Source: SAR324 cluster bacterium (GTDB taxonomy: Bacteria > SAR324 > NAC60-12). From it: a stretch of DNA of 56,918 bases. The stretch is from positions 1 to 56,918 of the forward strand of contig JAESQU010000100.1 of assembly GCA_016764995.1 (NCBI GenBank). The letters are read 5' to 3'. Both the position numbers and the translations under genes were made by a program. Positions 1 through 56,918 of this stretch are shown piece by piece. Numbering within the stretch: the first letter of the stretch is position 1; every line of letters starts with the position of its first letter. Below the pieces are notes generated by a model. That model saw nothing but the letters and a program-made list of their open reading frames with translations, had not been told where the DNA came from and did no database searches.

Positions 1-201
1 GCACCGCCTGTGACCCTTGCGGTGGGCGCAGATGAATCAAATGAATTTCATCGGCAATCAAAAAACTACAGTGTGTTTCTGAAAAAAAACGGAGTTCATG
101 CAAATTACCTCTCAATTCATGGAAAAAACCATTTCAATATAATTCATGATTTTGTGGGTGATGGTGGTGCATTGTGCAAACAAATTTGTGCGTGGTCATA
201 G
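1..201 (+). CDS. C-terminal fragment of an alpha/beta-hydrolase-fold esterase/formamidase-like protein (5' end outside window)
   Basis: The frame is open from base 1 (APPVTLAVGADESNEF...), so the GTG at 10 is only an ORF-caller start. The tail GKNHFNIIHDF resembles the His-bearing C-terminus of alpha/beta hydrolases. The family call is from memory only. Confidence 0.4.
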   Translation, partial: APPVTLAVGADESNEFHRQSKNYSVFLKKNGVHANYLSIHGKNHFNIIHDFVGDGGALCKQICAWS

Positions 202-322
202 AAAATTGCGGAATTCTCAAACGAAAACTTTGCGACTCTAATTGACTCTATATTCAAGTTTGACACTTGGAGAAGCGGATCAGATAATGGTTACTGAAAC
301 GTAAACCTGAATACAAAAAACT

Positions 323-1594
323 ATGAATCTTGAAAACGCAAATCAAGCAGAGTTGCAAGTTTGGGAAGAAAAACTTGCAGCAAAATATGCTGAATATAAG
401 GAGGCTGGACTAAAACTTGACCTTACCAGGGGCAAACCCGGAACCGCACAATTAGACCTTGCGGATGCAATGGAAGATTTACCCAAAAGCAAAATGATTT
501 TGGAGAACGGTACTGACCTCAGAAATTATGGCGGCCTTGATGGGATTCCGGCTGCACGAAAACTGGGTGCTGAAATGCTTGGACTTCCGGAATCTGAAGT
601 TATTTCCGGAGATCACAGTAGTTTGACACTGATGTATCTTTACCTGTTACACGCGTTTTATCATGGTTCGCAGGGTCCAGAAACCGCATGGGCCAAAGAA
701 AGTGAAGTGAAATTTTTGGCAATAGTTCCCGGATACGATCGGCATTTTTCCATCTGCGAGGAGCTGGGAATACGGATGATAAATGTGGACATGCTCGCTG
801 ATGGTCCTGATATGGACGCAGTTGAAGATTTGCTGCGCAATGATGCTGAAATAAAAGGTATGTGGTGTGTGCCTAAATATTCCAATCCTACAGGATGTGT
901 TTATGCTGAAGAAGTTGTGGAGAGAATTGCCGCACTCGGAAAAATTGCAGGTCCGAATTTTCGTGTGATGTGGGACGATGCTTATTGTGTACACGACCTG
1001 CTGGAAAATCCACGGCAACTGGCAAATGTGATGGACTACTGCAGAAAATATGGAACTGAGGATAATTTAATTTTAACCGCGTCAACTTCAAAAATAACCG
1101 TTGCTGGAGGAGGAATTTCATTTTTGGGCGCATCCCTGAAAAATTTGGAGAATTTCCGCAAACGTCTGTCCGTCATGAGTATTGGTCCAAACAAGCTCAA
1201 TCAGCAGCGTCATGTTCTCTTTCTGAAAAATATTGAAGGTGTTCGCTCACACATGAGGAAACATGCAGAAATTTTGAGACCCAAGTTTGAGATGGTACAA
1301 AAACATCTTGAAAATGGACTAGCCGGAAAGGGTATGGGCAACTGGGGCAAACCTGAAGGTGGATATTTTGTTTCGTTTGACTCAATCCCTGGACTGGCGA
1401 AAGAAATAATCCGCCTGGCCGGAGAAGCCGGTGTGAAGCTCACTCCCGCAGGTGCAACTTTCCCCTACGGAAAAGATCCAAAAGACAGCAATATCAGGCT
1501 GGCTCCAACTTTCCCGAGTGTGGAGGATTTGGATCAGGCGATGCAAATTTTTGTAACGTGTGTTCAGTTAGCTTCTGTTAGACAACGTATGTAA
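323..1594 (+). CDS. PLP-dependent class I/II aminotransferase (AspT-like)
   Basis: 423-aa ORF. It has LDLTRGKPGTAQLDL near the N-terminus, KYSNPTG, and a candidate PLP-lysine in ASTSKITVAGGG. Length is typical for this fold. Confidence 0.6.
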   Translation: MNLENANQAELQVWEEKLAAKYAEYKEAGLKLDLTRGKPGTAQLDLADAMEDLPKSKMILENGTDLRNYGGLDGIPAARKLGAEMLGLPESEVISGDHSSLTLMYLYLLHAFYHGSQGPETAWAKESEVKFLAIVPGYDRHFSICEELGIRMINVDMLADGPDMDAVEDLLRNDAEIKGMWCVPKYSNPTGCVYAEEVVERIAALGKIAGPNFRVMWDDAYCVHDLLENPRQLANVMDYCRKYGTEDNLILTASTSKITVAGGGISFLGASLKNLENFRKRLSVMSIGPNKLNQQRHVLFLKNIEGVRSHMRKHAEILRPKFEMVQKHLENGLAGKGMGNWGKPEGGYFVSFDSIPGLAKEIIRLAGEAGVKLTPAGATFPYGKDPKDSNIRLAPTFPSVEDLDQAMQIFVTCVQLASVRQRM

Positions 1595-1640
1595 AACGGA
1601 AAGACACAATCTAATTGAAAACCTTCAACCTGTTTAAATC

Positions 1641-3437
1641 TTGGAAAAAGAAGTCAACGACTGGGAATTATTCCAGCGGTTTCTCGTTTACGTGCGTCCA
1701 CACTGGAAAAGTATGGCACTTGGAATGGGAACTGTCCCGTTTTCGATTGGAGCAACATTGTTGCTTCCATGGCTCATCATACGAATTATTGATGATCATG
1801 TTATGCCAGGAGACATGGACGGCTTGATGCAGATGGTGACTCTGATGGCAGGAGCAGTTGCTTTAGGTTATTTTTCAGATTCGATTTATACATTTACCCT
1901 CCAAAAAACAGGCCAGTTAGCAATCAGTGCAATGCGCAGTGATCTCTATGCGCATATCCTTTCTATGCCGCGCTCATTCTTTGATCAACGTCCGATCGGA
2001 GTTGTTTTGACGCGCCTCACAAGTGACATGGAGGCCCTCAACGATTCCCTGGCAATTGGCGTACTTTCCATTTTCACAGACTTCTTGAAAACAATTGCTC
2101 TGCTTGTTTTGTTGATTACTCTCAGTTGGAAACTCACACTGGTTGTATTGCTGATTTTACCGCCGATTTATTTTGTCAGTAATTTTTTACGGACCCGTTT
2201 AAGGTATTATTACAACCTCACACGAGAAGCACTTGCTGATGCAACTGGTTATTTGCAGGAATGTTTGAACGGTGTTAAAACTATACAGTTATATGCTTCT
2301 GAGCGCAAAGTTCAAAAGGACTTTGAAGAAAAAACAAAACACTTTTTTAATGCACAGTCTCATTCTAATTTTTATGATGCGGCACTTTTTTCAGTAATTG
2401 AAGGAATTACCTCGATTGCACTCGCCTTGATGATCTGGTATGGTTCACAGCAAATATTGGCAGGTATAGTCTCAATTGGAGTTTTGGTCGGTTTCATCAA
2501 CACACTCAATCGTATTTTTGTGCCGATTCGTGAATTTACTCAACAAATTTCTGTTTTCCAACGCTCACTTTCTTCACTGGAAAATATTGATAAATTATTT
2601 AGAGAAATTCCTGAAGATCAGGATACAGAATTGGTTTCACAAAAATTCACCACAAAAGAACTGCTGGAGCGTTTTCAGAATTTTGAAGAATTGAAATTTG
2701 AGAATGTTCATTTCCGTTACACAAAAGATGATCCGTGGGTTTTGCAGGGAGTTTCGTTTAGTGTCAGCAAAGGTGATCGTGTAGCAATCGTCGGAGCAAC
2801 CGGTTCCGGAAAATCGACCATTGTCCGCATCCTGACTAGAACCTACACAGGTTACGAAGGATCAATTAAAATAAATGGTGTGGAACTGAACGAAATTTCA
2901 CGGGATCATTTGCTGCGGATGATTGCACTGATGCAGCAAGAATCTTACTTGTTTGAGGAAAGTATCAACTTCAACATCGCACTGAATCGTCAGGAAATTT
3001 CTCCGGAAAAAGTCAGTAAAGCTGCGGAATACGTTTATGCTCATGAATTTATAGATGATTTGCCAGGACAATATGAATATAAATTGCTTGAAGGTGGAAG
3101 AAATCTTTCCGAGGGTCAAGGGCGTTTAATTGTTTTTGCACGAGCGTTGGCTGGAGAAAGTGATTTAATTGTCTTGGATGAGGCAACAAGCTCGGTGGAT
3201 TCTGTGACGGAAAATCTTATTCAAAAAGCAATTGAACGTATTTTTCGAGACAAAACTGTGATTGCCATTGCACATCGACTTAGTACTATCCGGAATTCGG
3301 ATTTGATCCTGGTTATGGATAATGGAAAAATTGTTGAGCGCGGTTCACATGGTGAATTGCTGGAACAAAATGGAATTTACGCAGGCCTTGTTGAAACTCT
3401 GGAAAATGAAACAGAACTTGAAAATGTTAATGTTTAA
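1641..3437 (+). CDS. ABC exporter, fused permease/ATPase (MsbA/type I exporter-like)
   Basis: The N-terminal half is hydrophobic (about 6 TM). Walker A GATGSGKST, ABC signature LSEGQGRL and Walker B LIVLDEATS are present. A TTG start is assumed. Confidence 0.85.
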   Translation: MEKEVNDWELFQRFLVYVRPHWKSMALGMGTVPFSIGATLLLPWLIIRIIDDHVMPGDMDGLMQMVTLMAGAVALGYFSDSIYTFTLQKTGQLAISAMRSDLYAHILSMPRSFFDQRPIGVVLTRLTSDMEALNDSLAIGVLSIFTDFLKTIALLVLLITLSWKLTLVVLLILPPIYFVSNFLRTRLRYYYNLTREALADATGYLQECLNGVKTIQLYASERKVQKDFEEKTKHFFNAQSHSNFYDAALFSVIEGITSIALALMIWYGSQQILAGIVSIGVLVGFINTLNRIFVPIREFTQQISVFQRSLSSLENIDKLFREIPEDQDTELVSQKFTTKELLERFQNFEELKFENVHFRYTKDDPWVLQGVSFSVSKGDRVAIVGATGSGKSTIVRILTRTYTGYEGSIKINGVELNEISRDHLLRMIALMQQESYLFEESINFNIALNRQEISPEKVSKAAEYVYAHEFIDDLPGQYEYKLLEGGRNLSEGQGRLIVFARALAGESDLIVLDEATSSVDSVTENLIQKAIERIFRDKTVIAIAHRLSTIRNSDLILVMDNGKIVERGSHGELLEQNGIYAGLVETLENETELENVNV

Positions 3438-3563
3438 AATGACGCAAAATAAAAAAATGTAAAATAATTACATTTATTACTTGCGTTTTCTTTAATTACT
3501 GTCAGACTACAAAGATTCTCTCTTCAAGTAGAAGAGTTTTTTTAATTAATATATAAGGTCACA

Positions 3564-3758
3564 ATGGCAACAGGCAAAGTAAAATGGTTTAACGAACGCA
3601 AAGGTTATGGATTCATTGAGCAGGAGTCCGGAAAAGACTTGTTCGTTCATCATTCTGAGGTCCGCGGGGGATATCTCAGAGAAGGAGAAAACGTGGAATT
3701 CGAAATTGGAGAAGGACAAAAAGGTCCTTGTGCGGTAAGTGTGCAAACTGCCTCATAA
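3564..3758 (+). CDS. cspA: Cold-shock protein (CSD family)
   Basis: 64 aa with RNP1/RNP2 motifs: [14 protein letters not shown] and DLFVHHSEV. Confidence 0.92.
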
Positions 3759-3783
3759 TTCATTTTAGAATAATCATTATCCT

Positions 3784-3830
3784 GACGGGATGTCTGCACA
3801 AGCGGTCATCCCGTTTTTTTTGTTTTTTTT
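3784..3830 (+). terminator. Rho-independent terminator after csp
   Basis: 8-bp stem ACGGGATG/CATCCCGT followed by TTTTTTTTGTTTTTTTTT. Confidence 0.7.
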
Positions 3831-3854
3831 TAAGTTCAATCAGTTGGCACAAAC

Positions 3855-4769
3855 ATGAATCAACTTCGTGAAGATTTTAAAGAATTTACAGAGGCACTGT
3901 TAACCTGGAAATATTGGTGGATGCTGGTAGTACTGGCTTTCGGTTGTTTTGTTTTCAGTAGCGTGGTTAACGGAATTCTTATTCCTCACCATTTTTTCGC
4001 AGGAGGCCTGACCGGTTTAGGTTTGTTGTTTTATGACTCTATCAAAGAGTTTCTTCCTTTCAGTTTGTTGTATGCCTTGATGAATGTTCCAATATTTATT
4101 ATTGGTTTTCGTGAGTTTTCGTTGAAATTCATTCTGACTTCACTGATAGGAATGGGGCTTTACACAGTAAGTTTGGAATTGACAGAGGGATTTGAAATAG
4201 CAATTAAGGACCCTATGTTGTCTGCAATTTTTGGTGGAGTACTGGCAGGATTCAGTACAGGCTTCTATTTGAGCTTGGGCGGCTCAGTTGGTGGTCTGGA
4301 TATTGTGGGAACTGTGATCAAAAAACGTTTTGCAATTCCAATTGGAACAGTTTTTAATATGGTCAACTTTTTAGTTCTTACCAGCAATGCCTACCTTTAT
4401 GATCTTGAAACCGCACTCTTTACGGGCGTATTCATGTATGTTTTTACATGGAGCATGCAAAAGGGACAGATAGGATTTTCTCAACGAAAATCTGTTTTCA
4501 TCATTTCCTCCAAGCCGGAAGAAGTTGGAGAAAAGGTGTTGAAAAAACTAGACCGCGGTTTTACTTATTTGCATGCATCAGGAGGTTATGCCGGGGAAGA
4601 TAAACGGGTTATTTATACCGTAATAAATCTTTTGGAATTAGGGCGGCTCAAAGAGTATTTGTTTAAGACAGATCCGGATGCCTTTATTTCAGTGCAAAAC
4701 ACAGGAGATGTGATTGGAAAACGCTTTCTAACCTGGGAAGATGAAGGATACAGGACTAGAAAAAAGTAA
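3855..4769 (+). CDS. YitT-family membrane protein with C-terminal DUF2179-like domain
   Basis: About 5-6 TM segments with repeated GGxxG (GGLTGLG, GGSVGGLD). The soluble C-terminal about 90 aa (FTYLHASGGY...FISV) is typical of YitT proteins. Confidence 0.6.
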   Translation: MNQLREDFKEFTEALLTWKYWWMLVVLAFGCFVFSSVVNGILIPHHFFAGGLTGLGLLFYDSIKEFLPFSLLYALMNVPIFIIGFREFSLKFILTSLIGMGLYTVSLELTEGFEIAIKDPMLSAIFGGVLAGFSTGFYLSLGGSVGGLDIVGTVIKKRFAIPIGTVFNMVNFLVLTSNAYLYDLETALFTGVFMYVFTWSMQKGQIGFSQRKSVFIISSKPEEVGEKVLKKLDRGFTYLHASGGYAGEDKRVIYTVINLLELGRLKEYLFKTDPDAFISVQNTGDVIGKRFLTWEDEGYRTRKK

Positions 4770-4848
4770 AGCACAGCAATTTTTTTTTAACTCTTTTCCA
4801 AAGTTGAGTATTTTTTGAAGATGAATTTATTATTTTGTCCAGTTTAAA

Positions 4849-5283
4849 TCACTTCTGTTTTTCTGCTGCTTTTAAGATGATTCCTCTGGTCATTGCCAGC
4901 AATGAAAGTGAGCTGAGTTCGGTCAATTTGAACCACTTTACCGCGTACGCATCATCACCTGACCGGCATTTTCCTGAAAGCCATTGACCCTGAAAATCTA
5001 CCAGAGTGTAATGGTAGAGAATTTTACCCTGCTTGTCAGGGACAATATAATCCACCACATCTAGCAGAGCAAGTTGTTCAACTTTGACTCCTGTTTCTTC
5101 GTCTAATTCCCTCTGAACAGCTTGTATTACGGTTTCACCAAGCCGCTGTTTTCCTCCGGGTATGCTCCACTGTCCTTTGTTTGGAGCCTTTCCTCGCTGC
5201 ACCAGCAACACTTCTTCTCCGCGTAAAACAACGACTCCAACTCCAACAAAGGGACGCTCTGGATATTCTCGGTCATTACTCAT
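4849..5283 (-). CDS. NUDIX hydrolase
   Basis: Nudix box GGKQRLGETVIQAVQRELDEETG. The start overlaps the upstream gene's stop by 4 nt. Confidence 0.85.
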   Translation of the reverse strand: MSNDREYPERPFVGVGVVVLRGEEVLLVQRGKAPNKGQWSIPGGKQRLGETVIQAVQRELDEETGVKVEQLALLDVVDYIVPDKQGKILYHYTLVDFQGQWLSGKCRSGDDAYAVKWFKLTELSSLSLLAMTRGIILKAAEKQK

Positions 5284-5726
5284 TCATAACCCTTTAACCA
5301 ATTATGCAATGCAAGACGTGCCGCTTGCTCTTCCACACCTTCTATGACGGTGATTCCACCTTCTCTTAATATCCGTACTCCCTTACCATTCACTTTTGGA
5401 TGCGGATCCCTAATTGCCAGTACAACGTGTGATATTTGTTTTTCTACTATAGTTTTGGCGCAGGAAGGCGTTCTACCATGGAAAGAACAGGGCTCAACCG
5501 TACAGTAAAGTGTTGATCCTGCCAGAGAATGTCCCAATGCTTCCGCATTCTGAATCGCGTCCGCTTCTGCGTGAAGCCCACCGACAGCATGTGTATAACC
5601 TTTTCCAAGTACTGTGTCATCATTGACAATCACACAACCGACCCAGGGATTATCGCCGGTTTTATTTCGTGCCTTTTCTCCGAGTTGCAAAGCAAGAAGC
5701 ATAAATTCTCGTTTAATTTCAGTCAT
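5280..5726 (-). CDS. ribD: Riboflavin-pathway pyrimidine deaminase, RibD deaminase domain only (no reductase domain)
   Basis: HAEADAI, then TVEPCSFHGRTPSC and IRDPHPKVNGKG, match the RibD N-terminal domain (EPCSHHGRTPPC / DPNPxVxGxG). The ORF stops at 148 aa. Confidence 0.75.
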   Translation of the reverse strand: MTEIKREFMLLALQLGEKARNKTGDNPWVGCVIVNDDTVLGKGYTHAVGGLHAEADAIQNAEALGHSLAGSTLYCTVEPCSFHGRTPSCAKTIVEKQISHVVLAIRDPHPKVNGKGVRILREGGITVIEGVEEQAARLALHNWLKGYE

Positions 5727-5839
5727 TAGTAATTTCGGATTTTATTGTAGATCTTAACAAACTCTGCTGCGTATCATTTTTTTCTGCTTGAAATAATTTA
5801 TTTCGGAAAGTATTGGGACAGAAGAAATGGATGTAATTT

Positions 5840-6466
5840 TCAAAAAAGAAATCCGAAACCCCCATTTACTTGATTTGAAAATAATTTTACAGAATCAGTA
5901 AGAATTACGGCTGTACCGTTAAGTTGACTTTGATAATTTTTATATTCGTCGTTATTTTGGCGGTAACCCAATAATATTTCTCCGCCTAAAAATGGTAGAC
6001 CGAAGTTCATAAACAATGCTTCACCGCTACTTCTTTCTGTTAAGTAATTTACTCCACTTGAGTCCAATTCTCCTCGTCCATAGATTAAGCGTCCTGCGCC
6101 CAAAGTAAAACTGAAAGTGCTTCCAATTGTATATGACAAATCCAAGCTGTGCTTCTTGAATTTGTATGAAATTCCTTCCAGACTTCCGCTTGTGCGGATT
6201 GTGCTGTAACCTACTCCGATTCCATTTGCGAACACCAAAATTCCACTGTGTCCGGAGATAGCAAGTTTTTCTGACGCTTTGCTTGTGCCGCGTGTGATTT
6301 CGCTTTCATCTGAAGTTGGAACAAAATAGCGTAAGCGCCAATATTCTTCCGCACCGGCGTAACTTCCGGACAACATCAAAATTACTGTAATGAGGATTAT
6401 TTTTTTTAAAGCCGGCACATTAATAAAACATAAGTTATTTTCGGAAAATTCATTTCTTTCAAACAT
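5840..6466 (-). CDS. Hypothetical secreted protein, possible small outer-membrane beta-barrel
   Basis: Signal-like KKIILITVILMLSGSYAGA. Gly/aromatic-rich alternating segments. C-terminal GGFGFLF ends in Phe like an OMP beta-signal. Confidence 0.4.
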   Translation of the reverse strand: MFERNEFSENNLCFINVPALKKIILITVILMLSGSYAGAEEYWRLRYFVPTSDESEITRGTSKASEKLAISGHSGILVFANGIGVGYSTIRTSGSLEGISYKFKKHSLDLSYTIGSTFSFTLGAGRLIYGRGELDSSGVNYLTERSSGEALFMNFGLPFLGGEILLGYRQNNDEYKNYQSQLNGTAVILTDSVKLFSNQVNGGFGFLF

Positions 6467-6595
6467 GCAAATTGAGTGCTTTTTGCGTCAGCTAAGGAAA
6501 ATTCGAAAACAAGCAAGCACGATTTTAAATCAAGTGCTGGCAGGATTTTTTTATGTGAGTTAAACTTAGCGTGTCCTAATTCAGCAAAAAAGAAA

Positions 6596-7357
6596 ATGAA
6601 CGACTCAAATACACCTCAAAAAGTTAGCCTGCAAAAAACAGACGCCATCACCGTGTTTCGCGCAGGACATCAGGCATTAGCAGAAATTGAAGGCTTGCGC
6701 GGTTTGGTAATTCGAGGTTTGTTTTTAAACTATCTCATATTTTTTGGCGCAACTATTGTCTTGAACGGCTTGTTTTATTTTCAAGTTCTCAGCCCAATTA
6801 TAAACTGGCTTTTTGGTGGAGGAGAAGGCTTTTGGGCTTCTGTCGGCACAGTGCTTTTGTGGAGCATTCAGCTAACAGTTTCCGCAGTGATCGCTCTGGT
6901 AGCGTTGCGATTTTCTGTTGAACTGATGAGCTTATGGCATCAAAGTTTAGTGAACCGGATCATTCTAAATTTCAGGCAGATTGAAGAATCAGAATTTTCA
7001 CTAAGTGCTTTGTGGACAGAACTGCGCTATATTTTGCTAGAAGCCCTCAAGTCTTGTATATTTCCTTTGCTACTACTTTTTGTGGGTTGGATTCCTCTGA
7101 TGGGATTGCCACTGGTCTTTGTATTGGAATCACATCTACTTGGGCGGCAAAGTGTTATTGTTTATTTGGAAAGTTTAACAAATCCGGAAGAAGCTGTTGA
7201 ACTTCGGAAAAAATGGCGCTGGATTCCGCTTAGAATTGGCTGGCTGCCGACAATTCTTGCTTTTATTCCGTTAATCGGTTGGTTATTTTTACCGCTAACC
7301 CTGACCTATGAAGTTATCGGATTTGCTTATTTAGTTGAAAAATCCCGGAAAAGTTAA
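6596..7357 (+). CDS. Integral membrane protein (possibly EI24/CysZ-like)
   Basis: At least 5 hydrophobic helices. ATG at 6596 (MNDSNTPQK) is preferred over the TTG at 6476. The family assignment is weak. Confidence 0.5.
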   Translation: MNDSNTPQKVSLQKTDAITVFRAGHQALAEIEGLRGLVIRGLFLNYLIFFGATIVLNGLFYFQVLSPIINWLFGGGEGFWASVGTVLLWSIQLTVSAVIALVALRFSVELMSLWHQSLVNRIILNFRQIEESEFSLSALWTELRYILLEALKSCIFPLLLLFVGWIPLMGLPLVFVLESHLLGRQSVIVYLESLTNPEEAVELRKKWRWIPLRIGWLPTILAFIPLIGWLFLPLTLTYEVIGFAYLVEKSRKS

Positions 7358-8248
7358 TCACCAAAGCCAAGCTGCCCCGCGAACACCACTTGAATCGCCG
7401 TGCATGGCAGGCTTGATGGGCGTCGTGAATTCTCCCCCAAAAGTCCATTTTTGTACTAATTCCGGAACAGTTTCATAAATCCGGGAGATATTTGACATTC
7501 CGCCGCCGAGGATCAAAACATCCGGATCAATCAGATTTACGGCAGTCGCGATTGCGCGGGCAAGGCGATTTTCATAAATTTGCATAACATTCTCCGCAAC
7601 AGTATCTTCCTGCCCAAGAAGTTCCGCTATTTCACGTCCGCGTTTGCGAATTCCAGTTTGTTTTTCGTATTCATTTTCAAAACCGGTTCCGGAAATAAAT
7701 GTTTCGAGACAGCCTCGCTGCCCACAGAAACAAGCTATGCCCGGATATTCTTCCGGAGTCATCCAGCCCAATGAAATATGACCCCATTCTCCCGCAATTG
7801 CATGGAGTCCTTGATGCACCTTGTGATCGATTGCAATTCCGCCTCCGCAACCCGTACCGATAATGATGGCGAATACCACTTTTGCACCGGCGCCGGCACC
7901 ATCCACTGCTTCTGAAACGGCGAGGCAATTTGCGTCATTCGCAAGGCGCACTTCCCGCTCCAGCGCGGTTTCCAAATCATGGTCGAAATGCTTGCCGATT
8001 ATCCAGGTGGAATTCGCATTCTTAACGAGTCCGGTTTGCGGTGAGATTGCTCCGGGAATGCCGATGCCAACTGTACCTTTTTGTTTTGTTTTTGCTTCAA
8101 GGTCGCGTACAATTCCGGCAATCGCTGCAATTGTTCCATCGTAGTCATGCCGTGGAGTCTCTATTCGTATGCGTAACAATTCTTCTCCTGTGTCCGCAAG
8201 AGCGATTCCCTCAATTTTTGTTCCACCCATATCAATGCCGATTCGCAT
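7358..8248 (-). CDS. ROK-family sugar kinase (N-acetylglucosamine kinase/fructokinase-like)
   Basis: N-terminal IGIDMGGTK ATP motif, ANDANCLAVSE, and the zinc motif CFCGQRGCLETFISG. Confidence 0.85.
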   Translation of the reverse strand: MRIGIDMGGTKIEGIALADTGEELLRIRIETPRHDYDGTIAAIAGIVRDLEAKTKQKGTVGIGIPGAISPQTGLVKNANSTWIIGKHFDHDLETALEREVRLANDANCLAVSEAVDGAGAGAKVVFAIIIGTGCGGGIAIDHKVHQGLHAIAGEWGHISLGWMTPEEYPGIACFCGQRGCLETFISGTGFENEYEKQTGIRKRGREIAELLGQEDTVAENVMQIYENRLARAIATAVNLIDPDVLILGGGMSNISRIYETVPELVQKWTFGGEFTTPIKPAMHGDSSGVRGAAWLW

Positions 8249-8268
8249 TTAGACTCCACTTTAGTGTT

Positions 8269-9288
8269 TTAATTTTTTTCTATGTTTTGTTGCAAGCATA
8301 ATTCTTTTCCAGATTTGCGGATTTTCCATTCTTGCGAAAGACGAAATTCCCATTGACTTCTTCCTGTACTGATTAGCTCAATAACTTTTTGCAATTTTCG
8401 GTAATTCAAGGCAAGTCTTGTTTTCGCGGTGATGAACCTATGCAATATTTCTCGCTGGAGTATTGCGTCGGCTTGTTCCAAATCCGCGAGAGACAAGACA
8501 GTTGAAGTTTCGTTATCGAAATTACCGGAGTTTTGTTCCCATTTATCATAAGCTGAATCCAGCCACTCATGCAGAAGTTGACTTTGTTCACTCAAATCAT
8601 TGATACGTGAGTGCAGGCCATGACGGGTTAATTCCTCCAATAGTGGAATCAGTTCCAGTCGCACTCGATTACGTAAGTATGTCGCGCTTTGATTGGAAGT
8701 ATCTTCCATCCAGTTCAGCTTATTACTGTTTAAATAATCTTGCAGTTCAGATTTTCCGCAATTGAGCAAAGGCCGAATAAATGGTGCGTTTTTCCAGCGC
8801 ATGCCTTGCAAATTTGAAATATGCGATCCACGAAGCCATTTAAGGATTATCGTTTCAGTTTGGTCATCAGCGTGATGTCCTGTTGCAATGCAGCCGCCTC
8901 CGAGAAATTCAAGCAGCTTGAGGGCCTCATCGATCCGCCAATCACGCGCGGATTCCTGTAAACCGGATTGTCCGGATTTAAGGTGCTTAGCGGTTTTAAA
9001 ATGGAAAGGGAGTTTATATTGATCGGCCAGAGATTTTACAAAGGCCTGCTCCTGTTTTGCTTCTGGACGAAGCTGATGATTGAAATGCAGAATTTGTAAT
9101 TCCAAACAAAGAAGTGTGCTGAGACGCTGGAGTAAATGGAGTAGTGCAACTGAGTCACTCCCACCACTAACGCAGACTACAACTTGGAGAGGCGTTTTTG
9201 CTGTACGTCTGTTTTTATTCTTTACCGCTGTGTCATTCAGTTGATAATGATTCCAGTTTTTTTGAATTTTTTGTAGAAGATTATCCAC
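8269..9288 (-). CDS. tilS: tRNA(Ile)-lysidine synthetase
   Basis: PP-loop VCVSGGSDSVALLHLL, then ATGHHADDQTET. Confidence 0.85.
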   Translation of the reverse strand: MDNLLQKIQKNWNHYQLNDTAVKNKNRRTAKTPLQVVVCVSGGSDSVALLHLLQRLSTLLCLELQILHFNHQLRPEAKQEQAFVKSLADQYKLPFHFKTAKHLKSGQSGLQESARDWRIDEALKLLEFLGGGCIATGHHADDQTETIILKWLRGSHISNLQGMRWKNAPFIRPLLNCGKSELQDYLNSNKLNWMEDTSNQSATYLRNRVRLELIPLLEELTRHGLHSRINDLSEQSQLLHEWLDSAYDKWEQNSGNFDNETSTVLSLADLEQADAILQREILHRFITAKTRLALNYRKLQKVIELISTGRSQWEFRLSQEWKIRKSGKELCLQQNIEKN

Positions 9289-9318
9289 AGGAAGATCCGA
9301 GTCTAACTTACTTAAAAT

Positions 9319-10560
9319 TTATTGTCTGAATGTTTTCTCTTCCTTGTGGCCAAGTTGAGTCAATGAACTTTCTAAACGTTTCTGGAGTGGAATAAAACTA
9401 TCATCAACAGTCACAGCAGCATCCACAGAATCTTTACCTAATTTGACCAAAGTCATAACACCATCTTTAGTAAAGCGCATCAAATCGCGGTGAATATAAC
9501 CGTAATGAGTGATGTTTCCAAACTCAGTTAAAACAGGAAGATCAGCTTTTTTAGGAGTTGATTTTGATGTAAGTTTGAGTGCTCTGCGGTAAGCCACCAC
9601 CGCAAGATTGAACACCGGGGCCATGTTTTCACGGGCAGTGCGGTCACCACTTTCAATCCGTAACATTTGATATTTCAATGCCTGCATTTGAATACGACCT
9701 TCCATGAGAAGAGGATAAGTCAGCTTATTGTCAATCCGGCCCAGCCGTTTTGCCAAGTCAAGTCCAGCACTCTGAAGCAAGGGTATTTGCCTCAGCATTT
9801 CAATTGCCTGGACTGCTTTGCTGATGATCATATTCTGTTTGTTTGGATTTACTTTTTCTGTTTCGCCACTAAAAAAAGAACTGTGCGCTTTTCCTCCATG
9901 GGTCAGTTCCTCAATTTCTTCATGTGAAATTGAGGCAGTCATCTTGTCCTTTATGTTATGAATGACTGTTTCACAATTTTCGATCAAAGACTCTGCAATT
10001 TGAATTTCTGTTTTTGCGGACTTCATATCATGAACATTATCATCTTCATCAAAATCTTTATTATCTACATCAATCCCGCTCATGTTTACATTTTTCAATT
10101 CTTTTGATCTGATGGCCATCATTTTATGTTTGTGAAGATTTGCCAGACGCTCCAAATAAGAACGATATGTATGTACAACCAACTGCAGAAAGGTAGGAGA
10201 AATATCACCAAGATAAATGGGAATTGACGCCTGCAGCATCATGTTTAGATGAGTATGAAGGTGATGGTCTTTGCGGTCTGCCATCACGGCGTTCACTATG
10301 CTCAAACGTGCCAGGGGATTGGTCGGATCGCTATCTAATTGCTTGATTAACTTTGAAACCTTTTTGTTATTTGGAACATCACTTTGCAGGATACTGCCGT
10401 CAACATGCGGGTTTTCATGTTTGCCGCCAAAGATTTTTTTTACTCCGGATTTTTTATTATGCTCTCTTATATCCGTAATAATTTTAGCTATTTGATTCTG
10501 GAAGCTAATGAAATTTACATTTGGAGTTTTAGGATTTTCTACCAGTTCTTTGGCGGCCAT
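9319..10560 (-). CDS. Hypothetical protein, predicted mostly helical; co-oriented partner of the giant upstream gene
   Basis: 413-aa uninterrupted ORF lying 134 nt downstream of the giant gene and 30 nt upstream of tilS. No motif recognised. Confidence 0.7.
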   Translation of the reverse strand: MAAKELVENPKTPNVNFISFQNQIAKIITDIREHNKKSGVKKIFGGKHENPHVDGSILQSDVPNNKKVSKLIKQLDSDPTNPLARLSIVNAVMADRKDHHLHTHLNMMLQASIPIYLGDISPTFLQLVVHTYRSYLERLANLHKHKMMAIRSKELKNVNMSGIDVDNKDFDEDDNVHDMKSAKTEIQIAESLIENCETVIHNIKDKMTASISHEEIEELTHGGKAHSSFFSGETEKVNPNKQNMIISKAVQAIEMLRQIPLLQSAGLDLAKRLGRIDNKLTYPLLMEGRIQMQALKYQMLRIESGDRTARENMAPVFNLAVVAYRRALKLTSKSTPKKADLPVLTEFGNITHYGYIHRDLMRFTKDGVMTLVKLGKDSVDAAVTVDDSFIPLQKRLESSLTQLGHKEEKTFRQ

Positions 10561-10694
10561 TTTTTAGCTCAGTGGCTTGGTTAAAAATGAAAGCAAATCA
10601 ATTCAGTTGTTTGCATTATTATACGGATTAGACGGCTAAATGGAAACTGTTTTATCATGGCAAATTTAATTACTGATCTTTAAATCTGCCGTTG

Positions 10695-13600
10695 TTAGCC
10701 GTGCATAGATGCTTTGCCGATTTCATCAAATGTTCGACTCATAGGAAAGGGTTTTAAATGCTCGCGTGTGCCAATCGAATTATGGGGCCAGAGCGTGTTG
10801 GCGATGCCATTGAGGTAATTCTGCTGAAATTTTGGTGTTATTGGAAAATTGTAATTTGCGCCGTTGACCCAAATTTGCAGGTGGGGTAGATTTGAGGATC
10901 GTAAAGGAATTTTTAAGGCAGATAAATTTCGCAAGAATAATAGCCGACATTCCTGGCTGTTGAGACGCATAAAAAATTCTGCTAATGCGGAATCACCACC
11001 AATTCTTAATTTTGGTGGTACTTTCTTGATGACAATGTTATGAATATTAAAATTTATCACAAATTGCTCACCAAGATTATCACGTACAATCAGTGAAAGC
11101 GTATCGAGTTTGTTGACATGACAGACCATCAAAATGTCTCGAATGTAGTGCATATTTACCATCAACTCTCGTGATGAAACAGCAAATGGCGAAAAAAAAG
11201 TTTTTATTTTAGTAGCCAAAGTGAATAATGCACCACCTGAGATTGGATTCATCGCAATATCACTATGAATTTGTGCCGCTGGTTTTTCAAAGGTCGAAAG
11301 ATGTTTTCCACCAAAACCGACATAACCGCTAAAAGTACAGCGTGCAATACCCTCCACCAGGTTTGATTCAAACATCGGCATCACATTTTCTGCTCCACTT
11401 GCTCTGCCGGCTTCCTTGTGACTGAGCATTGAACTAAACTGCCACTTTGCGGATTTTCGTAAAAATTCAATCTTTATCCGTGAACGCGGGATGCTCAAAC
11501 TCTTAGAAATCGGCAAGGGTACCTGAAATGGTTTTCGTTCAAAGTTACGTTCAAAATGGAATTTAAAAATCACATTTTCCAATGAATCACCTGCAACCTT
11601 TACTTTCGCGTTTGTGATTGTCTTCCGGACCCAACTTTCCTCCATCTTTAATCCAAACTGACTAAAAAAATCAACAATTTTTCCTTGAACACTTTTTAGT
11701 TTTTGTAATTCCTCATAGACGATCTTGGCCTGCATTTGCTCAATTTTATTGAGGGGGATTTTCCTTTTAAGTTTTACCAGCACCTTCCGGTCTTCAATCG
11801 ACACACGTTGATTGACAACATCAAGCAAAGGACTCAGAAATTCTGTTGCTGTTTCTTTTTCAAAACCTTTCTCGCTAAGCCGTGCCAGCTGATTTGATAT
11901 TTGCTGGAGAGCGCGTGTATGTCCAATTTTGCATAGTTTTTTCTCAACTCGTGTCATTGACTCAAGAAAAAGCTTCTTGAGAATTTTTTCCACTTTGTTA
12001 CCAGCATCATCCCTGCCTTCTGTAAAACGGATTAGTTCACGACGGTCTTCAGGAATAGAGAAAAAAATATTATAAAAATCAACCAATGCTCTGCTACGCC
12101 AAGTCGCGTTTTCATCTTGCCAGAATGCTTTGCCGTCATCTCCGAAGTTTATAACATCAGAAATTCGCATGTGCTGTGCAAAGCAAAAAATAATATTTTT
12201 TTGAGTTTCAGAAAGAGTATTGAGTTCAAAATCCGGTTCTTCTTCTTCTTGTTCATAACTTTCAAAACGTACCAGCATTTCAGTAAATTTCAACCACCAC
12301 GGGTCGAGTTGTAGCGTTGGATAATCTTCTTCCATCTTAATAATCGCGTCAATCAAAGGGCCTTTACGTTGTTCCCGAACAAAATTTCTTCCTTCCGGAT
12401 TCCATAATAAACGAGTGAGACTTGTAGGCAGATCATCTTCCTTGTCAATACAGACAATCATTTCCAACCACCAACAGTTCAGTAAAGCTTTTGGGAGATT
12501 ACGGTGGCTGATTTTCTCACTTTCCCGCAAAAAAATAGGTAGTGCGTGACCCAAAAACATTTCACGAGGAATGATAATTTCTCCCCAATTCGGTAATTTT
12601 CCCAGCACAAAAGTTTCTTTTTCTTCTTCCAGAATTTGTGCCTTTTCAGCAACATTCTGCTTTAGCTGTCCCTCTTCAATTTTCGTTTGAGCAGTTATAT
12701 CTTTTACTTCATATTCTGCAACAAGGTTTTGTTTTAGTGTCCAATCTGCTTCAGGAAAAACACCAATTGATGAGAGAATTTTAAAATTCTTGGGCAAATC
12801 AAAAGGCATCGGAGTAATACCACAGATCATGGCCGCTGGATTAAGGAGAAAATCGTTCAGCATCAACGCATAAGCCATACTTCCTTCTGGAGAAACCAAA
12901 AATGGAGTGTGCTTTCCGTTGCGTTGTTTACGCAAAATGTTTGTAAAAAAATGAATTTCTGTAGTCGGATATTTTTTTGTAAGGTACGCCTCTGCTTGCT
13001 GAATTTTGAGATGCAGTGGATATTCAATTTCAGCTTCCAAATCCTTGGCTTGTCCGTCTGAAAAAGTTTCAATCAACATGACCATCCTGGAACTATATTT
13101 TATTTCCAGTTTTGACATGATTTTCTTTTCCAGCCCATCATCCAGTATTAAATTTTTAGTGCTAAAGTGTTGCTTTAGTACCTTTATTGCTTCTGAAACA
13201 TTGGCGCGTGAAATAAAAGCAACTTGATTGGAAAGGTGTTCAAAAAACTCGTTTAAAAGTAATGACAATTGAGAGTTATTGGTCAAACTATTCAAAAAAC
13301 AAGCATCTTGTTTTTCATCCGGCATAGATTCGGGAGACAAGTTGTTGCCGACCGCAAAGCGCCACAATACCTGGCGCGCACCGGCCTCATCTAGGAAAGT
13401 GTTGCGGTAAAATTGAACTAACCAGTTAAGTACCTTGCCTTTGTTGAATTGCTGCAACGAATACGGGAAACTCATTTTATGTAAATCTCCTCTGTTTTTT
13501 TTGATAAAGGAGAAAAAATTATTAAGTGGAGGCAACAAATCTTCACAATCCGGAAACTTTTTCAAAGTTGTAATGACAGCTCTCAGGAATAATCCATTTT

Positions 13601-14549
13601 GATCTTCTGTGGGTCGATTTTGTAAATGTAATTGAATCAATTTGTGCAGTTCCTTGCGGTAACTGCTGGCAAAGATGAACTCAATTACTCGCAGCTCTTC
13701 TTCGTTTAAGCCTTTACCGCATTTTTCTTTTAAAATCTCAATTGACGATTTTTTTATCGCTATTTGTTCTTTAGCATTCAGGGCATTACGGAAATAATTG
13801 TCATAAAAAGACTCCATCACATTTGCAATCAGTGCAACGAAGAAATCAGCGTCATTCCAACTGAAATTAAATTCCGGATTTGTGTTGATGATAACTTGCG
13901 CATCCATATCCGAATCAGGTTTGTGTCCGATTCCGCCCAAACTTCCAATGGTTGTGAGAGCCTTGATCATCTTTGCTGAGTCTTGTTTGAAATGACTCAC
14001 GAGGTCTGTTCCAGCAAATTCCTGCTCCAGATGAGCATCCATGCCCGCCTCACCCTTGATTGCGGCAGAAGACAAAAATCTTTCTATTCCTTCAATTCCA
14101 TGAATTGCTCCTTTTTGAAAAACATCAAAAGCAATACTGCGCATGACCGGCTTGCCAGCTTCATCAAACTTCCCTGTTTTTTCCTGTACTTCCAATACCG
14201 GCGAATCTTCCGGATTGATATCAAAAAGGAGCATACCTTCAAACATGGTTCGGTGCATTTCTTCATCACAAAGTTCCAGTAAACTTGCTAATCGTAAGCG
14301 GTTTATCCGGCCCATCTCATTAAATTCCCTTTGTGCGTACTCTTTCCATTTTTTCAAATGTTCTGTGTGGTAGGAGTCTCGCAGAGAATCACTGATTTTG
14401 GTGGAACTGAGGGATTGCAACAAAGTTTTAAATCCGCTTGCAGCAAAATCACCTTGAGGATTACATGGTATTTGAGCATTAAACGAACAGAGTAACTCAA
14501 GTTGTCTGTCGAGTTGGGAAAGTGTTTCGGTGCTCAAATCAGTATTCAT
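10695..14549 (-). CDS. Giant (~1285 aa) protein with a Pol-beta-type nucleotidyltransferase motif; class I adenylate-cyclase-like by local similarity
   Basis: IGSLGGIGHKPDSDMDAQVI (D-S-D-M-D at nt 13902-13916) resembles [20 protein letters not shown] of E. coli CyaA. It also resembles the GKLGGxELxxxSDxDL motif of the GlnE in this window. A later EIHFFTNIL...ALMLNDFLLNPAA segment resembles VSFFLID...LLLDEFYRTA. ATG at 14549 (MNTDLSTE) is preferred over the TTG at 14597. Confidence 0.8.
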   Translation of the reverse strand: MNTDLSTETLSQLDRQLELLCSFNAQIPCNPQGDFAASGFKTLLQSLSSTKISDSLRDSYHTEHLKKWKEYAQREFNEMGRINRLRLASLLELCDEEMHRTMFEGMLLFDINPEDSPVLEVQEKTGKFDEAGKPVMRSIAFDVFQKGAIHGIEGIERFLSSAAIKGEAGMDAHLEQEFAGTDLVSHFKQDSAKMIKALTTIGSLGGIGHKPDSDMDAQVIINTNPEFNFSWNDADFFVALIANVMESFYDNYFRNALNAKEQIAIKKSSIEILKEKCGKGLNEEELRVIEFIFASSYRKELHKLIQLHLQNRPTEDQNGLFLRAVITTLKKFPDCEDLLPPLNNFFSFIKKNRGDLHKMSFPYSLQQFNKGKVLNWLVQFYRNTFLDEAGARQVLWRFAVGNNLSPESMPDEKQDACFLNSLTNNSQLSLLLNEFFEHLSNQVAFISRANVSEAIKVLKQHFSTKNLILDDGLEKKIMSKLEIKYSSRMVMLIETFSDGQAKDLEAEIEYPLHLKIQQAEAYLTKKYPTTEIHFFTNILRKQRNGKHTPFLVSPEGSMAYALMLNDFLLNPAAMICGITPMPFDLPKNFKILSSIGVFPEADWTLKQNLVAEYEVKDITAQTKIEEGQLKQNVAEKAQILEEEKETFVLGKLPNWGEIIIPREMFLGHALPIFLRESEKISHRNLPKALLNCWWLEMIVCIDKEDDLPTSLTRLLWNPEGRNFVREQRKGPLIDAIIKMEEDYPTLQLDPWWLKFTEMLVRFESYEQEEEEPDFELNTLSETQKNIIFCFAQHMRISDVINFGDDGKAFWQDENATWRSRALVDFYNIFFSIPEDRRELIRFTEGRDDAGNKVEKILKKLFLESMTRVEKKLCKIGHTRALQQISNQLARLSEKGFEKETATEFLSPLLDVVNQRVSIEDRKVLVKLKRKIPLNKIEQMQAKIVYEELQKLKSVQGKIVDFFSQFGLKMEESWVRKTITNAKVKVAGDSLENVIFKFHFERNFERKPFQVPLPISKSLSIPRSRIKIEFLRKSAKWQFSSMLSHKEAGRASGAENVMPMFESNLVEGIARCTFSGYVGFGGKHLSTFEKPAAQIHSDIAMNPISGGALFTLATKIKTFFSPFAVSSRELMVNMHYIRDILMVCHVNKLDTLSLIVRDNLGEQFVINFNIHNIVIKKVPPKLRIGGDSALAEFFMRLNSQECRLLFLRNLSALKIPLRSSNLPHLQIWVNGANYNFPITPKFQQNYLNGIANTLWPHNSIGTREHLKPFPMSRTFDEIGKASMHG

Positions 14550-14888
14550 GCAATTGTTCAAAAATGATATTAGTAGAATTATAATGTTGCACAACATTTA
14601 TAGCAAATAAACGCGAAAAACGGAATGTAATATTAGTTGAAAAACACTACCTCAGATGTTCTTAACTTGTATAAAAAGACGAGGAGGGACTGACTTCGCT
14701 TAAAAAAAGAAGTTTGCCATTACTGTTAATGCCGGAGTCAATTGGAACTTACTTAGAAATATAACTTGATGCGAATGGTTGGGAAGACAGGAATGTTTTT
14801 GAATCTGTATGGAGCCGGTCAGCTACTGTAAAGCTAACCATGCTGAAGTTACTATGAGTAAGTAAATTTCAAAAAACGAGGTTCTGTT

Positions 14889-15659
14889 TTACTCAGTACC
14901 ACCTTTGGCAAGATCTCCGAGGCGGCCGAAGAAACCGGCTTTTTGCTTGCCAAGCAAGGGAGCAAGTTTTTGGAGACGTTCCCGAATTAGGCTTCCACTT
15001 TGCTGGCGTTTAATTTTTACATTTGGGTTGGCAAGTTTGCTGGCGGAAACAATGTTTGAATCATTTACGTCTGCCGGACGCAAAATTCCGGTTACAGTGG
15101 TAATATATCGGACCTGATTACGTTGTCGATAATCAATTTTTTGCCCTTTGATGAGCATATTCCCATCCGGAAGAACCCGGATTACTCTTGCGGAAATTCC
15201 ATCCAGATTTCGTAAAATGTCGTTTTGTTCCTCTTCAATTTCATCTCTGAGCGTCAAGGCTTCTAAAGCAACGTTTGCAGTTTCTGCTCCTCCTGCCGGT
15301 TGACCTTCTGGAGCTAATTTAGGAGGAGGAACATTTACGATTAAACTCATTTCATTTATACTAAGCAAATCTCCACGGAAGCGGGCACGATGATCCCGGA
15401 GTAAATTTCCGAATGATGATTCATAGCGCCAGAGAGAGCCTTCATATAGATTTCTGCTCGAGGAAATTCGTTTACGGCGCAGACGTTTTGATGTCAGTAT
15501 TAATTTTTCATTCTGTTTAATTAACGCTTTTGCCGCTAAAACATCAGCCGGAGGACGTGGTTGTGATCTGGGCGGAAGACAACCTGTGATAATCAGCGCC
15601 AGCAATGAGGCCAAAAACCAGTTCAACAACCTTGAAAATGTGAATGAAAATCGAAACAC
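14889..15659 (-). CDS. flgH: Flagellar L-ring lipoprotein
   Basis: Lipobox LIITGC. GSLWRY...LLRDHRARFRGDLL and VTGILRPADVNDSNIVSASKLANPNV match conserved FlgH blocks. Confidence 0.88.
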   Translation of the reverse strand: MFRFSFTFSRLLNWFLASLLALIITGCLPPRSQPRPPADVLAAKALIKQNEKLILTSKRLRRKRISSSRNLYEGSLWRYESSFGNLLRDHRARFRGDLLSINEMSLIVNVPPPKLAPEGQPAGGAETANVALEALTLRDEIEEEQNDILRNLDGISARVIRVLPDGNMLIKGQKIDYRQRNQVRYITTVTGILRPADVNDSNIVSASKLANPNVKIKRQQSGSLIRERLQKLAPLLGKQKAGFFGRLGDLAKGGTE

Positions 15660-15700
15660 TTTTATAATTTTAATTAAAATTTAACACGGAATACAAATCA

Positions 15701-16689
15701 CTAATTTACCACTACCATATTTCTGGTTTTTACTATTGCAAAAACCACGATTTTGCTATCAAGATTTTTTACAGGAATACGTTCTCCTTTACGTCCTTTG
15801 GCTAAAGAAATTCCTGGTGCGGAAAGACGCAAAAATGGAGTTTCAAAAACGATTTGCAATCGATCACCGGATTTCACCAGTGGTGGTGCCGAAACTGTGT
15901 TTCCTCGTATCGCCTCACTTGGATTTATGGTACGTGAGGAAATCTTGCCAATTAGTAGATTTTTGTCAGTTACATATTCGCGCGGCATCCGATCCACATT
16001 TTTACGGACTTTCAGTATATCCGCCTCTTCTATAACCTGGTTACGCTTAATAGTATCGCGGGCAACAAAAATTTCTTTGTATAATTTCAGATAGGTTCGC
16101 ACGGTAACTACCCTGACTGCCTCACCGTTTATACTGAACTCAACTTCATAATTACGGTATCCACCTTCTTTTTTATATTTACCTTTTGAAGTAATCACAT
16201 AACTAACCTGTCCTCTTGGCAGAAAAATATCTCTTGTCTTTGCCAGCAGGCGGGGCTTCAAATCCTCATTTTTGTTTGACTCTCTGATGAATATCAAAAC
16301 AACTTGTTCAATGTCTTTGCCTGAAATTTTAAGTGCCGCTCGCTGAATGGCGCTGGAATCTGATCCTGGAAAAACAATTTTTTTAATATTGAATTTATGT
16401 GAACGTAAACGGGAGAGAATTAAAGAGCGGGTAACGGTTAATTTTCGCCCTGGTAAAGGCGCACGTCCAATGACAATGTTAGCAAGTTTTTCCAGCAGTA
16501 GAACATCTTCACCTTCAAGCTGGGCAATCTCTCCCAGTCGATATTCATCGCTGTCAATGACTGATGAATGTGGAAGAAAAATTTTAATTTGCTGAGTTTC
16601 GAAAGTTTGTTTCCTAAGGAAAATGCTGTTCCGGAAAAGAAGATAAATAACAGTGTCAACAATCCGTAATTATACAGAAAACGTTTCAT
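15701..16689 (-). pseudogene. flgA: Flagellar P-ring assembly chaperone FlgA, interrupted by a 1-nt frameshift
   Basis: The signal peptide MKRFLYNYGLLTLLFIFFSGTAFS is in one frame (ATG 16689). The FlgA body is in the adjacent frame, which is open from 16669 to 15701: QTFETQQIKIF..DEYRLGEIAQLEGED..IGRAPLPGRKLTV..., ending GERIPVKNLDSKIVVFAIV. That frame has no ATG/GTG/TTG before 16297. Confidence 0.75.
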
Positions 16690-16793
16690 AGCTCTACCTT
16701 TTGATTTAACCACCTTGTGGATTCTGAATTCTTGATTTTACTTACCCATTTGAAACAATTATTTAAATTTTTGCTGACCTGTAGTTTAATTAA

Positions 16794-17582
16794 TTACCGA
16801 ACCAGATTGTTGGTATTTTTAAGCATTTCATCTGCAGACTGAATTGCTTTAGAATTTACTTCATACGCACGCTGCGCGGTAATCATATTGACCATTTCTT
16901 CAACCAGGGAAACATTTGAACGCTCTAAAAATCCCTGTGAGAGTGACCCCATGTTGCTCGAGCCCGGGGCATCTACGATCGCATTCCCAGATGCAGGAGT
17001 TGATAGATAAAGGTTTTTCCCAATTGGAGTCAGTCCTGCAGGATTTTGAAAGCGTGCCAGTTGAATGCTGCCGAGTGCTTCAGGCAAATTATCATCCCGC
17101 AAAAAAACAGATACTGTACCATCGATTCCAATCTGAACTTTTCTGGTATCAGCCGGTATATTAATTTCCGGATCCATCAGCATTCCATCATTTGTCACCA
17201 AACGTCCCATACCGTCAACATTGAAATGACCATCCCTGGAATAAGCAATTATTCCGTTTGGTTGCAGAATTTGAAAAAATCCCATTCCATCAATACTCAT
17301 GTCCAGATCATTTCCGGTGTTTTCCATGTTGCCCTGCGTATGAACCTTGTCGATACTGACGTACTTCACACCGTGCCCAACATGAATTCCAACTGGAACT
17401 TGTGTAGAAACAGAAGAAGGAACACCGGCGCTGCGTTCATTATAATAAAGCAAATCCTGAAACTGGACCTTGCTTTTTTTAAATCCGGTTGTGTTAACGT
17501 TTGCCAGGTTGTTAGCGGTGGTATCGATATTTCTTTGCTGGGCCTGCATTCCGGTAGCAGCCGTATAAAGTGCGCGCATCAT
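16794..17582 (-). CDS. flgG: Flagellar distal rod protein
   Basis: MRALYTAATGMQAQQRNIDTTANNLANVNTTGFK at the N-terminus and ITAQRAYEVNSKAI at the C-terminus. 262 aa. Confidence 0.92.
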   Translation of the reverse strand: MMRALYTAATGMQAQQRNIDTTANNLANVNTTGFKKSKVQFQDLLYYNERSAGVPSSVSTQVPVGIHVGHGVKYVSIDKVHTQGNMENTGNDLDMSIDGMGFFQILQPNGIIAYSRDGHFNVDGMGRLVTNDGMLMDPEINIPADTRKVQIGIDGTVSVFLRDDNLPEALGSIQLARFQNPAGLTPIGKNLYLSTPASGNAIVDAPGSSNMGSLSQGFLERSNVSLVEEMVNMITAQRAYEVNSKAIQSADEMLKNTNNLVR

Positions 17583-17640
17583 AAGCGGTAAACTCCTGTG
17601 TCAGATTATTATGTTGGAGGTTAATTCGTTAAAAAAATTA

Positions 17641-18411
17641 TTATCCCTGAACCATGCTAATGGCTTTTTCATCTAATTTGTCGATTCTGGAAAGCGCTCT
17701 GTGTACAGTCTCATAGGCACGTGTCGCGGTGATCATTCGGGTCATTTCGAGCATACTGTTCACATTTGAATCTTCCAGCATTCCTTGCTTAATCTGAATG
17801 TCATCTGATGCAATCGGAAGATCATTACTATCAACCGGCGCAAAAAATCCTTGTCCAAGTTTCTGCAACTGGTTTTGATTTATGAAACGTACCAAACGAA
17901 AGCTGTCTTGGATAATTCCATCAACACTGACTTGGCCGCTATCGTTAACTTGAATTAAACCTTCTTTGATGATGATTTCACCTTTTGTTCCCAGAACAGG
18001 ATAACCGTCATTGGTAACAACTCGGCCTCCCGCATCAAGTTGAAAATTTCCGGCACGTGTAAAACGCTCACCCTGGGGTGTTGCAATCGTGAAAAAACCG
18101 TCGTTGGCAAGTGCAAAATCAAGATCGTTGCCTGTAACACGCATACGGCCGGGTTCAAAATTCTTACCCACTTCATCGACGACTACTGCAGATTTGTCCA
18201 TGCCTACATAATCATCCAGATATTCGTGTGACAAAAACCGCTCTTCCAGGGATTCCGGAACAATCCGTTGCGCAGTGGAAAGAACTTCCCTGAAGGAAGG
18301 CTGATCTTCTTTGAAACCAACGGTGTTGACGTTGGCCAGGTTGTTTGCAACCGTTTCCATTTTATGCTCAATTACACCTGCTGCTTGAACAAGGCTGGTC
18401 ATGCCACTCAT
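17641..18411 (-). CDS. flgF: Flagellar proximal rod protein
   Basis: VANNLANVNTVGFKED at the N-terminus and ITATRAYETVHRAL at the C-terminus. It lies directly upstream of flgG. Confidence 0.85.
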   Translation of the reverse strand: MSGMTSLVQAAGVIEHKMETVANNLANVNTVGFKEDQPSFREVLSTAQRIVPESLEERFLSHEYLDDYVGMDKSAVVVDEVGKNFEPGRMRVTGNDLDFALANDGFFTIATPQGERFTRAGNFQLDAGGRVVTNDGYPVLGTKGEIIIKEGLIQVNDSGQVSVDGIIQDSFRLVRFINQNQLQKLGQGFFAPVDSNDLPIASDDIQIKQGMLEDSNVNSMLEMTRMITATRAYETVHRALSRIDKLDEKAISMVQG

Positions 18412-18471
18412 GGAGTTCCCTGAAGATTGAAGTTGTAAGTAAGATGTGAACTTTTAGCTGCTTAGGTAAAA

Positions 18472-18486
18472 GCAAGCAACATACCA
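18472..18486 (-). promoter_or_regulatory. Candidate sigma-54 (-24/-12) promoter for flgFGAH
   Basis: The minus strand reads TGGTAT-GTTGC-TTGC, with correct GG-N10-GC spacing, about 60 nt upstream of the flgF start. Confidence 0.45.
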
Positions 18487-18734
18487 GAGTCTCTCAACTG
18501 ACATGAGCAAATTATAAGCTGCTCAGATAAGTGTGTTTTAAATCAGCTGCTGTAAAAGAAGAGTGGCAGTTAGTGGACATTTTAATTAAATTCGGTTTTT
18601 TCCAACCAATATTATTTTCAAAATTAGTTTTCACATTCTGGTTTTAGCTTTAATTAAAAGGCAAAAAGAGGATAATGTTTGACTTGAACCGCAAATTTAG
18701 TTGATGGATTGTCTGCTTAACAAAAAATTCAGAC

Positions 18735-18751
18735 TGCACAATATTTGTGCA
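18735..18751. promoter_or_regulatory. NtrC-type enhancer palindrome upstream of glnA
   Basis: Perfect TGCACA-ATATT-TGTGCA. It has the same 17-bp geometry as the enteric NtrC site TGCACC-N5-GGTGCA and lies about 90 bp upstream of the sigma-54 element. Confidence 0.5.
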
Positions 18752-18831
18752 GTTGCTCAAAAAATGTGCTAAATTTGTTGTTAAAATGTAAAATATGCTG
18801 TAATATTAGCAAGATGCTTTATGGCTTGGTA

Positions 18832-18846
18832 TTTGCCTTAAGTAGC
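18832..18846 (+). promoter_or_regulatory. Candidate sigma-54 promoter of glnA
   Basis: TGGCTT-GGTAT-TTGC fits TGGCAC-N5-TTGC. It lies about 70 nt upstream of the glnA ATG. Confidence 0.55.
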
Positions 18847-18917
18847 AGGTTGTGTTTTTTTGTGCCACTTTATTGTGGTTAATTAATAATTAAAAATAGT
18901 AAATATAGGAATAGGTT

Positions 18918-20330
18918 ATGACTACGCCGAAAGATGTAATTGAATTTGCAAAACTAAATGATGTCGTAATGGTTGACTTGAAGTTCATCGACTTTCTTGG
19001 AACATGGCAGCACTTCGCTGTCCCTGTTTCTGAACTCTCTGAGGAGATGCTTGAAGAAGGCCGAATGTTTGATGGTTCCAGTATTCGTTGCTGGCAGACT
19101 ATTGACAACAGTGACATGAAAATTATGCCGGATTTATCGACATTCAAAATGGATCCGTTTTTTGATCATCCGACTCTCTCCCTGATTTGTGATATTCAGG
19201 ATCCGGTAACCGGAGAGGACTACTCTCGTGATCCACGCAATGTAACCAAGAAAGCGGAAAAATATCTCATCTCTACAGGAATTGGAGATACCATTTTTGT
19301 TGGCCCGGAAGCAGAATTTTTCCTGTTTGACGATGTACGTTTCGGACAAGGTCCAGAAGGAGGTTTTTATTCCATCGATTCTACAGAATGTCCCTGGAAT
19401 TCCGGTGCCGAAGAAATGGGCGGAAATAAAGCTTATAAAATTGGTCACAAGTCCGGTTATTTTCCTGCAGCGCCCTTTGATCAGGACCGCGATATTAGGG
19501 CAGAAATGGTGCTGACAATGGAGGATTTGGGTCTGACCATTGAAGCACAACATCATGAAGTTGCACCGGCTCAGCATGAAATTGACTTTAGGTATGATAC
19601 AATGTTGAAGGCTGCGGACATGATGCAATGGTACAAATATGTCGTACGAAATGTGGCTCGCGAAAATGGCAAGTCCGCCACCTTTATGCCAAAACCGATG
19701 TTTGCGGATAACGGAAGTGGGATGCACACGCATCAGTCGATTTGGAAGGATGGCAAACCATTGTTTGCCGGCGATCAATATGCCGGATTGAGTGAAATGG
19801 CACTGTATTATATCGGAGGCATCCTGAAGCACGCTCCGGCATTGGCTGCCTTAACCAATCCCTTGACCAACTCCTACAAACGACTTGTGCCAGGTTTTGA
19901 AGCCCCGATCAACTTGGCATATTCAAATCGTAACCGCTCTGCGACGGTTCGTATTCCTGTCGTTGATTCACCAAAAGGCCGCAGGATCGAGTACCGTTGT
20001 CCTGATTCTGGTGCCAATGTCTATTTGGCTTTTCCTGCCATGATGATGGCTGGAATAGATGGGATCCAAAATAAAATTGATCCAGGTGATCCGATGGATG
20101 TGAATATCTATGATCTTCCGCCGGAAAAATTGAACAAAATTGGTAAGATGCCGAGTTCATTGCAAGAAGCTTTAGAAGCGCTTAAAAATGACCACGAATT
20201 TTTACTCAAAGGTGATGTTTTTACCAAAGATGTCATTGATTACTGGCTGAACTGGAAAATGGAAGAGGAAGTCAAATCCATCGATTCACGCCCCCATCCA
20301 CATGAGTTTGAGTTGTATTACCACTGTTAG
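18918..20330 (+). CDS. glnA: Glutamine synthetase type I
   Basis: 470 aa. [40 protein letters not shown], and the adenylylation-site context VNIYDLPPE are present. Confidence 0.95.
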
Positions 20331-20342
20331 ACTCCTTTTTTC

Positions 20343-20380
20343 GTGGGAGTGATTTCTTTGCTCCCACAGCTTTCCTTTTT
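20343..20380 (+). terminator. Possible terminator after glnA
   Basis: Stem GTGGGAG/CTCCCAC with an 11-nt loop. A T-rich tract (CCTTTTTTATTT) begins a few nt downstream. Confidence 0.45.
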
Positions 20381-20630
20381 TATTTCCTTTTCAAAATATA
20401 CTTTTTAAATCCTGTCCCTGATTCAGGATAAAATTCTCTGTTTTGCAAATTTGCAAAAATTAGCAGTGTTTAGTTATTCCGGCATAATTCAGACAAGAAG
20501 CCACATCACGAGCTGCCATTCAATTTTGCCGGATCAATTATTTGCATGTATGACAGAACCATTTTTTATTTTTGACAATTGCCGAAATATGATAAACTGT
20601 GCTCGCACTTAAACCTTCTTAAAGTTAAAC

Positions 20631-23600
20631 GTGAGCCTCAACGACTGGATAAACAACCTCTTTCCTTTGCCGAAAACTATTGACTGGCAGGAAATATTAC
20701 AGGATTCTTCTTCACCATTTTCATACGCGCCTTCGGAGCAGCTGGCGAACTTGCTGGAAAAGAGTGTTGCAATTAAAGGAATTGCAGGTCACCTCCCTCA
20801 GTTTCTTCCAGTCCTGCTCACGTGCGGGACTCCGGAAATCGCCTTGACTCAGCTGCTTAATTTTTCGGATTCTTTTCGCGACCAGAATGGAAGTGATTTT
20901 AACTGGAGTCTTCCGGAAACAAAGGCATTGTTGCACGTTTTTGGACGAAGCAATTTTCTGGCAAATCGTTTAAAACGGAATCCGCAACTTGCTGAACGTG
21001 TACTTGAATCTCCTTTTCTATTGAAAAAGAAAAGTGTAGAAATTATGGAAACGGAACTCAGGAAAAGGCTTGAGCAGCAACCGGAGTTTTCTCTTAAGGA
21101 ATTCAAGAATATTTTAAGGCGTTTTAAATACGAAGAATATTTACGCATTACTGTCCGAGATTTGGCAGGACTTTGCCCATTCCAGGATACACTTGAAGAA
21201 CTATCTGCTATCGCAATTTGCTGTTTACGGGTTGCCCTTTCAGGAATTTCAAAGTACGAATTGGGAATCAATAGTGATTCCGCAACAGAATCAATTCCGG
21301 ATACAACTGAAAATGATAGTGTAAATATCGAACATTTCCGGAGTGAAAATAGTCAAGAGATTTTTCCATTTATGATTTTGGGAATGGGAAAGTTAGGCGG
21401 CAATGAATTGAATTATTCATCCGATGTTGATTTAATTTTCATTCACGATTACGAACCTCTCAGCGGAGATCCGGAGCGTGATTATAAACTCCGGATGAAA
21501 GCAGCAAGGATATTGATTGATGTAATGGCGGATGTGACAGAGGAGGGTTTTTTGGCACGGATGGATATGCGCTTACGTCCCGGTGGTGATCGAGCGCCGC
21601 TGGTTCAGTCTTTTGACGAGATGGAATTATATTACACAGCAAAAGGAGAACTTTGGGAGCGTCAAGCCTTGATCAAAGCAGTTCCGGTAGCCGGAACAAC
21701 TCAGTCCGGAAAAGATTTTATGAGCATGATAACACCTTTTGTTTTCCGGAGTCTGCTGGATGAAGCGGTCTTGCACGATGTGGAAAAAGTAAAGAAGCGT
21801 ATCGAAGCAGAACATTTGCGTGAAAACTATTTGAACGTAAAATTAGGTGTAGGAGGAATCCGTGAAGTTGAATTTTTTGTACAAACTTTTCAATTGTTAT
21901 ATGGCGGTAGTAAGCCGGAACTGCGCTGTCCTGCGACTTTGGAAGTTTTAAACAAACTGCGGGAAGCAGAATTAATTCCGGAACGTGATGCGGATACTTT
22001 GGGAGAAGCATATTTGTTTTTACGTCGTGTGGAACATCACCTCCAATTGCGCGAAGAGCAACAAACACACACCTTGCCTTCAGACATAATACAACAACAG
22101 GAAATTGCCAGAAATTTAGGTTACAACGATTTTTATATTGAAAAAGCACGTCAACAATTATTAAGTGATTTAAAAGATGTGATGGGGCGGGTGCGTGCTA
22201 TTTTCAGTGGTTTGTTTAGTCGCAAACATCTTGAAATTGAAGCCGCAATCCGCAACTGTGCCCGTATTAAAAGTTTTACTTCAGAGGAGCAGCAGTTTAT
22301 TGAATTATTCTCCCAGCACCTTGCGCCGTTGATAAGTGAAAGTACAAAAAATAAATTTCAGCGTCTGTTTGAATCCGTAAGTGTGAAAATTGGTTATTAT
22401 CGAAAATTGTCAAAGCATCCATCTTCACTTGCACGCTTGATGCGAATTGCTGAAACAAGCGAAATGCTCTGGAATTATTTACTTAATAACTTGGAATTAC
22501 TGGAACAACTGGACAATGCCACACTGGAAATATCAAAAGAAATTTGGGACAAACAACTTGAAGAGAAACTGCTGAATTGCGCAGATAATGAGGAAGCTGA
22601 AATTGATCAGCTGCGGCAATTTAAGCATACAATCACCTTTCTGCTGGGAAGTGCTGAACTGGAAGGCGTCCTGTCATACGAAAGAACCAGAAAGGGACTG
22701 ACTTTGCTGGCAGAAGTAATTGTTCAGGCGGCATTTCGTTTGTCACAAAAATGGTTAAATCAACGTTATGGTGAAGTCCGCAACTCTTTGGGAGAATCAG
22801 GGCAGTTTGCAATAATCGGATTGGGAAAATTGGGCGGCAGTGAATTAACATATTTTTCGGATCTCGATTTGATTTTTATCCATTCTGGTGATGGAACGAC
22901 CAACGGCGTCCGTAAAATTGACGCACAGGAATATTGGATCAAATTGATTCAACGTCTCATTTCAAGCCTTTCCACAATGACTCGTACCGGCTATGCCTAC
23001 AAGCTTGATGCACGCCTGCGTCCATCTGGAAACGCCGGTGTTTTGGTGACACCTTTAGATGTATATCTTAAATATCACGAAAAATCACAACCCTGGGAAC
23101 ACCAAGCGTTGATCAAAGGAAGGGTAATCGGCGGAAGCGGTGAAACACAATGGATTCAAGAAGTGGAGAAGGGAATCCGCAGCGCGGTTTATGATTGGAT
23201 GCCTCCTGAAGATATGAATGAGCAAATCCACCAATTCCGCCAGCGAAAAGAAAAAGAACTGTCTGGTGAGAAGGAAAATCGGCGAAATATCAAAGAAGGC
23301 AGAGGAGGATTGTTGGATATTGAATTTCTGACACAAGCATTGCAACTTAAATTTGGGCGTAATTATCCTCAATTACAATGCCACAGAACACTGGATGCGC
23401 TAAGTAAACTTGGTGAACTTGATTTGCTAATCAAAGAAGAAGCTGAAAGTTTACAATATAATTACAAATTGTTGAGAGTAATTGAAAATGGACTTCGGCT
23501 GATCTATGATGAATCAACGGATTTACTGGATTTTGAGAAAGTTAAGGCAGAGACAATTCTTCAATTACTAAAACATCATGGCTACGAATTTACAAATTTG

Positions 23601-23660
23601 CGGGAGACTGTGGAAACGGTGACACAAAACGTTCGGGAGATATATCTTCGCTATTTTTGA
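20631..23660 (+). CDS. glnE: Bifunctional glutamine synthetase adenylyltransferase/adenylyl-removing enzyme
   Basis: 1009 aa with two nucleotidyltransferase modules: LGMGKLGGNELNYSSDVDLIFIH..RLRPGG and IGLGKLGGSELTYFSDLDLIFIH..RLRPSG. A GTG start is assumed. Confidence 0.92.
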   Translation: MSLNDWINNLFPLPKTIDWQEILQDSSSPFSYAPSEQLANLLEKSVAIKGIAGHLPQFLPVLLTCGTPEIALTQLLNFSDSFRDQNGSDFNWSLPETKALLHVFGRSNFLANRLKRNPQLAERVLESPFLLKKKSVEIMETELRKRLEQQPEFSLKEFKNILRRFKYEEYLRITVRDLAGLCPFQDTLEELSAIAICCLRVALSGISKYELGINSDSATESIPDTTENDSVNIEHFRSENSQEIFPFMILGMGKLGGNELNYSSDVDLIFIHDYEPLSGDPERDYKLRMKAARILIDVMADVTEEGFLARMDMRLRPGGDRAPLVQSFDEMELYYTAKGELWERQALIKAVPVAGTTQSGKDFMSMITPFVFRSLLDEAVLHDVEKVKKRIEAEHLRENYLNVKLGVGGIREVEFFVQTFQLLYGGSKPELRCPATLEVLNKLREAELIPERDADTLGEAYLFLRRVEHHLQLREEQQTHTLPSDIIQQQEIARNLGYNDFYIEKARQQLLSDLKDVMGRVRAIFSGLFSRKHLEIEAAIRNCARIKSFTSEEQQFIELFSQHLAPLISESTKNKFQRLFESVSVKIGYYRKLSKHPSSLARLMRIAETSEMLWNYLLNNLELLEQLDNATLEISKEIWDKQLEEKLLNCADNEEAEIDQLRQFKHTITFLLGSAELEGVLSYERTRKGLTLLAEVIVQAAFRLSQKWLNQRYGEVRNSLGESGQFAIIGLGKLGGSELTYFSDLDLIFIHSGDGTTNGVRKIDAQEYWIKLIQRLISSLSTMTRTGYAYKLDARLRPSGNAGVLVTPLDVYLKYHEKSQPWEHQALIKGRVIGGSGETQWIQEVEKGIRSAVYDWMPPEDMNEQIHQFRQRKEKELSGEKENRRNIKEGRGGLLDIEFLTQALQLKFGRNYPQLQCHRTLDALSKLGELDLLIKEEAESLQYNYKLLRVIENGLRLIYDESTDLLDFEKVKAETILQLLKHHGYEFTNLRETVETVTQNVREIYLRYF

Positions 23661-23821
23661 AATTATAATTGCCGCTCAAAATTCGGCTAAAATTCGATTA
23701 ACTATATATTAAATCAATAAACAGAAAAAACTTAAATTTAGCGTAATTGAATAAATAAATAATTATTCAAAGAGTGATAGACCCGAAAAAAGTCCTGTAA
23801 CCGTGTTATTGCATACGAAGT

Positions 23822-23867
23822 GAGAAATCTTGTCGAAGTGACCAAACTATTATCATCAAGATTTCTC
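23822..23867. repeat. 11-bp inverted repeat (GAGAAATCTTG / CAAGATTTCTC) with 24-nt spacer, flanked by GTCGAA(G/A)TGAC direct repeats
   Basis: Read directly in the 418-bp very AT-rich glnE-recN spacer. Confidence 0.6.
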
Positions 23868-24078
23868 GGTATGGTCGAAATGACAAATTGACGATTTTAT
23901 ATTTTTTAAGACAGCATCATAAAATTAAAAAAATAAAATCTAGTAATGAATAGATATATAATAAATCAAATCAATCCAAGTTGCACACGAGTCTATTTTA
24001 GATAATATATATATCGAATCAAAAATAATTAAGATTAAATATATAATTATTCAAAATAAAAAAAGAATAGTTAAATCA

Positions 24079-25794
24079 ATGTTATTACAACTGAGAATTG
24101 AAAATTTAGCGACGATCCGTAATCTTGATGTAGAATTCAATGCCGGTTTCTCCATCCTCACAGGTGAAACTGGAGCTGGAAAATCAATTATGATAGACGC
24201 GATTTTGCTGGTTTTGGGTCATCGTGGTGATCCTGAAATGATCCGGACAGGTGAAGAGCAGTCCGTTGTAGAAGCAATATTTTCTGTGCCTGAAAATTCA
24301 GTTCAAGGAGAGAAATTTGATCTTCGGAGCGAACTGGATGATTCCGGAATTGACCTTGAAGACGAAATTATCGTACGTTGTTTGATTTCCCGTAAAGGTC
24401 GACAAAAGAGGCTTATTAACGGAGTTTCAGTGACAGCGGATTTTCTAAAAAAAGTTGGTCGGCAATTGATTAATATTCATGGTCAGCACGACAATCAGTC
24501 ACTTTTGCAAGTATCTTCACATTTGAATTTTCTTGATGGTTATGGCCAATTGCTTCCTCTACGTCTGCAAGTGTCTGAATTATTCCGAGCTATGCAAGAC
24601 GCAAAAAAAGAACAGAAGGCTCTGCAAAAACAGTTTGCTGAGCGTGCAGACAGAATTGAGGAACTGAAAGAAATTATAGAAGATTTGTCTGAATTAAATC
24701 TTCTACCTGCGGAAGAAAGTGATCTAAGGCAAGAAGAAAATAGACTGACACATGTGGAAAAACTCACCTCGCTGCTGAATCAGGTTCAGCATCAATTGCA
24801 TGAATTGGACGGTTCAGTTTTAGCTCAGTTGGAAATATTGAGAAAACTATTGGGTGAAGCAGAACAAATTGATCCGGAATGCGCAAAATTTCGTAGCGGA
24901 ATTGAATCAGTGCTTTTTCAGCTTGAGGACAGTCATCAGGAATTACTGAGCTACAACTCAAAAATTGAAGACGATCCTGCGCGTTTGGCCTGGATCAATG
25001 AGCGGCTTAGTCGAATTCAGCATTTTGAACGTAAATTTCGTTTCGATAATGCGGATGAACTGCTGACTCTTTTTGAAAAATCTCAGCACGAACTGGACTC
25101 TCTGGAACATCACGATGAAAATGAACAGGAGATATTTGAAAAGATTGAGTTTTTAAAAAAACAAATGCAAAAGAAGGCAGAACTTCTCTCTCAACAGCGC
25201 CGCCAAGCAGCAATAAAAATGGATCGTGCAATAGTCGATGAACTACGTCAATTAGGAATGGAAAAGGCACGATTTGAAACTCAAATTATTTCAGCGTCAT
25301 TTGAAGAAACAAACGAGCCATTTTCTTCTACAGGAATTGACCAGGTTGTGTTCATGCTGTCTGTTAATCCCGGACAGGAAATAAGGAGTTTGGTTAAAGT
25401 TGCTTCAGGAGGTGAACTATCTCGAATAATGCTGGCACTTAAAACGGTTTTGACTTCACTAGATACAGTTGAAATATTGATTTTCGATGAAATTGATACT
25501 GGAATCAGCGGAGGGATTGCTGAAATAGTGGGGCAGAAATTACATTCACTTAGTGGGCGTCACCAGACTTTATGTGTGACTCATCTTCCGCAAATTGTCG
25601 CTTTCGCGGATCATCATTATTTAGTCAGCAAGCATTTGGAGGAGGATGAAACTTACACAAAAATTAATCATCTCAAAACAAAAAATGAACGAGTCCGCGC
25701 TCTTGCGGATTTAATCGGTGGACAAGAAATTACTGAGCAAACCTTGGAGTTGGCTAATGAAATGTTGAACAATTTTCAAACAAATTCTCTGTGA
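24079..25794 (+). CDS. recN: DNA repair protein RecN
   Basis: N-terminal L.I.N...I.......F..GF..LTGETGAGKSI, a long coiled-coil middle, and C-terminal ASGGELSRIMLALK..LIFDEIDTGISG. Confidence 0.93.
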   Translation: MLLQLRIENLATIRNLDVEFNAGFSILTGETGAGKSIMIDAILLVLGHRGDPEMIRTGEEQSVVEAIFSVPENSVQGEKFDLRSELDDSGIDLEDEIIVRCLISRKGRQKRLINGVSVTADFLKKVGRQLINIHGQHDNQSLLQVSSHLNFLDGYGQLLPLRLQVSELFRAMQDAKKEQKALQKQFAERADRIEELKEIIEDLSELNLLPAEESDLRQEENRLTHVEKLTSLLNQVQHQLHELDGSVLAQLEILRKLLGEAEQIDPECAKFRSGIESVLFQLEDSHQELLSYNSKIEDDPARLAWINERLSRIQHFERKFRFDNADELLTLFEKSQHELDSLEHHDENEQEIFEKIEFLKKQMQKKAELLSQQRRQAAIKMDRAIVDELRQLGMEKARFETQIISASFEETNEPFSSTGIDQVVFMLSVNPGQEIRSLVKVASGGELSRIMLALKTVLTSLDTVEILIFDEIDTGISGGIAEIVGQKLHSLSGRHQTLCVTHLPQIVAFADHHYLVSKHLEEDETYTKINHLKTKNERVRALADLIGGQEITEQTLELANEMLNNFQTNSL

Positions 25795-25997
25795 TAATAC
25801 AAAATTCAGGGTGCTTTTATAAAGAATGTAACTATAAAAACTGTTGCCTACCATGAAAATATTTTAATAATAAAATGTATAAAAACAGTTTAATATAGAA
25901 TTGCCTTAAGTCCCAACTGTTAACTCTATTCCCAAGTTTGTTGACGTATCGGAAGCTTCCTGAAATTTATTGATCATAAAACTAATCCAACAAAAAA

Positions 25998-26025
25998 CTT
26001 GCACACGCTTTTATCATCCCATAGT
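25998..26025 (+). promoter_or_regulatory. Possible sigma-32-type heat-shock promoter upstream of clpP
   Basis: CTTGCAC-N13-CCCATAGT compared with CTTGAAA-N13/14-CCCCATNT. It lies about 58 nt before the ATG. Confidence 0.3.
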
Positions 26026-26082
26026 TTGAATAAAGAGAAAATTACTACAAAGAAATCTAAAAAAATTACGCAGGAACATTAA

Positions 26083-26664
26083 ATGAGTGAAGAAAAAAAC
26101 GAAGAAAATGGTGATTTGGAAAGTATTGCGAGCAAACTTCTCAAGTCCAGAACAGTTGTTATTTCCCAACAAGTTGACTCAAAATTATCCGCAAAAGTTT
26201 TGAGCCAGTTGGTCTTGTTAGAACAGGAAGGTCCGGAATTACCGATCACGGTTTTTATAAATTCTCCCGGCGGAGAAATATTTTCCGGTTTTGCAATTTA
26301 TGATATGCTCAAATTTATCTCATGTCCAGTCACAACAATTGTGACAGGATTTGCTGCCAGCATGGGATCAATTTTGAGTTTAGCCGCAGACAAAGGTCGA
26401 CGTTTCGCGATGCCTCAGGCAAAAATAATGATTCATCAACCTTTATTAATGGGGTATCAGGGGCGTGCTTCTGAATGTGAAATTCAGGCGCGTGAAATAT
26501 TGAAAACACGTGACCATTTGGTTAAGTTATATGCCGAACAAACAGGAAAAAGCTTTGAAGAAATAAAAAAAGCACTTGATCGTGATAATTGGTTTACTGC
26601 CGAAGAAGCACTAGAATATGGGTTGCTGGACAAGGTTGTGCATTCACGCTCAGAATTAAACTGA
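26083..26664 (+). CDS. clpP: ClpP-family serine protease subunit (orphan, atypical N-terminus)
   Basis: Catalytic triad contexts GFAASMGS, IMIHQP and DRDNWFTAEEALEYGL are present. The N-terminal 15 aa are acidic (MSEEKNEENGDLESI) instead of the usual axial-loop sequence. Confidence 0.85.
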   Translation: MSEEKNEENGDLESIASKLLKSRTVVISQQVDSKLSAKVLSQLVLLEQEGPELPITVFINSPGGEIFSGFAIYDMLKFISCPVTTIVTGFAASMGSILSLAADKGRRFAMPQAKIMIHQPLLMGYQGRASECEIQAREILKTRDHLVKLYAEQTGKSFEEIKKALDRDNWFTAEEALEYGLLDKVVHSRSELN

Positions 26665-26791
26665 CAAATTTATAAAAACATTGCTGACGAAAATGTGAAT
26701 CGTTTATAATTTATAGAGTTCGTCATTTTATCATTTTACAAATAATTTATTTAAAATTAAAATTCGGCATTTGCTGAATGAGCAGAATTTT

Positions 26792-29092
26792 ATGGCAAAA
26801 AATTTAATTATTGTTGAATCACCGGCTAAAGCCCGTACGATTAGTAAATTCCTGGGTAATGAATACACCGTTACAGCTTCAATGGGGCACGTCCGGGATT
26901 TGCCTTCAAGTAAACTTGGTTTTGATCCAAAAAACGGATTTTCTCCGGAATATGAAATTTCCAAGAATAAGAAAAAAACGGTTGCAGACCTGAAAAAACA
27001 AATTGACAAAAATACTGTCGTTTTTCTTGCAACTGATGAAGACCGTGAAGGAGAAGCCATTTCGTGGCATCTTCTGCAAGCGCTGGGTTTGGAAAAGCGT
27101 CCGGTAAAACGGATAGTCTTTCACGAAATAACTAAGCCTGCAATTCTCCGCGCACTTGAAAATCCCCGGGACGTAGATCAAAATCTGGTTGACGCGCAAC
27201 AGGCTCGTAGAATTTTGGACCGTGCGGTAGGATATGAATTATCGCCGTTACTCTGGAAAAAAATCAAACCGGGGCTTTCCGCAGGAAGGGTGCAAAGTGT
27301 TTCTGTTCATATTTTAGTTGAGCGCGAAAGAGAAATAAGAAAATTTGTGCCTGTAGAATATTGGAAAATTAAAGCGGACTTTGCGGAATTTTCTGCAGAG
27401 TTGAAAAAGCTCAATGGAAAAACCGCAAAAGTAGTCAATGAATCAGAAGCCCTCAGGATCGAAGCCAGTGTGAAGCAAGGAGATTTTGTGGTGACAGAAG
27501 TAGATGAACGAATGACAAACCGAAATCCTGCTGCGCCATTTACAACTTCAACCATTCAGCAGGAAGCTTCAGTCAAGCTGGGGTATTCTGTCAAACGTAC
27601 AATGGTTGTCGCACAACAGCTTTACGAGGGAAATTTTGAAATTCCGGATTACAGCGGTGGTCTCATTACCTATATGCGTACTGATTCAGTGGCACTTGCA
27701 GAACTTGCACTGACTCAGGCACAGGAAGTTATCAGTTCCGAATATGGTGTTAAATTTGGCTTAAAGGAGCCGCGCTTATTTAAGAACCGTACAGCAAACG
27801 CGCAGGAAGCTCACGAAGCAATTCGTCCAGTGGATCTTTCACTCAAACCAAGTGCAGTCAAAGACCATTTGAGTTCCGATCAATTTCGCCTGTACAGTAT
27901 GGTTTGGAAGCGTACTCTTGCTTCACAAATGGCATCCGCTGAAATTGCCCGCACCACTTTGAAAATTGAAGCCGGTGTAAAAAAAGAGTGTCAATTTGTG
28001 GCAAAGGGACAGCGTGTCGTTTTTCCAGGATTCTTGCAGGCTTACACGGAAGCCCTTGAGGGGCAAAATCCTATGGTGGCTGAAAAAGATGTGATCCTTC
28101 CAAAAGTCGAAAAAGATCAACAACTGCCGCTGAAAAAATTAAATCTTGAACAACTGTTTACCAAACCTCCGCCTCGTTATACTGAAGCATCGTTGGTGAA
28201 AAAAATGGAGTCAGAAGGCATCGGTAGACCTTCCACTTATGCACCAACTATCTCAACAATTCAGGATCGTGGTTATGTGGAAGCCACTCCGGAAAAGCAA
28301 CTTAAACCAACATCCATAGGAGAAGTTGTAACAGATTTTCTCACCGACCATTTTGCGGAAATCGTGAATTTGGGATTTACCGCAAAAATAGAACGTAACT
28401 TTGACAGGATTGCAAATGGAGAGGAAAAATGGGTAGAAATGCTGGGGAATTTTTATCAACCGTTTCACCAGAGAGTTGTAGAAAAAGACGAATCTGTTAC
28501 GCGTGCAGAAGTGCTCAAACGACGTGAGTTGGGAACTGATCCTGAAAGTGGAAAACCTGTCAGTGTGAGTATTGGCAGATATGGGCCAATGGTGCAGATT
28601 GGTACTCGCGATGATGAGGAAAAACCGCGATTTGCTTCTTTACCGAGCAATCTTAATCTTAACGAAGTAACTTTCGAAGAAGCAATGGAATGCTTTGCCT
28701 TGCCTCGTACACTGGGCAATTATGAAAACGGCGAAGAAATTATTGTCAATAATGGACGTTTTGGACCTTATGTAAAACTTGGCAAAAATTTTTTCTCACT
28801 GCCTAAAGGTGATGATCCGCTGAAAACCGAGTTGGCACAAGCTGTGGAAATAATCCGCGAAGGATTGGAGAAAAAAGCAAAAAGTACAATTCATGATTTT
28901 GGAGATATTCTTGTCTTGGATGGCCGTTACGGACCATATATAAGGTCTGCTAAAAAAAATTACAAAATACCAAAAGGAGTGGATCCGGTAAGTTTGGACG
29001 AAGCGGCCTGTCTAAAAATTATTGCTGAAGCACCGCCTCCAAAAGGATTTAAAGGAAGAAAAAATAAAACCGCTAAAAAGCAAACGGCATAA
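26792..29092 (+). CDS. topA: DNA topoisomerase I, zinc-ribbon-free C-terminal type
   Basis: Toprim start MAKNLIIVESPAKA, DEDREGEAISWH, and active-site YMRTDS. The C-terminus has GRYGPMVQIG / GRFGPYVKLG / GRYGPYIRSA repeats, no CxxC pairs and a Lys-rich tail. ATG 26792 is preferred over the TTG at 26771. Confidence 0.93.
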   Translation: MAKNLIIVESPAKARTISKFLGNEYTVTASMGHVRDLPSSKLGFDPKNGFSPEYEISKNKKKTVADLKKQIDKNTVVFLATDEDREGEAISWHLLQALGLEKRPVKRIVFHEITKPAILRALENPRDVDQNLVDAQQARRILDRAVGYELSPLLWKKIKPGLSAGRVQSVSVHILVEREREIRKFVPVEYWKIKADFAEFSAELKKLNGKTAKVVNESEALRIEASVKQGDFVVTEVDERMTNRNPAAPFTTSTIQQEASVKLGYSVKRTMVVAQQLYEGNFEIPDYSGGLITYMRTDSVALAELALTQAQEVISSEYGVKFGLKEPRLFKNRTANAQEAHEAIRPVDLSLKPSAVKDHLSSDQFRLYSMVWKRTLASQMASAEIARTTLKIEAGVKKECQFVAKGQRVVFPGFLQAYTEALEGQNPMVAEKDVILPKVEKDQQLPLKKLNLEQLFTKPPPRYTEASLVKKMESEGIGRPSTYAPTISTIQDRGYVEATPEKQLKPTSIGEVVTDFLTDHFAEIVNLGFTAKIERNFDRIANGEEKWVEMLGNFYQPFHQRVVEKDESVTRAEVLKRRELGTDPESGKPVSVSIGRYGPMVQIGTRDDEEKPRFASLPSNLNLNEVTFEEAMECFALPRTLGNYENGEEIIVNNGRFGPYVKLGKNFFSLPKGDDPLKTELAQAVEIIREGLEKKAKSTIHDFGDILVLDGRYGPYIRSAKKNYKIPKGVDPVSLDEAACLKIIAEAPPPKGFKGRKNKTAKKQTA

Positions 29093-29736
29093 TGAGTGTT
29101 TCCGAGCTAATCGTAGAAACTATGCCTGTCGGCCCCTTGCAGTGTAATTGTACCATTTTAGGTGACCCTGTAAGCCGGAAAGCAATTGTGGTAGATCCGG
29201 GAGGTGACGCCGAAATGTTGCTAGAGCGTTTGCTTGAATTAGATCTACAAGTGGAACGTATAATTCATACACATGCCCATCTGGATCATTTTCTTGCTTC
29301 CGGAAAATTGAAAGAGGCAACCGGAGCAAATTTGGCTTTACACCGTGAAGATTTATTTCTCTGGGATATGCTGGAAGATCAATGTCGGATGTTTGGAATT
29401 CCATTTGAAAAACCTCCGCCGCCGGATCAATGGTTGGAACATGAAGAGGAAATAGACTTGAAAGGTGTTAAGGGCAAGGCGCTTCACACTCCTGGACACA
29501 CACCAGGCTCCATGTGCTTTTTGTTTGAAAGTCAAAAACTTCTGATTGCCGGCGACACGCTTTTCCAGGGCTCAATTGGACGAACAGATTTATGGGGCGG
29601 TGATTTTCAAAAAATTGAAAAATCCATTCAGGAAAAACTGTACACACTTGATGAAGAAACTTCGGTGATCACCGGTCACGGAAATTCAACCAGCATCGGA
29701 CACGAGATGCGTGCTAATTCTTTTGTACGGGCTTGA
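29092..29736 (+). CDS. MBL-fold hydrolase (glyoxalase II-like)
   Basis: HTHAHLDH, then HTPGHTPGS, and GD..F..SIGRTD. 214 aa. Confidence 0.8.
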   Translation: MSVSELIVETMPVGPLQCNCTILGDPVSRKAIVVDPGGDAEMLLERLLELDLQVERIIHTHAHLDHFLASGKLKEATGANLALHREDLFLWDMLEDQCRMFGIPFEKPPPPDQWLEHEEEIDLKGVKGKALHTPGHTPGSMCFLFESQKLLIAGDTLFQGSIGRTDLWGGDFQKIEKSIQEKLYTLDEETSVITGHGNSTSIGHEMRANSFVRA

Positions 29737-30226
29737 AACAGCGTTCAAGTTCAAGCAGCTTATTCTTACGCTCAATCCCTCCTGCATAACCGGTTAGAGT
29801 CCCATTTTTTCCAATCACCCTGTGACAGGGAATGATAATGGAAATTGGATTTTTTGAATTGGCATTACCAATGGCACGAACTGCTTTAGGATTTTCAATG
29901 GCTTGCGCTTGTTGCAAATAACTCCGTGTTTCTCCATAAGGAATCCGGAGCAGCGCTTTCCACGCAGAACGTTGAAATGGGGTGCCTTGCGGGTTTAAAG
30001 GCAGTTCGAAATGTTGCAGATTTCCGGAAAAATACTCATCCAGTTGCAGACAAACTTTTCGGAGAAAGGAGGAAATTGGTTGCTGAGGTTTTTTGGAACT
30101 AATTTCTTCTTCCGGAAGTTCCTCAATAAAATCCGCCTGTTTCAAAAAACCCTGTTTTTCAATCAGTCTGAGTTTTCCTAATGGCGAATGATAAATAAAA
30201 GAAACGGGAGAAGTGGAGACGGTCAA
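29714..30226 (-). CDS. ogt: Methylated-DNA--protein-cysteine methyltransferase
   Basis: Active-site IPCHRVIG, preceded by IPYGETRSY..A..I..P.AVRAIGNAN. Confidence 0.88.
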   Translation of the reverse strand: MTVSTSPVSFIYHSPLGKLRLIEKQGFLKQADFIEELPEEEISSKKPQQPISSFLRKVCLQLDEYFSGNLQHFELPLNPQGTPFQRSAWKALLRIPYGETRSYLQQAQAIENPKAVRAIGNANSKNPISIIIPCHRVIGKNGTLTGYAGGIERKNKLLELERCFKPVQKN

Positions 30227-30252
30227 GTTAATTTTCAGCTAAAGGCAGATTT

Positions 30253-30648
30253 TTACAGGTTGAATTTTTCAATCAGAAAATCGTCATATTCATCAGCAAT
30301 GACAGCGATGCTGGCAACAATCCATTCCAATTCCTCAGTATCCAATCCTTGAACAGGACGGATATAACTCAAAATCAGGTGTTTATTACGTACCCCAAAA
30401 CTAACTCCTTTTAACTTCAAAGTTCCGTTAAGTTTAAGAATATATTCGTTTATTTCAGAGTTTTGTTGAGGATACTGAAAAAGATTTGCCGCAACGACCA
30501 ATTCCGCGTTATCTTCTAAATTTGTGAGGAAGATTTGAACTTTGACCGAACCACTTACAATCCACCATTCACTGTTACTGACGAACCCCTTTTCCGCTTC
30601 TCCGCAGTTATGGAGAAAGTCGGTTATCATTGTGCTATACTGGTTCAA
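30253..30648 (-). CDS. Hypothetical small acidic protein (YbjN/secretion-chaperone-like fold possible)
   Basis: 131-aa clean ORF. Size, acidity and an alpha-beta pattern are the only basis for the family guess. Confidence 0.5.
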   Translation of the reverse strand: MNQYSTMITDFLHNCGEAEKGFVSNSEWWIVSGSVKVQIFLTNLEDNAELVVAANLFQYPQQNSEINEYILKLNGTLKLKGVSFGVRNKHLILSYIRPVQGLDTEELEWIVASIAVIADEYDDFLIEKFNL

Positions 30649-30715
30649 TTCTCCTCCATATTACAGAAATTGAATGTACAACAAGCTGCAAAATATGCAT
30701 ACGGAACAGTCGTTG

Positions 30716-30865
30716 TTATTCGTCAGCCTCGGTTTTATCCGGAAGATAATTAAGCAATTGTGCCGCCAACCCGGCGAAGAGGAATGTCATAACAGAACCC
30801 GGAATGGTGGCAATAAAAATTATCCAGGGAAAGAGAAAGAGATAAAAAATTTGCTCTGAAATCAT
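30716..30865 (-). CDS. Possible 49-aa single-pass membrane peptide (not in ORF track)
   Basis: Hand translation gives MISEQIFYLFLFPWIIFIATIPGSVMTFLFAGLAAQLLNYLPDKTEADE. It has a hydrophobic core and an acidic tail, and lies directly upstream of 30253-30648 on the same strand. Confidence 0.3.
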   Translation of the reverse strand: MISEQIFYLFLFPWIIFIATIPGSVMTFLFAGLAAQLLNYLPDKTEADE

Positions 30866-31313
30866 AATAGTCCCTTTGTTAATGCGAATTGAGGCGGATT
30901 TTTAAGCGCACAGAATTCTTTGGTTTGCAAATTCAACAATACACCTTTATCATAACTTACTAATCAGCGCAAGGTTTAGTCAATCTAATTCACATAAATT
31001 GTGTTAAAAACTGAAACTTACTGAATAATTTATTTTTTTGAAAAGCGAATATCTTAATTATTTTTTAGGAAATGACTCACAGTCTGTCGTCTGACAGCAC
31101 ACAATCAACAGATTGTTTTAGGCTAAGAGTTGATATTTTTACGTTTTTTGCATTCTCTCTGTTAGCTTGTACTTTGTAAATTTCCAGAGGCAATCGATAG
31201 ACTGAAATCATTTTATTGATTAGTTTTCAAACAGAAGAATATTTTAGCTAACTTCTAAATTATTTTCTAGACAAATCCAGTTAAATTCCCCAATTTCTTT
31301 TGAGTTGTAATTC

Positions 31314-32285
31314 ATGGCAGAAAAACAAACCACGCAATTTTATCCTGTTCAGGAAGGATTTATTCCAATCATTAAAATAATCGGTGTCGGTGGAGCCGGA
31401 GGTAATGTGGTCACGCAAATGGCAGAAGAGAATTTTGACCAGGTTGAGACTATTATTTGCAACACTGATGTAAAGGCTTTAAAGCGAAACAAATCACATA
31501 TAAAGATTGAACTCGGAAAAAAACTAACCCGGGGAATGGGCGCAGGTGCGCGTCCGGAAGTGGGAGAAGGTGCTGCTGAAGAGAGCCTCGCGGAAATAGC
31601 TGAGGCTATTGAAGGCGCTAATATGATTTTCATTGCCGCTGGCATGGGCGGAGGAACAGGTACAGGAGCTGCACCGACTATTGCACGTATGGCAAAGGAA
31701 AAGCAAATTCTAACAGTTGGAATTGTTACGATTCCTTTTTCATTTGAGGGTACAAAAAGGAGGAGTGCGGGGCTGGCTGGAGTTGAACGTCTGCGAGAAT
31801 ATACGGATACTTTGCTCGTCATTCCAAACGATAAACTACTAGACGCAAGTACTCAAAATACGAGTTTCCTTGAAGCTTTTCACATGGTTGATTTGGTGCT
31901 GATCAACGCAATCAGAGGCATAACCATGCTGCTTAGTGGAGTTGGAGATATCAATGTCGATTTCGCTGATGTGCAAACCATCATGAAAGGTATGGGTAAG
32001 GCTGTTATCGGCAGAGGTGTAGCAAAGGGCAAGGACAGAGCATTGAATGCAGTAGAAGACGCTTTACATGGTTCTCTCATGGAAGATACGGACATCCGTG
32101 GAGCAAAAGGTATTTTGGTGCATGTGAGCGGACCAAAAGACACCAGTGCTTTTGAAATTCAGGAAGCAATGTCACTTATTGAAGATATGGCAGATGAAGA
32201 TGTTGAGTTGATCTGGGGAGCCACCTTTTCTGACTCTGCAAAGGATGAAGTCACAATGACTGTTATTGCGACCGGATTGTCCTGA
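31314..32285 (+). CDS. FtsZ-family tubulin-like GTPase, core domain only (no C-terminal linker/peptide)
   Basis: IKIIGVGGAGGN, the tubulin signature AAGMGGGTGTGAAP, VIPNDKLL and the T7-loop INVDFADV are present. The ORF ends at TVIATGLS, i.e. at the end of the globular core. Confidence 0.85.
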   Translation: MAEKQTTQFYPVQEGFIPIIKIIGVGGAGGNVVTQMAEENFDQVETIICNTDVKALKRNKSHIKIELGKKLTRGMGAGARPEVGEGAAEESLAEIAEAIEGANMIFIAAGMGGGTGTGAAPTIARMAKEKQILTVGIVTIPFSFEGTKRRSAGLAGVERLREYTDTLLVIPNDKLLDASTQNTSFLEAFHMVDLVLINAIRGITMLLSGVGDINVDFADVQTIMKGMGKAVIGRGVAKGKDRALNAVEDALHGSLMEDTDIRGAKGILVHVSGPKDTSAFEIQEAMSLIEDMADEDVELIWGATFSDSAKDEVTMTVIATGLS

Positions 32286-32334
32286 TTTTAAGAACTTTAC
32301 GATTTTTCCTTTTCCTCTTTCCTCCACATTGAAA

Positions 32335-33033
32335 ATGAGTGGAATTCAAGTAAAGCTTTATCAGACAGACAATGGCCCCTGTCCATATCGAGAAGAAAAG
32401 ACTTGGCGAAATCTTTCTTTCCAGACCAGCGAGCTTCCCACAGACGGTTACACTTCTTTACTGAATCAGGGATTTCGGCGCAGTGGTCTTTCCATTTATC
32501 ATCCAGTTTGTTCAGGTTGCCAGTCGTGCATTCCGATTCGTGTCGATGTGCAAAATTTTTCTCAAAACAAAGGACAACGCCGGACATGGCGTAAAAACAA
32601 GGATGTTCGAGTTGAGCATCATCCGCTGGAATTTAACCGGCAGGATTTTGAGCTTTATCAGCGTTATCAGAATGATTGGCACGAACTTGAGATTCCGGTT
32701 GAGGAGAATGAGTATTATGATTTTTTGATTGAATCTCCTGTTCCAACTGAAATTCTTCGTTATTATTTAGGAAACAAACTTATTGGTGTTGGTTGGCTGG
32801 ATCGGTTGCCGGAATTAATCAGTTCCGTTTATTTTGTTTTTGATCCGGAATTTGCTTCAAAACGGCTTGGAGTATTTTCCCTACTCTATGAAATTGAATA
32901 CGCCCGTTTTCTTGATATCCGTTGGTTATATTTGGGATATTGGGTAGAAAGTTCTCCCAAAATGAATTACAAAGCAGATTTTCAGCCTGCCCAAATTTTG
33001 CGGGATTCACGCTGGATACCTTTTAAAGTTTAG
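32335..33033 (+). CDS. bpt: Arginyl/leucyl-tRNA--protein transferase (Bpt/Ate family, N-end rule)
   Basis: CPY near the N-terminus, GFRRSG..YHP.C..CQSC, and the C-terminal acyltransferase part YLGYW. ATG 32335 is preferred. Confidence 0.8.
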   Translation: MSGIQVKLYQTDNGPCPYREEKTWRNLSFQTSELPTDGYTSLLNQGFRRSGLSIYHPVCSGCQSCIPIRVDVQNFSQNKGQRRTWRKNKDVRVEHHPLEFNRQDFELYQRYQNDWHELEIPVEENEYYDFLIESPVPTEILRYYLGNKLIGVGWLDRLPELISSVYFVFDPEFASKRLGVFSLLYEIEYARFLDIRWLYLGYWVESSPKMNYKADFQPAQILRDSRWIPFKV

Positions 33034-33064
33034 TTAAGAAAGTACTCACCTTTAGTTTAATTTA

Positions 33065-33553
33065 ATGGCTGATTCCAAAAAAGAGTTTACTCACTTGTCC
33101 GGAGGTGATGTCCCACGGATGGTTGATATTTCTGCTAAATCTGTGACGGAACGTACTGCTGTTGCTGAGGCACGGGTTCATTTGGGACGAGAGCTTGCCG
33201 AATTGCTGAAAGAGTCCGGAAGCACAAAAAAAGGTCCTGTTCTGCAAACTGCTGTGATTGGAGGAATACAAGGCGCGAAGCGGACAGCTGAACTGATTCC
33301 CATGTGTCATCCTCTGCCGCTTTCCGGAGTGGATGTGGATATTGAGTTGGAAGGAGAATATGCTGTAATCCTGGTCACAGCCAAAACCACAGGACGTACC
33401 GGAGTGGAGATGGAAGCCCTCACAGCGGCCTCTGTGGCGGCGCTGACAATCTACGATATGTGCAAGTCCGTCAGCAAGAGTATGGAAATTGAGTCAATTT
33501 GCTTGTTGCAAAAAACTGGGGGAAAATCAGGAGATTACCAGAAACAAAAGTAA
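33065..33553 (+). CDS. moaC: Cyclic pyranopterin monophosphate synthase
   Basis: MVDISAK..TERTA.A, LIPMCHPL, GVEMEALTA.SVAALTIYDM.K. Confidence 0.9.
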   Translation: MADSKKEFTHLSGGDVPRMVDISAKSVTERTAVAEARVHLGRELAELLKESGSTKKGPVLQTAVIGGIQGAKRTAELIPMCHPLPLSGVDVDIELEGEYAVILVTAKTTGRTGVEMEALTAASVAALTIYDMCKSVSKSMEIESICLLQKTGGKSGDYQKQK

Positions 33554-33586
33554 AACTATTTCAACCGTAATTTTCGTTTTTTCGTG

Positions 33587-33910
33587 TTAGCGGAAAGAAA
33601 CTTCTTTTCCCAGGTTGTCTGTCAGCAGATTTGCTAAACATTGAAAAAATTCTTCCTGTTCCGCGTTTGCAAACCAAATCTCTTTTTCCTGCTGAAATTG
33701 AAAATGCCAGCCTCGTGAATTTCCCGCGAGCCAGATTTCCTTAATTGACCTTTGGGTGTTTATCACAACTTTTTTACCACTTTTTTCAAAGATGACCATA
33801 AGTTTGTCTGGAGTAGGGTCATAGTCAATTTCGTCTTCAAACTCGTCAAGTTTCTCCTCGACCCTCTCAAACAATTCAGAAACTCGCGCAAAATATTCTT
33901 TATTTTCCAT
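33587..33910 (-). CDS. cyaY: Frataxin homologue CyaY
   Basis: 107 aa. It aligns by eye along the whole length with E. coli CyaY, including VINTQRSIKEIWLA and the terminal VSFR. Confidence 0.88.
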   Translation of the reverse strand: MENKEYFARVSELFERVEEKLDEFEDEIDYDPTPDKLMVIFEKSGKKVVINTQRSIKEIWLAGNSRGWHFQFQQEKEIWFANAEQEEFFQCLANLLTDNLGKEVSFR

Positions 33911-34131
33911 AGATTATAATTATTAGTTTGTTGGTCTTGTTTTAATAACTGCGTGTTGACTTGTGACCGGCAGCAATAAGAAAAAATAATATGCATAAAG
34001 TATCGTAATCCGAGTGCTTTGATAGTCAATACAAAAATGCCTTCTTTCAAATTGCGTTTTTTGGTAAATATTCTCAAAATGAAATAAGCTAAGACAGACA
34101 ACTTACAACATTTATAAACTAGAGAGTAATA

Positions 34132-35565
34132 ATGCGAAAGATTTTGACAGTATTTTTGACAATTTGTTTTTTAACCGGATTCTCTTTTTCAGTATTGGGC
34201 GGCGGATTGGACAATACAGATCCTCGTTATCCGTTACGCGAGTACCGCCGCTTTATGCTGCCAAATCAAATGAAAGTAATGCTAATTTCAGATCCAACCC
34301 TGCAACGAGGTGCGGCTTCGCTAACGGTTGGTGTTGGTTCAATGAGTGATCCCGCAGAACGTTTTGGATTGGCGCATTTTCTGGAACACATGCTTTTTTT
34401 GGGAACCGAAAAATATCCGGATGAGGGCAGCTATCAGAAATTTGTTTCAACACATGATGGCTTCAGCAACGCCTATACTGCCGATGACCGCACCAACTAT
34501 CACTTTGAGGTTGATCCGGATTTTTTTGAAGAAGGTCTGGAGCGTTTCTCACAATTTTTTCTGACACCTTTGTTCAACCAGGAATTGGTGGAACGTGAAA
34601 TCAAAGCGGTGGATTCAGAGCACTCCAAAAATATTCCAAATGATTACCGCAGAATTTTTCAAGTCAAACGCAAAGCTTTTGAAAAAGGACATCCTGCCAG
34701 ACATTTTGCCACTGGAACAATGGAAACTCTGGAAGGAGTAAGCAGAGAAGAATTGTTGTCATTTTATAACAAGCATTATTCAAGTAATCAAATGATGCTG
34801 GCAGTTGCAGGACCTCAAAACTTGGACACTTTGCAGGCCTTGGTTGTTCCACGTTTTGTCGCAGTGAAAAATCGTAACCTGCTGGAAAAACGGGTTTCGC
34901 CAAAATTCATGAAACGTGATCCACGATTTCGTTTAATGCGTGTAAAAACTATTAAGGATTCTCGTTCATTGACCTTGATGTTTCCTTTGTCACGCACTCT
35001 TCATTATTACAAAAGTCAACCTTTGGGAATGCTGGGTTTCCTGCTCGGACATGAGGGCCAGGGCAGTTTGCTTTCGTTGCTGAAAAGTGCAAATCTGGCG
35101 ACTGGCTTATCTGCGGGAGGTGGTGCGTCAAACAAATCTTTTTCAAGTTTTGATGTAAAGATTCAGCTCACGCCAAAAGGTTTGCGGAATTACTCTAAAG
35201 TTATCCGGCATGTTTTTCAATATTTGCGTTTGCTGCGTAAAACAGGGTTGCCACGTTATGTTTTTGATGAAGTGAAACAAATGTCTGAAATTGACTACAG
35301 GTTTGCAGAAAAACCTGAAGGAACATCGCTGGTCAATGTTTTCTCTACGCTGCTGATGTACTACCCAATGCGTACCTTAGAAATCGATCCGTACATTATT
35401 ACTGAGTTCAAACCACGAATTTTTGACAGTCTGCTCTATAGTTTGATTCCGGAAAATATGTTGGCAATTTTGGCGGCGCGGGATGTCAAAACGACGGAAA
35501 AGGAAGAGTTTTATGGTGTTGAGTATTCGCTGACATACAGTCATCCGAAGTGGATAAATAAATAG
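34132..35565 (+). CDS. M16A (insulinase/pitrilysin-like) zinc peptidase, N-terminal half; ends at an in-frame TAG
   Basis: Signal peptide MRKILTVFLTICFLTGFSFSVLG. Inverted zinc motif HFLEHMLFLGT and the downstream glutamate region are present. Confidence 0.85.
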   Translation: MRKILTVFLTICFLTGFSFSVLGGGLDNTDPRYPLREYRRFMLPNQMKVMLISDPTLQRGAASLTVGVGSMSDPAERFGLAHFLEHMLFLGTEKYPDEGSYQKFVSTHDGFSNAYTADDRTNYHFEVDPDFFEEGLERFSQFFLTPLFNQELVEREIKAVDSEHSKNIPNDYRRIFQVKRKAFEKGHPARHFATGTMETLEGVSREELLSFYNKHYSSNQMMLAVAGPQNLDTLQALVVPRFVAVKNRNLLEKRVSPKFMKRDPRFRLMRVKTIKDSRSLTLMFPLSRTLHYYKSQPLGMLGFLLGHEGQGSLLSLLKSANLATGLSAGGGASNKSFSSFDVKIQLTPKGLRNYSKVIRHVFQYLRLLRKTGLPRYVFDEVKQMSEIDYRFAEKPEGTSLVNVFSTLLMYYPMRTLEIDPYIITEFKPRIFDSLLYSLIPENMLAILAARDVKTTEKEEFYGVEYSLTYSHPKWINK

Positions 35566-35571
35566 CGTAAC

Positions 35572-37167
35572 TTGAAAATTAATCCTGCCTTAAAACTTCC
35601 GGAAGCAAATCCGTTCCTGCCGGAAAGTTTGGAGGTCTTAGCTTTTCAAGGTGCAGTTCAGCTTACTCATCAATCGCTTGTGGGATTGAAAAATGAAGGG
35701 CTGAGTGCAGGAGTGCTAAAACGCCTGGAAAGCACTCAGGATAAATTATGGGAATCATGGGGCAAATTGCTAACGTCTTTAGAGATTTCGCCTCAGGCAG
35801 ACTCTTCGGAAAAATTGCGAGAACTCATACGAAAACACGCGTTAGGAAACCCGAAAATTTTGCAGGATGATGAATTTGCTAAAATCTGGTTTCAGCAGGA
35901 TTTCCGTTTTGAAACGCCAAAAGCACAGTTGATGTTCAGGATTCATTCTCCGGAAGTTTATTCCTCTCCGCGAAATGCAGTCCTGTCACAACTTTATACA
36001 GATGCCATCAGTGAAGGACTGAATGAATTTGGTTATCCCATCCGTCTGGCAGGTTTGGAATATGGAATCCATGTTGATAAAAAAGGTGTAAATCTGACTT
36101 TCAGCGGTTACTCCGACAGGATTCAGGAATTGGTAAAAACCGTTGCGGGCCGCTTGAAAAAAATCACAATTGATAATAAAACGTTCAACACACTCAAAGA
36201 AGTTCGTTTGCGGCGCTACCAAAATTTTCATTTTCGCCAGCCTTATCAGCAGGCATTTTATTTTCGTAGTTTGCTGCTCGAAGGACATAAATTTTCGATC
36301 ATGGATTATGAAAAAGAAATAAAAAAAATAAAACTGAAAGATTTGAAAAAATTTGCAAATAAACTATATGACAGACTTTATATTGAGGGACTTGCATATG
36401 GGAACCTCCGTGAAGAAACTGTTTTGGAAGCAGTTGGAGTACTTCAAGAAAAATTAGACGGAAAACCTTTAGCGGAAGCAAAACGGTTTGTGAATAGTGT
36501 GCGCCAGATTTCTGCAGGAGAATCACACACTTTCACTCGTATAATGCAGGTTGAAAATTCTGCGGTAGTGACTGACATTCAGGTTGGCCAGCGAAATCCA
36601 AAATTGCAAGCGGCACTGATGGTGGTCGACAGCCTGATGCAACCCCAGTTTTATAATGAATTACGTACCAGTCAACAGTTGGGCTACATTGTCAATTCGG
36701 GCATGACAGTCCTGGAAAAAACATTGGGACTGATTTTTATAATTCAGTCTGGTGAATATAATACTGAAATACTGGAGCAAAGGATGGATGCTTTCCTTGA
36801 AAAATTCTACTTGTCCTTAAAGGAACTGCCCGACTTGGAACTGAACAAAATAAAAAAATCGGTGCTTCACAGTAAATTGCAAAAGACGACTTCAGTTACG
36901 AGCGAAGCTGGCCGACTATTTGTGATTGCCTTTGAAAAAAATGCAGAATTTGATCAAAATAGTAAAGAAATAACAGCCGTGGAAGAACTCACAAAGAAGG
37001 ACATTCTGGCTGTTGTTAAGAGCTATTTACTACCGTCCAAACAACGTAAGTTGATTTTAAGAATGTCCGGAAAGAATCATGTAAAAGGAAAGTCCGCTGG
37101 TAAATTAATTACATCAATGGCAAATTTTAAAGCGCAATATGCCTGTCCGGAAAACTGCTTACCTTGA
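35572..37167 (+). CDS. M16A peptidase, C-terminal half (same frame as 34132-35565, separated by TAG-CGT-AAC)
   Basis: It begins with LKINPALKLPEANPFLPE, which continues the conserved insulinase segment (..W....L..KFKLPxxNxFIP). Only a TTG is available as a start and no ATG occurs for about 120 codons. Confidence 0.8.
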   Translation: MKINPALKLPEANPFLPESLEVLAFQGAVQLTHQSLVGLKNEGLSAGVLKRLESTQDKLWESWGKLLTSLEISPQADSSEKLRELIRKHALGNPKILQDDEFAKIWFQQDFRFETPKAQLMFRIHSPEVYSSPRNAVLSQLYTDAISEGLNEFGYPIRLAGLEYGIHVDKKGVNLTFSGYSDRIQELVKTVAGRLKKITIDNKTFNTLKEVRLRRYQNFHFRQPYQQAFYFRSLLLEGHKFSIMDYEKEIKKIKLKDLKKFANKLYDRLYIEGLAYGNLREETVLEAVGVLQEKLDGKPLAEAKRFVNSVRQISAGESHTFTRIMQVENSAVVTDIQVGQRNPKLQAALMVVDSLMQPQFYNELRTSQQLGYIVNSGMTVLEKTLGLIFIIQSGEYNTEILEQRMDAFLEKFYLSLKELPDLELNKIKKSVLHSKLQKTTSVTSEAGRLFVIAFEKNAEFDQNSKEITAVEELTKKDILAVVKSYLLPSKQRKLILRMSGKNHVKGKSAGKLITSMANFKAQYACPENCLP

Positions 37168-37265
37168 TTTGAAATGACAGGAATGAGGTGTGCTTAAGTT
37201 TCTTTACAAAGAAAAAATGTATTTTCAGCGTTAAGTTTGGAAATTTAAAAGGCTAAAAAAATTGG

Positions 37266-37670
37266 ATGAAGAGGAATTGTAAATTTGATTTTAAGTGTTG
37301 TGGTATGAACTTTGCGAGTGTTTTAGTACAGAGTATCTTCAGATCACCACAATTCAGAAACTTGGTAATGGTTACGGAAAACGGAGTTCGCCTTCAAGTA
37401 GATTCGCAAAGACGTATTGGCGTAGCTGACGTAATAAATATGCTGAAGGGATTACGCAGCGAAGCCGTGATCAAGGTCGTCAGGACTTCTGGCGAAAATG
37501 AGAATGAAGCAGCTAGTATAGAATCAAAGACTCAGACTATTAGCTCAGAATCATTTCAAAAATCTTCAGCTGTTATCGGCAATACAGATTTACCCCAAAT
37601 TCGTGAACTGAATGAAATTGCCGCCATCCTGAGGAGCATGGACACCCAACAGAACCATTTTAGCTTCTAA
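37266..37670 (+). CDS. Hypothetical protein (weakly supported ORF)
   Basis: 134-aa ORF whose 3' end overlaps a convergent gene by 4 nt. No motif found and the start is uncertain. Confidence 0.3.
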   Translation: MKRNCKFDFKCCGMNFASVLVQSIFRSPQFRNLVMVTENGVRLQVDSQRRIGVADVINMLKGLRSEAVIKVVRTSGENENEAASIESKTQTISSESFQKSSAVIGNTDLPQIRELNEIAAILRSMDTQQNHFSF

Positions 37671-38290
37671 ATAATTCCCAACAATTTAAGTCTCTTCCTG
37701 TAAGAATTTACCGCACTATCTGGAATATCGAGTCCGGCTTCTTTCGCAATTCCACATAAAATTTTGGAGGATGCGCGAGGTCTTTCACGTAGGAGTTCAA
37801 ACAAATAACTCAGAGTCTCAGCGTTGAGTTGTCTGTGCTCGGGTTCTTTGAGTTCTTCAATTACGTCGAGACTGATGTTGTAGGCAAAAGCAATCTCCCG
37901 CCAATCTTGTTCTTCCAGCAATTCTCTGATTTCCCGTTGTTCCGCGAGACTGATTTGTTCAATTCTTCGTGGTACAGTCACTTCCTGTTGTTTACACCAG
38001 CGTCGTAATGTACTTGCGGTTATACCTGCTTCCGCCGCAATATCTTCAAAGGCCTCTCCGTTTGCAATTCTTTCAACCAGAACTCCGCGCTCTGCTTGAG
38101 AGAATCGTCTATTTTTTGTTTTTGTTATTTTCTGTTCTGTGAAGCCTGTTTTTTTTGCGACAGCTTTTACGACTGCTAGTTTAACCGCAAATTTTTCAGC
38201 AATTTCAGGAATGCTTTTCCCGCGGTCCAATTCAATGGCAATTTCTATATTCAGCAGTTCTTCTTTAAATTTTTCAGAGGTGACGGACAT
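37667..38290 (-). CDS. Hypothetical DNA-binding protein built from about four helix-turn-helix-like repeats
   Basis: Repeated units: IPEIAEKFAVKLAVVKAV, FEDIAAEAGITASTLRRWCK, WREIAFAYNISLDVIEEL, ILCGIAKEAGLDIPDSAVNSYRKRL. Confidence 0.65.
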   Translation of the reverse strand: MSVTSEKFKEELLNIEIAIELDRGKSIPEIAEKFAVKLAVVKAVAKKTGFTEQKITKTKNRRFSQAERGVLVERIANGEAFEDIAAEAGITASTLRRWCKQQEVTVPRRIEQISLAEQREIRELLEEQDWREIAFAYNISLDVIEELKEPEHRQLNAETLSYLFELLRERPRASSKILCGIAKEAGLDIPDSAVNSYRKRLKLLGII

Positions 38291-38532
38291 TTATACCACA
38301 TTTTAATATTCGTGTGACACGGCAGATTATTCAAAATCACAAATTTAAAAGGCTCCTTTTTTTCAACATGGTCAAGACATTCTTGACAAGATGCTCTGCC
38401 TTTGCGATGCTGTGGGCTGATAAAGGAGGATAGTTTTCGGTCTTTTTTGGTTTTTATGTTGGAAAGAGTAACGGTTGTTTTAAGTTTATCATTTTTTACA
38501 GACCAATTTAATCTTTTTCAAGGAGTATTGTA

Positions 38533-39021
38533 GTGGAAGAAAGTATAAATTCAATCGCAGAATTTCGATTAATTCCGGAATATCTTGAAAAAATAAGTGA
38601 AGAAGGAAAAGTCTGGCTGGCCCGCGCAATTGTGAATATTTTGATCGCGGACAAGCATCTGGTTGCAGAGGAAAAAGGGTTTTTCAAAGACGCCATCATG
38701 ATGGTTGAGAATGATGAGATTCGGGGCGAACTGATTGAAGCAATTAAACAACACGAAAGTGTTGAATTGGGAGTATTAGACTGTGACCGGAAATATGCAG
38801 GCCATTTTTTCTTTTTACTCGGAATGGTCATTGCGTCTGATGGGAAGATAATGACTTCCGAAGTTAAAATGCTGTCATCAATCTGCGGCAAATTGGGGTT
38901 TCCTGAAGAAACCTCAAGGGAGGTGTTACATTGGGTGATAGAAATGATAAAACTCAACAATGACCGGAAGCAGATGACTGAACTACTGGGAGAAATAAAA
39001 CCGGTGTTTGTATTAAAATAA
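38533..39021 (+). CDS. TerB-like (tellurite-resistance/DjlA N-domain-like) protein
   Basis: Two repeats of the pattern hhxhhxADGxhxxxExxhh (ILIADKHLVAEEKGFF; VIASDGKIMTSEVKML). GTG start. Confidence 0.45.
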   Translation: MEESINSIAEFRLIPEYLEKISEEGKVWLARAIVNILIADKHLVAEEKGFFKDAIMMVENDEIRGELIEAIKQHESVELGVLDCDRKYAGHFFFLLGMVIASDGKIMTSEVKMLSSICGKLGFPEETSREVLHWVIEMIKLNNDRKQMTELLGEIKPVFVLK

Positions 39022-39071
39022 GTTTTTCTTCAAATATGTTGAATTGTAATTTTTAACAAAAAACTAGAATA

Positions 39072-40001
39072 ATGTCTTTGCTAATTTGTCTGCCTGATTC
39101 ATTTGAGCCTCGTATTTTGTGCTCCTCACTGCAATCACTTGATCCAGAGTTGAAAATTGAAATTGGTCCTGAAAATGTGCAAAATCCAGCTGAAGTGGAG
39201 TTTGCGGTTGTCTGGAATCATCCGCAGGGGCTTTTGCTGAAGTATCCAAATTTGCAAGCAATTTCATCTTACGGACATGGTGCGGACGGTTTGCTTGCGG
39301 ACAAGAAACTTCCGGAAGGTGTGCCGATCGTACGTTTGACAAATGAAACAATGGCAAATTGGATGAGTGAGTATTTGCTGGCCGTGGTACTTCTAAAGCG
39401 GCGTCAATTGCTTGAACATGCCTCAAACCCTGAATTTGTTGAATGGGGAACTGCCGCTCGCCATCCAGGAAATCAGCTCGGAATCCTCGGTTTGGGATAT
39501 TTGGGAAAGGCTGCCGCAAAAGTGTTTTTACAAATGGGATTTGATGTAGCCGGCTGGAGCCGTACCCTCAAACAGATTGAAGGAGTTAGCAGTTATTCTG
39601 GAAGAGATGGTTTGACTGAAATGCTAAATAAAACGGATTATCTCGTCAATATACTTCCGCTCACTGATGAAACTCTTAATTTGTTAAATACTGAAACGTT
39701 ATCTCAACTTAAACGCGGAGCTTACTATATCAATGTCGGACGTGGACAAACTCTTGTTGAGGAAGATCTGATTTCATTATTGGATGCGGGACAGTTATCC
39801 GGAGCATGTCTTGATGTTTTTCGGACAGAGCCTCTGGCAGAGGGACATCCTTTCCGGAAACATAAAAAAATTCTTATAACTCCTCACAATTCATGTTCCA
39901 CACCGCCAGAAGCTGTTGCTCCGCAAATATATGAAAATTACAAACGGGCTATTTCCGGACGTCAGCTTTTGAATTTGGTTGACTTAAAACATGGCTATTG
40001 A
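39072..40001 (+). CDS. ghrA: Glyoxylate/hydroxypyruvate reductase A-like 2-hydroxyacid dehydrogenase
   Basis: It aligns by eye with E. coli GhrA: FAVVWNHP, GILGLGYLGKAAA, VNILPLTDET, NVGRG..LVEEDL, GACLDVF..EPL, ITPHNS. Confidence 0.75.
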   Translation: MSLLICLPDSFEPRILCSSLQSLDPELKIEIGPENVQNPAEVEFAVVWNHPQGLLLKYPNLQAISSYGHGADGLLADKKLPEGVPIVRLTNETMANWMSEYLLAVVLLKRRQLLEHASNPEFVEWGTAARHPGNQLGILGLGYLGKAAAKVFLQMGFDVAGWSRTLKQIEGVSSYSGRDGLTEMLNKTDYLVNILPLTDETLNLLNTETLSQLKRGAYYINVGRGQTLVEEDLISLLDAGQLSGACLDVFRTEPLAEGHPFRKHKKILITPHNSCSTPPEAVAPQIYENYKRAISGRQLLNLVDLKHGY

Positions 40002-40004
40002 ACC

Positions 40005-41117
40005 ATGAATTTCCGCCTCTCCTTTCTTTTCCGGAAATTATTTTTCTTTTACTTAATGATTTTATGTGGATGGCTGGCCTCTTGCGGACTAAGGACTGCA
40101 CCCAGAAATCTTCCGGAAATAAAACAAAAATCAACGTTCAGTGATTTTAAAGTGCGGCAACGGGGTGAGCGAATTCGGTTATCCTGGAAAATCAATGAAG
40201 CCGCAAGGAAAAATGCCCTAAAGAATTTTGATGTAAATTCTGGATTGAAAGATTATTTTCTGATTCGGGAACATCAAATTCCACTTGATTGCATGGCTTG
40301 TGAAACGGTGCTAAGGGCGCCTTTGCGTGTATTATTTTCAAGTAGCGCAATTATTCGTGACGGCAATCATTTGTATTATTATTTAGAACTACCAGAGAGA
40401 GATTTAAAATTACGTGAATATGAGCTAAGTCATTTTGGCCCTGATGAAGAAATGTTGTCTCCGGCGAAAACTGTGAAGTTCGGACAAAGCAAGCTGTTTC
40501 CAAAAGTGCCGGCTCCAAGCATGAAAATAATCCAAATTGAGGATGAAAAACAAACTATCCGATTTTCTTTTGGGAAAGTTGTTTTGAAAAAAACAACTGT
40601 AAATGCAGATGAATCAGCAAAATTGCAGGCACAGAAAAATGCAGATGTTGATAATTCAAAGCTTAATTCGCAGGACAAAAAACAGGAAACAGAAGTTAGG
40701 ACGTTCATTTTAAGATTAACCTGGCCGCAACTTTATGAAAGAGGTTTAAAACGTCTGCAAGGAGAAGGAAATTATTTTGAAGAACAGGAGATTTTTCAGG
40801 TAAATCTTTACCGTGCTCGAAGTGTTGAAACGTGGCCGGAAACTCCAATCAATAGTAAATCCGGTTCAAATAACTACTACCTGGATTCACTAAAATTACA
40901 GATTCGCCGCGCCAATGACCGGCAATTGAATGATTCACTTGCGGAAAGCTCAACTCCGGAACTCCCGTTTTATGTTGATTTGCGAGGTCAAAATGGTGAT
41001 ACTTGGTTATATCACTTGCGGCTGGCAGATCGTTTCGGAAATGAAAGTGTCGCGTCTGAAACTGTCACTGTTCATTTGCCGAAAACTACAATTAACGGAC
41101 AAAGTATCAGTAAATAG
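40005..41117 (+). CDS. Hypothetical lipoprotein
   Basis: Lipobox WLASC after a hydrophobic leader. No other motif. It starts 3 nt after ghrA. Confidence 0.7.
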   Translation: MNFRLSFLFRKLFFFYLMILCGWLASCGLRTAPRNLPEIKQKSTFSDFKVRQRGERIRLSWKINEAARKNALKNFDVNSGLKDYFLIREHQIPLDCMACETVLRAPLRVLFSSSAIIRDGNHLYYYLELPERDLKLREYELSHFGPDEEMLSPAKTVKFGQSKLFPKVPAPSMKIIQIEDEKQTIRFSFGKVVLKKTTVNADESAKLQAQKNADVDNSKLNSQDKKQETEVRTFILRLTWPQLYERGLKRLQGEGNYFEEQEIFQVNLYRARSVETWPETPINSKSGSNNYYLDSLKLQIRRANDRQLNDSLAESSTPELPFYVDLRGQNGDTWLYHLRLADRFGNESVASETVTVHLPKTTINGQSISK

Positions 41118-41144
41118 ACCTTTGTCCCCCTTACTAATTAAGCT

Positions 41145-43043
41145 GTGCAATTCATTAACTCCTTCATTTTTGTAGCGTTAAGCTTACTTCTTTTTGCCGG
41201 ATGTACAGGAAACGGTGAAAACATTCAGCAATTGCTGCTAACAAAAGATAATGTAAACAGTTACATTGAGGAGCAAAAGGTTTTACTTGGCAGTGATGAG
41301 GAAAATGTTATCGCACATTACAATTTAGCCAGATCATATTATTATATAAAAAATTACGAATCAGCAGAACAGCATGCACGTCGTGCCACTCGATTTGATC
41401 CTTTTAATGCGAGTTATTATGAGTTGCTTGGCAGTATCGCTTTTGCGCTGGAACGCTATGGTGATGCCATTACAGAGTTGGCGATTGCAGTTAGAATATC
41501 TCCAGAACGTGTTTCAGCATATTTGAAATTAGCAGCAACGTATGAGAAGATTGATGATTATGGACGCGCGATTTCATCTTTGGAACAGGCGCTACAGGTT
41601 GATAGACTTTATGCTGAAGCGCTGTTCCAATTGTCCAGGATTTATTTGCGTCAACGTGAATTTGAGGGGTCGATACGTACTCTTGAAACTTTACTGAAAC
41701 TTGAGCCGCGGAATAAAGAAGCACTGCTCATAAGAGTTCAAACATATTCTCTTCAAGGCAGTTACTACTATGCTCAAACTCTTGCGGAAGAAATGTTAAA
41801 TCAGTTTCCGGATTATGCACCGATTCGGCGTGAGTTACTTCGGATTCAATTTGCACAGCAGCAATGGCCTGAAGCACAAGCATTGCTGATTCAACTCAGA
41901 TCTAAGAGTTCATTTTCTGTAGAAGACCAACTGATTGAAGCATATTTGCTTTTACATCAAGATCAGGAAAAAGAAGCCCGTCTGCGTTTTGAAACGATCC
42001 TTGAACAGCACCCCAAAAACGTGGATGCGATTATGGGATTAGCTGTACAATTGTTGCGCAAAGGGTTTTTAGATGATTCGCTTAGCTGGTTAACTCGGGG
42101 ACTGGAGATAAATCCACGACTTGCCAGAGCACATTATTTGCGATCCTCGATTTTGTTTCGGCAGGGTGATTATCTGCAGGGAGATTTGGCAATTGGTCGT
42201 GCCTTGGAATTGGACTCTGCAAATCCATCTTATCAGCTTCTTTTTTTACGAAGACAGCTGATGAAGGGCGAATTGTCTGTTGTTGACAAGCAATTAAAAA
42301 GGATTCAGGAAAAACATCCTTTGAATACTGAAGCCTTGCAGTTGCAGGCAGATTTATACAAAAGCCGCGGGAATTCAGTGGAAGCAGAAAAATTGTTGAG
42401 GCAAGCAATTTTGGTTCACGATTCGCCTTCAATTCATTTTTCTCTGGCGAGGGTACTTTATCAACAGAGCAAGTATCGCTCAGTTTTGGAAGTAACAACG
42501 CCACTTTTAGATGTTCTTTCAGGAAATTGGGAAGTTGTTTATTTACATGCTTTGACTCTAAGCCGTGTAGGAAAATATGAAGAAGCACTCGAAATGAGTC
42601 AGCCCTACCTTGAGCGAAAAGAAAGCCAGGGTTATGCGCATCGTCTGGTTGGAGATTTGTTGCGCTACAAAGGGAAAGAGCAGGAAGCACAAAAAATTCT
42701 ACGGAGTGGGTTGGTTCAGTTTCCGGGGCACCTCTTTTTGGTAGATGGTTTGAGTGCATCATTAGTTATGACTGAAGATTGGGAACAAGTCCAGGAGTTG
42801 CTGGAAACAACTTTGGAGCAAAGCCAGCGTCTTTCAGGTAATCCGCCAATGTTACTTTTGTTTCTGGATCGTTTGGCTGTGGCTCATCAGCGTTTAAAGA
42901 AAACAGAGAAGAAACTACAAATTTTACGTAAATTCCATCAGCAAAATGATCCACTTACCGCAGCACAATTGCACTCTTTAGAGGAGCAACTCTTGTTTCC
43001 AATTTCGTTGCCATCTTTGGACAAGGCATTGTCTCCGTTATAA
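41145..43043 (+). CDS. TPR-repeat lipoprotein
   Basis: Lipobox LLFAGC. There are many 34-aa A..Y..LG..Y...G.Y..A......AL..P-type repeats. GTG start. Confidence 0.8.
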   Translation: MQFINSFIFVALSLLLFAGCTGNGENIQQLLLTKDNVNSYIEEQKVLLGSDEENVIAHYNLARSYYYIKNYESAEQHARRATRFDPFNASYYELLGSIAFALERYGDAITELAIAVRISPERVSAYLKLAATYEKIDDYGRAISSLEQALQVDRLYAEALFQLSRIYLRQREFEGSIRTLETLLKLEPRNKEALLIRVQTYSLQGSYYYAQTLAEEMLNQFPDYAPIRRELLRIQFAQQQWPEAQALLIQLRSKSSFSVEDQLIEAYLLLHQDQEKEARLRFETILEQHPKNVDAIMGLAVQLLRKGFLDDSLSWLTRGLEINPRLARAHYLRSSILFRQGDYLQGDLAIGRALELDSANPSYQLLFLRRQLMKGELSVVDKQLKRIQEKHPLNTEALQLQADLYKSRGNSVEAEKLLRQAILVHDSPSIHFSLARVLYQQSKYRSVLEVTTPLLDVLSGNWEVVYLHALTLSRVGKYEEALEMSQPYLERKESQGYAHRLVGDLLRYKGKEQEAQKILRSGLVQFPGHLFLVDGLSASLVMTEDWEQVQELLETTLEQSQRLSGNPPMLLLFLDRLAVAHQRLKKTEKKLQILRKFHQQNDPLTAAQLHSLEEQLLFPISLPSLDKALSPL

Positions 43044-43088
43044 AATCTTTGAAGGCTCAACAATTTAGGTACAAAACATTATAAAAAT

Positions 43089-46000
43089 ATGGGCTCAAAC
43101 AAGAAACAAACAAGCAAGTACAAATCAGCGTTTCATGCCGCTGAAGTGATGTCACACGATCTTTCCTTACTGCGTGGTAAGAAACTCCCAACTTTTTTTG
43201 ATGATTCAGCAATTCTGGGGTTACTGTCTGCTGAAGAGATTGATGAAGAAGTTCAGAAATTGAAGAAAATTGACGTTGACTCCTATATTCAACGTGTGGT
43301 GAATCCTTCTGAATCCAAAAAACGTCCGAGTGCGTCGGAAGTAATTCAGCAATTAGGTGGAAAAATGATTGCTGAAGAAACAGAAGGTCCGCTCTATACT
43401 GCGGAAATTGAATTTTTAATTTCAGGACAAACACGGAGACTGGGATTTATTGCCCAAAATCACAAAATACAAAATGGTGTCTGGTCTCCAACTCACCATC
43501 GGAAAGCCTCAGAAAAGGTGCGCTTCTTTGCTTCGCACAGTATTCCTCTAGTAACGTTTATTGATACGCCAGGTGCGGCCGCAGACGCAGAAGCAAATTT
43601 GGACAACCAATCGCATAGCATTTCATTTTTAATCAGTGAGATGGCTAATTTGCAATTGCCTGTTGTCGGAATTGTTTTTGGAAGTGGTTACAGCGGCGGC
43701 GCGATTCCCTTGGCAACTGCCAATATTCTGCTTTCCGTTCGAGAAGGTGTTTTCAATACTATTCATCCAAAAGGCTTAAGCAACATTGCCCGGAAATATA
43801 ATCTGTCATGGCAGGAGTCGGCAAAACACATTGGTGTTTCAGCATATGAATTAAAGGCTCAGGGGTATTTTGACGGTATCATCGATTATGCTTATGACAG
43901 CCCACATAAGACAAAAAATATCAAGGACGCGATCATCAGCGCGGTAGAAGCAACAGAGAAAAATTCCTGCAAATTTTTAATTGAAAATGATTTTTTCTTC
44001 GACCATTATCGTGACAGTATCTATCATTATCTCCATCCTTCAAAGCTCTTAATAGAAAGCAACAGAGTCACAGATCGATCACCAACAGGCACACTGAACA
44101 TTTTTGGCGATGTTTATCGTTTTATGCGTTACCTCAGATTACGCCAGCGAATTGTCAGTCGCTCAATAGACAGTTATGCGCGGCTCAGTTCACGCCAAAC
44201 TCCTGTTGGGAAATTGCAGGAACGTTTAAAAAACGAACGTCAAGTAAAACTGCAGCAGTGGTACAAAACGTCACTGGAAGTTCGATTTCATGAAAAACTG
44301 AATAAAAGTTTTGAACAGTTTGTCAGTGCCAGGGAAGATCGTGAAAAAGAACGAGGTCGTTTGGTTGCCTTTTTCATCGGCGATCCTCGAGAAAATTATA
44401 AAAAAGCCGTTGATGATCTTACTCTGGAAATCCTGCTTTATCTTTATAATTATTGGAAGGACAGTACTTCAGAAAACATGATAGAACTCTACGAAGAACT
44501 AGGTGAAGTCACTCTTAATGACCGTACACCCAGCAATCCAAATTTATTGGATTTATTAAAAACGACAGTAATTAATCAGAGTTTTAAGGAAAATTTTCAG
44601 AACATACTTCTTTTTGACTTGCTCTACAATCAAGTCATAGAAGCACTACCGACAATTGCAGATGAGTTGAAAGGGACAAATCAAATTTCCCAAAAGTCGG
44701 TAGAACAATTGTTCGAGAAAACCGTTGAAGGAGCAATGAAGGAATTCGAGAAAAATTCTTTGCGACTTGATAGCGATTCTATACGGACAAAATTTTTCAA
44801 GTGGCTGGCAAATTTCATTGACCACAAAGATTGTGATGATGTTTTGGGAACCATCAGTGATTGGAAACGAGTTGTCTTCCCCCGTATGAGTCCTCCGCTG
44901 TTTGGACTTGTGCGCTACTATTTTTCCGGACTGCTGCCTTCACTTTACGAAGCTCAGCAGAAAAAAGGAAAATTTCAAGGAAAAATCACTCCACGTAATA
45001 TCGGCATTAAAGATTTTTGGAATCGTCTGGATCAATCCTACAAGGATTTGCTGATCCAAAATTTGCTACGTGAATACAAAAGCTCTGTCATTACTCCCAC
45101 TAAAGTCATTAACCATTATTTCAAAGACTTTAAGGAATTGTATGCGGATAGAATTACTTCAAATCCGGTTAAATTTCCAGGATTCAGGGAGGCAATTGAA
45201 CAGGCATTGGATAGTGGTGTTACTCCATGTGGTGTGGTGACAGGACTTGGAACATTTGTCCATGAAGAAAATGTAGAAAATGCCACTGACAAAAAAATCA
45301 AAACTAAAAAACAAAAATCATCATATCGTGTCGGTTTGGTTGTTAGTAATGTAGAGTTTCAGGCCGGTGCTTTTGATATGGCAAGTTGTGAAAAAGTTTG
45401 CCGTTTGCTTGATGACTGCGCACGTTTGAAATTACCGGTTATCTTTTTCATCTCTTCTGCGGGAATGCAAACCAAAGAAGGCGGCGGATCTTTATTCTCG
45501 ATGGCAATCATAAATGAACGCATTACTCGATTTGTGAAAGATTTGGACCTTCCGGTTTTATGTTTCGGTTTTCGTGACTGCACCGGAGGTGCGCAAGCAA
45601 GTTTTGTGACGCATTTGCTTGTTCGTACATATTATTTTTCTGGATCACAAATTCCCTTTGCGGGACAGTTGGTTGTGGAAAGTCACTTGCCTGCCCATTC
45701 TACTTTATCGAATTACCTCTCTACAAATCCAGGTACAATGGATGGTCTGGTAAAAAATCCTTTTGACAAAAAAATTGATGAAAAGCTACAGGAAATTGAC
45801 CCACAAATTCCGATTGCGAAATTTTCCGTAGAGGAAATTATTTCACGTATCTTGTCAGGCGAATATCAGTTGTCAGAAGAAGACGAAGTTCAGACATATT
45901 CTACACAGGAAAATTTGCATGCCAATGAGATCAAGCGAGTCCTGATTCACGCGCGTGGATGCACGGCTGCCCGTCTTATACGTGGTACCCAAGATGCGGG

Positions 46001-47672
46001 AATGGAAGTGGTTCTAGTGGCCTCAGATCCGGATATGGAAAGTTATCCAGCAACAATGTTACGGGCGAAAGATCGTCTGGTTTGCATTGGAGGAAATACA
46101 CCTCAGGATAGTTATTTAAACGGAATGAGCGTGATCCGGATTGCTGAACAGGAGGAAGTTGACGCAATTCATCCCGGCATAGGATTTTTATCAGAATCAC
46201 CGCATTATGCCAGGATTTGCCGCGAACACGGTTTCAACTTTGTTGGGCCACGTGTCGCGAATATGGATAGAATGGGCAACAAATCAAATGCAATTGCGAC
46301 TGCACGAAATTTAAATATACCTGTAGTTCCAGGCAGTGAGGGTGCCTTAATGGATCCTGTTCATGCCATGGGTGTTGCCGCAGAAATTGGATTCCCTGTA
46401 CTGATTAAAGCGGCACATGGCGGTGGTGGAAAAGGGATTGAAGTGGTCAAAGAAGCAGGGCGCTTCAAATCAATTTTTTCACGTATGTTTCAAGAAGCCT
46501 TAAGCGCATTTGGTAATGGAGATTTGTATTTGGAAAAATTCGTCGGCTCGATGCGTCACCTTGAAGTACAAATAATCCGGGACATGCATGGTAATTCAAA
46601 ATTATTGGGTATTCGTGATTGCTCAGTTCAACGAAATTACCAAAAACTGATTGAGGAAACTGCTTCCGGAATTCCGAAAAATATTAAGGAACAGGTTTTT
46701 GATTATGCAGGCAAATTGATTGACGAGATTGATTACATTGGCGCGGGAACAGTCGAATTTATTTATGATCTTGATCAAAAATGTGTGTATTTTATGGAAA
46801 TGAATACTCGGCTGCAAGTTGAACATCCTGTATCAGAAATGGTTTCCGGAACCGATTTGGTAAGCCTCCAGTTTGAAGTAACACAAGGTCACAACATTGG
46901 AGAACTGGATTTTAAACTCAATGGTCATGCCATAGAATTACGTGTGATTGCGGAAAAAATCGAAATGGACGATGACGGTGAATTGCGATTTATTCCTGAT
47001 CCGGGTCATTTAACAGAAGTGTTTTTTCCGGAAAAAGCAAATGTGCGGGTTATACAATCCGTGACATCAGGTTCCATTGTTTCACCTTTCTACGATAGTC
47101 TTATCGCACAAATCATTTGCTGGGGAAAATCACGCAGGGAAGCAATTAGCAGTTTGCTCGAATTTTTAAAAGGAGTTAGAATTCATGGTGTTTCCACCAA
47201 CTTGGCATTGAATCGGGTAATTTTACAGGATCCTGCCTTTAAAAAAGGACGTTTCAGTACTAAGTATCTTGTAGAGTTATTTGAAAGAATTGATGGAAAA
47301 AAACTATTAAGAGAGGCACAAAAAGATGCGGGAACAGCAAAAAGTGCAGTGGACCAGAAGGCAATTATGCTGGAAGGTTCAAATGAGTTGAAAGTGCTTT
47401 CACCACAGATGGGCGGTTTTTATCGTGCAGCGTCCAGAGAGGATGAGCCATTTATCAGTGAAGGTCAAATCATTGACGTCAATCATATTCTGTGTCTGCT
47501 GGAATCAATGAAAGTTTTCACAGAATTATCTTTGGCAGACTACAAAAGTCCTGATGGCGAAGCATTATATCCGGATAATGTAAAATACAAAGTTTCTCGA
47601 GTTATTGCTGAAGACCAAAGCACTGTCAACCAGGGTGATTTGCTGTTTGTGATGCAGCCTGTGGATGCTTGA
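43089..47672 (+). CDS. Single-chain biotin-dependent carboxylase: AccA-like CT-alpha + ~450-aa linker + AccD-like CT-beta + biotin carboxylase + BCCP
   Basis: PLVTFIDTPGAAAD and GSGYSGGAIPLA (AccA-like). VEFQAGAFDMAS..FISSAGMQTKEGGGSLFSM..CTGGAQASF (AccD-like). GGGGKG, RDCSVQR and EMNTRLQVEHPVSE (AccC-like). LLESMKVF biotinyl-Lys motif (AAA at 47511-47513). Confidence 0.9.
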   Translation: MGSNKKQTSKYKSAFHAAEVMSHDLSLLRGKKLPTFFDDSAILGLLSAEEIDEEVQKLKKIDVDSYIQRVVNPSESKKRPSASEVIQQLGGKMIAEETEGPLYTAEIEFLISGQTRRLGFIAQNHKIQNGVWSPTHHRKASEKVRFFASHSIPLVTFIDTPGAAADAEANLDNQSHSISFLISEMANLQLPVVGIVFGSGYSGGAIPLATANILLSVREGVFNTIHPKGLSNIARKYNLSWQESAKHIGVSAYELKAQGYFDGIIDYAYDSPHKTKNIKDAIISAVEATEKNSCKFLIENDFFFDHYRDSIYHYLHPSKLLIESNRVTDRSPTGTLNIFGDVYRFMRYLRLRQRIVSRSIDSYARLSSRQTPVGKLQERLKNERQVKLQQWYKTSLEVRFHEKLNKSFEQFVSAREDREKERGRLVAFFIGDPRENYKKAVDDLTLEILLYLYNYWKDSTSENMIELYEELGEVTLNDRTPSNPNLLDLLKTTVINQSFKENFQNILLFDLLYNQVIEALPTIADELKGTNQISQKSVEQLFEKTVEGAMKEFEKNSLRLDSDSIRTKFFKWLANFIDHKDCDDVLGTISDWKRVVFPRMSPPLFGLVRYYFSGLLPSLYEAQQKKGKFQGKITPRNIGIKDFWNRLDQSYKDLLIQNLLREYKSSVITPTKVINHYFKDFKELYADRITSNPVKFPGFREAIEQALDSGVTPCGVVTGLGTFVHEENVENATDKKIKTKKQKSSYRVGLVVSNVEFQAGAFDMASCEKVCRLLDDCARLKLPVIFFISSAGMQTKEGGGSLFSMAIINERITRFVKDLDLPVLCFGFRDCTGGAQASFVTHLLVRTYYFSGSQIPFAGQLVVESHLPAHSTLSNYLSTNPGTMDGLVKNPFDKKIDEKLQEIDPQIPIAKFSVEEIISRILSGEYQLSEEDEVQTYSTQENLHANEIKRVLIHARGCTAARLIRGTQDAGMEVVLVASDPDMESYPATMLRAKDRLVCIGGNTPQDSYLNGMSVIRIAEQEEVDAIHPGIGFLSESPHYARICREHGFNFVGPRVANMDRMGNKSNAIATARNLNIPVVPGSEGALMDPVHAMGVAAEIGFPVLIKAAHGGGGKGIEVVKEAGRFKSIFSRMFQEALSAFGNGDLYLEKFVGSMRHLEVQIIRDMHGNSKLLGIRDCSVQRNYQKLIEETASGIPKNIKEQVFDYAGKLIDEIDYIGAGTVEFIYDLDQKCVYFMEMNTRLQVEHPVSEMVSGTDLVSLQFEVTQGHNIGELDFKLNGHAIELRVIAEKIEMDDDGELRFIPDPGHLTEVFFPEKANVRVIQSVTSGSIVSPFYDSLIAQIICWGKSRREAISSLLEFLKGVRIHGVSTNLALNRVILQDPAFKKGRFSTKYLVELFERIDGKKLLREAQKDAGTAKSAVDQKAIMLEGSNELKVLSPQMGGFYRAASREDEPFISEGQIIDVNHILCLLESMKVFTELSLADYKSPDGEALYPDNVKYKVSRVIAEDQSTVNQGDLLFVMQPVDA

Positions 47673-48705
47673 TCATGTATCTACTGTTATGAACCACCCA
47701 ATAAAAAAAACTGTTCCACCGACAACAACTCCTCCAGTCAGTCTTGAACAAATTCTAAAAGTAGTTTCAGCTGATATCGAATTACTCGAGTCACAAATTT
47801 TACGTGATGTAAAGACCGATATCCCCTTGCTCAACAATGTGGCGGAACATATTCTTAGTTCCGGAGGAAAAAGATTACGTCCGGCACTGGTACTTTTAGG
47901 TGCTGAAATGTTTGGAGGTGTTGATGAAAGAGTTATGCAGGCGGCGCAGGTCATTGAGTATTTGCACACTGCAACGCTCTTGCACGACGATGTAGTTGAC
48001 GGTGCGGAAACACGCAGAGCCAAGCAAGCTGTTTGCAGGGTTTGGGGAAATGAAGCGAGTGTTCTTTCCGGGGACTATTTGTTAGCCATGGCCTTTCACC
48101 GTCTCACTAAATTACGTCATCTGGAAGTTTTGGAATTGATGTCAGAAACAACGACAAAAATGGCGCGAGGTGAATTGTTGCAACTGACGCGTTCATTTGA
48201 GACAGCAAACGAAGAGGAATATCTTGAAATAATCATCAACAAAACGGCGTGTCTTTTTGCTACAGCAATCAAAACAGGAGCTTTGCTGGCCGGTGCATCG
48301 GGTGAATCTGCGAATCAGTTGTATGATTACGGAATGGCATTAGGGATTTCTTTTCAGATTGTGGATGATGCGCTTGATTATGCTGATGAGAATAAAACCG
48401 GAAAGCCGGTGGGAGGAGATTTACAAGAACGTAAAATCACTCTTCCTTTGAGTCATTTGCTTGGAAAAGCAAATGCCACGGACAGGAAGCGTTTGGATTC
48501 GATTCTGTCTATGGAGGAAATTGAAAAGCCGCAAATTGATGAGGTAATCAATTTGATGCGGAATTACGGATCCATCAATTACACTTTAGAATTTTCTAGG
48601 AAGTATGCTTCAGAAGCAAAACGGAGTATAGAAAATTTTCCTGCCACTAACCTCACACAATCACTTGCAGATATTACGGATTTTGTTGTTTCTCGTCAGC
48701 TTTGA
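47665..48705 (+). CDS. ispB: Long-chain (hepta/octaprenyl-type) polyprenyl diphosphate synthase
   Basis: First and second Asp-rich motifs LLHDDVVD and QIVDDALD. Its ATG overlaps the stop of the carboxylase gene (ATGCTTGA). Confidence 0.88.
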   Translation: MLDHVSTVMNHPIKKTVPPTTTPPVSLEQILKVVSADIELLESQILRDVKTDIPLLNNVAEHILSSGGKRLRPALVLLGAEMFGGVDERVMQAAQVIEYLHTATLLHDDVVDGAETRRAKQAVCRVWGNEASVLSGDYLLAMAFHRLTKLRHLEVLELMSETTTKMARGELLQLTRSFETANEEEYLEIIINKTACLFATAIKTGALLAGASGESANQLYDYGMALGISFQIVDDALDYADENKTGKPVGGDLQERKITLPLSHLLGKANATDRKRLDSILSMEEIEKPQIDEVINLMRNYGSINYTLEFSRKYASEAKRSIENFPATNLTQSLADITDFVVSRQL

Positions 48706-48725
48706 ATTAGTAGTTTTGAGTATTG

Positions 48726-49160
48726 CTATTTTTTTTGTGGAGACAATGAATGGCGGTTATAAAGTGAGCTCCAACGATTTGCACGCCGCGCGGCTTCACC
48801 AAATGAAATTAAAATATCTTCAATTATCAGCGGCTTTTCAAAAAAATCATAAGCTCCACCCTGCATGCATTGAATGACATTCGGTAAAGTGCCGTGTGAT
48901 GTCATGACAAAAATCTGCATCAAGGAATTCATTTCCTTTATTTCCTGCAATAATTCCACACCACTCATTTCAGCCATCATAATATCCGTTATCACAACGT
49001 GAAAGAAACTGCGCTGCAAAGTGGTCAGTGCTTCCTCTGCGCTTTTGGCTGTACTGACGTGATAGCCTTCTTTTCCCAAAACTTGCTGGAGAACCATACG
49101 TATATTTTCGTCATCATCGACCACCAAAATACTTAGTTCAAAGTTAGTTGTTTTTTTCAT
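48726..49160 (-). CDS. Single-domain response regulator (CheY-like receiver)
   Basis: ILVVDDDENIR, the phospho-acceptor context VVITDIMMAEMSG, and a conserved T/K region. Confidence 0.85.
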   Translation of the reverse strand: MKKTTNFELSILVVDDDENIRMVLQQVLGKEGYHVSTAKSAEEALTTLQRSFFHVVITDIMMAEMSGVELLQEIKEMNSLMQIFVMTSHGTLPNVIQCMQGGAYDFFEKPLIIEDILISFGEAARRANRWSSLYNRHSLSPQKK

Positions 49161-49185
49161 AGCCTTGTCTTTATGAACTTAAATA

Positions 49186-50028
49186 TCAATTTGCTGTTTT
49201 ACTGAGGGAGCGTAAAAATTTGACACGATCCGGAGCTACCATGGCCGCATTACCGATAAGTGCAGCGTCGCACGGGATTTTCAAAAGACTTTTTACATCT
49301 TCCGGCGAATTGACGCAGCTGGCACTGATCAATAATTTCCCTTCCTGTTTCTTCCATGATCTCAAATCCGGATAACGTTCCCACCAAGATGAAATAACAT
49401 CCACACTACCCAAGTCATATGTCGCCGTCGGTTCTTCCGGAATTGCTGCAATCGCTCTGTTATTGATCATCAAAATATCCGGATTAACCGCAAGTACCCT
49501 CGGTAATTCATTCTCAAGAGAACATTCTACAACCGCCTCTACTCCAATCATTTTGGCTTCAGCAATTATTTCACGTAATTTTGTTTCCTGAAAATAATAT
49601 GCCAGTATTAAGGCTGCGCTTGCACCTCGTACACGTCCTTCCAGTAGTTGGTATGGAGTTATAATGAACTCTTTATGCAACAAAGGCAAAGTAGTTGCCG
49701 CATGCACTTTTTCAAGAGTTTCAAGAGAGCCTCCAAACCAATTTTCATCTGTGAGTACAGAAATTGCTTTTGCGCCTCCTGCCTCATAATCGCACACAAC
49801 TGCTTCCGGATCAAGACGCTCAACATTATTACGTCCCGGAGCTTTCGATTTCACTTCCGTAATCAAAGAGATTGGCGCATCCGGTTCCCTCATCAAATTA
49901 GTGCGAAAATCCGGAGCAACTCCAAGCGTTTCCGCTTGTTCACTTAAGCTCTTTTCAGAAACTTTTATTTGACGCTGCGCAACTTCTTTTACTTTAAGAT
50001 CGTGTAATCGGTCTAAAAATGTTCTCAT
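49186..50028 (-). CDS. trpC: Indole-3-glycerol-phosphate synthase (orphan, somewhat divergent)
   Basis: ITEVKSKAPG, AISVLTDENWFGGS, LLHKEFIITPYQ, VVECS, INNR. ATG 50028 (MRTFLDRL) is preferred over the TTG at 50046. Confidence 0.75.
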   Translation of the reverse strand: MRTFLDRLHDLKVKEVAQRQIKVSEKSLSEQAETLGVAPDFRTNLMREPDAPISLITEVKSKAPGRNNVERLDPEAVVCDYEAGGAKAISVLTDENWFGGSLETLEKVHAATTLPLLHKEFIITPYQLLEGRVRGASAALILAYYFQETKLREIIAEAKMIGVEAVVECSLENELPRVLAVNPDILMINNRAIAAIPEEPTATYDLGSVDVISSWWERYPDLRSWKKQEGKLLISASCVNSPEDVKSLLKIPCDAALIGNAAMVAPDRVKFLRSLSKTAN

Positions 50029-50168
50029 TGATAATCTGCCACACAAGGTTGAAGACTATGAAGGAAACTTGAAAAGTCATCAACAAAAGTTATACAATCG
50101 TCATGCCTTTAGTCGACATCACATTCAAAATTTAATCGGCCTCTCAGTCTAAATTAAATTAACATTTC

Positions 50169-51008
50169 ATGTCTTTATTTGTTTTATCTTTAGTTCTCTT
50201 TTCAGCGTTAATGCATGCCGGCTGGAATCTTTATTTAAAACAAAGCGGTGATCGTTTAGTGACGATATCAACCATGCATCTTGTCTCTGGAATGATTGGC
50301 ATGGTTGCCGTTCTGTTTTTGCCTCTGCCCCATGTAGAAAGCTGGCCGTATATTTTTGCGTCCGTTGTCCTGCATTTAGGTTACCATCTTTTTCTTGTTA
50401 AAGCCTACGTTTATGGTGATCTTGGTCAAGTTTATCCGATTGCGAGAGGAACTTCTCCGCTCTTGTTGGGATTTGTGTCTGTGTTTTGGATTGGAGAAGA
50501 ACTCACTTTCCAGTCGATAATTGCTATTATATTGATTACACTGGGAATATTCAGTCTAATGTTTCGTGGTAAAATGTTATTGAAGCATTCTACCCGCCCA
50601 ATTATTTACGCGTTGGCAACGGGTAGTTTCATTGCTGCTTATACTCTTGCGGATGGTTTAGGAGTTCGTTTATCCGGAAATGCAGCCTCATACGTACTTT
50701 GGCTGACGGCATTCGAGTGTTGGCCTTTATTAGCAATTACTGTATTCCTGCGTAAAGGTGCGGTATTTAGTTCCATGCGGCAAAACTGGAAATATGCTGT
50801 GCCCGGAGGAATTCTATCAGTCTCCGCGTATGGAATTGTTGTCTGGGCTATGCAAAATTCTCCGATCGCTCTCGTTTCCGCTCTCAGGGAAAGTAGCGTG
50901 GTTATTGCCGCACTGATGGGTATCTGGATTCTTGGAGAAGAAAAGTCAGTGAGGCATCTATTGTCCGTCACAATGGTAGCCGCAGGAGTGATCTTGACTC
51001 GTTTATAA
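50169..51008 (+). CDS. EamA/DMT-family transporter
   Basis: 279 aa with about ten TM helices in two repeated halves. Confidence 0.75.
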   Translation: MSLFVLSLVLFSALMHAGWNLYLKQSGDRLVTISTMHLVSGMIGMVAVLFLPLPHVESWPYIFASVVLHLGYHLFLVKAYVYGDLGQVYPIARGTSPLLLGFVSVFWIGEELTFQSIIAIILITLGIFSLMFRGKMLLKHSTRPIIYALATGSFIAAYTLADGLGVRLSGNAASYVLWLTAFECWPLLAITVFLRKGAVFSSMRQNWKYAVPGGILSVSAYGIVVWAMQNSPIALVSALRESSVVIAALMGIWILGEEKSVRHLLSVTMVAAGVILTRL

Positions 51009-51139
51009 GCTTCTTTTTTTGATTTTCGAAAGAGAAACAATTTAAGTGATTTTTCTTTTTTACCTGTTCATCTAAATCAACAAATAATTCTTCTGGTCTG
51101 CATATTGCAGAATTATAAATAACACCTCATTTATACCAG

Positions 51140-51168
51140 TTGATAAATGTCGGTGATTATTATATATT
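51140..51168 (+). promoter_or_regulatory. Near-consensus sigma-70 promoter for the micro-ORF pair
   Basis: TTGATA-N17-TATATT, ending 24 nt before the ATG at 51192. Confidence 0.45.
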
Positions 51169-51191
51169 TCAACCACATAGATGGGTAAAAA

Positions 51192-51365
51192 ATGAAAATT
51201 TCACGAGATCAAATCAATGATGCAATGTTGCGGTTTATGGATCGTGGCGGTTCAATTCGTCGCTTTGAGCGAGTTGTAGGCGAACCTATTTTGGGCAGTG
51301 ATATTTGGCTGACAGAGGACACACTGGAGATGATTGAAACGCAAGATTCGGATTTTCTGGGATAG
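51192..51365 (+). CDS. Micro-ORF 1 (57 aa), paralogue of micro-ORF 2; not in ORF track
   Basis: Hand translation gives MKISRDQINDAMLRFMDRGGSIRRFERVVGEPILGSDIWLTEDTLEMIETQDSDFLG. Confidence 0.5.
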   Translation: MKISRDQINDAMLRFMDRGGSIRRFERVVGEPILGSDIWLTEDTLEMIETQDSDFLG

Positions 51366-51454
51366 TTACTTAATGACAATATTATGTCTTTTGAGTTGAA
51401 TTCTATGAATCAGCATCAAAAGTATAGCTGACCTTATTTTAAACTATAAAAAAA

Positions 51455-51613
51455 ATGAATATTTCAACTAATCGAAACAATGAGGCAATGGCTCGATTTC
51501 TGGTAAGCCGCTATGAGCGGGTTATCGGCGAACCAATTTTGGCAAGTGATATTTGGCAATCTGAAGATATGTCAGAGCGTATTGAAATGCACAACTCGGA
51601 TTTTCTGGGATAG
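51455..51613 (+). CDS. Micro-ORF 2 (52 aa), paralogue of micro-ORF 1; not in ORF track
   Basis: Hand translation gives MNISTNRNNEAMARFLVSRYERVIGEPILASDIWQSEDMSERIEMHNSDFLG. It shares ERV(V/I)GEPIL(G/A)SDIW and the terminal SDFLG-stop with ORF 1. Confidence 0.5.
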   Translation: MNISTNRNNEAMARFLVSRYERVIGEPILASDIWQSEDMSERIEMHNSDFLG

Positions 51614-51670
51614 TAATCCCGCTTGCAAAAGTTTTTGCTATAAAGTCCTGCCGTCCTCAAGCTAAATTTC

Positions 51671-52450
51671 ATGATAACCATCCAATATGCCATCATCGGT
51701 GGTACTGGTGTTTATGACAGTGGTGTCGCTTCAATCCAGAAAACCGTAAATACGGAATACGGAAAGGTTGAAGTTGATATTGCTGAAGTTGAAGGAACCT
51801 CTATGGTTTTCCTTGCACGCCATGGAAAGGAACATGGAATCCCTCCTCATCTCATTAATTACCGTGCAAATATAAAAGCTCTGCAGGAGCTTGGAGTTCA
51901 ACATATTTTTGCGACTGCCGCAGTTGGATCTTTAAATCCGGATTACCCAACCGGTTCGTTGGTTGTGCTGTCTGATTTTATGGAGATGACAAAGCAACGC
52001 CCACTTACTTTTTTTGAGGGTGGAACTGACGATGTAAAACACGTCAACATGGATGATCCATATTGCGGAAATTTACGGAAACATCTTCTAGAAGCAGCAA
52101 AACTGCATAAGATTCAGTTCAAAGGAAATGCGGTTTATCTGTGTACTGAAGGACCGCGTTTTGAAACTGAGGCAGAAATAAGAATGATGCGGAAATGGGG
52201 AGCGGACGTGGTTGGCATGACGAGTGTTCCGGAAGTGGTTTTGGCGAAAGAACTTGGAATGTGTTATGCCTCCGTCGGATTTGTGGTTAATATGGCAACC
52301 GGAATGGAAAGTGGGCCAATTCAACTGGAATCAATCGGGGATATGCTGGCCCGGAACAAAGAAAAAGTTAACAAGATGTTTTTGGATATTTTTTCAAAAA
52401 CGCTGGATCAGCAAAATTGTGGTTGCGCAGACTCAATTGTCTGTTTGTAG
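51671..52450 (+). CDS. mtnP: S-methyl-5'-thioadenosine phosphorylase (PNP family 2)
   Basis: IIGGTG, FLARHG..H.IPPH.INYRANI.AL..LGV, AVGSL, GPRFET.AE and GADVVGMT. Confidence 0.85.
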   Translation: MITIQYAIIGGTGVYDSGVASIQKTVNTEYGKVEVDIAEVEGTSMVFLARHGKEHGIPPHLINYRANIKALQELGVQHIFATAAVGSLNPDYPTGSLVVLSDFMEMTKQRPLTFFEGGTDDVKHVNMDDPYCGNLRKHLLEAAKLHKIQFKGNAVYLCTEGPRFETEAEIRMMRKWGADVVGMTSVPEVVLAKELGMCYASVGFVVNMATGMESGPIQLESIGDMLARNKEKVNKMFLDIFSKTLDQQNCGCADSIVCL

Positions 52451-52628
52451 GAAGCACTTCCTTTACAAGTAAAGTGGATGGCACTTTGTAATCTTCAAAT
52501 TTTACCTCGATTTTCTTCAGAAACATTTTCTCTAACTTGACCTAAATTATGCAATATTTTTACAATTCTTAAATTTGAAACTTGTTTGAAAACGGTTGCA
52601 AGTATAGCGAGTTATCGCAAAATATTAT

Positions 52629-52946
52629 CTAAGCCACCTCTTGCAAGTGATGGAATTCCTGTATTGTATTCAGATCATTTTGCTCATCTTTTTTTGCACG
52701 ATAGAGATCCCAACGAACTTGCAAATTTAGCCAGAACTCTGCTGATACATTAAAAAATTTTGATAAACGCAGGGCCGTACTTGGTGTAACCCCACGTTTT
52801 TTGTTGACCAGTTCGTTGACTCGCTGATAAGGAACATGGATTGCGTCAGCAAGTTCACGTTGAGTGATTTTCATAGGCTGTAGGAATTCTTCCCGAAGCA
52901 TTTCTCCAGGATGTGTTGGTTCTCGATGAGTTGGAATTCTGATCAT
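52629..52946 (-). CDS. higA: HigA-family antitoxin (XRE HTH)
   Basis: HPGEMLREEFL.P..ITQRELADAI.VPYQRVNELVN.KR.VTPSTALRLSKFF. Confidence 0.88.
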   Translation of the reverse strand: MIRIPTHREPTHPGEMLREEFLQPMKITQRELADAIHVPYQRVNELVNKKRGVTPSTALRLSKFFNVSAEFWLNLQVRWDLYRAKKDEQNDLNTIQEFHHLQEVA

Positions 52947-52955
52947 GATGTTCTC

Positions 52956-53258
52956 CTAATGATAGTCAGTGATTTCTACGTTGCAAGGTTCGGAATTTTC
53001 CCAACGAAAACAAATTCTATATTGTTCATTTATTTGGATACTGTACTCTTCTTTTCTGTCACCGGCTAGTTTTTCAAGCCGATTCCCAGGAGGAATTCTC
53101 AGTTCTTCATGTTGTTGAACGGAATCCAACTGATCTAGTTTTCTAGAAACAATCTTCCAAAGTTTTTGTGGACAGATTTTTCTAGCAGCTTTCGTGTTTA
53201 ATCCATTGAAAATATCCTCAGTCGCCTTATTATTGAATGATTCTATCATAAGGATCAC
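52956..53258 (-). CDS. higB: HigB-family (RelE/ParE superfamily) toxin
   Basis: F.NK..EDIFNG....AARKI, PPGNRLEKL.GDR...YSIQINEQYRICFRW......VEI.DYH. It lies 9 nt upstream of higA. Confidence 0.85.
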   Translation of the reverse strand: MILMIESFNNKATEDIFNGLNTKAARKICPQKLWKIVSRKLDQLDSVQQHEELRIPPGNRLEKLAGDRKEEYSIQINEQYRICFRWENSEPCNVEITDYH

Positions 53259-53381
53259 TTAAAAGTACTTCAATTGTCTTCCCGTACAGAATTCATAATC
53301 CTTTATTGTTGAAATTTACAAAATTCCTTTGAATCCAGCTATTAAGGGATTAACCACTTTTCGTAACTCCACCAGGATAAT

Positions 53382-55637
53382 TTATTCACGTTTTTCGGTC
53401 TGTTCCAGCATTTTCCAGCGTACAATCGGAATTTGTTGCAATATTTCAGTATCTGAAATGTTGTAGATTTGGGTTTGAGTAATTGCGTTGGCGCAACTTA
53501 TTTTTGACTCACTTGAGATCATCTTTTCACCTCCCCAAAATTCACCTTTCCACACCACATGCTGACTTTCTGCTTTGTCAGTTCCACGACCGGTTAATTC
53601 CACTTTGCCTTCTTTGACCAGCATCAGCCCATCGCATTCGATAGAATCACCTTTCTTGTATTTTGAAAGTGACATGCTCTGTGCAATTTGACTTTGAATT
53701 GGAGAAGATATTGATTCACCGAACAACCATGTTTGTCGCAAAAACTCAATCTTCTCTTGCGTATTTTTAATCTGTTTTAAAAGCTGGTTTCGTTTGACAA
53801 ACTCTTTGAACAAAACAGCGGGAATTTTTAGAGTTTCAATATGACTTAAAGTTCGATATGTTCCTCTACTTTTCAGCCCAAAAAGTACTGCCAAGTCTCC
53901 AATTAGTGTTCCGCTGGATAAGGGGTAACTTGTTTTTTCATGCGGTGAAAGTAATTCTGCTACGCCAGTAAGAACCAAATATACATGCTCCGGGATTTCC
54001 TGATCTCGGAGTAGAATAGTTCCGGCATTGACAGATTCGCGCTCACAATTGAGCAACATGTGAATTTCACCAAGTTCAACGTCTGGATAGTATTTTCGCA
54101 AATAATCTGCACCAAATTCCAGCGAATAATCTTCATGACCTTCAATCAGCGTGTCCATGCTGCCAAAGGTGACTCCGCAACCAATTATTTTTTCTTCCTG
54201 CGTAAGCTTGTGTGCTGTATGTGCCAAAATTATTTTGTCTGATTTGTCAGTCTTAAAATCTACTGCTTTGCCGTGAATCATTCCTCCGCCAATATCGATT
54301 TTCTTGACTTGTACAGGCCTAAGGTATTCTGCCCAAACCTTTTTCATAAACGACGGACTGATGCCTGGTAGTTGCGGATTTTCTTGAACCATTTTTTTCA
54401 AAACATCATGAGATGAAACATCTGCTAAATGTGCGTAAGTCGCATAACCATCTTTCCAAAGTGTCCTGAAAAACAGAATATTTGTTTCAACAGGATGTGG
54501 AGAATATACGGGTCGAACTTCTAGTCCGTCGATATTGTTCCATACATCAAACTCTAAATCACAAACTTCAAAAAATTCTTCAAATGTCTTTTCCTTGATT
54601 GACATCAATGAGGAAAGTTTTTTTGTAACAGATGCACGTACCAGTGCGGTAGTGTAATATTTGATCCGGTGATTTGTACGAACTAGAGTAGTCAAACCCG
54701 CAAAATGATCATCATGTGCGTGAGTATGAAAAATACCCTCCACTTCATTTACGTCTACACCGATAGAATTCAAAGTGTGCGCAATGTTTGGGCCAACATC
54801 AATCAGATAGACTTTTCCTTGAAAACTGATCACACTGGCCATACAGGGGCGATTTATATCCCAACCATCGCCTTCACCTGTATGAACGACAGAGAAATAT
54901 TCGCGTTTAAAGTGGTGGTTTTCAAGCTCATAAGGTGTCTGGTAAATTTCATTGATACCAAGATTCAGGTCAACTTCTACACTTTCATTTTTATAATTGA
55001 ACTCATAACAGTTAACGCTTTTTCTTACTACATGTACCCCGTTTAGTACTTCCACAGGTTCATCATCAACAAACCGGGCTTCCAGCAAATCAGTAGTTGG
55101 GCGAATTGCTCCAAAGGCAAAGTGGAGTTTGATCCGCATCATTTCCTCTGCTTTTTCTTTTGAAACTCCTGTTTCAAGGATTTCCTCCAGAGTTTCCAAA
55201 CCATAGTTGCCACGATGAATGTATTCCATCTGAGCGTTAACCACGTTTTTACGGCCTATTAGCAGAGGTTTTGCACCGGTATTGTTAGGGTGATTAGGCA
55301 AAAGCATGCCTTGGCGGTAGAGCATCTGTAGTACTGGAAACTCTGCTAAATTGGCAAAGTCTCCTTTTTGAACACTTAAATCGGAAAGAAGAATTGCATT
55401 CGGACCAGTTTCATTTGTGACGCTACCGTGTGGATGTTGAAATGAACCCGATCCAGGCTCCAAGGAACTGACTTCCCGGTCAAGATCGCGGATTTTACCG
55501 GCTTTCATCAAGTGCTTGACACTATCAGCAGGACATCCGCAAAGCACATATAATTCAGCTTCCGGAACTTCCAGCCAGAAAACACCAGCCGCAATTTTAG
55601 TTAAAGCAATCCTGGACATTCTGCTTCTCGCAAACAA
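53382..55637 (-). CDS. Multidomain protein: unknown N-terminal region + metallo-beta-lactamase fold + two cyclic-nucleotide-binding domains
   Basis: The HxHxDH motif FHTHAHDDHFAG is mid-protein. Two C-terminal cNMP-binding-like modules are present (VYLVLTGVAELL...GTLIGDLAVLFG; GLMLVKEGKVELT...GEFWGGEKM). The start is TTG 55637 or ATG 55619. Confidence 0.8.
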   Translation of the reverse strand: MFARSRMSRIALTKIAAGVFWLEVPEAELYVLCGCPADSVKHLMKAGKIRDLDREVSSLEPGSGSFQHPHGSVTNETGPNAILLSDLSVQKGDFANLAEFPVLQMLYRQGMLLPNHPNNTGAKPLLIGRKNVVNAQMEYIHRGNYGLETLEEILETGVSKEKAEEMMRIKLHFAFGAIRPTTDLLEARFVDDEPVEVLNGVHVVRKSVNCYEFNYKNESVEVDLNLGINEIYQTPYELENHHFKREYFSVVHTGEGDGWDINRPCMASVISFQGKVYLIDVGPNIAHTLNSIGVDVNEVEGIFHTHAHDDHFAGLTTLVRTNHRIKYYTTALVRASVTKKLSSLMSIKEKTFEEFFEVCDLEFDVWNNIDGLEVRPVYSPHPVETNILFFRTLWKDGYATYAHLADVSSHDVLKKMVQENPQLPGISPSFMKKVWAEYLRPVQVKKIDIGGGMIHGKAVDFKTDKSDKIILAHTAHKLTQEEKIIGCGVTFGSMDTLIEGHEDYSLEFGADYLRKYYPDVELGEIHMLLNCERESVNAGTILLRDQEIPEHVYLVLTGVAELLSPHEKTSYPLSSGTLIGDLAVLFGLKSRGTYRTLSHIETLKIPAVLFKEFVKRNQLLKQIKNTQEKIEFLRQTWLFGESISSPIQSQIAQSMSLSKYKKGDSIECDGLMLVKEGKVELTGRGTDKAESQHVVWKGEFWGGEKMISSESKISCANAITQTQIYNISDTEILQQIPIVRWKMLEQTEKRE

Positions 55638-55666
55638 TGGTTATTGACTATTGATTACCACAAAAA

Positions 55667-55912
55667 CTAACCCCCGCTAACCGGAGGAATCAAACAATAT
55701 TCCGCGCCATCTGTGAGTACAGACTGTTTTCCGACGTACTCATCTTCATGTGCCAATCTGGTCACTTTTAAAATAGCTGCTGCCTGAGGAAATTTTTGTG
55801 AGAGCAGCACTATTACATCTTCAGCTGTACTTCCTCTGCTAACTTCGAGTACTAGCGGATCCTCTGCAATTGACTCTTGCAGTACGGCATAAAAAATTAA
55901 AGTAATTTGCAC
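55667..55912 (-). CDS. moaD: MoaD/ThiS-family sulfur-carrier protein
   Basis: 81 aa with a beta-grasp pattern and C-terminal IPPVSGG. GTG start. Confidence 0.8.
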   Translation of the reverse strand: MQITLIFYAVLQESIAEDPLVLEVSRGSTAEDVIVLLSQKFPQAAAILKVTRLAHEDEYVGKQSVLTDGAEYCLIPPVSGG

Positions 55913-55916
55913 AAAT

Positions 55917-56285
55917 CTATGAATAATTGAAAATTAAGTCAAACAAAATTGAACCCCAAACTATTACCATGTTTGCGGCGGACAAAAAAACCGCAGCACT
56001 TCCGGCGTCCTTTGCTCTACCAGAAAGCGGATGTTGTTCTGTAGAAATCCGATTCACAACTGCTTCTATTCCGGAATTGAGTAATTCTACTATTAGTACC
56101 AAAAAAACGGAACTGATTAGTAAAATCCGCGGAATCAGCGAAACAGGTAAAAACAGAGCAGTTGGAATTAAAACGGCGGCCACTGTTAATTCAATGCGGA
56201 AAGCCATTTCATAATGCATTGTATCCCGAAAACCTTGCAAGCTAAAGCCAAAGGCTTTCCACAAGTGAATTAAAACTTTCATCAC
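55917..56285 (-). CDS. dgkA: Diacylglycerol kinase (prokaryotic DgkA)
   Basis: 122 aa with three TM helices. AFRIEL and ELLNSGIEAVVNRIS...H.LSGRAKDAGSAAV are present. Confidence 0.88.
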   Translation of the reverse strand: MMKVLIHLWKAFGFSLQGFRDTMHYEMAFRIELTVAAVLIPTALFLPVSLIPRILLISSVFLVLIVELLNSGIEAVVNRISTEQHPLSGRAKDAGSAAVFLSAANMVIVWGSILFDLIFNYS

Positions 56286-56293
56286 AAAAAACC

Positions 56294-56918
56294 TTATGCT
56301 CGCAAAGTCGCCTGAAACTCATGCTGCAGGCGTTTGATTATTTTGTTGCGGACTTTTCCAATTTCGTCATCGGTAAGAGTCCTGTCTGTTGCTTGAAAAG
56401 TGAGCGAATAAGCCAAACTCCGTTTTCCTTCATCCACCTGTTCGCCTTCATAAACATCAAAGAGTGTAGCCTTTCGCAGCAGCGGTTTTCCTGTTTGAAG
56501 AATGAGCGGCGTGACTGACTCTACAGGCAAACTGGAATCCAGTACAAATGCCAGGTCTTCAAAAATTGGAGTGAAGTTGGAAATAAATTCCATTTGGTGA
56601 TCTTCAACTGCAAGTTTGATGATCAAGTCTAAATCCAGTTCCGCGACGCAAACGGCTTGTTCCGGAAGTTCAAAAGAATTCCGTACTTTTGGATGTAATT
56701 CTCCTGCAAATCCCAAAACTTTTCCATTAACTAAAATCTGTGCACAACGACCCGGATGGCAGGGTAATTCCCTCGATTTTTTCCACTCAACTCCTTCAAG
56801 ATGCAAAGCATTTAGAAATTGCTCCAAAACACCTTTCAGATCGAAAAAATCATAGTCACCTTCCGCTTGTTTCAGCCAGGATTGAGTATCTCTGTGGCCG
56901 CTCATTAGTAATGACAGA
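56294..56918 (-). CDS. pheT: Phenylalanine--tRNA ligase beta subunit, C-terminal part (5' end outside window)
   Basis: The frame stays open to the window edge (..LSLLMSGHRD). HPG..A.I..NG..LG..GELHP and the C-terminal FDX-ACB block FEDLAFVLD...LFDVYEG..V..GKRSLAYSLTFQ..DRTLTD.EI are present. Confidence 0.88.
   Translation of the reverse strand, partial: LSLLMSGHRDTQSWLKQAEGDYDFFDLKGVLEQFLNALHLEGVEWKKSRELPCHPGRCAQILVNGKVLGFAGELHPKVRNSFELPEQAVCVAELDLDLIIKLAVEDHQMEFISNFTPIFEDLAFVLDSSLPVESVTPLILQTGKPLLRKATLFDVYEGEQVDEGKRSLAYSLTFQATDRTLTDDEIGKVRNKIIKRLQHEFQATLRA

Follow-up and report, generated by a model that had tools for sequence, protein, structure and literature searches.

Gene organization of the locus

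The window, i.e. the whole stretch of DNA that was analysed, comprises 56,918 nucleotides from a SAR324 cluster bacterium, which belongs to an uncultured marine lineage that ranks among the most abundant bacteria of the deep ocean. A large open reading frame on its minus strand, hereafter called BIG, is followed by a smaller one, hereafter called c5, and both are intact (Table 1). Homologues of BIG begin at the position of the ATG at nucleotide 14549 (M17), so this codon is probably the true start, giving a protein of 1284 amino acids. As the initial annotation had described, c5 is co-oriented with BIG across a gap of 134 nt. It has no match in Pfam, NCBIfam or PADLOC. The coding strand of the spacer showed no terminator-like site, and the spacer contains one promoter-like match; promoter- and terminator-like matches in the region were overall not above chance. 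Beyond flgH, its upstream neighbour, BIG is preceded by flgA and flgG. Rfam and tRNA scans of the whole window gave no matches, and neither efp nor epmA is present in it. The window also encodes GlnE, another large Pol-beta nucleotidyltransferase (NTase).

Table 1 Features of the BIG locus (nucleotide positions in the window; amino acid positions in BIG)
Feature	Amino acids	Position	Strand	Remarks
flgH		14889..15659	minus	upstream neighbour of BIG; context
BIG		10695..14597	minus	1300 aa from first ATG; class-I-adenylate-cyclase-like nucleotidyltransferase
Motif 1, GSLGGIGHKPDSDMDAQV	218-235	13893..13946	minus	G-S turn and D230-x-D232 strand, Pol-beta-type NTase
Helical insertion	249-542	12972..13853	minus	~290 aa, between DxD strand and next core strand
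Motif 2, EIHFFTNILRKQRNGKHTPFLVSPEGSMAYALMLNDFLLNPA	547-588	12834..12959	minus	EIHFFTNIL...LMLNDFLLNPA, core strand with E547
Acidic linker	~627-658	12624..12719	minus	low-confidence; only in the clade of the window protein
Helical middle domain	678-1018	11544..12566	minus	from predicted structure and alignments
C-terminal alpha/beta domain	~1040-1300	10698..11480	minus	aligns with part of the CyaA C-terminal (regulatory) half
Spacer BIG/c5		10561..10694	minus	134 nt
c5		9319..10560	minus	413 aa; partner open reading frame
tilS		8269..9288	minus	tRNA(Ile)-lysidine synthetase; begins 30 nt past c5; context

Motifs and predicted structure of BIG

The signature of the Pol-beta superfamily, hG[GS]x9-13Dh[DE]h with a later h[DE]h strand, is found in BIG as I-G218-S219-x10-D230-M-D232-A and then T-E547-I, both parts lying in predicted beta-strands. 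The NTase signature that the initial annotation had pointed out is real, and the family nearest to it is the N-terminal domain of class I adenylate cyclases. The counterpart of motif 1 in E. coli CyaA is G102 S103 ... S113 D114 x D116, and the strands predicted around it by AlphaFold2 span amino acids 211-216 and 231-237. Motif 2, in which E547 stands in an hEh pattern followed by R559, E571, G572-S573 and D582, starts 329 residues after motif 1. A block about 330 residues downstream, parallel to VSFFLID..LLLDEF of CyaA, had been proposed from the sequence alone, and the profile-profile alignments agree with it. The third metal-binding acid is probably E547. Both blocks hardly vary within a family that diverges to 35 % identity, which, together with the Adenyl_cycl_N matches of the homologues at motif 1 (see below), exceeds a chance resemblance.

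The large insertion that had been suspected of splitting the core is present and is predicted to be all-helical between the DxD strand and the strand containing IHFFTNI. It is poorly conserved, with amino acids ~368-505 missing in one paralogue group, and at the same place the insert measures ~290 amino acids in BIG, ~130 in a second SAR324 family, hereafter called family M, and ~20-30 in CyaA. The middle domain contains the invariant block LRESEKxSHRNLPKALLNCWWLEM, in which K695, K703 and E712 correspond to K253, K260 and E269 of CyaA, and the invariant block DPWW, in which D765 corresponds to D300. W1052, F1135 and R1172 of the C-terminal domain are paired with W464, F531 and R599 of CyaA.

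The AlphaFold2 model of BIG (pLDDT 85, pTM 0.82) has the order strand, G-S loop, DxD strand, helical insert and strand with E547, a predicted arrangement that is compatible with a Pol-beta core. About 900 of the 1284 residues are helical or non-core in the model. A Foldseek search with the whole model (1200 amino acids) against PDB and BFVD gave nothing better than E 0.03, the matches being helical-repeat or tape-measure noise. No class I cyclase chain was found in the 2026 copy of PDB, and a literature search on SAR324 cyclases and on the structure of class I cyclases found nothing.

Relationship to class I adenylate cyclases

When compared directly with Pfam, NCBIfam, PADLOC and the sequences in PDB, the window protein gave a sub-threshold match at the NTase motif and nothing else. 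This single Pfam match was to PF12633 (Adenyl_cycl_N), located at the G-S...DxD motif (21.5 bits against a gathering score of 27, E 2.5e-4, profile positions 71-120 of 199). Of the Pfam families named in the initial annotation, Adenyl_cycl_N was matched at the motif below the 27-bit threshold and PF01295 (Adenylate_cycl, ~600 amino acids) was not matched. Adenyl_cycl_N was also matched at motif 1 by all 26 aligned BIG homologues (best E 4.7e-9) and by all 20 members of family M (best E 8.7e-14), and several of these relatives exceed the threshold, e.g. P0030 with 31 bits and P0052 with 37 bits. PF01295, which E. coli CyaA matches with 858 bits, was unmatched in the window protein, the 26 BIG homologues and the 20 M members even at E<=5, and the window protein scored 17.3 bits with the NCBIfam equivalog for class I adenylate cyclases (NF006981), the cut-off of which is 802. 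A profile search of PDB with BIG had kanamycin nucleotidyltransferase as its sole match (E 0.19).

The relationship became apparent through family M. With hhalign, BIG and M were aligned over 808 columns (probability 100 %, E 1e-62), and M was aligned with a four-species class I cyclase alignment over 551 columns corresponding to CyaA 10-616 (94.1 %, E 1.3e-7); a control comparison of M with GlnE gave 0.4 % over 30 columns. The diversity of the class I cyclases used (Klebsiella, Proteus, Aeromonas) was modest and was taken from chromosome records mislabelled as plasmids; when metagenomes were scanned for further diversity among these cyclases, only E. coli-like genes, 94-100 % identical, were recovered. 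The merged BIG and M alignment matched the class I cyclases over 561 columns (93.2 %) and placed EIHFF...LMLNDF onto EVSFFLID...LLLDEF of CyaA. Compared directly, BIG and the class I cyclases gave a probability of 2.7 %, with only the N-terminal 118 columns aligned, and in another direct comparison BIG gave ~2 % over ~50 columns with each of CyaA and GlnE.

Seven motifs occur in identical order in BIG, M and the class I cyclases. The three-family alignment pairs (BIG/CyaA) R102/R19, S219/S103, S229/S113, D230/D114, D232/D116, D249/D126, R559/R162, E571/E172, D582/D184, K695/K253, K703/K260, E712/E269, D765/D300 and R834/R347, and all of these residues are intact in the window protein. S103, S113, D114, D116 and W118 are reportedly essential in E. 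coli CyaA; the first four are kept in BIG as S219, S229, D230 and D232, and the position of W118 is occupied by Q234, as it is by Q in family M. The initial annotation had read an Asn in BIG for the acidic residue of FFLID and had argued from it that the chemistry may differ from cAMP synthesis. That pairing is wrong: the Asp of FFLID, D157 of CyaA, aligns with I554 of BIG, not with N553, and varies among the four aligned class I cyclases, whereas the conserved acid of this strand is E547, equivalent to E150 of CyaA. The argument thus fails, and the sequence gives no reason to expect a different chemistry.

Taken together, the profile alignments demonstrate common ancestry of BIG and the class I cyclases over at least CyaA 9-619, the three-family alignment extending to ~711, and BIG has kept the polar residues that are conserved in the catalytic half of these enzymes. 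The view that BIG is an enlarged and very remote relation of the class I adenylate cyclases typified by E. coli CyaA is largely, though only indirectly, supported, by way of family M.

The BIG family, family M and a sub-clade with a degraded site

Relatives were searched for among 1.84 billion representative proteins with a six-sequence profile. BIG had been called an orphan, which is incorrect, since it has more than 50 full-length relatives, many genomes encoding two to three paralogues; there is also a sister family, M, of ~950 amino acids (members ~900-1060), which emerged from the same search. Members of M are labelled 'hypothetical', apart from one UniRef entry name that begins 'Adenylate cyclase class'. 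Their neighbours are variable and unrelated, and efp, epmA and c5 are not nearby. On these alignments, BIG and M form a deep, undescribed, SAR324-restricted branch of the class I cyclase superfamily.

Every putative catalytic residue is retained in 42 of the 52 aligned members, the window protein included, with paralogues only 35-40 % identical. Nine clusters of positional orthologues (P0010, P0013-P0019, P0021) lack E547, H549, F551, E571, K703 and R834 and are still full length; in one example of this sub-clade (L022) the order flgH-BIG-c5-tilS is retained. Because one sub-clade has lost them all together, E547, H549, E571, K703 and R834 appear to form one site, and the persistence of positional orthologues with a degraded site suggests that some function of BIG is independent of catalysis.

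Genomic context and the partner c5

On the upstream side, the position of flgH next to BIG is conserved in 16 loci, the c5-tilS order is kept in 15, and in the clade of the window protein tilS follows within about 20-30 nt of c5. The linkage of BIG and c5 noted initially holds in orthologous loci, c5 coming immediately after BIG in 17 of the 19 with enough downstream flank; it does not extend to the paralogous clades, from which c5 is absent, and is therefore confined to one clade. Structure prediction makes c5 an all-alpha protein of helical repeats (TPR/14-3-3-like), the Foldseek similarity of its model to such proteins being weak (best E 5e-3, TM below 0.45). A diverged EpmA-like protein was considered for c5, epmA holding the same position in paralogous loci, and was rejected (hhalign 0.2 %), as was a relationship to the orphan c26 (hhalign 0.1 %).

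In basal clades of the BIG family, efp-BIG-epmA or BIG-efp-epmA strings occur in 21 loci; their order varies and the spacing is tight. Both efp and epmA at these paralogous loci score above the NCBIfam equivalog cut-offs. With regard to anti-phage signalling of the CBASS or Pycsar type, PADLOC gave no match for BIG, c5 or one M member, and BIG lies among housekeeping genes (flg, tilS, ROK kinase) whose synteny is conserved, not in the context of a defence island. Proteins with cNMP-binding domains are present in the window and beside one M gene. The one in the window, encoded at 53382-55637, had been credited with two such domains, of which one is robust and the second is only a weak stretch; it also has an N-terminal metallo-beta-lactamase domain, which had not been mentioned.

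Discussion

BIG is most likely an active, divergent nucleotide cyclase, whose product we infer entirely. With a little more than even confidence, we regard it as a homologue of class I (CyaA-type) adenylate cyclases that is enlarged, strongly diverged and able to catalyse. This reading draws on the Adenyl_cycl_N matches, the homology chain through family M, the shared residues, the strand order of the model and the cNMP-binding proteins in the window and beside one M gene. In such an enzyme two Mg2+ would be held by D230, D232 and E547, the triphosphate would be bound by the G218-S219 turn and S229, and a nucleoside triphosphate, most simply ATP, would be converted to a 3',5'-cyclic nucleotide and pyrophosphate. 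Regulatory input might reach it through the insert, through the helical domain in the middle of the chain and through the C-terminal domain that resembles CyaA, and the clade-specific c5 may bind to BIG or regulate it. Proteins with cNMP-binding domains, such as the one encoded at 53382-55637, could be the readers of the signal. The tight efp/epmA strings of other BIG clades count against this reading, since a plain cAMP synthase would not account for them. So do the low probability of the direct comparison with class I cyclases (2.7 %), the Adenyl_cycl_N score below the threshold and the missing PF01295 and NCBIfam matches of the window protein, the Q234 in place of W118, the Foldseek result and the persistence of the sub-clade with a degraded site.

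It seems rather unlikely that BIG is instead an active nucleotidyltransferase other than a cyclase, which would transfer a nucleotidyl group onto a protein, RNA or small acceptor of translation, candidates being the EF-P/EpmA pathway for the paralogues and a tRNA-related target near tilS for the window clade. The 21 strings of the basal clades with equivalog-level efp and epmA, the position of tilS closely behind c5 and the lack of conservation of W118 would fit such an activity, and many Pol-beta NTases, such as the GlnE of the window, are transferases. The homology, however, extends along class I cyclases in their full length and includes cyclase-conserved residues outside the NTase motif. 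The neighbours of the sister family M are variable and unrelated, the loci are all from one phylum, so that the synteny may be partly inherited and not selected, and the window gene is not beside efp or epmA, both of which are missing from the window.

A broader proposal, which we hold to be distinctly improbable, is that the BIG family, derived from class I cyclases and not a plain cAMP synthase, has been tied since its origin to the EF-P/EpmA (beta-lysylation) module. It might produce a nucleotide signal by which EF-P-dependent translation is monitored or controlled, or it might nucleotidylate a component of the pathway; the window copy with c5 beside tilS would be a derived offshoot, and in some lineages the protein would have been kept as a pseudo-enzyme.

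That BIG is mainly a non-catalytic scaffold or sensor, acting through c5 and other partners and using its 'active-site' residues for ligand binding, is very unlikely. The nine full-length orthologue clusters with lost site residues, the large helical or non-core share of the protein (~900 of 1284 residues) and the prediction of c5 as a protein-binding-type repeat scaffold point in this direction, but the retention of all putative catalytic residues by 42 of 52 members at 35-40 % identity is conservation typical of an enzyme. Hardly credible is the view that BIG is an unrelated NTase-fold protein sharing a generic Pol-beta motif with class I cyclases and the remainder by chance: the equal scores with CyaA and GlnE (~2 % over ~50 columns) and the kanamycin nucleotidyltransferase match (E 0.19) as the only PDB profile result would suit it, yet family M provides links of 100 % over 808 and 94 % over 551 columns, with 0.4 % for the GlnE control, and the order of seven motifs is shared by BIG, M and the class I cyclases.

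The textbook source of cAMP in E. coli is its class I adenylate cyclase. From the residues that all three families conserve, the active site of this class can now be defined in a testable and compact manner as the D-x-D motif, the glutamate of the strand that follows and the equivalents of R162, E172, D184, K260, E269 and D300, and the sub-clade acting as a natural 'knock-out' supports the same definition. If BIG or M proteins make cAMP, they would be candidates for the missing cyclase of SAR324, and if the linkage with efp and epmA is functional, it would represent a new connection between nucleotide signalling and EF-P.

Among known systems, BIG shares with CyaA the order of the motifs along the chain, the G-S...S-D-x-D motif, the strand with an acid followed by FF, the equivalents of R162, E172, D184, K253, K260, E269, D300 and R347, and the blocks VPxGR...W and NG-aromatic of the C-terminal half. 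It differs from CyaA in its length (1284 against ~850 amino acids), with ~85 extra amino acids at the N-terminus and the ~290 amino acid helical insert after the DxD strand, in having Q234 for W118, and in the several paralogues of many genomes. Class I cyclases are regarded as essentially gammaproteobacterial, whereas BIG comes from SAR324, which is taxonomically far from that group. Family M, from the same phylum, is a full-length homologue of BIG with the same motifs, but is ~300 amino acids shorter, has a ~130 amino acid insert, shares 20-22 % identity with BIG and is nearer than BIG to the class I cyclases (94.1 % against 2.7 % in direct comparison). With Pol-beta NTases in general (kanamycin nucleotidyltransferase, GlnE, CD-NTases) BIG has in common the pattern hG[GS]x10DhDh and a later hEh strand, where weak profile matches occur, and this likeness stops at ~50 residues.

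Locus and gene content

The large class-I-cyclase-like protein, hereafter BIG, and its 413-aa partner c5 are encoded by co-oriented genes separated by 134 nt; the ORFs, the gap and both motifs had been placed accurately in the initial annotation. Residue numbers follow the 1300-aa ORF. The database copy and all relatives of BIG begin at M17 (ATG at 14549), so the real product is ~1284 aa. On the minus strand the genes run flgG, flgA, flgH, BIG, c5, tilS and a ROK-family kinase.

Features of BIG, c5 and related loci (CyaA, E. coli class I adenylate cyclase)
Feature	Location	Strand or source	Detail
BIG ORF	10695..14597	minus	1300 aa counted from first ATG
c5 ORF	9319..10560	minus	413 aa
Motif 1	BIG aa 218-235		GSLGGIGHKPDSDMDAQV
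Motif 2	BIG aa 547-588		EIHFFTNIL...LMLNDFLLNPA
Strand, G-S loop, DxD-bearing strand	BIG 211-216, then loop, then 231-237	AlphaFold2
All-helical insert	BIG aa ~249-542	AlphaFold2
Strand, then small alpha/beta region	BIG 548-554, then to ~624	AlphaFold2	IHFFTNI
Disordered acidic linker	BIG aa 627-658		confined to the window's clade
Helical domain	BIG aa 678-1018	AlphaFold2
Alpha/beta domain	BIG aa 1040-1300	AlphaFold2
BIG = CyaA, register of second block			E547=E150, F551=F154, I554=D157, R559=R162, E571=E172, D582=D184
BIG = CyaA, N-terminal part, motif 1 and D249		E-INS-i	R102=R19; G218-S219=G102-S103; S229, D230, D232=S113, D114, D116; D249=D126
BIG = CyaA, motif 2		E-INS-i	R559=R162; E571=E172; D582=D184
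BIG = CyaA, middle		E-INS-i	K695=K253; K703=K260; E712=E269; D765=D300; R834=R347
BIG = CyaA, C-terminal part		E-INS-i	W1052=W464; R1172=R599
efp-BIG-epmA or BIG-efp-epmA	L025:8001-13819, L027:7301-13013, L034:7355-12952, L045:2958-8415		examples; 17 further loci

Elsewhere in the window, a 751-aa protein (53382-55637, minus) has an N-terminal metallo-beta-lactamase domain with sub-threshold resemblance (E 4e-5) to the cyclic-nucleotide phosphodiesterase Apyc1. Of the two cNMP-binding domains attributed to it, one is robust and the other weak. Such a protein might act as a phosphodiesterase under cNMP control, in keeping with cyclic-nucleotide signalling in this bacterium. Glutamine synthetase (glnA) is followed by a 1009-aa GlnE adenylyltransferase (18918-23660, plus), another large double-nucleotidyltransferase (NTase) protein, which served as negative control for cyclase homology. 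A 1527-aa single polypeptide (43089-47672, plus) with carboxyltransferase, biotin carboxylase and biotin-carrier domains is apparently an acyl-CoA carboxylase in completely fused form; related forms, fused or partial, also flank BIG paralogues (L027:4369-7122, L014:11827-13578).

Homology to class I cyclases

The only Pfam match of the window's BIG was Adenyl_cycl_N (PF12633; 21.5 bits against a threshold of 27), confined to the stretch around G-S...DxD (profile positions 71-120), and an NCBIfam class I cyclase model with a cut-off of 802 gave it 17 bits. Searches of PDB sequences yielded either nothing or, again on the DxD motif, kanamycin nucleotidyltransferase at E 0.19. PF12633 was matched by all 26 aligned BIG members (best E 4.7e-9, some above threshold) and PF01295 by none of them. 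With hhalign, the BIG family aligned to E. coli CyaA alone over ~50 columns at ~2% probability, and likewise to the window's GlnE. On this direct evidence alone, the cyclase reading is indistinguishable from a generic NTase.

When 1.84 billion representative proteins were searched by profile, just 116 matched, comprising BIG-like proteins and fragments and a second tier of 900-1060 aa, family M. Named M sequences come from SAR324-type metagenome-assembled genomes (MAGs) and are labelled 'hypothetical', one UniRef name beginning 'Adenylate cyclase class'. PF12633 was matched by 20 of 20 aligned M members (best E 8.7e-14, most singly scanned ones above threshold), PF01295 by none of the 20. In hhalign, BIG and M aligned end to end (probability 100%, E 1e-62, 808 columns). 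Against a small alignment of four class I cyclases (E. coli, Klebsiella, Proteus, Aeromonas), M gave 94.1% and E 1.3e-7 over 551 columns spanning CyaA 10-616, and the merged BIG+M alignment, with the window's BIG as first row, gave 93.2% over 561 columns, whereas M against GlnE reached 0.4% over 30 columns. The link of BIG and M is thus specific to class I cyclases and extends far past the NTase motif.

The neighbours of M genes are variable and unrelated; near one of them lies a cNMP_binding-Hpt-HATPase hybrid kinase (L140:1-461), with an adenylate kinase gene immediately upstream of the M gene. Three PLSDB 'plasmid' records of 4-5 Mb with chromosomal cyaA (NZ_AP026896.1, NZ_OL790812.1, CP125156.1) are apparently complete chromosomes filed under plasmids by mistake.

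Active-site residues

The proposed correspondence of the second block was borne out, since KYPTTEIHFFTNILRKQRNGKHTPFLVSPEGSMAYALMLNDFLL falls on a 41-residue CyaA stretch in the M and BIG+M alignments with the cyclases. The acidic position of FFLID had been read as Asn; CyaA D157 pairs instead with I554 (Ser in M), not N553, and varies even among the four cyclases aligned. BIG, M and the cyclases all keep E547/E150 as the acid of this strand, with an h-E-h pattern; this is the classical third-carboxylate position of Pol-beta-type NTases. The Asn argument for different chemistry therefore falls, and the BIG sequence itself offers no reason to expect altered chemistry.

An E-INS-i alignment made independently across the three families pairs the residues tabulated above. 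All of these are intact in the window's BIG and in 42 of the 52 aligned BIG-family members. The position of CyaA W118, presumably essential, is Q234 in the window's BIG, the sole exception among the CyaA residues that we take to be essential. Nine alignment clusters (P0010, P0013-P0019, P0021) have replaced E547, H549, F551, E571, K703 and R834 jointly while remaining full length and keeping the c5 partner. The joint loss indicates that these residues form one functional site; in a tenth (P0009), E547 alone is changed. One P0010 gene (L022:8001-11837) has the degraded site and retains the order flgH-BIG-c5-tilS. This sub-clade of positional orthologues is probably, from its residues, a pseudo-enzyme lineage.

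Predicted architecture and the partner c5

The AlphaFold2 model of BIG (aa 101-1300, 52 sequences; pLDDT 85.2, pTM 0.82) agrees with the earlier suggestion that a large insertion divides the catalytic core, the predicted helical insert lying between the DxD and IHFFTNI strands. Part of it (aa ~368-505) is missing from one BIG paralogue group. Foldseek with the whole model against PDB and BFVD returned helical noise only; the PDB copy searched contains no class I cyclase chain.

No match to c5 was found in Pfam, NCBIfam or PADLOC. Its model is all-alpha (pLDDT 79, pTM 0.75) and weakly TPR/14-3-3-like. Among 19 BIG-orthologue loci (52-86% identical) with sufficient downstream sequence, c5 lies directly 3' of BIG in 17 (median gap ~120 nt), closely followed by tilS; in the other two (L011, L014) a carboxyltransferase takes its place. 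A scan of the locus found no terminator-like site between BIG and c5. The proposed pairing thus recurs across genomes but is limited to one clade, c5 being absent from every paralogous BIG clade. Genes in neighbouring positions at paralogous loci were compared with c5 and rejected as homologues.

Distribution and the efp/epmA neighbourhood

Named homologues of BIG and c5 belong to SAR324/'Lambdaproteobacteria' MAGs, those of c5 all to SAR324-type MAGs. BIG is not an orphan, as it had been labelled: a scan of species-representative genomes turned up 52 loci, every one from a SAR324-type MAG, often with two or three paralogues per genome, and the window type occurs with another type in at least nine MAGs. 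In paralogous clades, BIG stands in tight strings with efp and epmA at 21 loci, in either of two orders. The EF-P and EpmA (EF-P beta-lysine ligase) genes score above their NCBIfam equivalog cut-offs; the former has a lysine-type loop (VKPGKG) and the latter an N-terminal extension of ~100 aa relative to the 304-position EpmA model (TIGR00462). When family M roots the neighbour-joining tree, the efp-linked clades are basal and the window's c5-linked clade is derived. All loci belong to one phylum and the synteny may be merely inherited, but gene order has changed with linkage retained, which argues for some selection.

An orphan of 558-575 aa, unrelated to c5 and conserved in freshwater/sediment SAR324 lineages, lies between flgH and BIG (L025:6007-7683, L033:5867-7594, L046:5610-7331, L047:5979-7658); it had no match in Pfam, NCBIfam or PADLOC.

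Discussion

Profile comparison and residue pairing show that BIG is homologous to class I cyclases, with an intact site, and the sequence is best read as that of a divergent but active nucleotide cyclase of class I type. Its substrate and product would be those of such an enzyme, the insert and C-terminal domain may be regulatory, and c5 might act alongside BIG. The efp/epmA and tilS neighbours prompt a less likely rival reading, a nucleotidyl transferase in a translation-related pathway. No connection of class I cyclases with EF-P is known to us. A further rival, a mainly non-catalytic scaffold, is prompted by the degraded-site sub-clade, to which the window's BIG, with its paired residues kept, does not belong. 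Chance likeness is now unlikely, given the specific alignment through M.

A literature search found nothing on the BIG family. Of the leads raised here, the linkage to efp and epmA most deserves to be pursued. The cyclase reading of the initial annotation stands in its homology, reached via M, and its conserved site, but BIG scores below the curated class I cut-offs. It is outside that curated family and a member of an undescribed sister branch, enlarged by a predicted helical insert and with a clade-specific partner, c5, modelled as a helical-repeat protein; the segment matching the insert is ~130 aa in M and ~20-30 aa in CyaA.

Follow-up and report, generated by a model that had tools for sequence, protein, structure and literature searches.

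In family f1 of the SAR324 cluster bacteria, a canonical, long-tailed FtsZ coexists with a second FtsZ that stops where the globular core ends, i.e., before the linker and the C-terminal peptide. The gene for this short protein was identified in a window of 56,918 nucleotides (by "the window" we refer to the whole stretch of DNA that was analyzed, from assembly GCA_016764995.1 of a marine SAR324 bacterium). The short ftsZ is a genuine paralogue, its truncation is common to the orthologues retrieved, it is subject to strong purifying selection, and it is linked to bpt, which belongs to the N-end-rule pathway of protein degradation. Comparison across families suggests that the short proteins constitute an old orthologous group, specific to SAR324 and of order-level age. 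The short FtsZ probably co-assembles with the canonical protein and would then modulate division rather than drive it. Its gene is located at:

31314..32285, plus strand: short (tail-less) ftsZ paralogue, 323 aa plus stop, encoding a complete globular core

The reading frame opens just one codon 5' of the ATG, so that the start of the gene is unambiguous. The translated protein displays the motifs GVGGAGGN, GMGGGTGTGAAP, IPNDKLL and NVDFADV and terminates with ...TVIATGLS*, i.e., two residues past the IATG of the last core strand, and both the linker and the C-terminal peptide are absent. Pfam identifies the domains Tubulin (PF00091, 1.3e-46) and FtsZ_C (PF12327, 1e-24), and the NCBIfam ftsZ equivalog TIGR00065 is matched with 354.7 bits at a cut-off of 295.2. 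Residues 17-322 can be aligned to residues 13-317 of S. aureus FtsZ at E 1e-92, interrupted by just one gap of one residue, and these S. aureus residues correspond exactly to the crystallized globular core. In the AlphaFold2 (AF2) model (pLDDT 88, pTM 0.86) the N-terminal peptide, residues 1-13, is disordered and the last β-strand, residues 312-322, ends the chain; the model superimposes on the solved structures of the B. subtilis, P. aeruginosa and M. tuberculosis proteins with TM scores of 0.91-0.97 and an rmsd of 1.3-1.5 Å. An initial sequence-only reading of the window had listed a full set of FtsZ GTPase hallmarks and had placed the stop, at TVIATGLS, at the end of the core, without linker and peptide; the motifs that it quoted are all present, and the placement of the stop agrees with the alignment to the S. 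aureus core and with the AF2 model.

The T7 synergy loop, NxDxxD, completes the GTPase site of the next subunit. In the short FtsZ this loop reads NVDFADV, and its N, D and D are conserved in nine short copies from family f1. None of the 13 short copies compared has lost the T1, T3, T4 or T5 motif, and GMGGGTGTG and GVGGAGGN are intact in each. Twelve positions separate the short from the long SAR324 proteins; several of these clade-specific substitutions (N263H, M225I and L208V, E. coli numbering) presumably lie in the interdomain cleft known from inhibitor complexes of the S. aureus protein. As judged from its sequence and predicted fold, the short protein is probably a functional, GTPase-competent FtsZ composed of the globular core alone.

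The assembly from which the window originates (2.65 Mb in 224 contigs, 85% complete) contains a second FtsZ, which is 45% identical to the short one and is encoded on another contig, C216:

10479..12275 of locus L003 (contig C216): canonical ftsZ, 598 aa, directly after ftsA

The gene 5' of this ftsZ was assigned as ftsA from its Pfam domains FtsA and SHS2_FTSA. The canonical FtsZ has an acidic linker of ~270 residues and a C-terminal peptide, DIPTFLR; the terminus reads NLDIPTFLRLRG, where the tail ...NLDIPTFLRLRGSNRPRQ is the canonical anchor-binding peptide. The pattern D(L/V)D(I/V)PxF(I/L/V)R ends every long SAR324 FtsZ retrieved and none of the short ones. The presence of this complete copy rules out that the short gene is the only ftsZ of the genome, i.e., a minimal bona fide FtsZ, and upholds the earlier suggestion that it is a paralogue. 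That suggestion came with the expectation that a canonical ftsZ would be found in a division and cell wall (dcw) cluster. The gene was indeed found after ftsA, but the full cluster is absent there: no ftsQ or mur genes precede the ftsA-ftsZ pair on C216, and it is followed by two genes for FHA-domain membrane proteins. Thus, the canonical pair does not reside within a full dcw cluster.

A short FtsZ in a metagenome assembly could be explained as a truncated pseudogene or as an assembly or sequencing artifact of the canonical gene. Such events are not fictitious, because chimeras of FtsZ joined at the GGGTGTG motif do arise in metagenome assemblies (P0052 and P0092), and one relative, G005, carries a broken copy of the short ftsZ. 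This explanation is nevertheless already refuted by the comparative data, and we consider it untenable. The stop is found two to three residues past IATG in every orthologue retrieved (…LS*, …LV*, …LPD* or …IPD*), where the orthologues compared cover 12 genera of family f1 at 57-97% identity. A dN/dS ratio of 0.02-0.04, at a dS of about 0.7-1.5, was obtained for the short ftsZ in comparison with nine members of the genus. Furthermore, the identity of just 45% to the long FtsZ of the same genome and the clustering of the short copies in a distinct clade (see below) argue against derivation from the canonical gene by misassembly. The specific concern that a sequencing error at the stop had hidden a downstream continuation can also be put aside; the conserved stop position, together with the start of bpt 49 nt further on, rules out read-through.

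Three observations concern individual sequences. The broken short ftsZ of G005 resembles a local mis-join more than decay. P0052 (514 aa) was considered as a long-tailed member of the short clade, and P0092 as a short FtsZ whose gene stands next to a YbjN-like gene at the head of a dcw-like cluster; both were rejected as assembly chimeras. Each is near the short FtsZs up to GGGTGTGAAP and divergent beyond this motif.

In a maximum-likelihood tree, as had been proposed as a check, all short copies form one well-supported clade (100/98*) that spans two SAR324 families, as four copies from f2, the sister family, are among its members. The long SAR324 copies all fall into a separate clade (96/99*). 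An unsupported polytomy connects these two clades with the FtsZ sequences of Alphaproteobacteria, and the paralogue may have originated by duplication within SAR324 or by transfer. Because the short copies of f1 and f2 belong to a single clade, the duplication or acquisition is older than the split between these families, which is consistent with the order-level age suggested above. With a completeness of 80% as the lower limit for genomes and an identity of 58% as that for a short copy, the gene is present in about 32 of the 35 f1 genomes, as compared to 3 of the 15 f2 genomes. Within f1, the mean core identity for the same genome pairs, which are not independent of one another, is 0.58 for the short and 0.69 for the canonical protein, suggesting that the short core evolves slightly faster than the canonical core.

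The short ftsZ is not found in a division cluster. In agreement with the sequence-only reading, which had noted neither ftsQ nor ftsA upstream, no dcw gene nearby, and bpt and moaC downstream, the flanks in the window consist of a 49-aa ORF, a YbjN-like gene, bpt and moaC, and there is no dcw gene among them. The two downstream genes are:

32335..33033, plus strand: bpt, with ATE_N and ATE_C domains, NCBIfam PRK01305 "arginyltransferase" family, probable start ATG at 32335
33065..33553, plus strand: moaC, located 3' of bpt in the sub-clade g1, g2, g3, g5 and g25 only

Within the PRK01305 family, bpt is of the bacterial type, i.e., an Asp/Glu-specific Leu-transferase. The distance from the ftsZ stop to the bpt start is 49 nt, and no terminator was predicted in this gap; moaC is probably co-transcribed with bpt in this genome. 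The earlier reading recorded bpt as a neighbor but missed its importance, i.e., that it is the one invariant partner of the short ftsZ. Among 41 related genomes bpt was found in 21, in each case as a single copy, and in all 21 it is located directly 3' of the short ftsZ, on the same contig and strand. The surroundings of the two genes vary. In the sub-clade g1, g2, g3, g5 and g25 the order is [YbjN-like<] ftsZ-bpt-moaC, while in sub-clade B (g4, g7, g8, g23 and the contig with P0066) it is clpS< >ftsZ-bpt-tgt, and other flanks are found in g22, in g24 and on the contig with P0057, where the ftsZ stop overlaps the bpt start. Because the adjacency to bpt is conserved despite these differing flanks, the ftsZ-bpt pair is the conserved unit, and bpt is the probable operon partner of the short ftsZ. 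As evidence, the pairing is good for an operon and circumstantial for a functional link, because all cases belong to one family and there is no conserved N-degron-like N-terminus.

What such a functional link might be is suggested by the pathway to which bpt belongs. The ClpX degrons of canonical FtsZ are located in the tail that the short protein lacks. It is therefore conceivable that turnover by Bpt, ClpS and ClpAP replaces these degrons, or that the short FtsZ regulates these enzymes or, as a scaffold, determines where they are positioned, such that the operon would reflect a functional link beyond co-expression. We consider this tie to the Leu/N-degron pathway a tentative possibility with a minor chance of being correct. 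It is consistent with the finding that, in 12 genera and three flanking contexts, a single-copy bpt immediately follows the short ftsZ. In sub-clade B, the divergently transcribed clpS located upstream of the short ftsZ is a second copy in those genomes, and in G023, where bpt has been lost, clpS-ftsZ is kept (the congener G042 keeps all three genes). In the genome of the window, G000, the housekeeping clpS-clpA pair and aat are found on other contigs. In the sister family f2, neither bpt nor a true clpS was found in the 16 genomes searched, and there the rare short ftsZ is found a few kb from ftsA-ftsZ. On the other hand, these data are associations within one family, where shared ancestry inflates the pattern, and the presence of a clpS next to bpt is unremarkable by itself. 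The N-termini display no conserved acidic or N-degron-like sequence (MAEKQ…, MEAS…, MINGF…, MNGFL…), and an acidic N-terminus (M-A/T-E/D) acting as a Bpt-type pre-N-degron was ruled out because orthologues begin with MINGF…, MNGFL… or MGQD…. No title or abstract that links Bpt with FtsZ was found in searches of the literature on FtsZ with ClpS, N-degrons or ClpAP and on Bpt with the N-end rule. A second FtsZ of 380-415 aa is found in family f7, with neither bpt nor clpS nearby in the three copies examined, and it thus offers no independent support for the link. Should the unit of short ftsZ and bpt, with clpS in one sub-clade, mark a previously unrecognized coupling of a tail-less FtsZ to the Leu/N-degron pathway, which we regard as a speculative proposal, the short FtsZ would be a candidate physiological client for Bpt; to our knowledge, no such client is known.

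The reading that we favor, in which the short FtsZ co-assembles with the canonical one, is suggested by the properties of the protein itself and by analogous systems. Without a linker and a C-terminal peptide the short FtsZ would be unable to hold FtsA or any other peptide-binding anchor. The nucleotide pocket, the T7 loop and the loops for longitudinal contacts are retained and should permit entry into FtsZ filaments. With the tail absent and the contact and catalytic loops kept, co-polymerization with canonical FtsZ is the most likely route into the division ring, where the short protein may change the density of membrane tethers, the turnover of filaments, or both. Truncated FtsZ paralogues outside dcw clusters are already recognized, i.e., FtsZ1 of Rhizobiaceae, FtsZm and plastid FtsZ1. 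The closest parallel is found in A. tumefaciens, where FtsZ1, which has neither linker nor peptide, does not polymerize alone; it co-polymerizes with FtsZ_AT and depends on FtsZ_AT for its mid-cell localization (10.1101/412759). Continuous expression or overproduction of FtsZ1 inhibits division (PMC13732431).

The SAR324 protein resembles A. tumefaciens FtsZ1 (Atu_4673), the related paralogues of Rhizobiaceae and Phyllobacteriaceae, and FtsZ2 of S. meliloti in being a GTPase core without linker and peptide that is encoded outside the dcw cluster. As in that group, it coexists with a full-length FtsZ encoded next to ftsA (which is essential there), forms a clade of its own and is widely retained. 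It differs in belonging to the SAR324 lineage, and the tree, which covered alphaproteobacterial FtsZ sequences other than truncated paralogues, does not join the short clade to those included. Furthermore, the SAR324 short FtsZ has no residual linker, with only two to three residues past the core, its retention is near-universal in the family, and its dN/dS is very low. The invariant, presumably operonic association with bpt is another difference, a contrast that is read from the SAR324 neighborhoods alone.

A two-FtsZ system in which the anchoring C-terminal peptide is present in one partner only is also found in plastids of the green lineage. Plastid FtsZ1, the partner without the peptide, is reported to co-assemble with FtsZ2 and to raise the dynamics of the ring, i.e., it tunes the ring (PMC3494859; PMC8142252). 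Plastid FtsZ1, unlike the SAR324 copy, keeps a linker and has a different C-terminal motif, is needed for normal division and stems from a separate duplication. At least five independent duplications of FtsZ have been cited, where the duplications are treated as independent events, and the reason why truncated paralogues persist is still an open question (PMC13732431). Because the analogues arose independently, co-assembly is something that we infer for SAR324 from motif conservation and from these cases. Several observations fit less well with this model. The twelve clade-specific substitutions, several of them at the presumed interdomain cleft, could equally well reflect an altered or lost ability to self-assemble, retention in nearly all f1 genomes at a very low dN/dS points to a weightier role than that of the dispensable FtsZ1 of A. 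tumefaciens, and a pure modulator of the ring would not explain the invariant link to bpt.

The same observations can be viewed in terms of a different role. The gene for FtsZm lies in the magnetosome operon mamXY. FtsZm of Magnetospirillum gryphiswaldense is a truncated FtsZ that coexists with a generic FtsZ and serves biomineralization under certain growth conditions (10.1101/412759). By analogy, the SAR324 short FtsZ might build filaments of its own for a task other than cytokinesis, held by an anchor that binds the core. The location of the short ftsZ outside any division cluster in f1, the clade-specific substitutions on the surface and in the cleft, and a retention stricter than that of known dispensable paralogues are in line with this scenario, which we nonetheless regard as unlikely. 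No conserved neighbor would fit as an anchor or cargo, as the YbjN-like gene and the 49-aa ORF adjoin the short ftsZ in some genera only, and the orthologue of f2 is found a few kb from ftsA-ftsZ. Nor are there magnetosome or organelle genes nearby: as had been noted for the window, no mam genes were seen among the neighbors examined there and in 12 genera of relatives. The likeness to FtsZm that was pointed out earlier is apt as an analogy, together with FtsZ1, in that both proteins are truncated, of similar size and found beside a generic FtsZ. The SAR324 gene differs in that its fixed neighbor is bpt instead of magnetosome genes.

Expression of the short FtsZ would be controlled from the region that separates its gene from a divergent small ORF:

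30716..30865, minus strand: conserved 49-aa hydrophobic ORF, divergent, with its start codon at the left end of the spacer, 77-92% column identity
30866..31313, no strand: divergent intergenic spacer, 448 bp, 30% GC, mostly poorly conserved and without detectable structure
30925..30953, plus strand: predicted sigma-70-like promoter, TTGCAA-17 nt-TATCAT, from a promoter scan and conservation
31294..31313, plus strand: translation-initiation region TTTTGAGTTGTAATTC before the ATG, 87% column identity, with a nearly invariant TTGAG(T/C)TG

The 49-aa ORF is given as context only, and no functional link to the short ftsZ is claimed. The spacer is non-coding, as stated in the sequence-only reading, with no ORF longer than 44 aa. 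The putative promoter falls within 30914-30953, where conservation of the spacer is highest (82-95% column identity among 10 genus members). This block is preceded by a small conserved palindrome around 30895-30911 and followed by 19 conserved nucleotides, 30970-30988, located shortly after the -10 element. If the short ftsZ is transcribed from this promoter, about 360 nt upstream of the gene, its mRNA would have a 5' UTR of some 350-360 nt.

A spacer and a predicted 5' UTR of this length, as well as the conserved 19-nt block just past the -10 element, could be taken to indicate a structured, riboswitch-like leader that controls the short ftsZ, as was suggested initially on the basis of two small hairpins. 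Both hairpins exist, at 31084-31097 and 31101-31116, but such elements occur in the spacer at the frequency expected by chance, i.e., 6 stems of 5 bp as compared to 5.3 ± 2.8 expected from shuffles, and 1 stem of 6 bp as compared to 1.5. In addition, they are located where the spacer is least conserved, with a column identity of 37-47% among ten genus members; this stretch is missing in one genus member, and the length of the spacer varies by >200 nt. A search of the spacer against Rfam yielded no significant family, and the fold of the putative 359-nt leader is about as stable as that of shuffled sequences (MFE z = -0.57). A structured leader is therefore highly improbable, and this interpretation is largely refuted. 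The spacer is more readily described as an ordinary divergent promoter region, where the 5' UTR of the short ftsZ is probably long and unstructured.

A search for literature on SAR324 together with FtsZ yielded no relevant paper. To the known truncated paralogues, the present analysis adds an orthogroup whose age is at order level, estimates of the selection on it, a negative result for the leader and the invariant linkage to bpt, with clpS in one sub-clade. Annotation pipelines assign the name "cell division protein FtsZ" to both genes, and the GGGTGTG motif is a site where metagenome assemblers fuse FtsZ genes into chimeras. For these reasons, anyone who surveys division genes among uncultured marine bacteria should keep the two copies apart. 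SAR324 offers an independent and unusually clean case of a tail-less FtsZ, with zero residual linker and near-universal retention in one family, where purifying selection on the short gene is about as strong as that on the essential copy. The fixed partnership with bpt, and with a second clpS in some genera, suggests a testable link between the composition of the division ring and regulated proteolysis in these bacteria.

The canonical ftsZ, i.e., the long copy that directly follows ftsA, was located in the window genome on contig C216 (L003) and at one further locus:

L003, 9189-14395: canonical ftsA-ftsZ locus
L022, 421-6320: canonical ftsA-ftsZ locus

At both loci ftsQ and mur genes are absent ahead of the pair. 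Downstream of it, in the family of the window genome (f1) and in its sister family (f2) alike, lie two membrane proteins that end in FHA/YscD-like domains. The canonical FtsZ of f1 is very long (about 505-680 aa), whereas that of f2 comprises 430-500 aa; the great length in f1 is due to acidic linkers of roughly 185-330 residues.

Some related genomes harbor further FtsZ-like genes:

G020, C73:27994-28911: third FtsZ, C-terminal peptide present; extracted sequence 452 aa, open frame 461 aa
G024, C30:6675-7595 and C130:206-1066: FtsZ-like copies, one of 380 aa (open frame of 386 aa) and one of 302 aa (33% identity, open frame of 328 aa)

A second FtsZ, whose open frame measures 379-415 aa, is also present in two genera of another family, f7 (G066-G072). 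Neither bpt nor clpS was found near any of these additional genes among the copies examined.

Metagenome contigs also yielded chimeras of a short SAR324 FtsZ and another FtsZ, in which the break lies immediately 3' of the universal GGGTGTGAAP motif. A short ftsZ copy that appears "broken" begins to diverge near the same place, and may be a mis-join as well:

P0052, ENA contig of 2.3 kb: chimeric FtsZ, identity about 95% up to the motif
P0092 (L058), ENA contig of 6.1 kb, coverage 1.8x: chimeric FtsZ, identity about 70% up to the motif
G005, C1:419127-420082 (L041): "broken" short ftsZ copy

Beyond the motif, identity in the two chimeras falls to about 35-45%.

The surroundings of the short ftsZ in the window include the following features:

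26083-26664, plus strand: ClpP paralogue (NCBIfam ClpP subfamily model NF009205)
30253-30648, minus strand: YbjN/TY-Chap1-like gene, 131 aa, behind the 49-aa ORF
30716-30865, minus strand: hydrophobic 49-aa ORF
30895-30911: small palindrome (hairpin) just upstream of the -35 element of the putative short ftsZ promoter

Both minus-strand genes are conserved (77-92% column identity for the 49-aa ORF; 69-87% amino-acid identity across genera for the YbjN-like gene), and the latter adjoins the short ftsZ in some genera only, being about 2 kb away in genus g3. The palindrome reads GCGGATTTTTAAGCGC in the window and ACGGTTTTTTAACCGT in relatives, and its pairing is kept among members of the genus despite changes in both arms (e.g., GACGGTT/AACCGTC vs GGTGGTT/AACCGCC). 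A role as terminator is ruled out because no T-run follows it on either strand; it could be an operator, or part of the 5' UTR belonging to the 49-aa ORF, which is transcribed divergently.

The ClpP paralogue precedes the ftsZ-bpt unit by about 5-6 kb. It scores 240 bits against NF009205, above the cut-off of 228, and falls under the clpP equivalog cut-off. The genomes of sub-clade B (genera g4, g7, g8 and g23 and the contig carrying P0066) have two clpS genes; the additional copy invariably lies beside the short ftsZ in divergent orientation:

G020, C71:112258-112494: clpS
G023, C1:364608-364844: clpS
G024, C122:28800-29036: clpS
L046, 3435-3728: clpS
L052 and L055: clpS

In f2, bpt was found in none of the 16 genomes (G025-G040), nor was a convincing clpS in any of the same 16, where two matches reached only E about 1e-5. 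Within the order, only family f1 seems to have the ClpS/Bpt branch of the N-degron pathway.

Follow-up and report, generated by a model that had tools for sequence, protein, structure and literature searches.

Four carboxylase modules in one reading frame

On the plus strand of the window, i.e., the whole 56,918-nucleotide stretch of DNA that was analysed, an accS-type gene for a probable single-chain acetyl-CoA carboxylase occupies positions 43089-47672. It comprises 1527 codons and a stop; the terminal stop is the sole one, and the absence of internal stops speaks against the hidden stops or frameshifts that would betray several merged genes. An in-frame stop at 43050-43052, 12 codons upstream, implies that the start does not lie much further 5', and the N-terminus of the protein (MGSNKK...) agrees in alignment with that of its closest homologs. 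A TPR protein gene lies upstream and a polyprenyl synthetase gene downstream, and this gene order is identical in SAR324 MAG contigs. Elsewhere in the window, an M16 peptidase gene contains an in-frame TAG, probably a single-base defect.

Pfam, NCBIfam, the best PDB matches and the single open reading frame place in one polypeptide, in this order, a CT-alpha module, a linker, a CT-beta module, a biotin carboxylase (BC) and a BCCP domain. The same map had been drawn in the first-pass annotation and is upheld by both profile collections; its nucleotide ranges, although approximate, are correct, and all nine motifs that it quoted lie where it placed them.

Regarding the carboxyltransferase (CT) halves, a conserved family-specific lead-in (aa 1-121) precedes the AccA-like CT-alpha core at aa 122-294 (43452-43970, plus strand), whose AccA-like nature is supported by Pfam ACCA (7.8e-29) and NCBIfam AccA_sub (3.7e-32). 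This module harbors IPLVTFIDTPGAAAD at aa 152-166 and GSGYSGGA at aa 198-205, of which the oxyanion-type GYSGGA (aa 200-205) is invariant from G200 to A205 in alignments of 14 and of 46 homologs. Its best match outside the AccS family is AccA from S. aureus (2f9i_A, 4.8e-18), and it aligns with the C-terminal half of PCC-beta (residues 315-414). The AccD-like CT-beta core, at aa 733-891 (45285-45761, plus strand; NCBIfam accD TIGR00515, 3.2e-8), displays VEFQAGAFDMAS at aa 755-766, FISSAGMQTKEGGGSLFSM at aa 787-805 and CTGGAQASF at aa 831-839; outside the family it best matches AccD from S. aureus (2f9i_B, 1.2e-9), and it aligns with the N-terminal half of PCC-beta (residues 78-192). The PDB matches together with these half alignments bear out that alpha precedes beta, a permuted order compared with eukaryotic ACC and with CTs of the PCC-beta type, and by the best PDB matches both halves are nearer to AccA/AccD than to PCC-beta-type CTs. 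As no CxxC pair was found anywhere in the 1527-aa protein, the AccD-type zinc ribbon is indeed missing from the CT-beta module, as had been proposed.

The ATP-grasp BC spans aa 948-1394 (45930-47270, plus strand; NCBIfam accC, 7.5e-131) and consists of the Pfam domains Biotin_carb_N (aa 948-1059), CPSase_L_D2 (aa 1065-1271) and Biotin_carb_C (aa 1283-1394). It carries GGGGKG at aa 1111-1116, RDCSVQR at aa 1176-1182 (within RDCSVQRNYQK), EMNTRLQVEHPVSE at aa 1237-1250 and also EMNTRLQVEHP, and the BC motif residues are invariant across the aligned homologs. The BCCP (biotinyl) domain follows at aa 1410-1527 (47316-47669, plus strand), with NCBIfam BCCP (TIGR00531, 4.4e-11) covering aa 1410-1481, and Pfam Biotin_lipoyl (aa 1436-1481) reaching 20.2 bits, slightly less than its cut-off of 22.1 bits. 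The codon at 47511-47513 (plus strand), earlier singled out as that of the biotinyl lysine, is AAA and encodes Lys1475, the predicted biotinylation site, within ESMKV (aa 1472-1476). The homolog alignment shows no variation at E1472, M1474 and K1475, and E[SA]MK[VLMI] was found in 114 of the 116 homologs of a motif census.

The helical linker, predicted structures and homologs

The two CT halves are joined by a family-specific, all-helical linker of ~440 aa (aa 295-735; 43971-45293, plus strand), which has no Pfam or NCBIfam match. Searched alone against 1.84 billion representative proteins, it gave 106 matches at E<=0.001, 67 of them at E<=1e-10; those listed are either proteins of ~1400-1640 aa, matched at the equivalent internal position, or shorter sequences that seem to be partial. 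Judging from these searches, the ~440-aa helical scaffold appears to be confined to the AccS family. In the AF2 model, aa 272 to 677 are helical with high confidence, and the modelled linker superposes on the equivalent part of 9kkm_A, to which it is also aligned in sequence.

The AF2 model of aa 1-945 (pLDDT 84.9, pTM 0.83) retrieves 9kkm_A with Foldseek (E 1.6e-73, TM 0.78 over 922 columns), every other match covering a single CT half. The model of aa 933-1527 (pLDDT 87.3) superposes on the BC of 9kkm_A with an rmsd of 1.9 A over 455 columns, on E. coli BC with a target-normalised TM of 0.94, and on the BC-BCCP chain of M. smegmatis LCC over 636 columns with a TM of 0.77. Thus, for aa 1-945 and the BC, the predicted three-dimensional arrangement matches that of the solved holoenzyme chain.

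At least 577 homologs were found at E<=1e-50. The best 120 of these stem from numerous independent assemblies and almost all have ~1500-1665 aa and the same Pfam domain set; among the homologs listed, the closest (84-92% identity) are on SAR324 contigs. Mean column identity in the homolog alignments is 54-59% and is strong along the entire protein. It could be argued that adjacent acc genes were fused through a lost stop or a frameshift, i.e., by an assembly or annotation artefact, but nothing specific favors this reading, its sole parallel being the in-frame TAG of the M16 peptidase gene, and it is effectively refuted by the recurrence of a collinear ~1500-1665-aa protein in at least 577 homologs (best 120 listed) from independent assemblies and sources, by the presence of AccS in cultured Shewanella genomes and its purification and structure determination as one chain, and by a conserved linker with a confidently predicted fold in a frame free of internal stops. 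The AccS family reaches well beyond gammaproteobacteria, to which the literature confines it, and this wider spread is a modest new point.

Relationship to AccS and probable function

Over almost its entire length (residues 15-1526), the protein aligns with residues 20-1516 of 9kkm_A, with 1450 bits and about 46% identity. The entries 9KKM/9W4A, known here by title, chains and aligned sequence portions, are entitled "Acetyl-CoA carboxylase multifunctional enzyme AccADCB", and 9KKM, a cryo-EM structure, is described in its Foldseek entry as the holoenzyme dimer of S. oneidensis. Over the first 306 residues that the alignment displays, 9kkm_A shares 97% identity with a Shewanella sp. MAG and 90-91% with loci of S. 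abyssi and S. algicola. With AccS from Shewanella abyssi, identity amounts to 46% over 1538 aligned columns.

AccS (SO_0840, 1517 aa) from S. oneidensis was named by Luo et al. 2016, who credit the single-gene enzyme to the 2002 genome paper; it replaces the separate accA, accC and accD genes in this organism, where one additional AccB homolog is retained (PMC4793157). By genetic means, Xu et al. 2024 identified AccS as the ACCase of S. oneidensis and stated explicitly that its domain order is unlike that of eukaryotic ACC; the protein is biotinylated in vivo, as seen from a ~170-kDa band on a streptavidin blot (PMC11602165). An accR mutant, in which accS is under-expressed, has a growth defect that either accS or E. 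coli accA+accD+accBC can correct (PMC11602165). Hence the view of the first-pass annotation that the order belongs to no described architecture does not hold: the order is real but not new, since it is that of a family with a characterised member, AccS/AccADCB of S. oneidensis, already named, tested genetically and deposited as 9KKM/9W4A. The gene is very probably a SAR324-lineage ortholog of AccS (AccADCB), the single-chain bacterial acetyl-CoA carboxylase that was first recognized in S. oneidensis; the two agree in their modules and the succession of these, are orthologous over the full length, have the same predicted fold in either half and share the conserved catalytic motifs.

Taking substrate, biotinylation, oligomeric state and housekeeping role by analogy from the Shewanella enzyme and from what is generally known of biotin carboxylases, the C-terminal BCCP would carry biotin on Lys1475, the ATP-grasp BC (aa 948-1394) would carboxylate this biotin with bicarbonate and MgATP, and the flexible BCCP would deliver carboxybiotin to a CT site formed jointly by the AccA-like half (aa ~122-294) and its AccD-like partner (aa ~733-891), held together by the ~440-aa helical scaffold. 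Carboxyl transfer to acetyl-CoA would then provide malonyl-CoA for type II fatty-acid synthesis. The solved Shewanella holoenzyme suggests that a homodimer is most likely. From their residues, the catalytic motifs appear intact, i.e., the ATP-grasp residues of the BC, the glycine motifs of the CT and E-x-M-K, with Ala791 as the one variation. A catalytically dead or regulatory paralog, having kept the fold and lost carboxylase activity, is highly improbable: the Biotin_lipoyl score slightly under its cut-off and the alanine in the CT-beta motif could be read in this way, but the catalytic motifs of the BC are all conserved, as are the two CT glycine motifs and E-x-M-K, column identity is high over the whole length, and neither a second copy nor a separate acc-like segment was found within the 57-kb window.

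Regarding the CT-beta motif, SSAGMQTKEG at aa 789-798 is a variant of SSGGMQTKEG of the AccS family. The first-pass annotation had taken SAGMQTKE as a hint of a substrate other than acetyl-CoA; the glycine-to-alanine change is real, but it is weak evidence for another substrate because the sequence is a variant of the family-wide SGGMQTKEG, MQTKEG being present throughout the family and the Shewanella sequence of 9KKM reading SGGMQTKEG. Ala791 was found in 19 of the 116 homologs of the census, all among the closest relatives of the window, most of which have alanine at this first glycine of the SGG motif; the second glycine is invariant across homologs. Between the closest relatives (at least ~63% identity) and the rest of the family, 15 of the 1527 positions are fixed differently, three of them in the CT modules (H125 vs. 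R, A791 vs. G and E864 vs. P), and at position 125 arginine is 100% conserved outside this group and replaced by histidine within it. It can be hypothesized that the same AccS architecture serves a different or broadened substrate, e.g., as a propionyl-CoA or dual acetyl/propionyl-CoA carboxylase that supports anaplerosis or the dark fixation of carbon in SAR324, instead of acting as the housekeeping ACC. Such a role is very unlikely, as is the possibility that R125H, G791A and P864E in SAR324-type AccS have changed or broadened acyl-CoA specificity, e.g., towards propionyl-CoA. The three residues fixed in the CT modules are consistent with it, as is the JGI annotation "acetyl/propionyl-CoA carboxylase" of family members, a generic label only; against it, just three of the 15 group-fixed positions fall in these modules, a close SAR324 relative (P0008, 84% identity) keeps GG, and the CT halves resemble AccA/AccD far more than PCC-type CTs. 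Moreover, oxyanion holes use backbone amides, so that glycine to alanine is plausibly tolerated. If true, an altered specificity would give the single-chain enzyme a part in anaplerotic or dark CO2 fixation, and not only in fatty-acid synthesis, in an abundant deep-ocean lineage; the characterised AccS is, however, replaceable by E. coli ACC (PMC11602165).

Comparison with known carboxylase systems

The heteromeric AccABCD systems of E. coli and S. aureus have the same four functional modules, with recognizable homology to each subunit and, presumably, the same two-step chemistry. While they consist of four separate subunits, all four modules are found here in one chain; they have no counterpart to the ~440-aa helical linker, and their AccD exhibits an N-terminal Cys4 zinc ribbon that is absent here. 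The single open reading frame and the lack of any CxxC pair rule out an enzyme of this type.

Carboxylases with the BC first in a single chain, i.e., eukaryotic ACC and bacterial multidomain ACC/LCC, e.g., from Saccharopolyspora erythraea (PMC6491548), also combine BC, BCCP and a two-lobed CT, with homologous BC and CT folds. Their order is reversed relative to the present protein, in which the CT comes first and runs from an alpha-like to a beta-like half; with the BC at aa 948-1394 and the CT halves swapped, the eukaryotic or LCC type (N-terminal BC, beta-like then alpha-like CT) is ruled out. PDB entry 5fif, the CT domain of a "single-chain bacterial carboxylase", belongs to this BC-first group. 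The BT and central domains form the inter-domain scaffold of eukaryotic ACC, in contrast to the family-specific helical domain found here, and Foldseek searches with the models gave no match to them.

AccS from S. oneidensis has the same succession of CT-alpha, helical linker, CT-beta, BC and BCCP and is collinear over its full length at 46-47% identity, with the same predicted fold and domain arrangement and the same catalytic and biotinylation motifs. No AccR-type LysR regulator gene lies beside the accS-type gene, either in the window or in the SAR324 contigs, whereas a divergent LysR gene accompanies accS in S. abyssi; a divergent accR characterizes Shewanella and some gammaproteobacteria, and not the protein family. 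The two enzymes differ in host (gammaproteobacterial Shewanella vs. a SAR324-like marine bacterium), in length (1517 vs. 1527 aa), in the CT-beta motif (SSGG vs. SSAG) and in a few substitutions fixed in the closest relatives.

Domain map of AccS

The accS gene (43089-47672, + strand) is a single ORF (1527 codons and a terminal stop), preceded by an in-frame stop 12 codons before its start, and the N-terminus of its product agrees with those of the nearest homologs. With no internal stop in the reading frame, a hidden frameshift or a merger of several genes behind the 1527-aa chain was rejected. Each of the four carboxylase modules read from the translation in the first-pass annotation is backed by profile searches. 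The ACCA profile of Pfam covers aa 122-294 and the NCBIfam profile accD (TIGR00515) aa 733-891, followed by Biotin_carb_N (aa 948-1059), CPSase_L_D2 (aa 1065-1271), Biotin_carb_C (aa 1283-1394) and the BCCP profile TIGR00531 (aa 1410-1481), within which Biotin_lipoyl (aa 1436-1481) is matched below the Pfam threshold. All nine motifs quoted in that annotation were found where it had placed them, and the biotinyl lysine of ESMKV is Lys1475, encoded by AAA at 47511-47513.

Outside the AccS family, the nearest solved relative of the first CT module is AccA from S. aureus, and the module aligns with the C-terminal half of PCC-beta; the second module has AccD from S. aureus as its top solved relative and aligns with the N-terminal half of PCC-beta. 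These matches bear out the proposal that the alpha module precedes the beta module, and the order is real. The beta module was also right to be described as devoid of the AccD zinc ribbon, because no CxxC pair was found anywhere in the AccS protein. Within the 57-kb window, no further acc-like segment was found besides accS.

Match with the Shewanella enzyme, and proposed substrate and mechanism

A sequence search of all PDB entries returned a full-length match (query 15-1526, 1450 bits) to 9kkm_A/9w4a, a 1517-aa protein entitled 'Acetyl-CoA carboxylase multifunctional enzyme AccADCB'. According to its Foldseek description, 9KKM is a cryo-EM holoenzyme dimer from Shewanella oneidensis carrying the mutation E1238A, released on 2025-11-19. 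The first 306 aligned residues of 9kkm_A share 97% identity with a Shewanella sp. MAG and 90-91% with loci from S. abyssi and S. algicola. Glu1238 (S. abyssi numbering) is the glutamate of QVEHP and equates to Glu1245 of the window protein; it is invariant across the family and corresponds to the catalytic Glu296 of E. coli biotin carboxylase.

A 1517-aa AccS is also given for locus SO_0840 of S. oneidensis, where homologs of E. coli AccABCD were not found and AccS stands in their place, alongside a single additional AccB homolog (Luo et al., 2016, PMC4793157). The protein is biotinylated and has a mass of about 170 kDa; an accR mutant under-expresses accS, and its growth defect is mended either by accS or by accA, accD and accBC from E. 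coli (Xu et al., 2024, PMC11602165). Taken together, the PDB match and the published work on AccS show that the permuted architecture has already been described, named, genetically validated and solved, which overturns the earlier view that it could not be assigned to a described one. A literature search for a primary paper on 9KKM/9W4A found only a cryo-EM methods preprint using the map as a benchmark, and a search for 'AccADCB' as a word found only operon-style usage. The window gene is thus a SAR324-lineage representative of an enzyme type already known. The idea that the circular permutation is a new invention of this genome was rejected, since the order is common to the whole AccS family.

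The sequence SAGMQTKE in the beta module had been put forward as a sign that the acyl-CoA substrate may not be acetyl-CoA. Among 116 near-full-length AccS homologs, SSGGMQTKEG occurs in 82, SSAGMQTKEG in 19 and SSSGMQTKEG in four, and the 9KKM sequence has SSGG, so that MQTKEG is a signature of the family and not peculiar to the window gene. What stands of the argument is the Gly-to-Ala change at position 791, the only one in this motif region particular to the closest relatives, among which all 19 SSAG carriers are found. In a systematic comparison, only 15 of 1527 positions show fixed differences between these relatives and the other family members, and just three of them (H125, A791 and E864) lie in the CT modules. 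While these three fixed residues could hint at a different acyl-CoA substrate in the window lineage, the evidence is thin and the substitutions are few, and such a shift is improbable.

Modelled with AlphaFold2 from an alignment of 46 sequences (pLDDT 84.9, pTM 0.83), aa 1-945 form two alpha/beta CT lobes flanking an all-helical stretch at about aa 272-677. The top PDB match of this model is 9kkm_A (E 1.6e-73, TM 0.78 over 922 columns, 44% identity), and each of the remaining matches is to a single CT lobe of AccA, AccD, PCC-beta or 12S transcarboxylase. The model of aa 933-1527 (pLDDT 87.3) fits the BC of 9kkm_A with an rmsd of 1.9 Å, reaches a target-normalised TM of 0.94 with E. coli BC and aligns over 636 columns with the BC-BCCP chain of M. 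smegmatis LCC. When the linker alone was searched against 1.84 billion representative proteins, just 106 matches were obtained at E<=0.001, either in the corresponding interior region of proteins of about 1400-1640 aa or in shorter, apparently partial sequences, and the helical linker is specific to the AccS family.

Domain content, domain order, fold and motif conservation are thus matters of observation in the window AccS, onto which general knowledge of biotin-dependent carboxylases, together with the Shewanella enzyme, allows a mechanism to be projected. With MgATP and bicarbonate, BC would carboxylate the biotin carried by Lys1475 in the C-terminal BCCP, and BCCP would then swing over to a CT site built by the AccA-like and AccD-like lobes, presumably kept together by the helical scaffold, where acetyl-CoA would be carboxylated to malonyl-CoA. 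AccS probably works as a homodimer, because the 9KKM title and the two chains per entry point to such an assembly.

Gene neighbourhood and other features of the window

On SAR324 MAG contigs (e.g., GCA_014382365.1), the gene order of the window is kept on both sides of accS: HTH protein, 2-hydroxyacid dehydrogenase, protein of unknown function, TPR protein, accS, polyprenyl synthetase, response regulator, IGPS and PNP_UDP_1. With the SAR324-labelled homologs of 84-92% identity, this shared order assigns the window to a SAR324-type bacterium. The polyprenyl synthetase gene (47665-48705, + strand) lies downstream of accS on the same strand. Taken mechanically, its ORF begins at 47665, an 8-nt overlap with the end of accS; the ATG at 47689, 16 nt past that stop, fits the 338-aa SAR324 ortholog. 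The two genes may be co-transcribed. A candidate sigma-70-like site (43018-43046, 10/12) is located directly upstream of accS, in a promoter and terminator scan of 38200-49300 whose counts equal the shuffled expectation. Scans of the window for tRNA genes and Rfam families found nothing.

Between the 2-hydroxyacid dehydrogenase and TPR genes, a 370-aa ORF (40005-41117, + strand) has no Pfam match, and its position is occupied by a 378-aa counterpart in SAR324 contigs L081-L083. The 207-aa HTH/transposase-like ORF (37667-38290, - strand; HTH_28, HTH_Tnp_1) is equally placed in three SAR324 contigs and is therefore a fixed resident gene rather than a recent insertion. Further upstream, a gene for an M16 (insulinase/PqqF-like) peptidase (34132-37167, + strand) is split into two same-frame ORFs (34132-35565 and 35572-37167) by a single in-frame TAG at 35563-35565. 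The syntenic SAR324 contig L082 has an unbroken gene (1011 aa) with TGG (Trp) at the aligned codon; the TAG is a G-to-A nonsense change, reflecting either a pseudogene or a sequencing error. A 1300-aa ORF (10695-14597, - strand) has no significant Pfam domain, its lone match, to Adenyl_cycl_N, being weak and under the threshold (2.5e-4; 21.5 bits, cut-off 27 bits).

Distribution, annotation and comparison with Shewanella

At least 577 AccS homologs were found at E<=1e-50, and the best 120 of these are nearly all of about 1500-1665 aa with an identical set of Pfam domains. The closest homologs among those listed are marine metagenome proteins with 84-92% identity, several of which bear a SAR324 label; the window protein itself had no exact counterpart in the assembly collection. 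More distant full-length orthologs are labelled Candidatus Lambdaproteobacteria, Lentisphaerae, Verrucomicrobia and Desulfuromonadales, and others, again by label, belong to Pseudomonadales/Oceanospirillaceae and Oceanospirillales-type gammaproteobacteria; an Acidobacteria MAG contig gave a partial match. A scan of a genome collection with the family alignment, for which the pattern was the generic biotin-carboxylase motif YFMEMNT, yielded at least 80 loci, mostly ordinary accC genes, with AccS-type genes in only about eight among the matches listed.

A second length class of 1600-1665 aa accounts for 28 of the 120 best matches. In Oceanospirillales-type members (Thalassolituus, Bermanella, Bacterioplanes; homologs P0088, P0112 and others of 1620-1665 aa), the helical linker has an insertion of about 110-120 aa, at columns ~509-629 of the family alignment A1, between aa ~473 and 474 of the window protein. 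In the Desulfuromonadales MAG contig CAMYNR010000072.1 (5830-10414), the homolog is read in two different frames as ORFs of 792 and 732 aa, with the break inside the CT-beta module, most likely a frameshift error of the MAG and not a natural split.

Public labels on AccS-type proteins include 'ATP-grasp domain-containing protein', 'carbamoyl-phosphate synthase large subunit' and 'acetyl/propionyl-CoA carboxylase alpha subunit'. Automatic annotation still mislabels these genes, with the consequence that acetyl-CoA carboxylase could be mistaken for absent or incomplete when SAR324 metabolism is reconstructed.

Xu et al. (2024, PMC11602165) restrict AccS to Shewanella plus a small number of gammaproteobacterial genera. 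Judged from the sequence matches, its range is wider than this published distribution, a modest new point, and the architecture is therefore a recurrent bacterial solution and not an oddity of Shewanella. The Shewanella locus differs from the window in harboring a divergent LysR (AccR) gene, of which the window has none. The enzymological weight of the window gene is small, as a permuted single-chain acetyl-CoA carboxylase is already annotated and named AccS, and Shewanella has supplied both its genetic validation and its structure; the added value of the window gene is limited to the wider taxonomic spread and the caution regarding mis-annotation.

Follow-up and report, generated by a model that had tools for sequence, protein, structure and literature searches.

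The closest described counterpart of the locus analyzed here appears to be SutA, a 105-aa RNA polymerase (RNAP)-binding protein of Pseudomonas aeruginosa that is represented by the Pfam family PF20661 (SutA-RBD), by the full-length model NF041490, and by the structures 7F0R, 7XL3 and 7XL4. In this protein, a helix, a hinge and a strand occupy a hydrophobic groove in the RNAP beta protrusion, which is contacted by K60, R64, L67, M71, F74, L75, G78, G79, V81 and I84 (PMC9300723). SutA deprived of its N-terminal tail (delta-N), with a C-terminal tail that is short and non-acidic, inhibits transcription in vitro; homologs without the N-terminal tail also exist in nature, and the module can stand and bind alone (10.1101/423384). 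The sutA gene is transcribed under the control of RpoD and FliA/RpoS (10.64898/2026.06.26.734693), and its product has been described as confined to a gammaproteobacterial clade and as lacking homologs among other proteins that bind RNAP (PMC9300723, 10.1101/423384). Another group that enters the comparison is the PFL_1563 family of small proteins, covered by NF058628, a 51-position equivalog model built for proteins of the Pseudomonas type; our literature search found no paper on this family.

SAR324 is an abundant marine group that has, to our knowledge, no cultured representatives and almost no characterized regulation. The window, that is, the entire 56,918-nt stretch of SAR324 cluster bacterium DNA under analysis (contig JAESQU010000100.1), contains two tandem paralogous micro-ORFs, ORF1 and ORF2, which the first-pass annotation, made from the nucleotide sequence, had placed correctly (Table 1) and which are 54% identical, with 70% positives and a single 5-aa gap (BLASTP, E=3e-21). 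Because dN/dS is low, the homologous clusters are many, and the pair is kept across the genus, both are real, conserved genes, and the initial view that these are coding duplicates rather than a non-coding repeat holds. Specifically, the dN/dS values are in the purifying range (0.07-0.13 for ORF1 and 0.13-0.32 for ORF2, with dS saturated); the substitutions in ORF1 between the window and the locus L006 show a strong third-position bias (6/4/25 by codon position); there are numerous relatives with a preserved reading frame (ORF1, 122 clusters; ORF2, 25 clusters); and the tandem pair is present in all 17 of the other sampled genomes of the same SAR324 genus.

The two ORFs arose by a tandem duplication, specific to this genus, of a small gene that occurs in one family of the SAR324 phylum, and ORF1 keeps the ancestral form. 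The ORF1-type family is represented in 42 of the 44 genomes of the SAR324 family, with only one copy in the sister genera, and ORF1 is syntenic in all sampled genomes of the genus, where the ORF2 copies form a single clade (support 96/97) that shares the 5-aa deletion. The identical 3' ends of the two genes, stop codon included, had been pointed out at the outset, and indeed, the last 18 nt are the same, but this identity is peculiar to the lineage of the window: the relatives encode the same C-terminal tail with synonymous differences. The possibility that the identical ends result from concerted evolution or gene conversion was considered and rejected because ORF2 is monophyletic and the tails of the relatives differ at synonymous sites. 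No bridging architectures were found among the 1.84 billion representatives searched, where only 28 clusters matched.

The neighboring genes are those that had been proposed initially, namely, an EamA transporter and an MTAP-type phosphorylase of the PNP_UDP_1 family. A terminator scan found none between ORF1, ORF2 and the phosphorylase gene, which is possibly co-transcribed with the small genes, and its linkage to them is confined to this genus. Across the genus, the neighbors include trpC, a receiver protein, EamA (present or absent) and MTAP; in other genera, they are different.

Table 1. The two small genes and associated sequence features, in coordinates of the window
Feature	Position	Strand	Basis or remark
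Sigma-54-type -24/-12 element, CTGGTCTG-CATA-TTGCA	51093-51109	+	GG at 51095-96, GC at 51107-08
Palindrome TCTGCA-TAT-TGCAGA	51097-51111	.	Overlaps the sigma-54 element
Predicted sigma-54 transcription start	51119-51121	+	About 11-13 nt past the -12 C, by standard geometry
Sigma-70-like TTGATA-N17-TATATT, possible secondary promoter	51140-51168	+	10/12 consensus positions
Second conserved block TATATTTCAAYNACWTAG, -10 box or leader element	51162-51181	+	Mean identity 0.81-0.87 within genus
ORF1, 57 aa, SutA-RBD-like mini-protein	51192-51365	+	ORF, homologs, dN/dS, synteny
Putative SutA-type RNAP-binding module (helix, Gly-Gly hinge, strand), ORF1 residues 4-27	51201-51272	+	Pfam, PDB profile, contacts, AlphaFold2
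Acidic C-terminal half of ORF1, residues 28-57, ending in DSDFLG	51273-51362	+	Charge, conservation
18-nt 3' end of ORF1, TCGGATTTTCTGGGATAG	51348-51365	+	Identical to 51596-51613 in ORF2
ORF2, 52 aa, paralog without the xRGGS hinge	51455-51613	+	ORF, clade, dN/dS
MTAP-type phosphorylase gene, possibly co-transcribed	51671-52450	+	PNP_UDP_1, E=7e-45; 57 nt downstream of ORF2

Although no family had been recognized in the first-pass annotation, the N-terminal 25 residues of ORF1 appear to comprise a SutA-type RNAP-binding module, as suggested by both PF20661 and a profile search of the PDB, and in terms of homology, the first ~27 residues look like a counterpart of SutA's RNAP-binding domain. 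PF20661 is the sole Pfam match for ORF1 and its orthologs, and is detected in 15 of the 22 family members at E<=0.01; the score is 16.4 bits for ORF1 and 28.4 bits (E=1e-6) for the best ortholog, P0011, and no family member reaches the gathering cut-off of 29.3 bits. The full-length SutA model, NF041490, yields 12.7-13.9 bits against a cut-off of 145. When a profile restricted to the N-terminal motif (A3) was compared to 177,635 PDB sequences, SutA (7f0r_G/7xl3/7xl4) was the best match (E=1.3e-4, 24.6 bits, 28 residues), in an alignment that pairs RDALAKAMEEFLSRGGKVQEIEPNVVADP with RDQINDAMLRFMDRGGSIRRFERVVGEP of SutA and includes the post-strand VV..P; SutA was found in the PDB with this restricted profile only, and was not retrieved with a single sequence or with a whole-family profile. 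The SutA contact residues R64, L67, M71, F74, L75, G78, G79, V81 and I84 correspond to R5, I8, M12, F15, M16, G19, G20, I22 and F25 of ORF1, that is, 9 of the 10 contact positions are in register, and K60 falls before the N-terminus of ORF1. In the AlphaFold2 model, ORF1 has a helix at residues 5-17 and a strand from residue 22, with a pLDDT of about 78 in that region, and these predicted elements are at the same offset as the SutA helix 57-76 and strand 81-84. As for the putative partner, SAR324 RpoB, encoded on the minus strand of contig C210 (32625-28336), keeps FRS59VFP and LE73YV, with the equivalence to the Pae numbering inferred from alignment spans.

Beyond the putative docking module, ORF1 consists of an acidic part, with a net charge of -7 for residues 27-57 as split; this acidic, aromatic-tipped C-terminal half of about 30 residues shows conservation across ORF1, ORF2 and the orthologs that exist as single copies, and synonymous changes leave the tail intact. 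Because the docking module starts at residue 4, ORF1 has no N-terminal extension, and thus, the protein is without an acidic N-terminal domain or wedge loop; the database gene calls of 72 aa contain an extra N-terminal stretch that is non-acidic and non-conserved. More generally, genes below 60 aa, which are dropped by ORF tracks, can belong to recognizable regulatory families.

ORF2 has diverged in the region of the putative docking module. The deletion removes the Gly-Gly hinge, the equivalent of G78 and G79 of SutA, the positions of SutA R64 and L67 are variable, and a search against Pfam gives no match of ORF2 to PF20661. AlphaFold2 predicts a continuous helix spanning residues 3-24, in a setting where the fold models of both ORF1 and ORF2 are of low confidence (pLDDT 65-68). 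Lacking the hinge and predicted as one long helix, ORF2 most likely would no longer dock in the SutA fashion.

The region upstream of ORF1, where a palindrome had been noted, is most likely a sigma-54 promoter, a reading that draws on sequence conservation. The GG and GC dinucleotides are 10 nt apart, as they are in TGGCACG-N4-TTGCW, and the element is the best-conserved block of the spacer, with a mean identity of 0.88-0.91 against 0.5-0.6 in the flanks. Within TGG-N8-TTGCA, both TGG and TTGCA are kept in 18 of the 18 loci of the genus; the GG-N8-nTGCW core is present on the sense strand of all 35 loci in five genera, and on the antisense strand of none of the 35, with shuffle probabilities of 0.02-0.2 per lineage over the five genera. 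The conserved core is also found in four further genera, where the spacers are unrelated, and one locus, L050, contains a perfect TGGCACG -24 box (TGGCACG-TCCG-GTGCA). The genome, which is 85% complete, encodes RpoN (a Sigma54_DBD match of 202 bits, contig C201) and three true AAA+ sigma-54 activators. Elsewhere in the genome, sites of this type are located upstream of a gene for a flagellar rod protein (flgF/G-type, confirmed by Pfam) and of two further ORFs that, on N-terminal sequence alone, resemble flhA and fliF. Among the paralogs of the family, the ORF1-ORF2 unit is the only one with this element. A genome-wide scan for the core detected 113 sites compared to ~75 expected, and the ORF1 site is unremarkable by sequence alone; given that this consensus-score scan did not single out the site, we rely on conservation. 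No conserved upstream activator site was found at the orthologous loci, and the neighborhoods of the three activators were uninformative and nominated no regulator.

The same region can be read differently, in line with the initial description of a near-consensus promoter accompanied by a palindrome: under this scenario, a sigma-70 promoter, along with a repressor bound to the 15-bp palindrome, would drive two small regulators of an unrecognized family. The hexamers indeed match the consensus at 10 of the 12 positions, the -10 hexamer is conserved within the genus, where the -10 region and the next 15 nt form a second conserved block, and the palindrome is perfect in the window. However, the -35 hexamer is not conserved (0.56-0.69 identity), neither hexamer is conserved across genera, and such hexamers are frequent in an AT-rich spacer of 28% GC, where 5 were found against 2.9 expected. 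As for the palindrome, only 3 of the 18 loci in the genus have it in perfect form, and the changes in the others do not compensate each other, such that its role as a conserved operator was rejected: the symmetry is lost in 15 of 18 loci, whereas the overlapping TGG-N8-TTGCA is invariant, and the bases that are conserved and recur in other genera are exactly the GG and TTGCA of sigma-54. We therefore consider this scenario unlikely, although the sigma-70-type site may be a secondary promoter. Within the second conserved block, TTCAAY was tried as a cross-genus leader motif and discarded, being inconsistent outside the genus. RNAalifold detected no conserved structure in the leader, the ORF1-ORF2 spacer or the ORF2-MTAP spacer, and an Rfam scan of positions 50900-51800 produced no match.

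The resemblance of ORF1 to SutA, too, could have another explanation, to which we assign a low but appreciable probability: it might be convergent or generic, amounting to a helix followed by RGG, in which case the target would not be RNAP but, for example, the ribosome or a signaling protein. All Pfam scores are below the curated cut-offs, the architecture differs from that of SutA in having no N-terminal tail, and structure comparison is unsupportive, with no Foldseek match of the ORF1 model in the PDB at E<=0.001, as can be expected for a 57-residue model with a pLDDT of 67. Furthermore, the motif profile that retrieves SutA also matches the ribosomal protein uL16 (E=0.004), and therefore, part of the similarity to SutA is a generic helix-RGG motif. 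The uL16 match, however, requires a 3-residue insertion and stops at the GG, whereas the alignment with SutA covers 28 residues, continues into VV..P and has the contact positions in register. Three other groups of paralogs in the genome independently point to SutA-RBD as the best or near-best Pfam match, and the residue signature, found in 5 of the 31,042 open frames of the genome, 4 of which are the small paralogs, with ~0.4 expected by chance, is about tenfold enriched and confined to small acidic-tailed proteins. Far less probable, to the point of being hardly tenable, is the possibility that ORF1 and ORF2 give rise, as precursor peptides, to a modified or secreted product, or else form a toxin-antitoxin or anti-sigma (FlgM-like) pair. 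Small size, the tandem arrangement of paralogs and the conserved C-terminal tip would all be compatible with such roles, and sigma-54 expression would fit a protein of the flagellar cascade. Nevertheless, no modifying enzyme, transporter or protease is linked to the pair, and the neighbors vary between genera, which removes the support for the precursor-peptide option raised at the start; the proteins are acidic, their N-terminal helix is the best-conserved part, and no signal or leader-type motif is present. Because the sister genera hold a single copy, no two-component system is required. Among profile models, Pfam and NCBIfam return only the weak matches to SutA-RBD, NF041490 and NF058628, and accordingly, the anti-sigma option has no family support in these two general collections; PHROGs and PADLOC gave no matches for ORF1 or ORF2. 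Of the options listed in the first-pass annotation, small regulators fare best.

The interpretation that we favor, and consider reasonably although by no means overwhelmingly probable, is that ORF1 is a SutA-like RNAP-docking mini-protein, ORF2 is a copy of it without the hinge, and both are driven by sigma-54. The coding status, the duplication history, the sequence relation to the SutA domain and the conservation of the promoter element are established here; RNAP binding, sigma-54 dependence, an effect on transcription and a role for ORF2 are what we infer, and these could combine as follows. Both genes would be transcribed from the sigma-54 promoter, with a start near 51120, and because this proposed promoter is of the sigma-54 type, synthesis of ORF1 and ORF2 would require an enhancer-binding activator to be switched on, and some basal expression may come from a weak sigma-70-type start near 51175. 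ORF1 would dock on the beta protrusion of RNAP, either the core enzyme or the holoenzyme, placing its acidic tail on the protrusion side facing sigma region 3 and upstream DNA and so modulating transcription initiation. By analogy with SutA without its N-terminal tail, the effect of ORF1 could well be inhibitory or competitive. ORF2, which retains the helix residues and the C-terminal tail, might serve as a modifier or decoy, or be a diverged variant. A more ambitious version of this scenario, which we regard as improbable, would treat the SutA helix as a portable RNAP anchor that multiplied in SAR324, in the form of four hinge-bearing copies plus ORF2; ORF1 would tether an acidic, aromatic-tipped peptide to the polymerase, and ORF2 would be a free decoy or partner tuning ORF1, together making a two-part switch triggered by sigma-54. 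If this were the case, it would represent a new way to reprogram RNA polymerase, used by a deep-ocean lineage that is abundant and uncultured.

Regardless of the exact mechanism, ORF1 and ORF2 provide a concrete, testable regulator candidate for SAR324. The presence of the putative docking module in this unrelated phylum, compared to Pseudomonadales and Alteromonadales in the case of SutA, suggests that it may be an older, reusable anchor for disordered acidic peptides on RNAP, which in SAR324 would occur in several small paralogs with different tails, one of these behind a deeply conserved sigma-54 promoter. The model of the PFL_1563 family matches the same N-terminal motif in the relatives of ORF1 and in the paralogs on C88, C3 and C50, with 13.8 bits for ORF1 and 28.4 bits for the best paralog (C88) against a cut-off of 60, such that ORF1 and its relatives are all under that cut-off.

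SutA itself and ORF1 appear to share the helix-GlyGly-strand module; both are small, acidic and largely disordered; and in each case, a flexible acidic region is expected to mediate the effect on initiation. ORF1, however, is below both curated SutA cut-offs (PF20661 and NF041490) and begins at the position that corresponds to SutA residue 60, without the acidic N-terminal tail and the wedge loop that are needed for activation by SutA. Its acidic region follows the module, whereas that of SutA precedes it, so that the topology is reversed in a protein of 57 aa. The expression also differs: ORF1 is preceded by the conserved sigma-54 element, in contrast to sutA, which depends on RpoD and FliA/RpoS (10.64898/2026.06.26.734693). 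With SutA delta-N and the naturally tail-less homologs, ORF1 has in common the layout of a docking module plus C-terminal residues and the absence of an acidic N-terminal tail, but the C-terminal half of ORF1 is long, conserved and acidic, unlike the short, non-acidic C-terminal tail of SutA delta-N. Conceivably, then, the two genes constitute a natural experiment on the SutA mechanism, in which ORF1 would represent a naturally occurring delta-N version whose tail is reversed, and ORF2 would represent a natural deletion of the hinge.

Two tandem paralogous micro-ORFs, ORF1 and ORF2, lying between an EamA transporter gene and a PNP_UDP_1 (MTAP-type) phosphorylase gene, are genes. They share 54% identity end to end with a single 5-aa gap and finish in the same 18 nt, so that the coordinates, full-length alignment, indel and identical 3' end described in the first-pass annotation all hold, the identical stretch being 18 nt. 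The annotation also took the pair for real coding duplicates, naming a lack of homologues with a preserved reading frame, or of codon-position bias, as grounds for abandoning this view. Homologues are abundant, forming 122 (ORF1) and 25 (ORF2) 90% clusters in a large protein collection, nearly all marine metagenomic, with the few that bear a name listed as "hypothetical protein" from SAR324 MAGs; wherever divergent contigs carry the two genes (57 and 52 aa), they are tandem and directly 5' of the phosphorylase gene, with or without EamA. Differences between orthologues are concentrated at third codon positions, and dN/dS (Nei-Gojobori, with dS near or at saturation) is 0.07-0.13 for ORF1 and 0.13-0.32 for ORF2, compared with ~0.3 for ORF1 versus ORF2 inside one genome. 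Both grounds for abandoning the coding reading therefore fall away.

Features of the window and of related loci
Feature	Position	Strand	Description
ORF1	51192-51365	+	57 aa
ORF2	51455-51613	+	52 aa
Hexamer pair	51140-51168	+	TTGATA-N17-TATATT
Palindrome	51097-51111		TCTGCA-TAT-TGCAGA
First conserved block	51092-51111		identity 0.88-0.91
Second conserved block	51162-51181		identity 0.81-0.87
AT-rich stretch	51032-51071		~40-44 nt
Sigma-54-like site	about 18487		CTGGTATGTTGCTTGCT
Two flagellar rod genes	16794-18411	-	flgF/flgG type
HigB-like/HTH_3 pair	52629-53258	-	toxin (PF05015) and antitoxin
751-aa gene	53382-55637	-	metallo-beta-lactamase fold, cNMP-binding domain
C50	L003:290-511	-	73 aa; SutA-type helix-GG-strand signature, then acidic C-part
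C88	L016:1405-1713	+	102 aa; same signature and acidic C-part, K/R-rich (basic) N-tail
C3	L017:323-553	+	76 aa; same signature and acidic C-part, K/R-rich (basic) N-tail
DksA/TraR-like ORF, g10	L043, L050: about 860-1250	-	resembles zinc-finger protein, by eye
g11 elements			TGGTCCGTGATTTGCA, TGGTCATAAATTTGCA, TGGAATCAAATTTGCA
g10 elements			TGGCATGYATACTGCA; L050 TGGCACGTCCGGTGCA
g12 element			GGGTCTGCAATTTGCT
g8 elements			TGGCCCATCATTTGCT, TGGTCCACGATTTGCT; upstream regions ~60% GC

No family had been recognized for the pair, a verdict that ORF1 overturns: its residues 4-27 match the domain with which SutA, a protein of Pseudomonas aeruginosa, binds RNAP. This domain, PF20661, is the only Pfam match of ORF1 and its orthologues, with 16.4 bits for ORF1 and 28.4 bits (E=1e-6) for the orthologue P0011 against a cut-off of 29.3 bits, and is found in 15 of 22 family members at E<=0.01; in NCBIfam, the PFL_1563 small-protein model and the SutA model are matched weakly, and no score of any family member passes the curated Pfam or NCBIfam thresholds. 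A motif-only profile from all paralogue groups agrees, its top match among 177,635 PDB sequences being "Transcriptional factor SutA" (7f0r_G, 7xl3, 7xl4; E=1.3e-4), with SutA RDALAKAMEEFLSRGGKVQEIEPNVVADP paired with ORF1 RDQINDAMLRFMDRGGSIRRFERVVGEP. The same profile matches PDB chains of bacterial ribosomal protein uL16 (E=0.004), with a 3-residue insertion and an alignment that ends at GG, which is probably a generic helix-RGG resemblance. By cryo-EM and mutagenesis, SutA K60, R64, L67, M71, F74, L75, G78, G79, V81 and I84 contact the RNAP beta protrusion (He et al. 2022, PMC9300723), and at an offset of 59, ORF1 R5, I8, M12, F15, M16, G19, G20, I22 and F25 account for 9 of these 10 positions. 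AlphaFold2 models of both ORFs are of low confidence; for ORF1, the predicted helix 5-17 and strand from residue 22 (pLDDT ~78 there, 67.5 overall) match SutA helix 57-76 and strand 81-84, and Foldseek with this model was uninformative. A regular expression for the interface signature picks out 5 of the genome's 31,042 open frames, versus ~0.4 in shuffles, and four of the five are small module proteins. On the polymerase side, SAR324 RpoB retains FRS59VFP and LE73YV, with Ser59 and Glu73 bearing the names and numbers reported for the P. aeruginosa SutA contacts, a numbering equivalence that comes from alignment spans only. Speaking against a link to SutA are the sub-threshold scores, the uL16 match and the Foldseek outcome. 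Tested for the SutA N-tail, the wedge loop and a full-length model match, ORF1 shows none of these. By sequence, ORF1 is related to the docking module of SutA but lies outside the SutA family as curated. SutA has been published as confined to Pseudomonadales, Alteromonadales and Oceanospirillales (PMC9300723, 10.1101/423384), and our literature search returned nothing on the PFL_1563 family or on proteins resembling SutA in SAR324.

The plan of a docking-type module plus an acidic C-part is common to ORF1, ORF2 and three further small paralogues in the same genome, C50, C88 and C3, the C50 type being found in almost every genus of the taxonomic family. The full-length family itself is confined to that one taxonomic family (42 of its 44 genomes, with 88 genomes of the phylum searched). 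Among 1.84 billion representative proteins it makes up 28 clusters at 50% identity and is therefore narrow. The tandem pair occurs in 17/17 other genomes of the window's genus, and four other SAR324 genera (g8, g10, g11, g12) have a single full-length copy. In a maximum-likelihood tree, ORF2 sequences form one clade (support 96/97) with longer branches, and ORF1 lies near the single-copy orthologues, a topology that indicates that the gene duplicated once, near the base of the genus, and that ORF2 evolved faster afterwards. Ongoing concerted evolution, for which the identical 18-nt ends might seem to speak, is argued against by the monophyly of ORF2; the identity is peculiar to the window's lineage, and the codons for the DSDFLG tail differ synonymously in relatives, so that conservation lies in the peptide. 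Separately, a 52-aa metagenome protein, P0119 (GSDIWLTEDTLELIETQDSDFLG), joins an ORF2-type hinge-deleted N-terminus to an ORF1-type C-terminal half, a sign that the two copies may recombine now and then.

Every ORF2 lacks the xRGGS motif that holds the Gly-Gly hinge; in SutA, a bulky substitution of this hinge weakens binding (PMC9300723). PF20661 matches none of the ORF2 sequences, and AlphaFold2 draws ORF2 as a single continuous helix over residues 3-24 (pLDDT 70-83 there). Retained are A11, M12, F15, L16, the strand-equivalent V17 and Y20, and the HDSDFLG tip. The central functional claims on ORF1 and ORF2 are ones that we infer; for ORF2, they are that it would be unable to dock in the SutA manner, and that it may engage whatever recognizes the C-terminal tail.

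Column-wise conservation over 18 genus loci peaks in two blocks upstream of ORF1, flanked by identities of 0.5-0.7. The first block holds CTGGTCTG-CATA-TTGCA. The sigma-54 consensus is YTGGCACG-N4-TTGCW, with a GG to GC spacing of exactly 10 nt, and the window's element has this GG/GC geometry, with TGG and TTGCA kept in 18/18 loci. Of the signals proposed in the first pass, the palindrome is present but perfect in only 3/18 loci, with changes that are not compensatory, and the near-consensus promoter survives in part: TATATT falls inside the second block, but the -35 hexamer reaches only 0.56-0.69. The second block, which extends to the Shine-Dalgarno region, may act as a leader element or supply the -10 box for a secondary promoter; across genera it is inconsistent, and no conserved RNA structure was found in it or the leader. 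The window also carries an AT-rich stretch 5' of the sigma-54 element that is gapped in the alignment at the 17/17 other genus loci.

Sigma-54-like elements likewise precede the single-copy orthologues, 55-110 nt 5' of the start codon, with unrelated spacers and flanks. A relaxed core occurs in 35/35 loci on the sense strand and 0/35 on the reverse complement; a single such core would turn up in 200 nt with a probability of 0.02-0.2 per lineage. Genome-wide, 113 core matches stand against ~75 expected, so that the ORF1 site is not exceptional on sequence alone. The genome, an 85% complete MAG, contains rpoN and three true sigma-54 activators; the 18-locus profile revealed no conserved upstream activator site. 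Elsewhere in the window, a sigma-54-like site precedes two flagellar rod genes, the flgF/G-type assignment being Pfam-confirmed, and sites resembling it lie upstream of flhA-like and fliF-like ORFs (contigs C99 and C209), assigned from N-terminal sequence only. No sigma-54 element was found upstream of C50, C88 or C3; C3 and C50 have sigma-70-like hexamers there, by eye.

No terminator was detected between ORF1, ORF2 and the phosphorylase gene, and most genomes provide ORF2 with an AGGAG of its own. Linkage to the phosphorylase gene is specific to the window's genus: g11 keeps the upstream trpC-receiver pair with a different downstream gene, and in g10 the gene adjoins hemL and a divergent DksA/TraR-like ORF (both by eye). 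The neighbours change, but the gene keeps its putative sigma-54 promoter. DksA/TraR-type proteins are themselves RNAP-binding regulators. Further downstream, the 751-aa gene, whose orthologues have precomputed matches to the Anti-Pycsar Apyc1 family, is conserved beside the phosphorylase gene in the genus; a HigB-like/HTH_3 pair separates the two in the window, and they are adjacent in related contigs that lack it.

The C-terminal half of ORF1 is a conserved stretch of ~30 residues, (V/I)GEP(I/V)LG.D(I/F)(W/L)(L/I)TEDTLE(L/M)(I/V)ET.DSDF(L/W)G, with a net charge of -7. Since the SutA chain past its strand crosses the protrusion towards sigma region 3.1 (PMC9300723), this acidic half would emerge facing sigma region 3.1 rather than inside the main cleft. 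In SutA, a ~55-residue D/E-rich N-tail and the wedge loop before the docking module are both needed for activation (PMC9300723), and delta-N SutA inhibits transcription in vitro (10.1101/423384); whereas SutA has the N-tail and wedge loop ahead of its docking module, ORF1 starts at the module itself.
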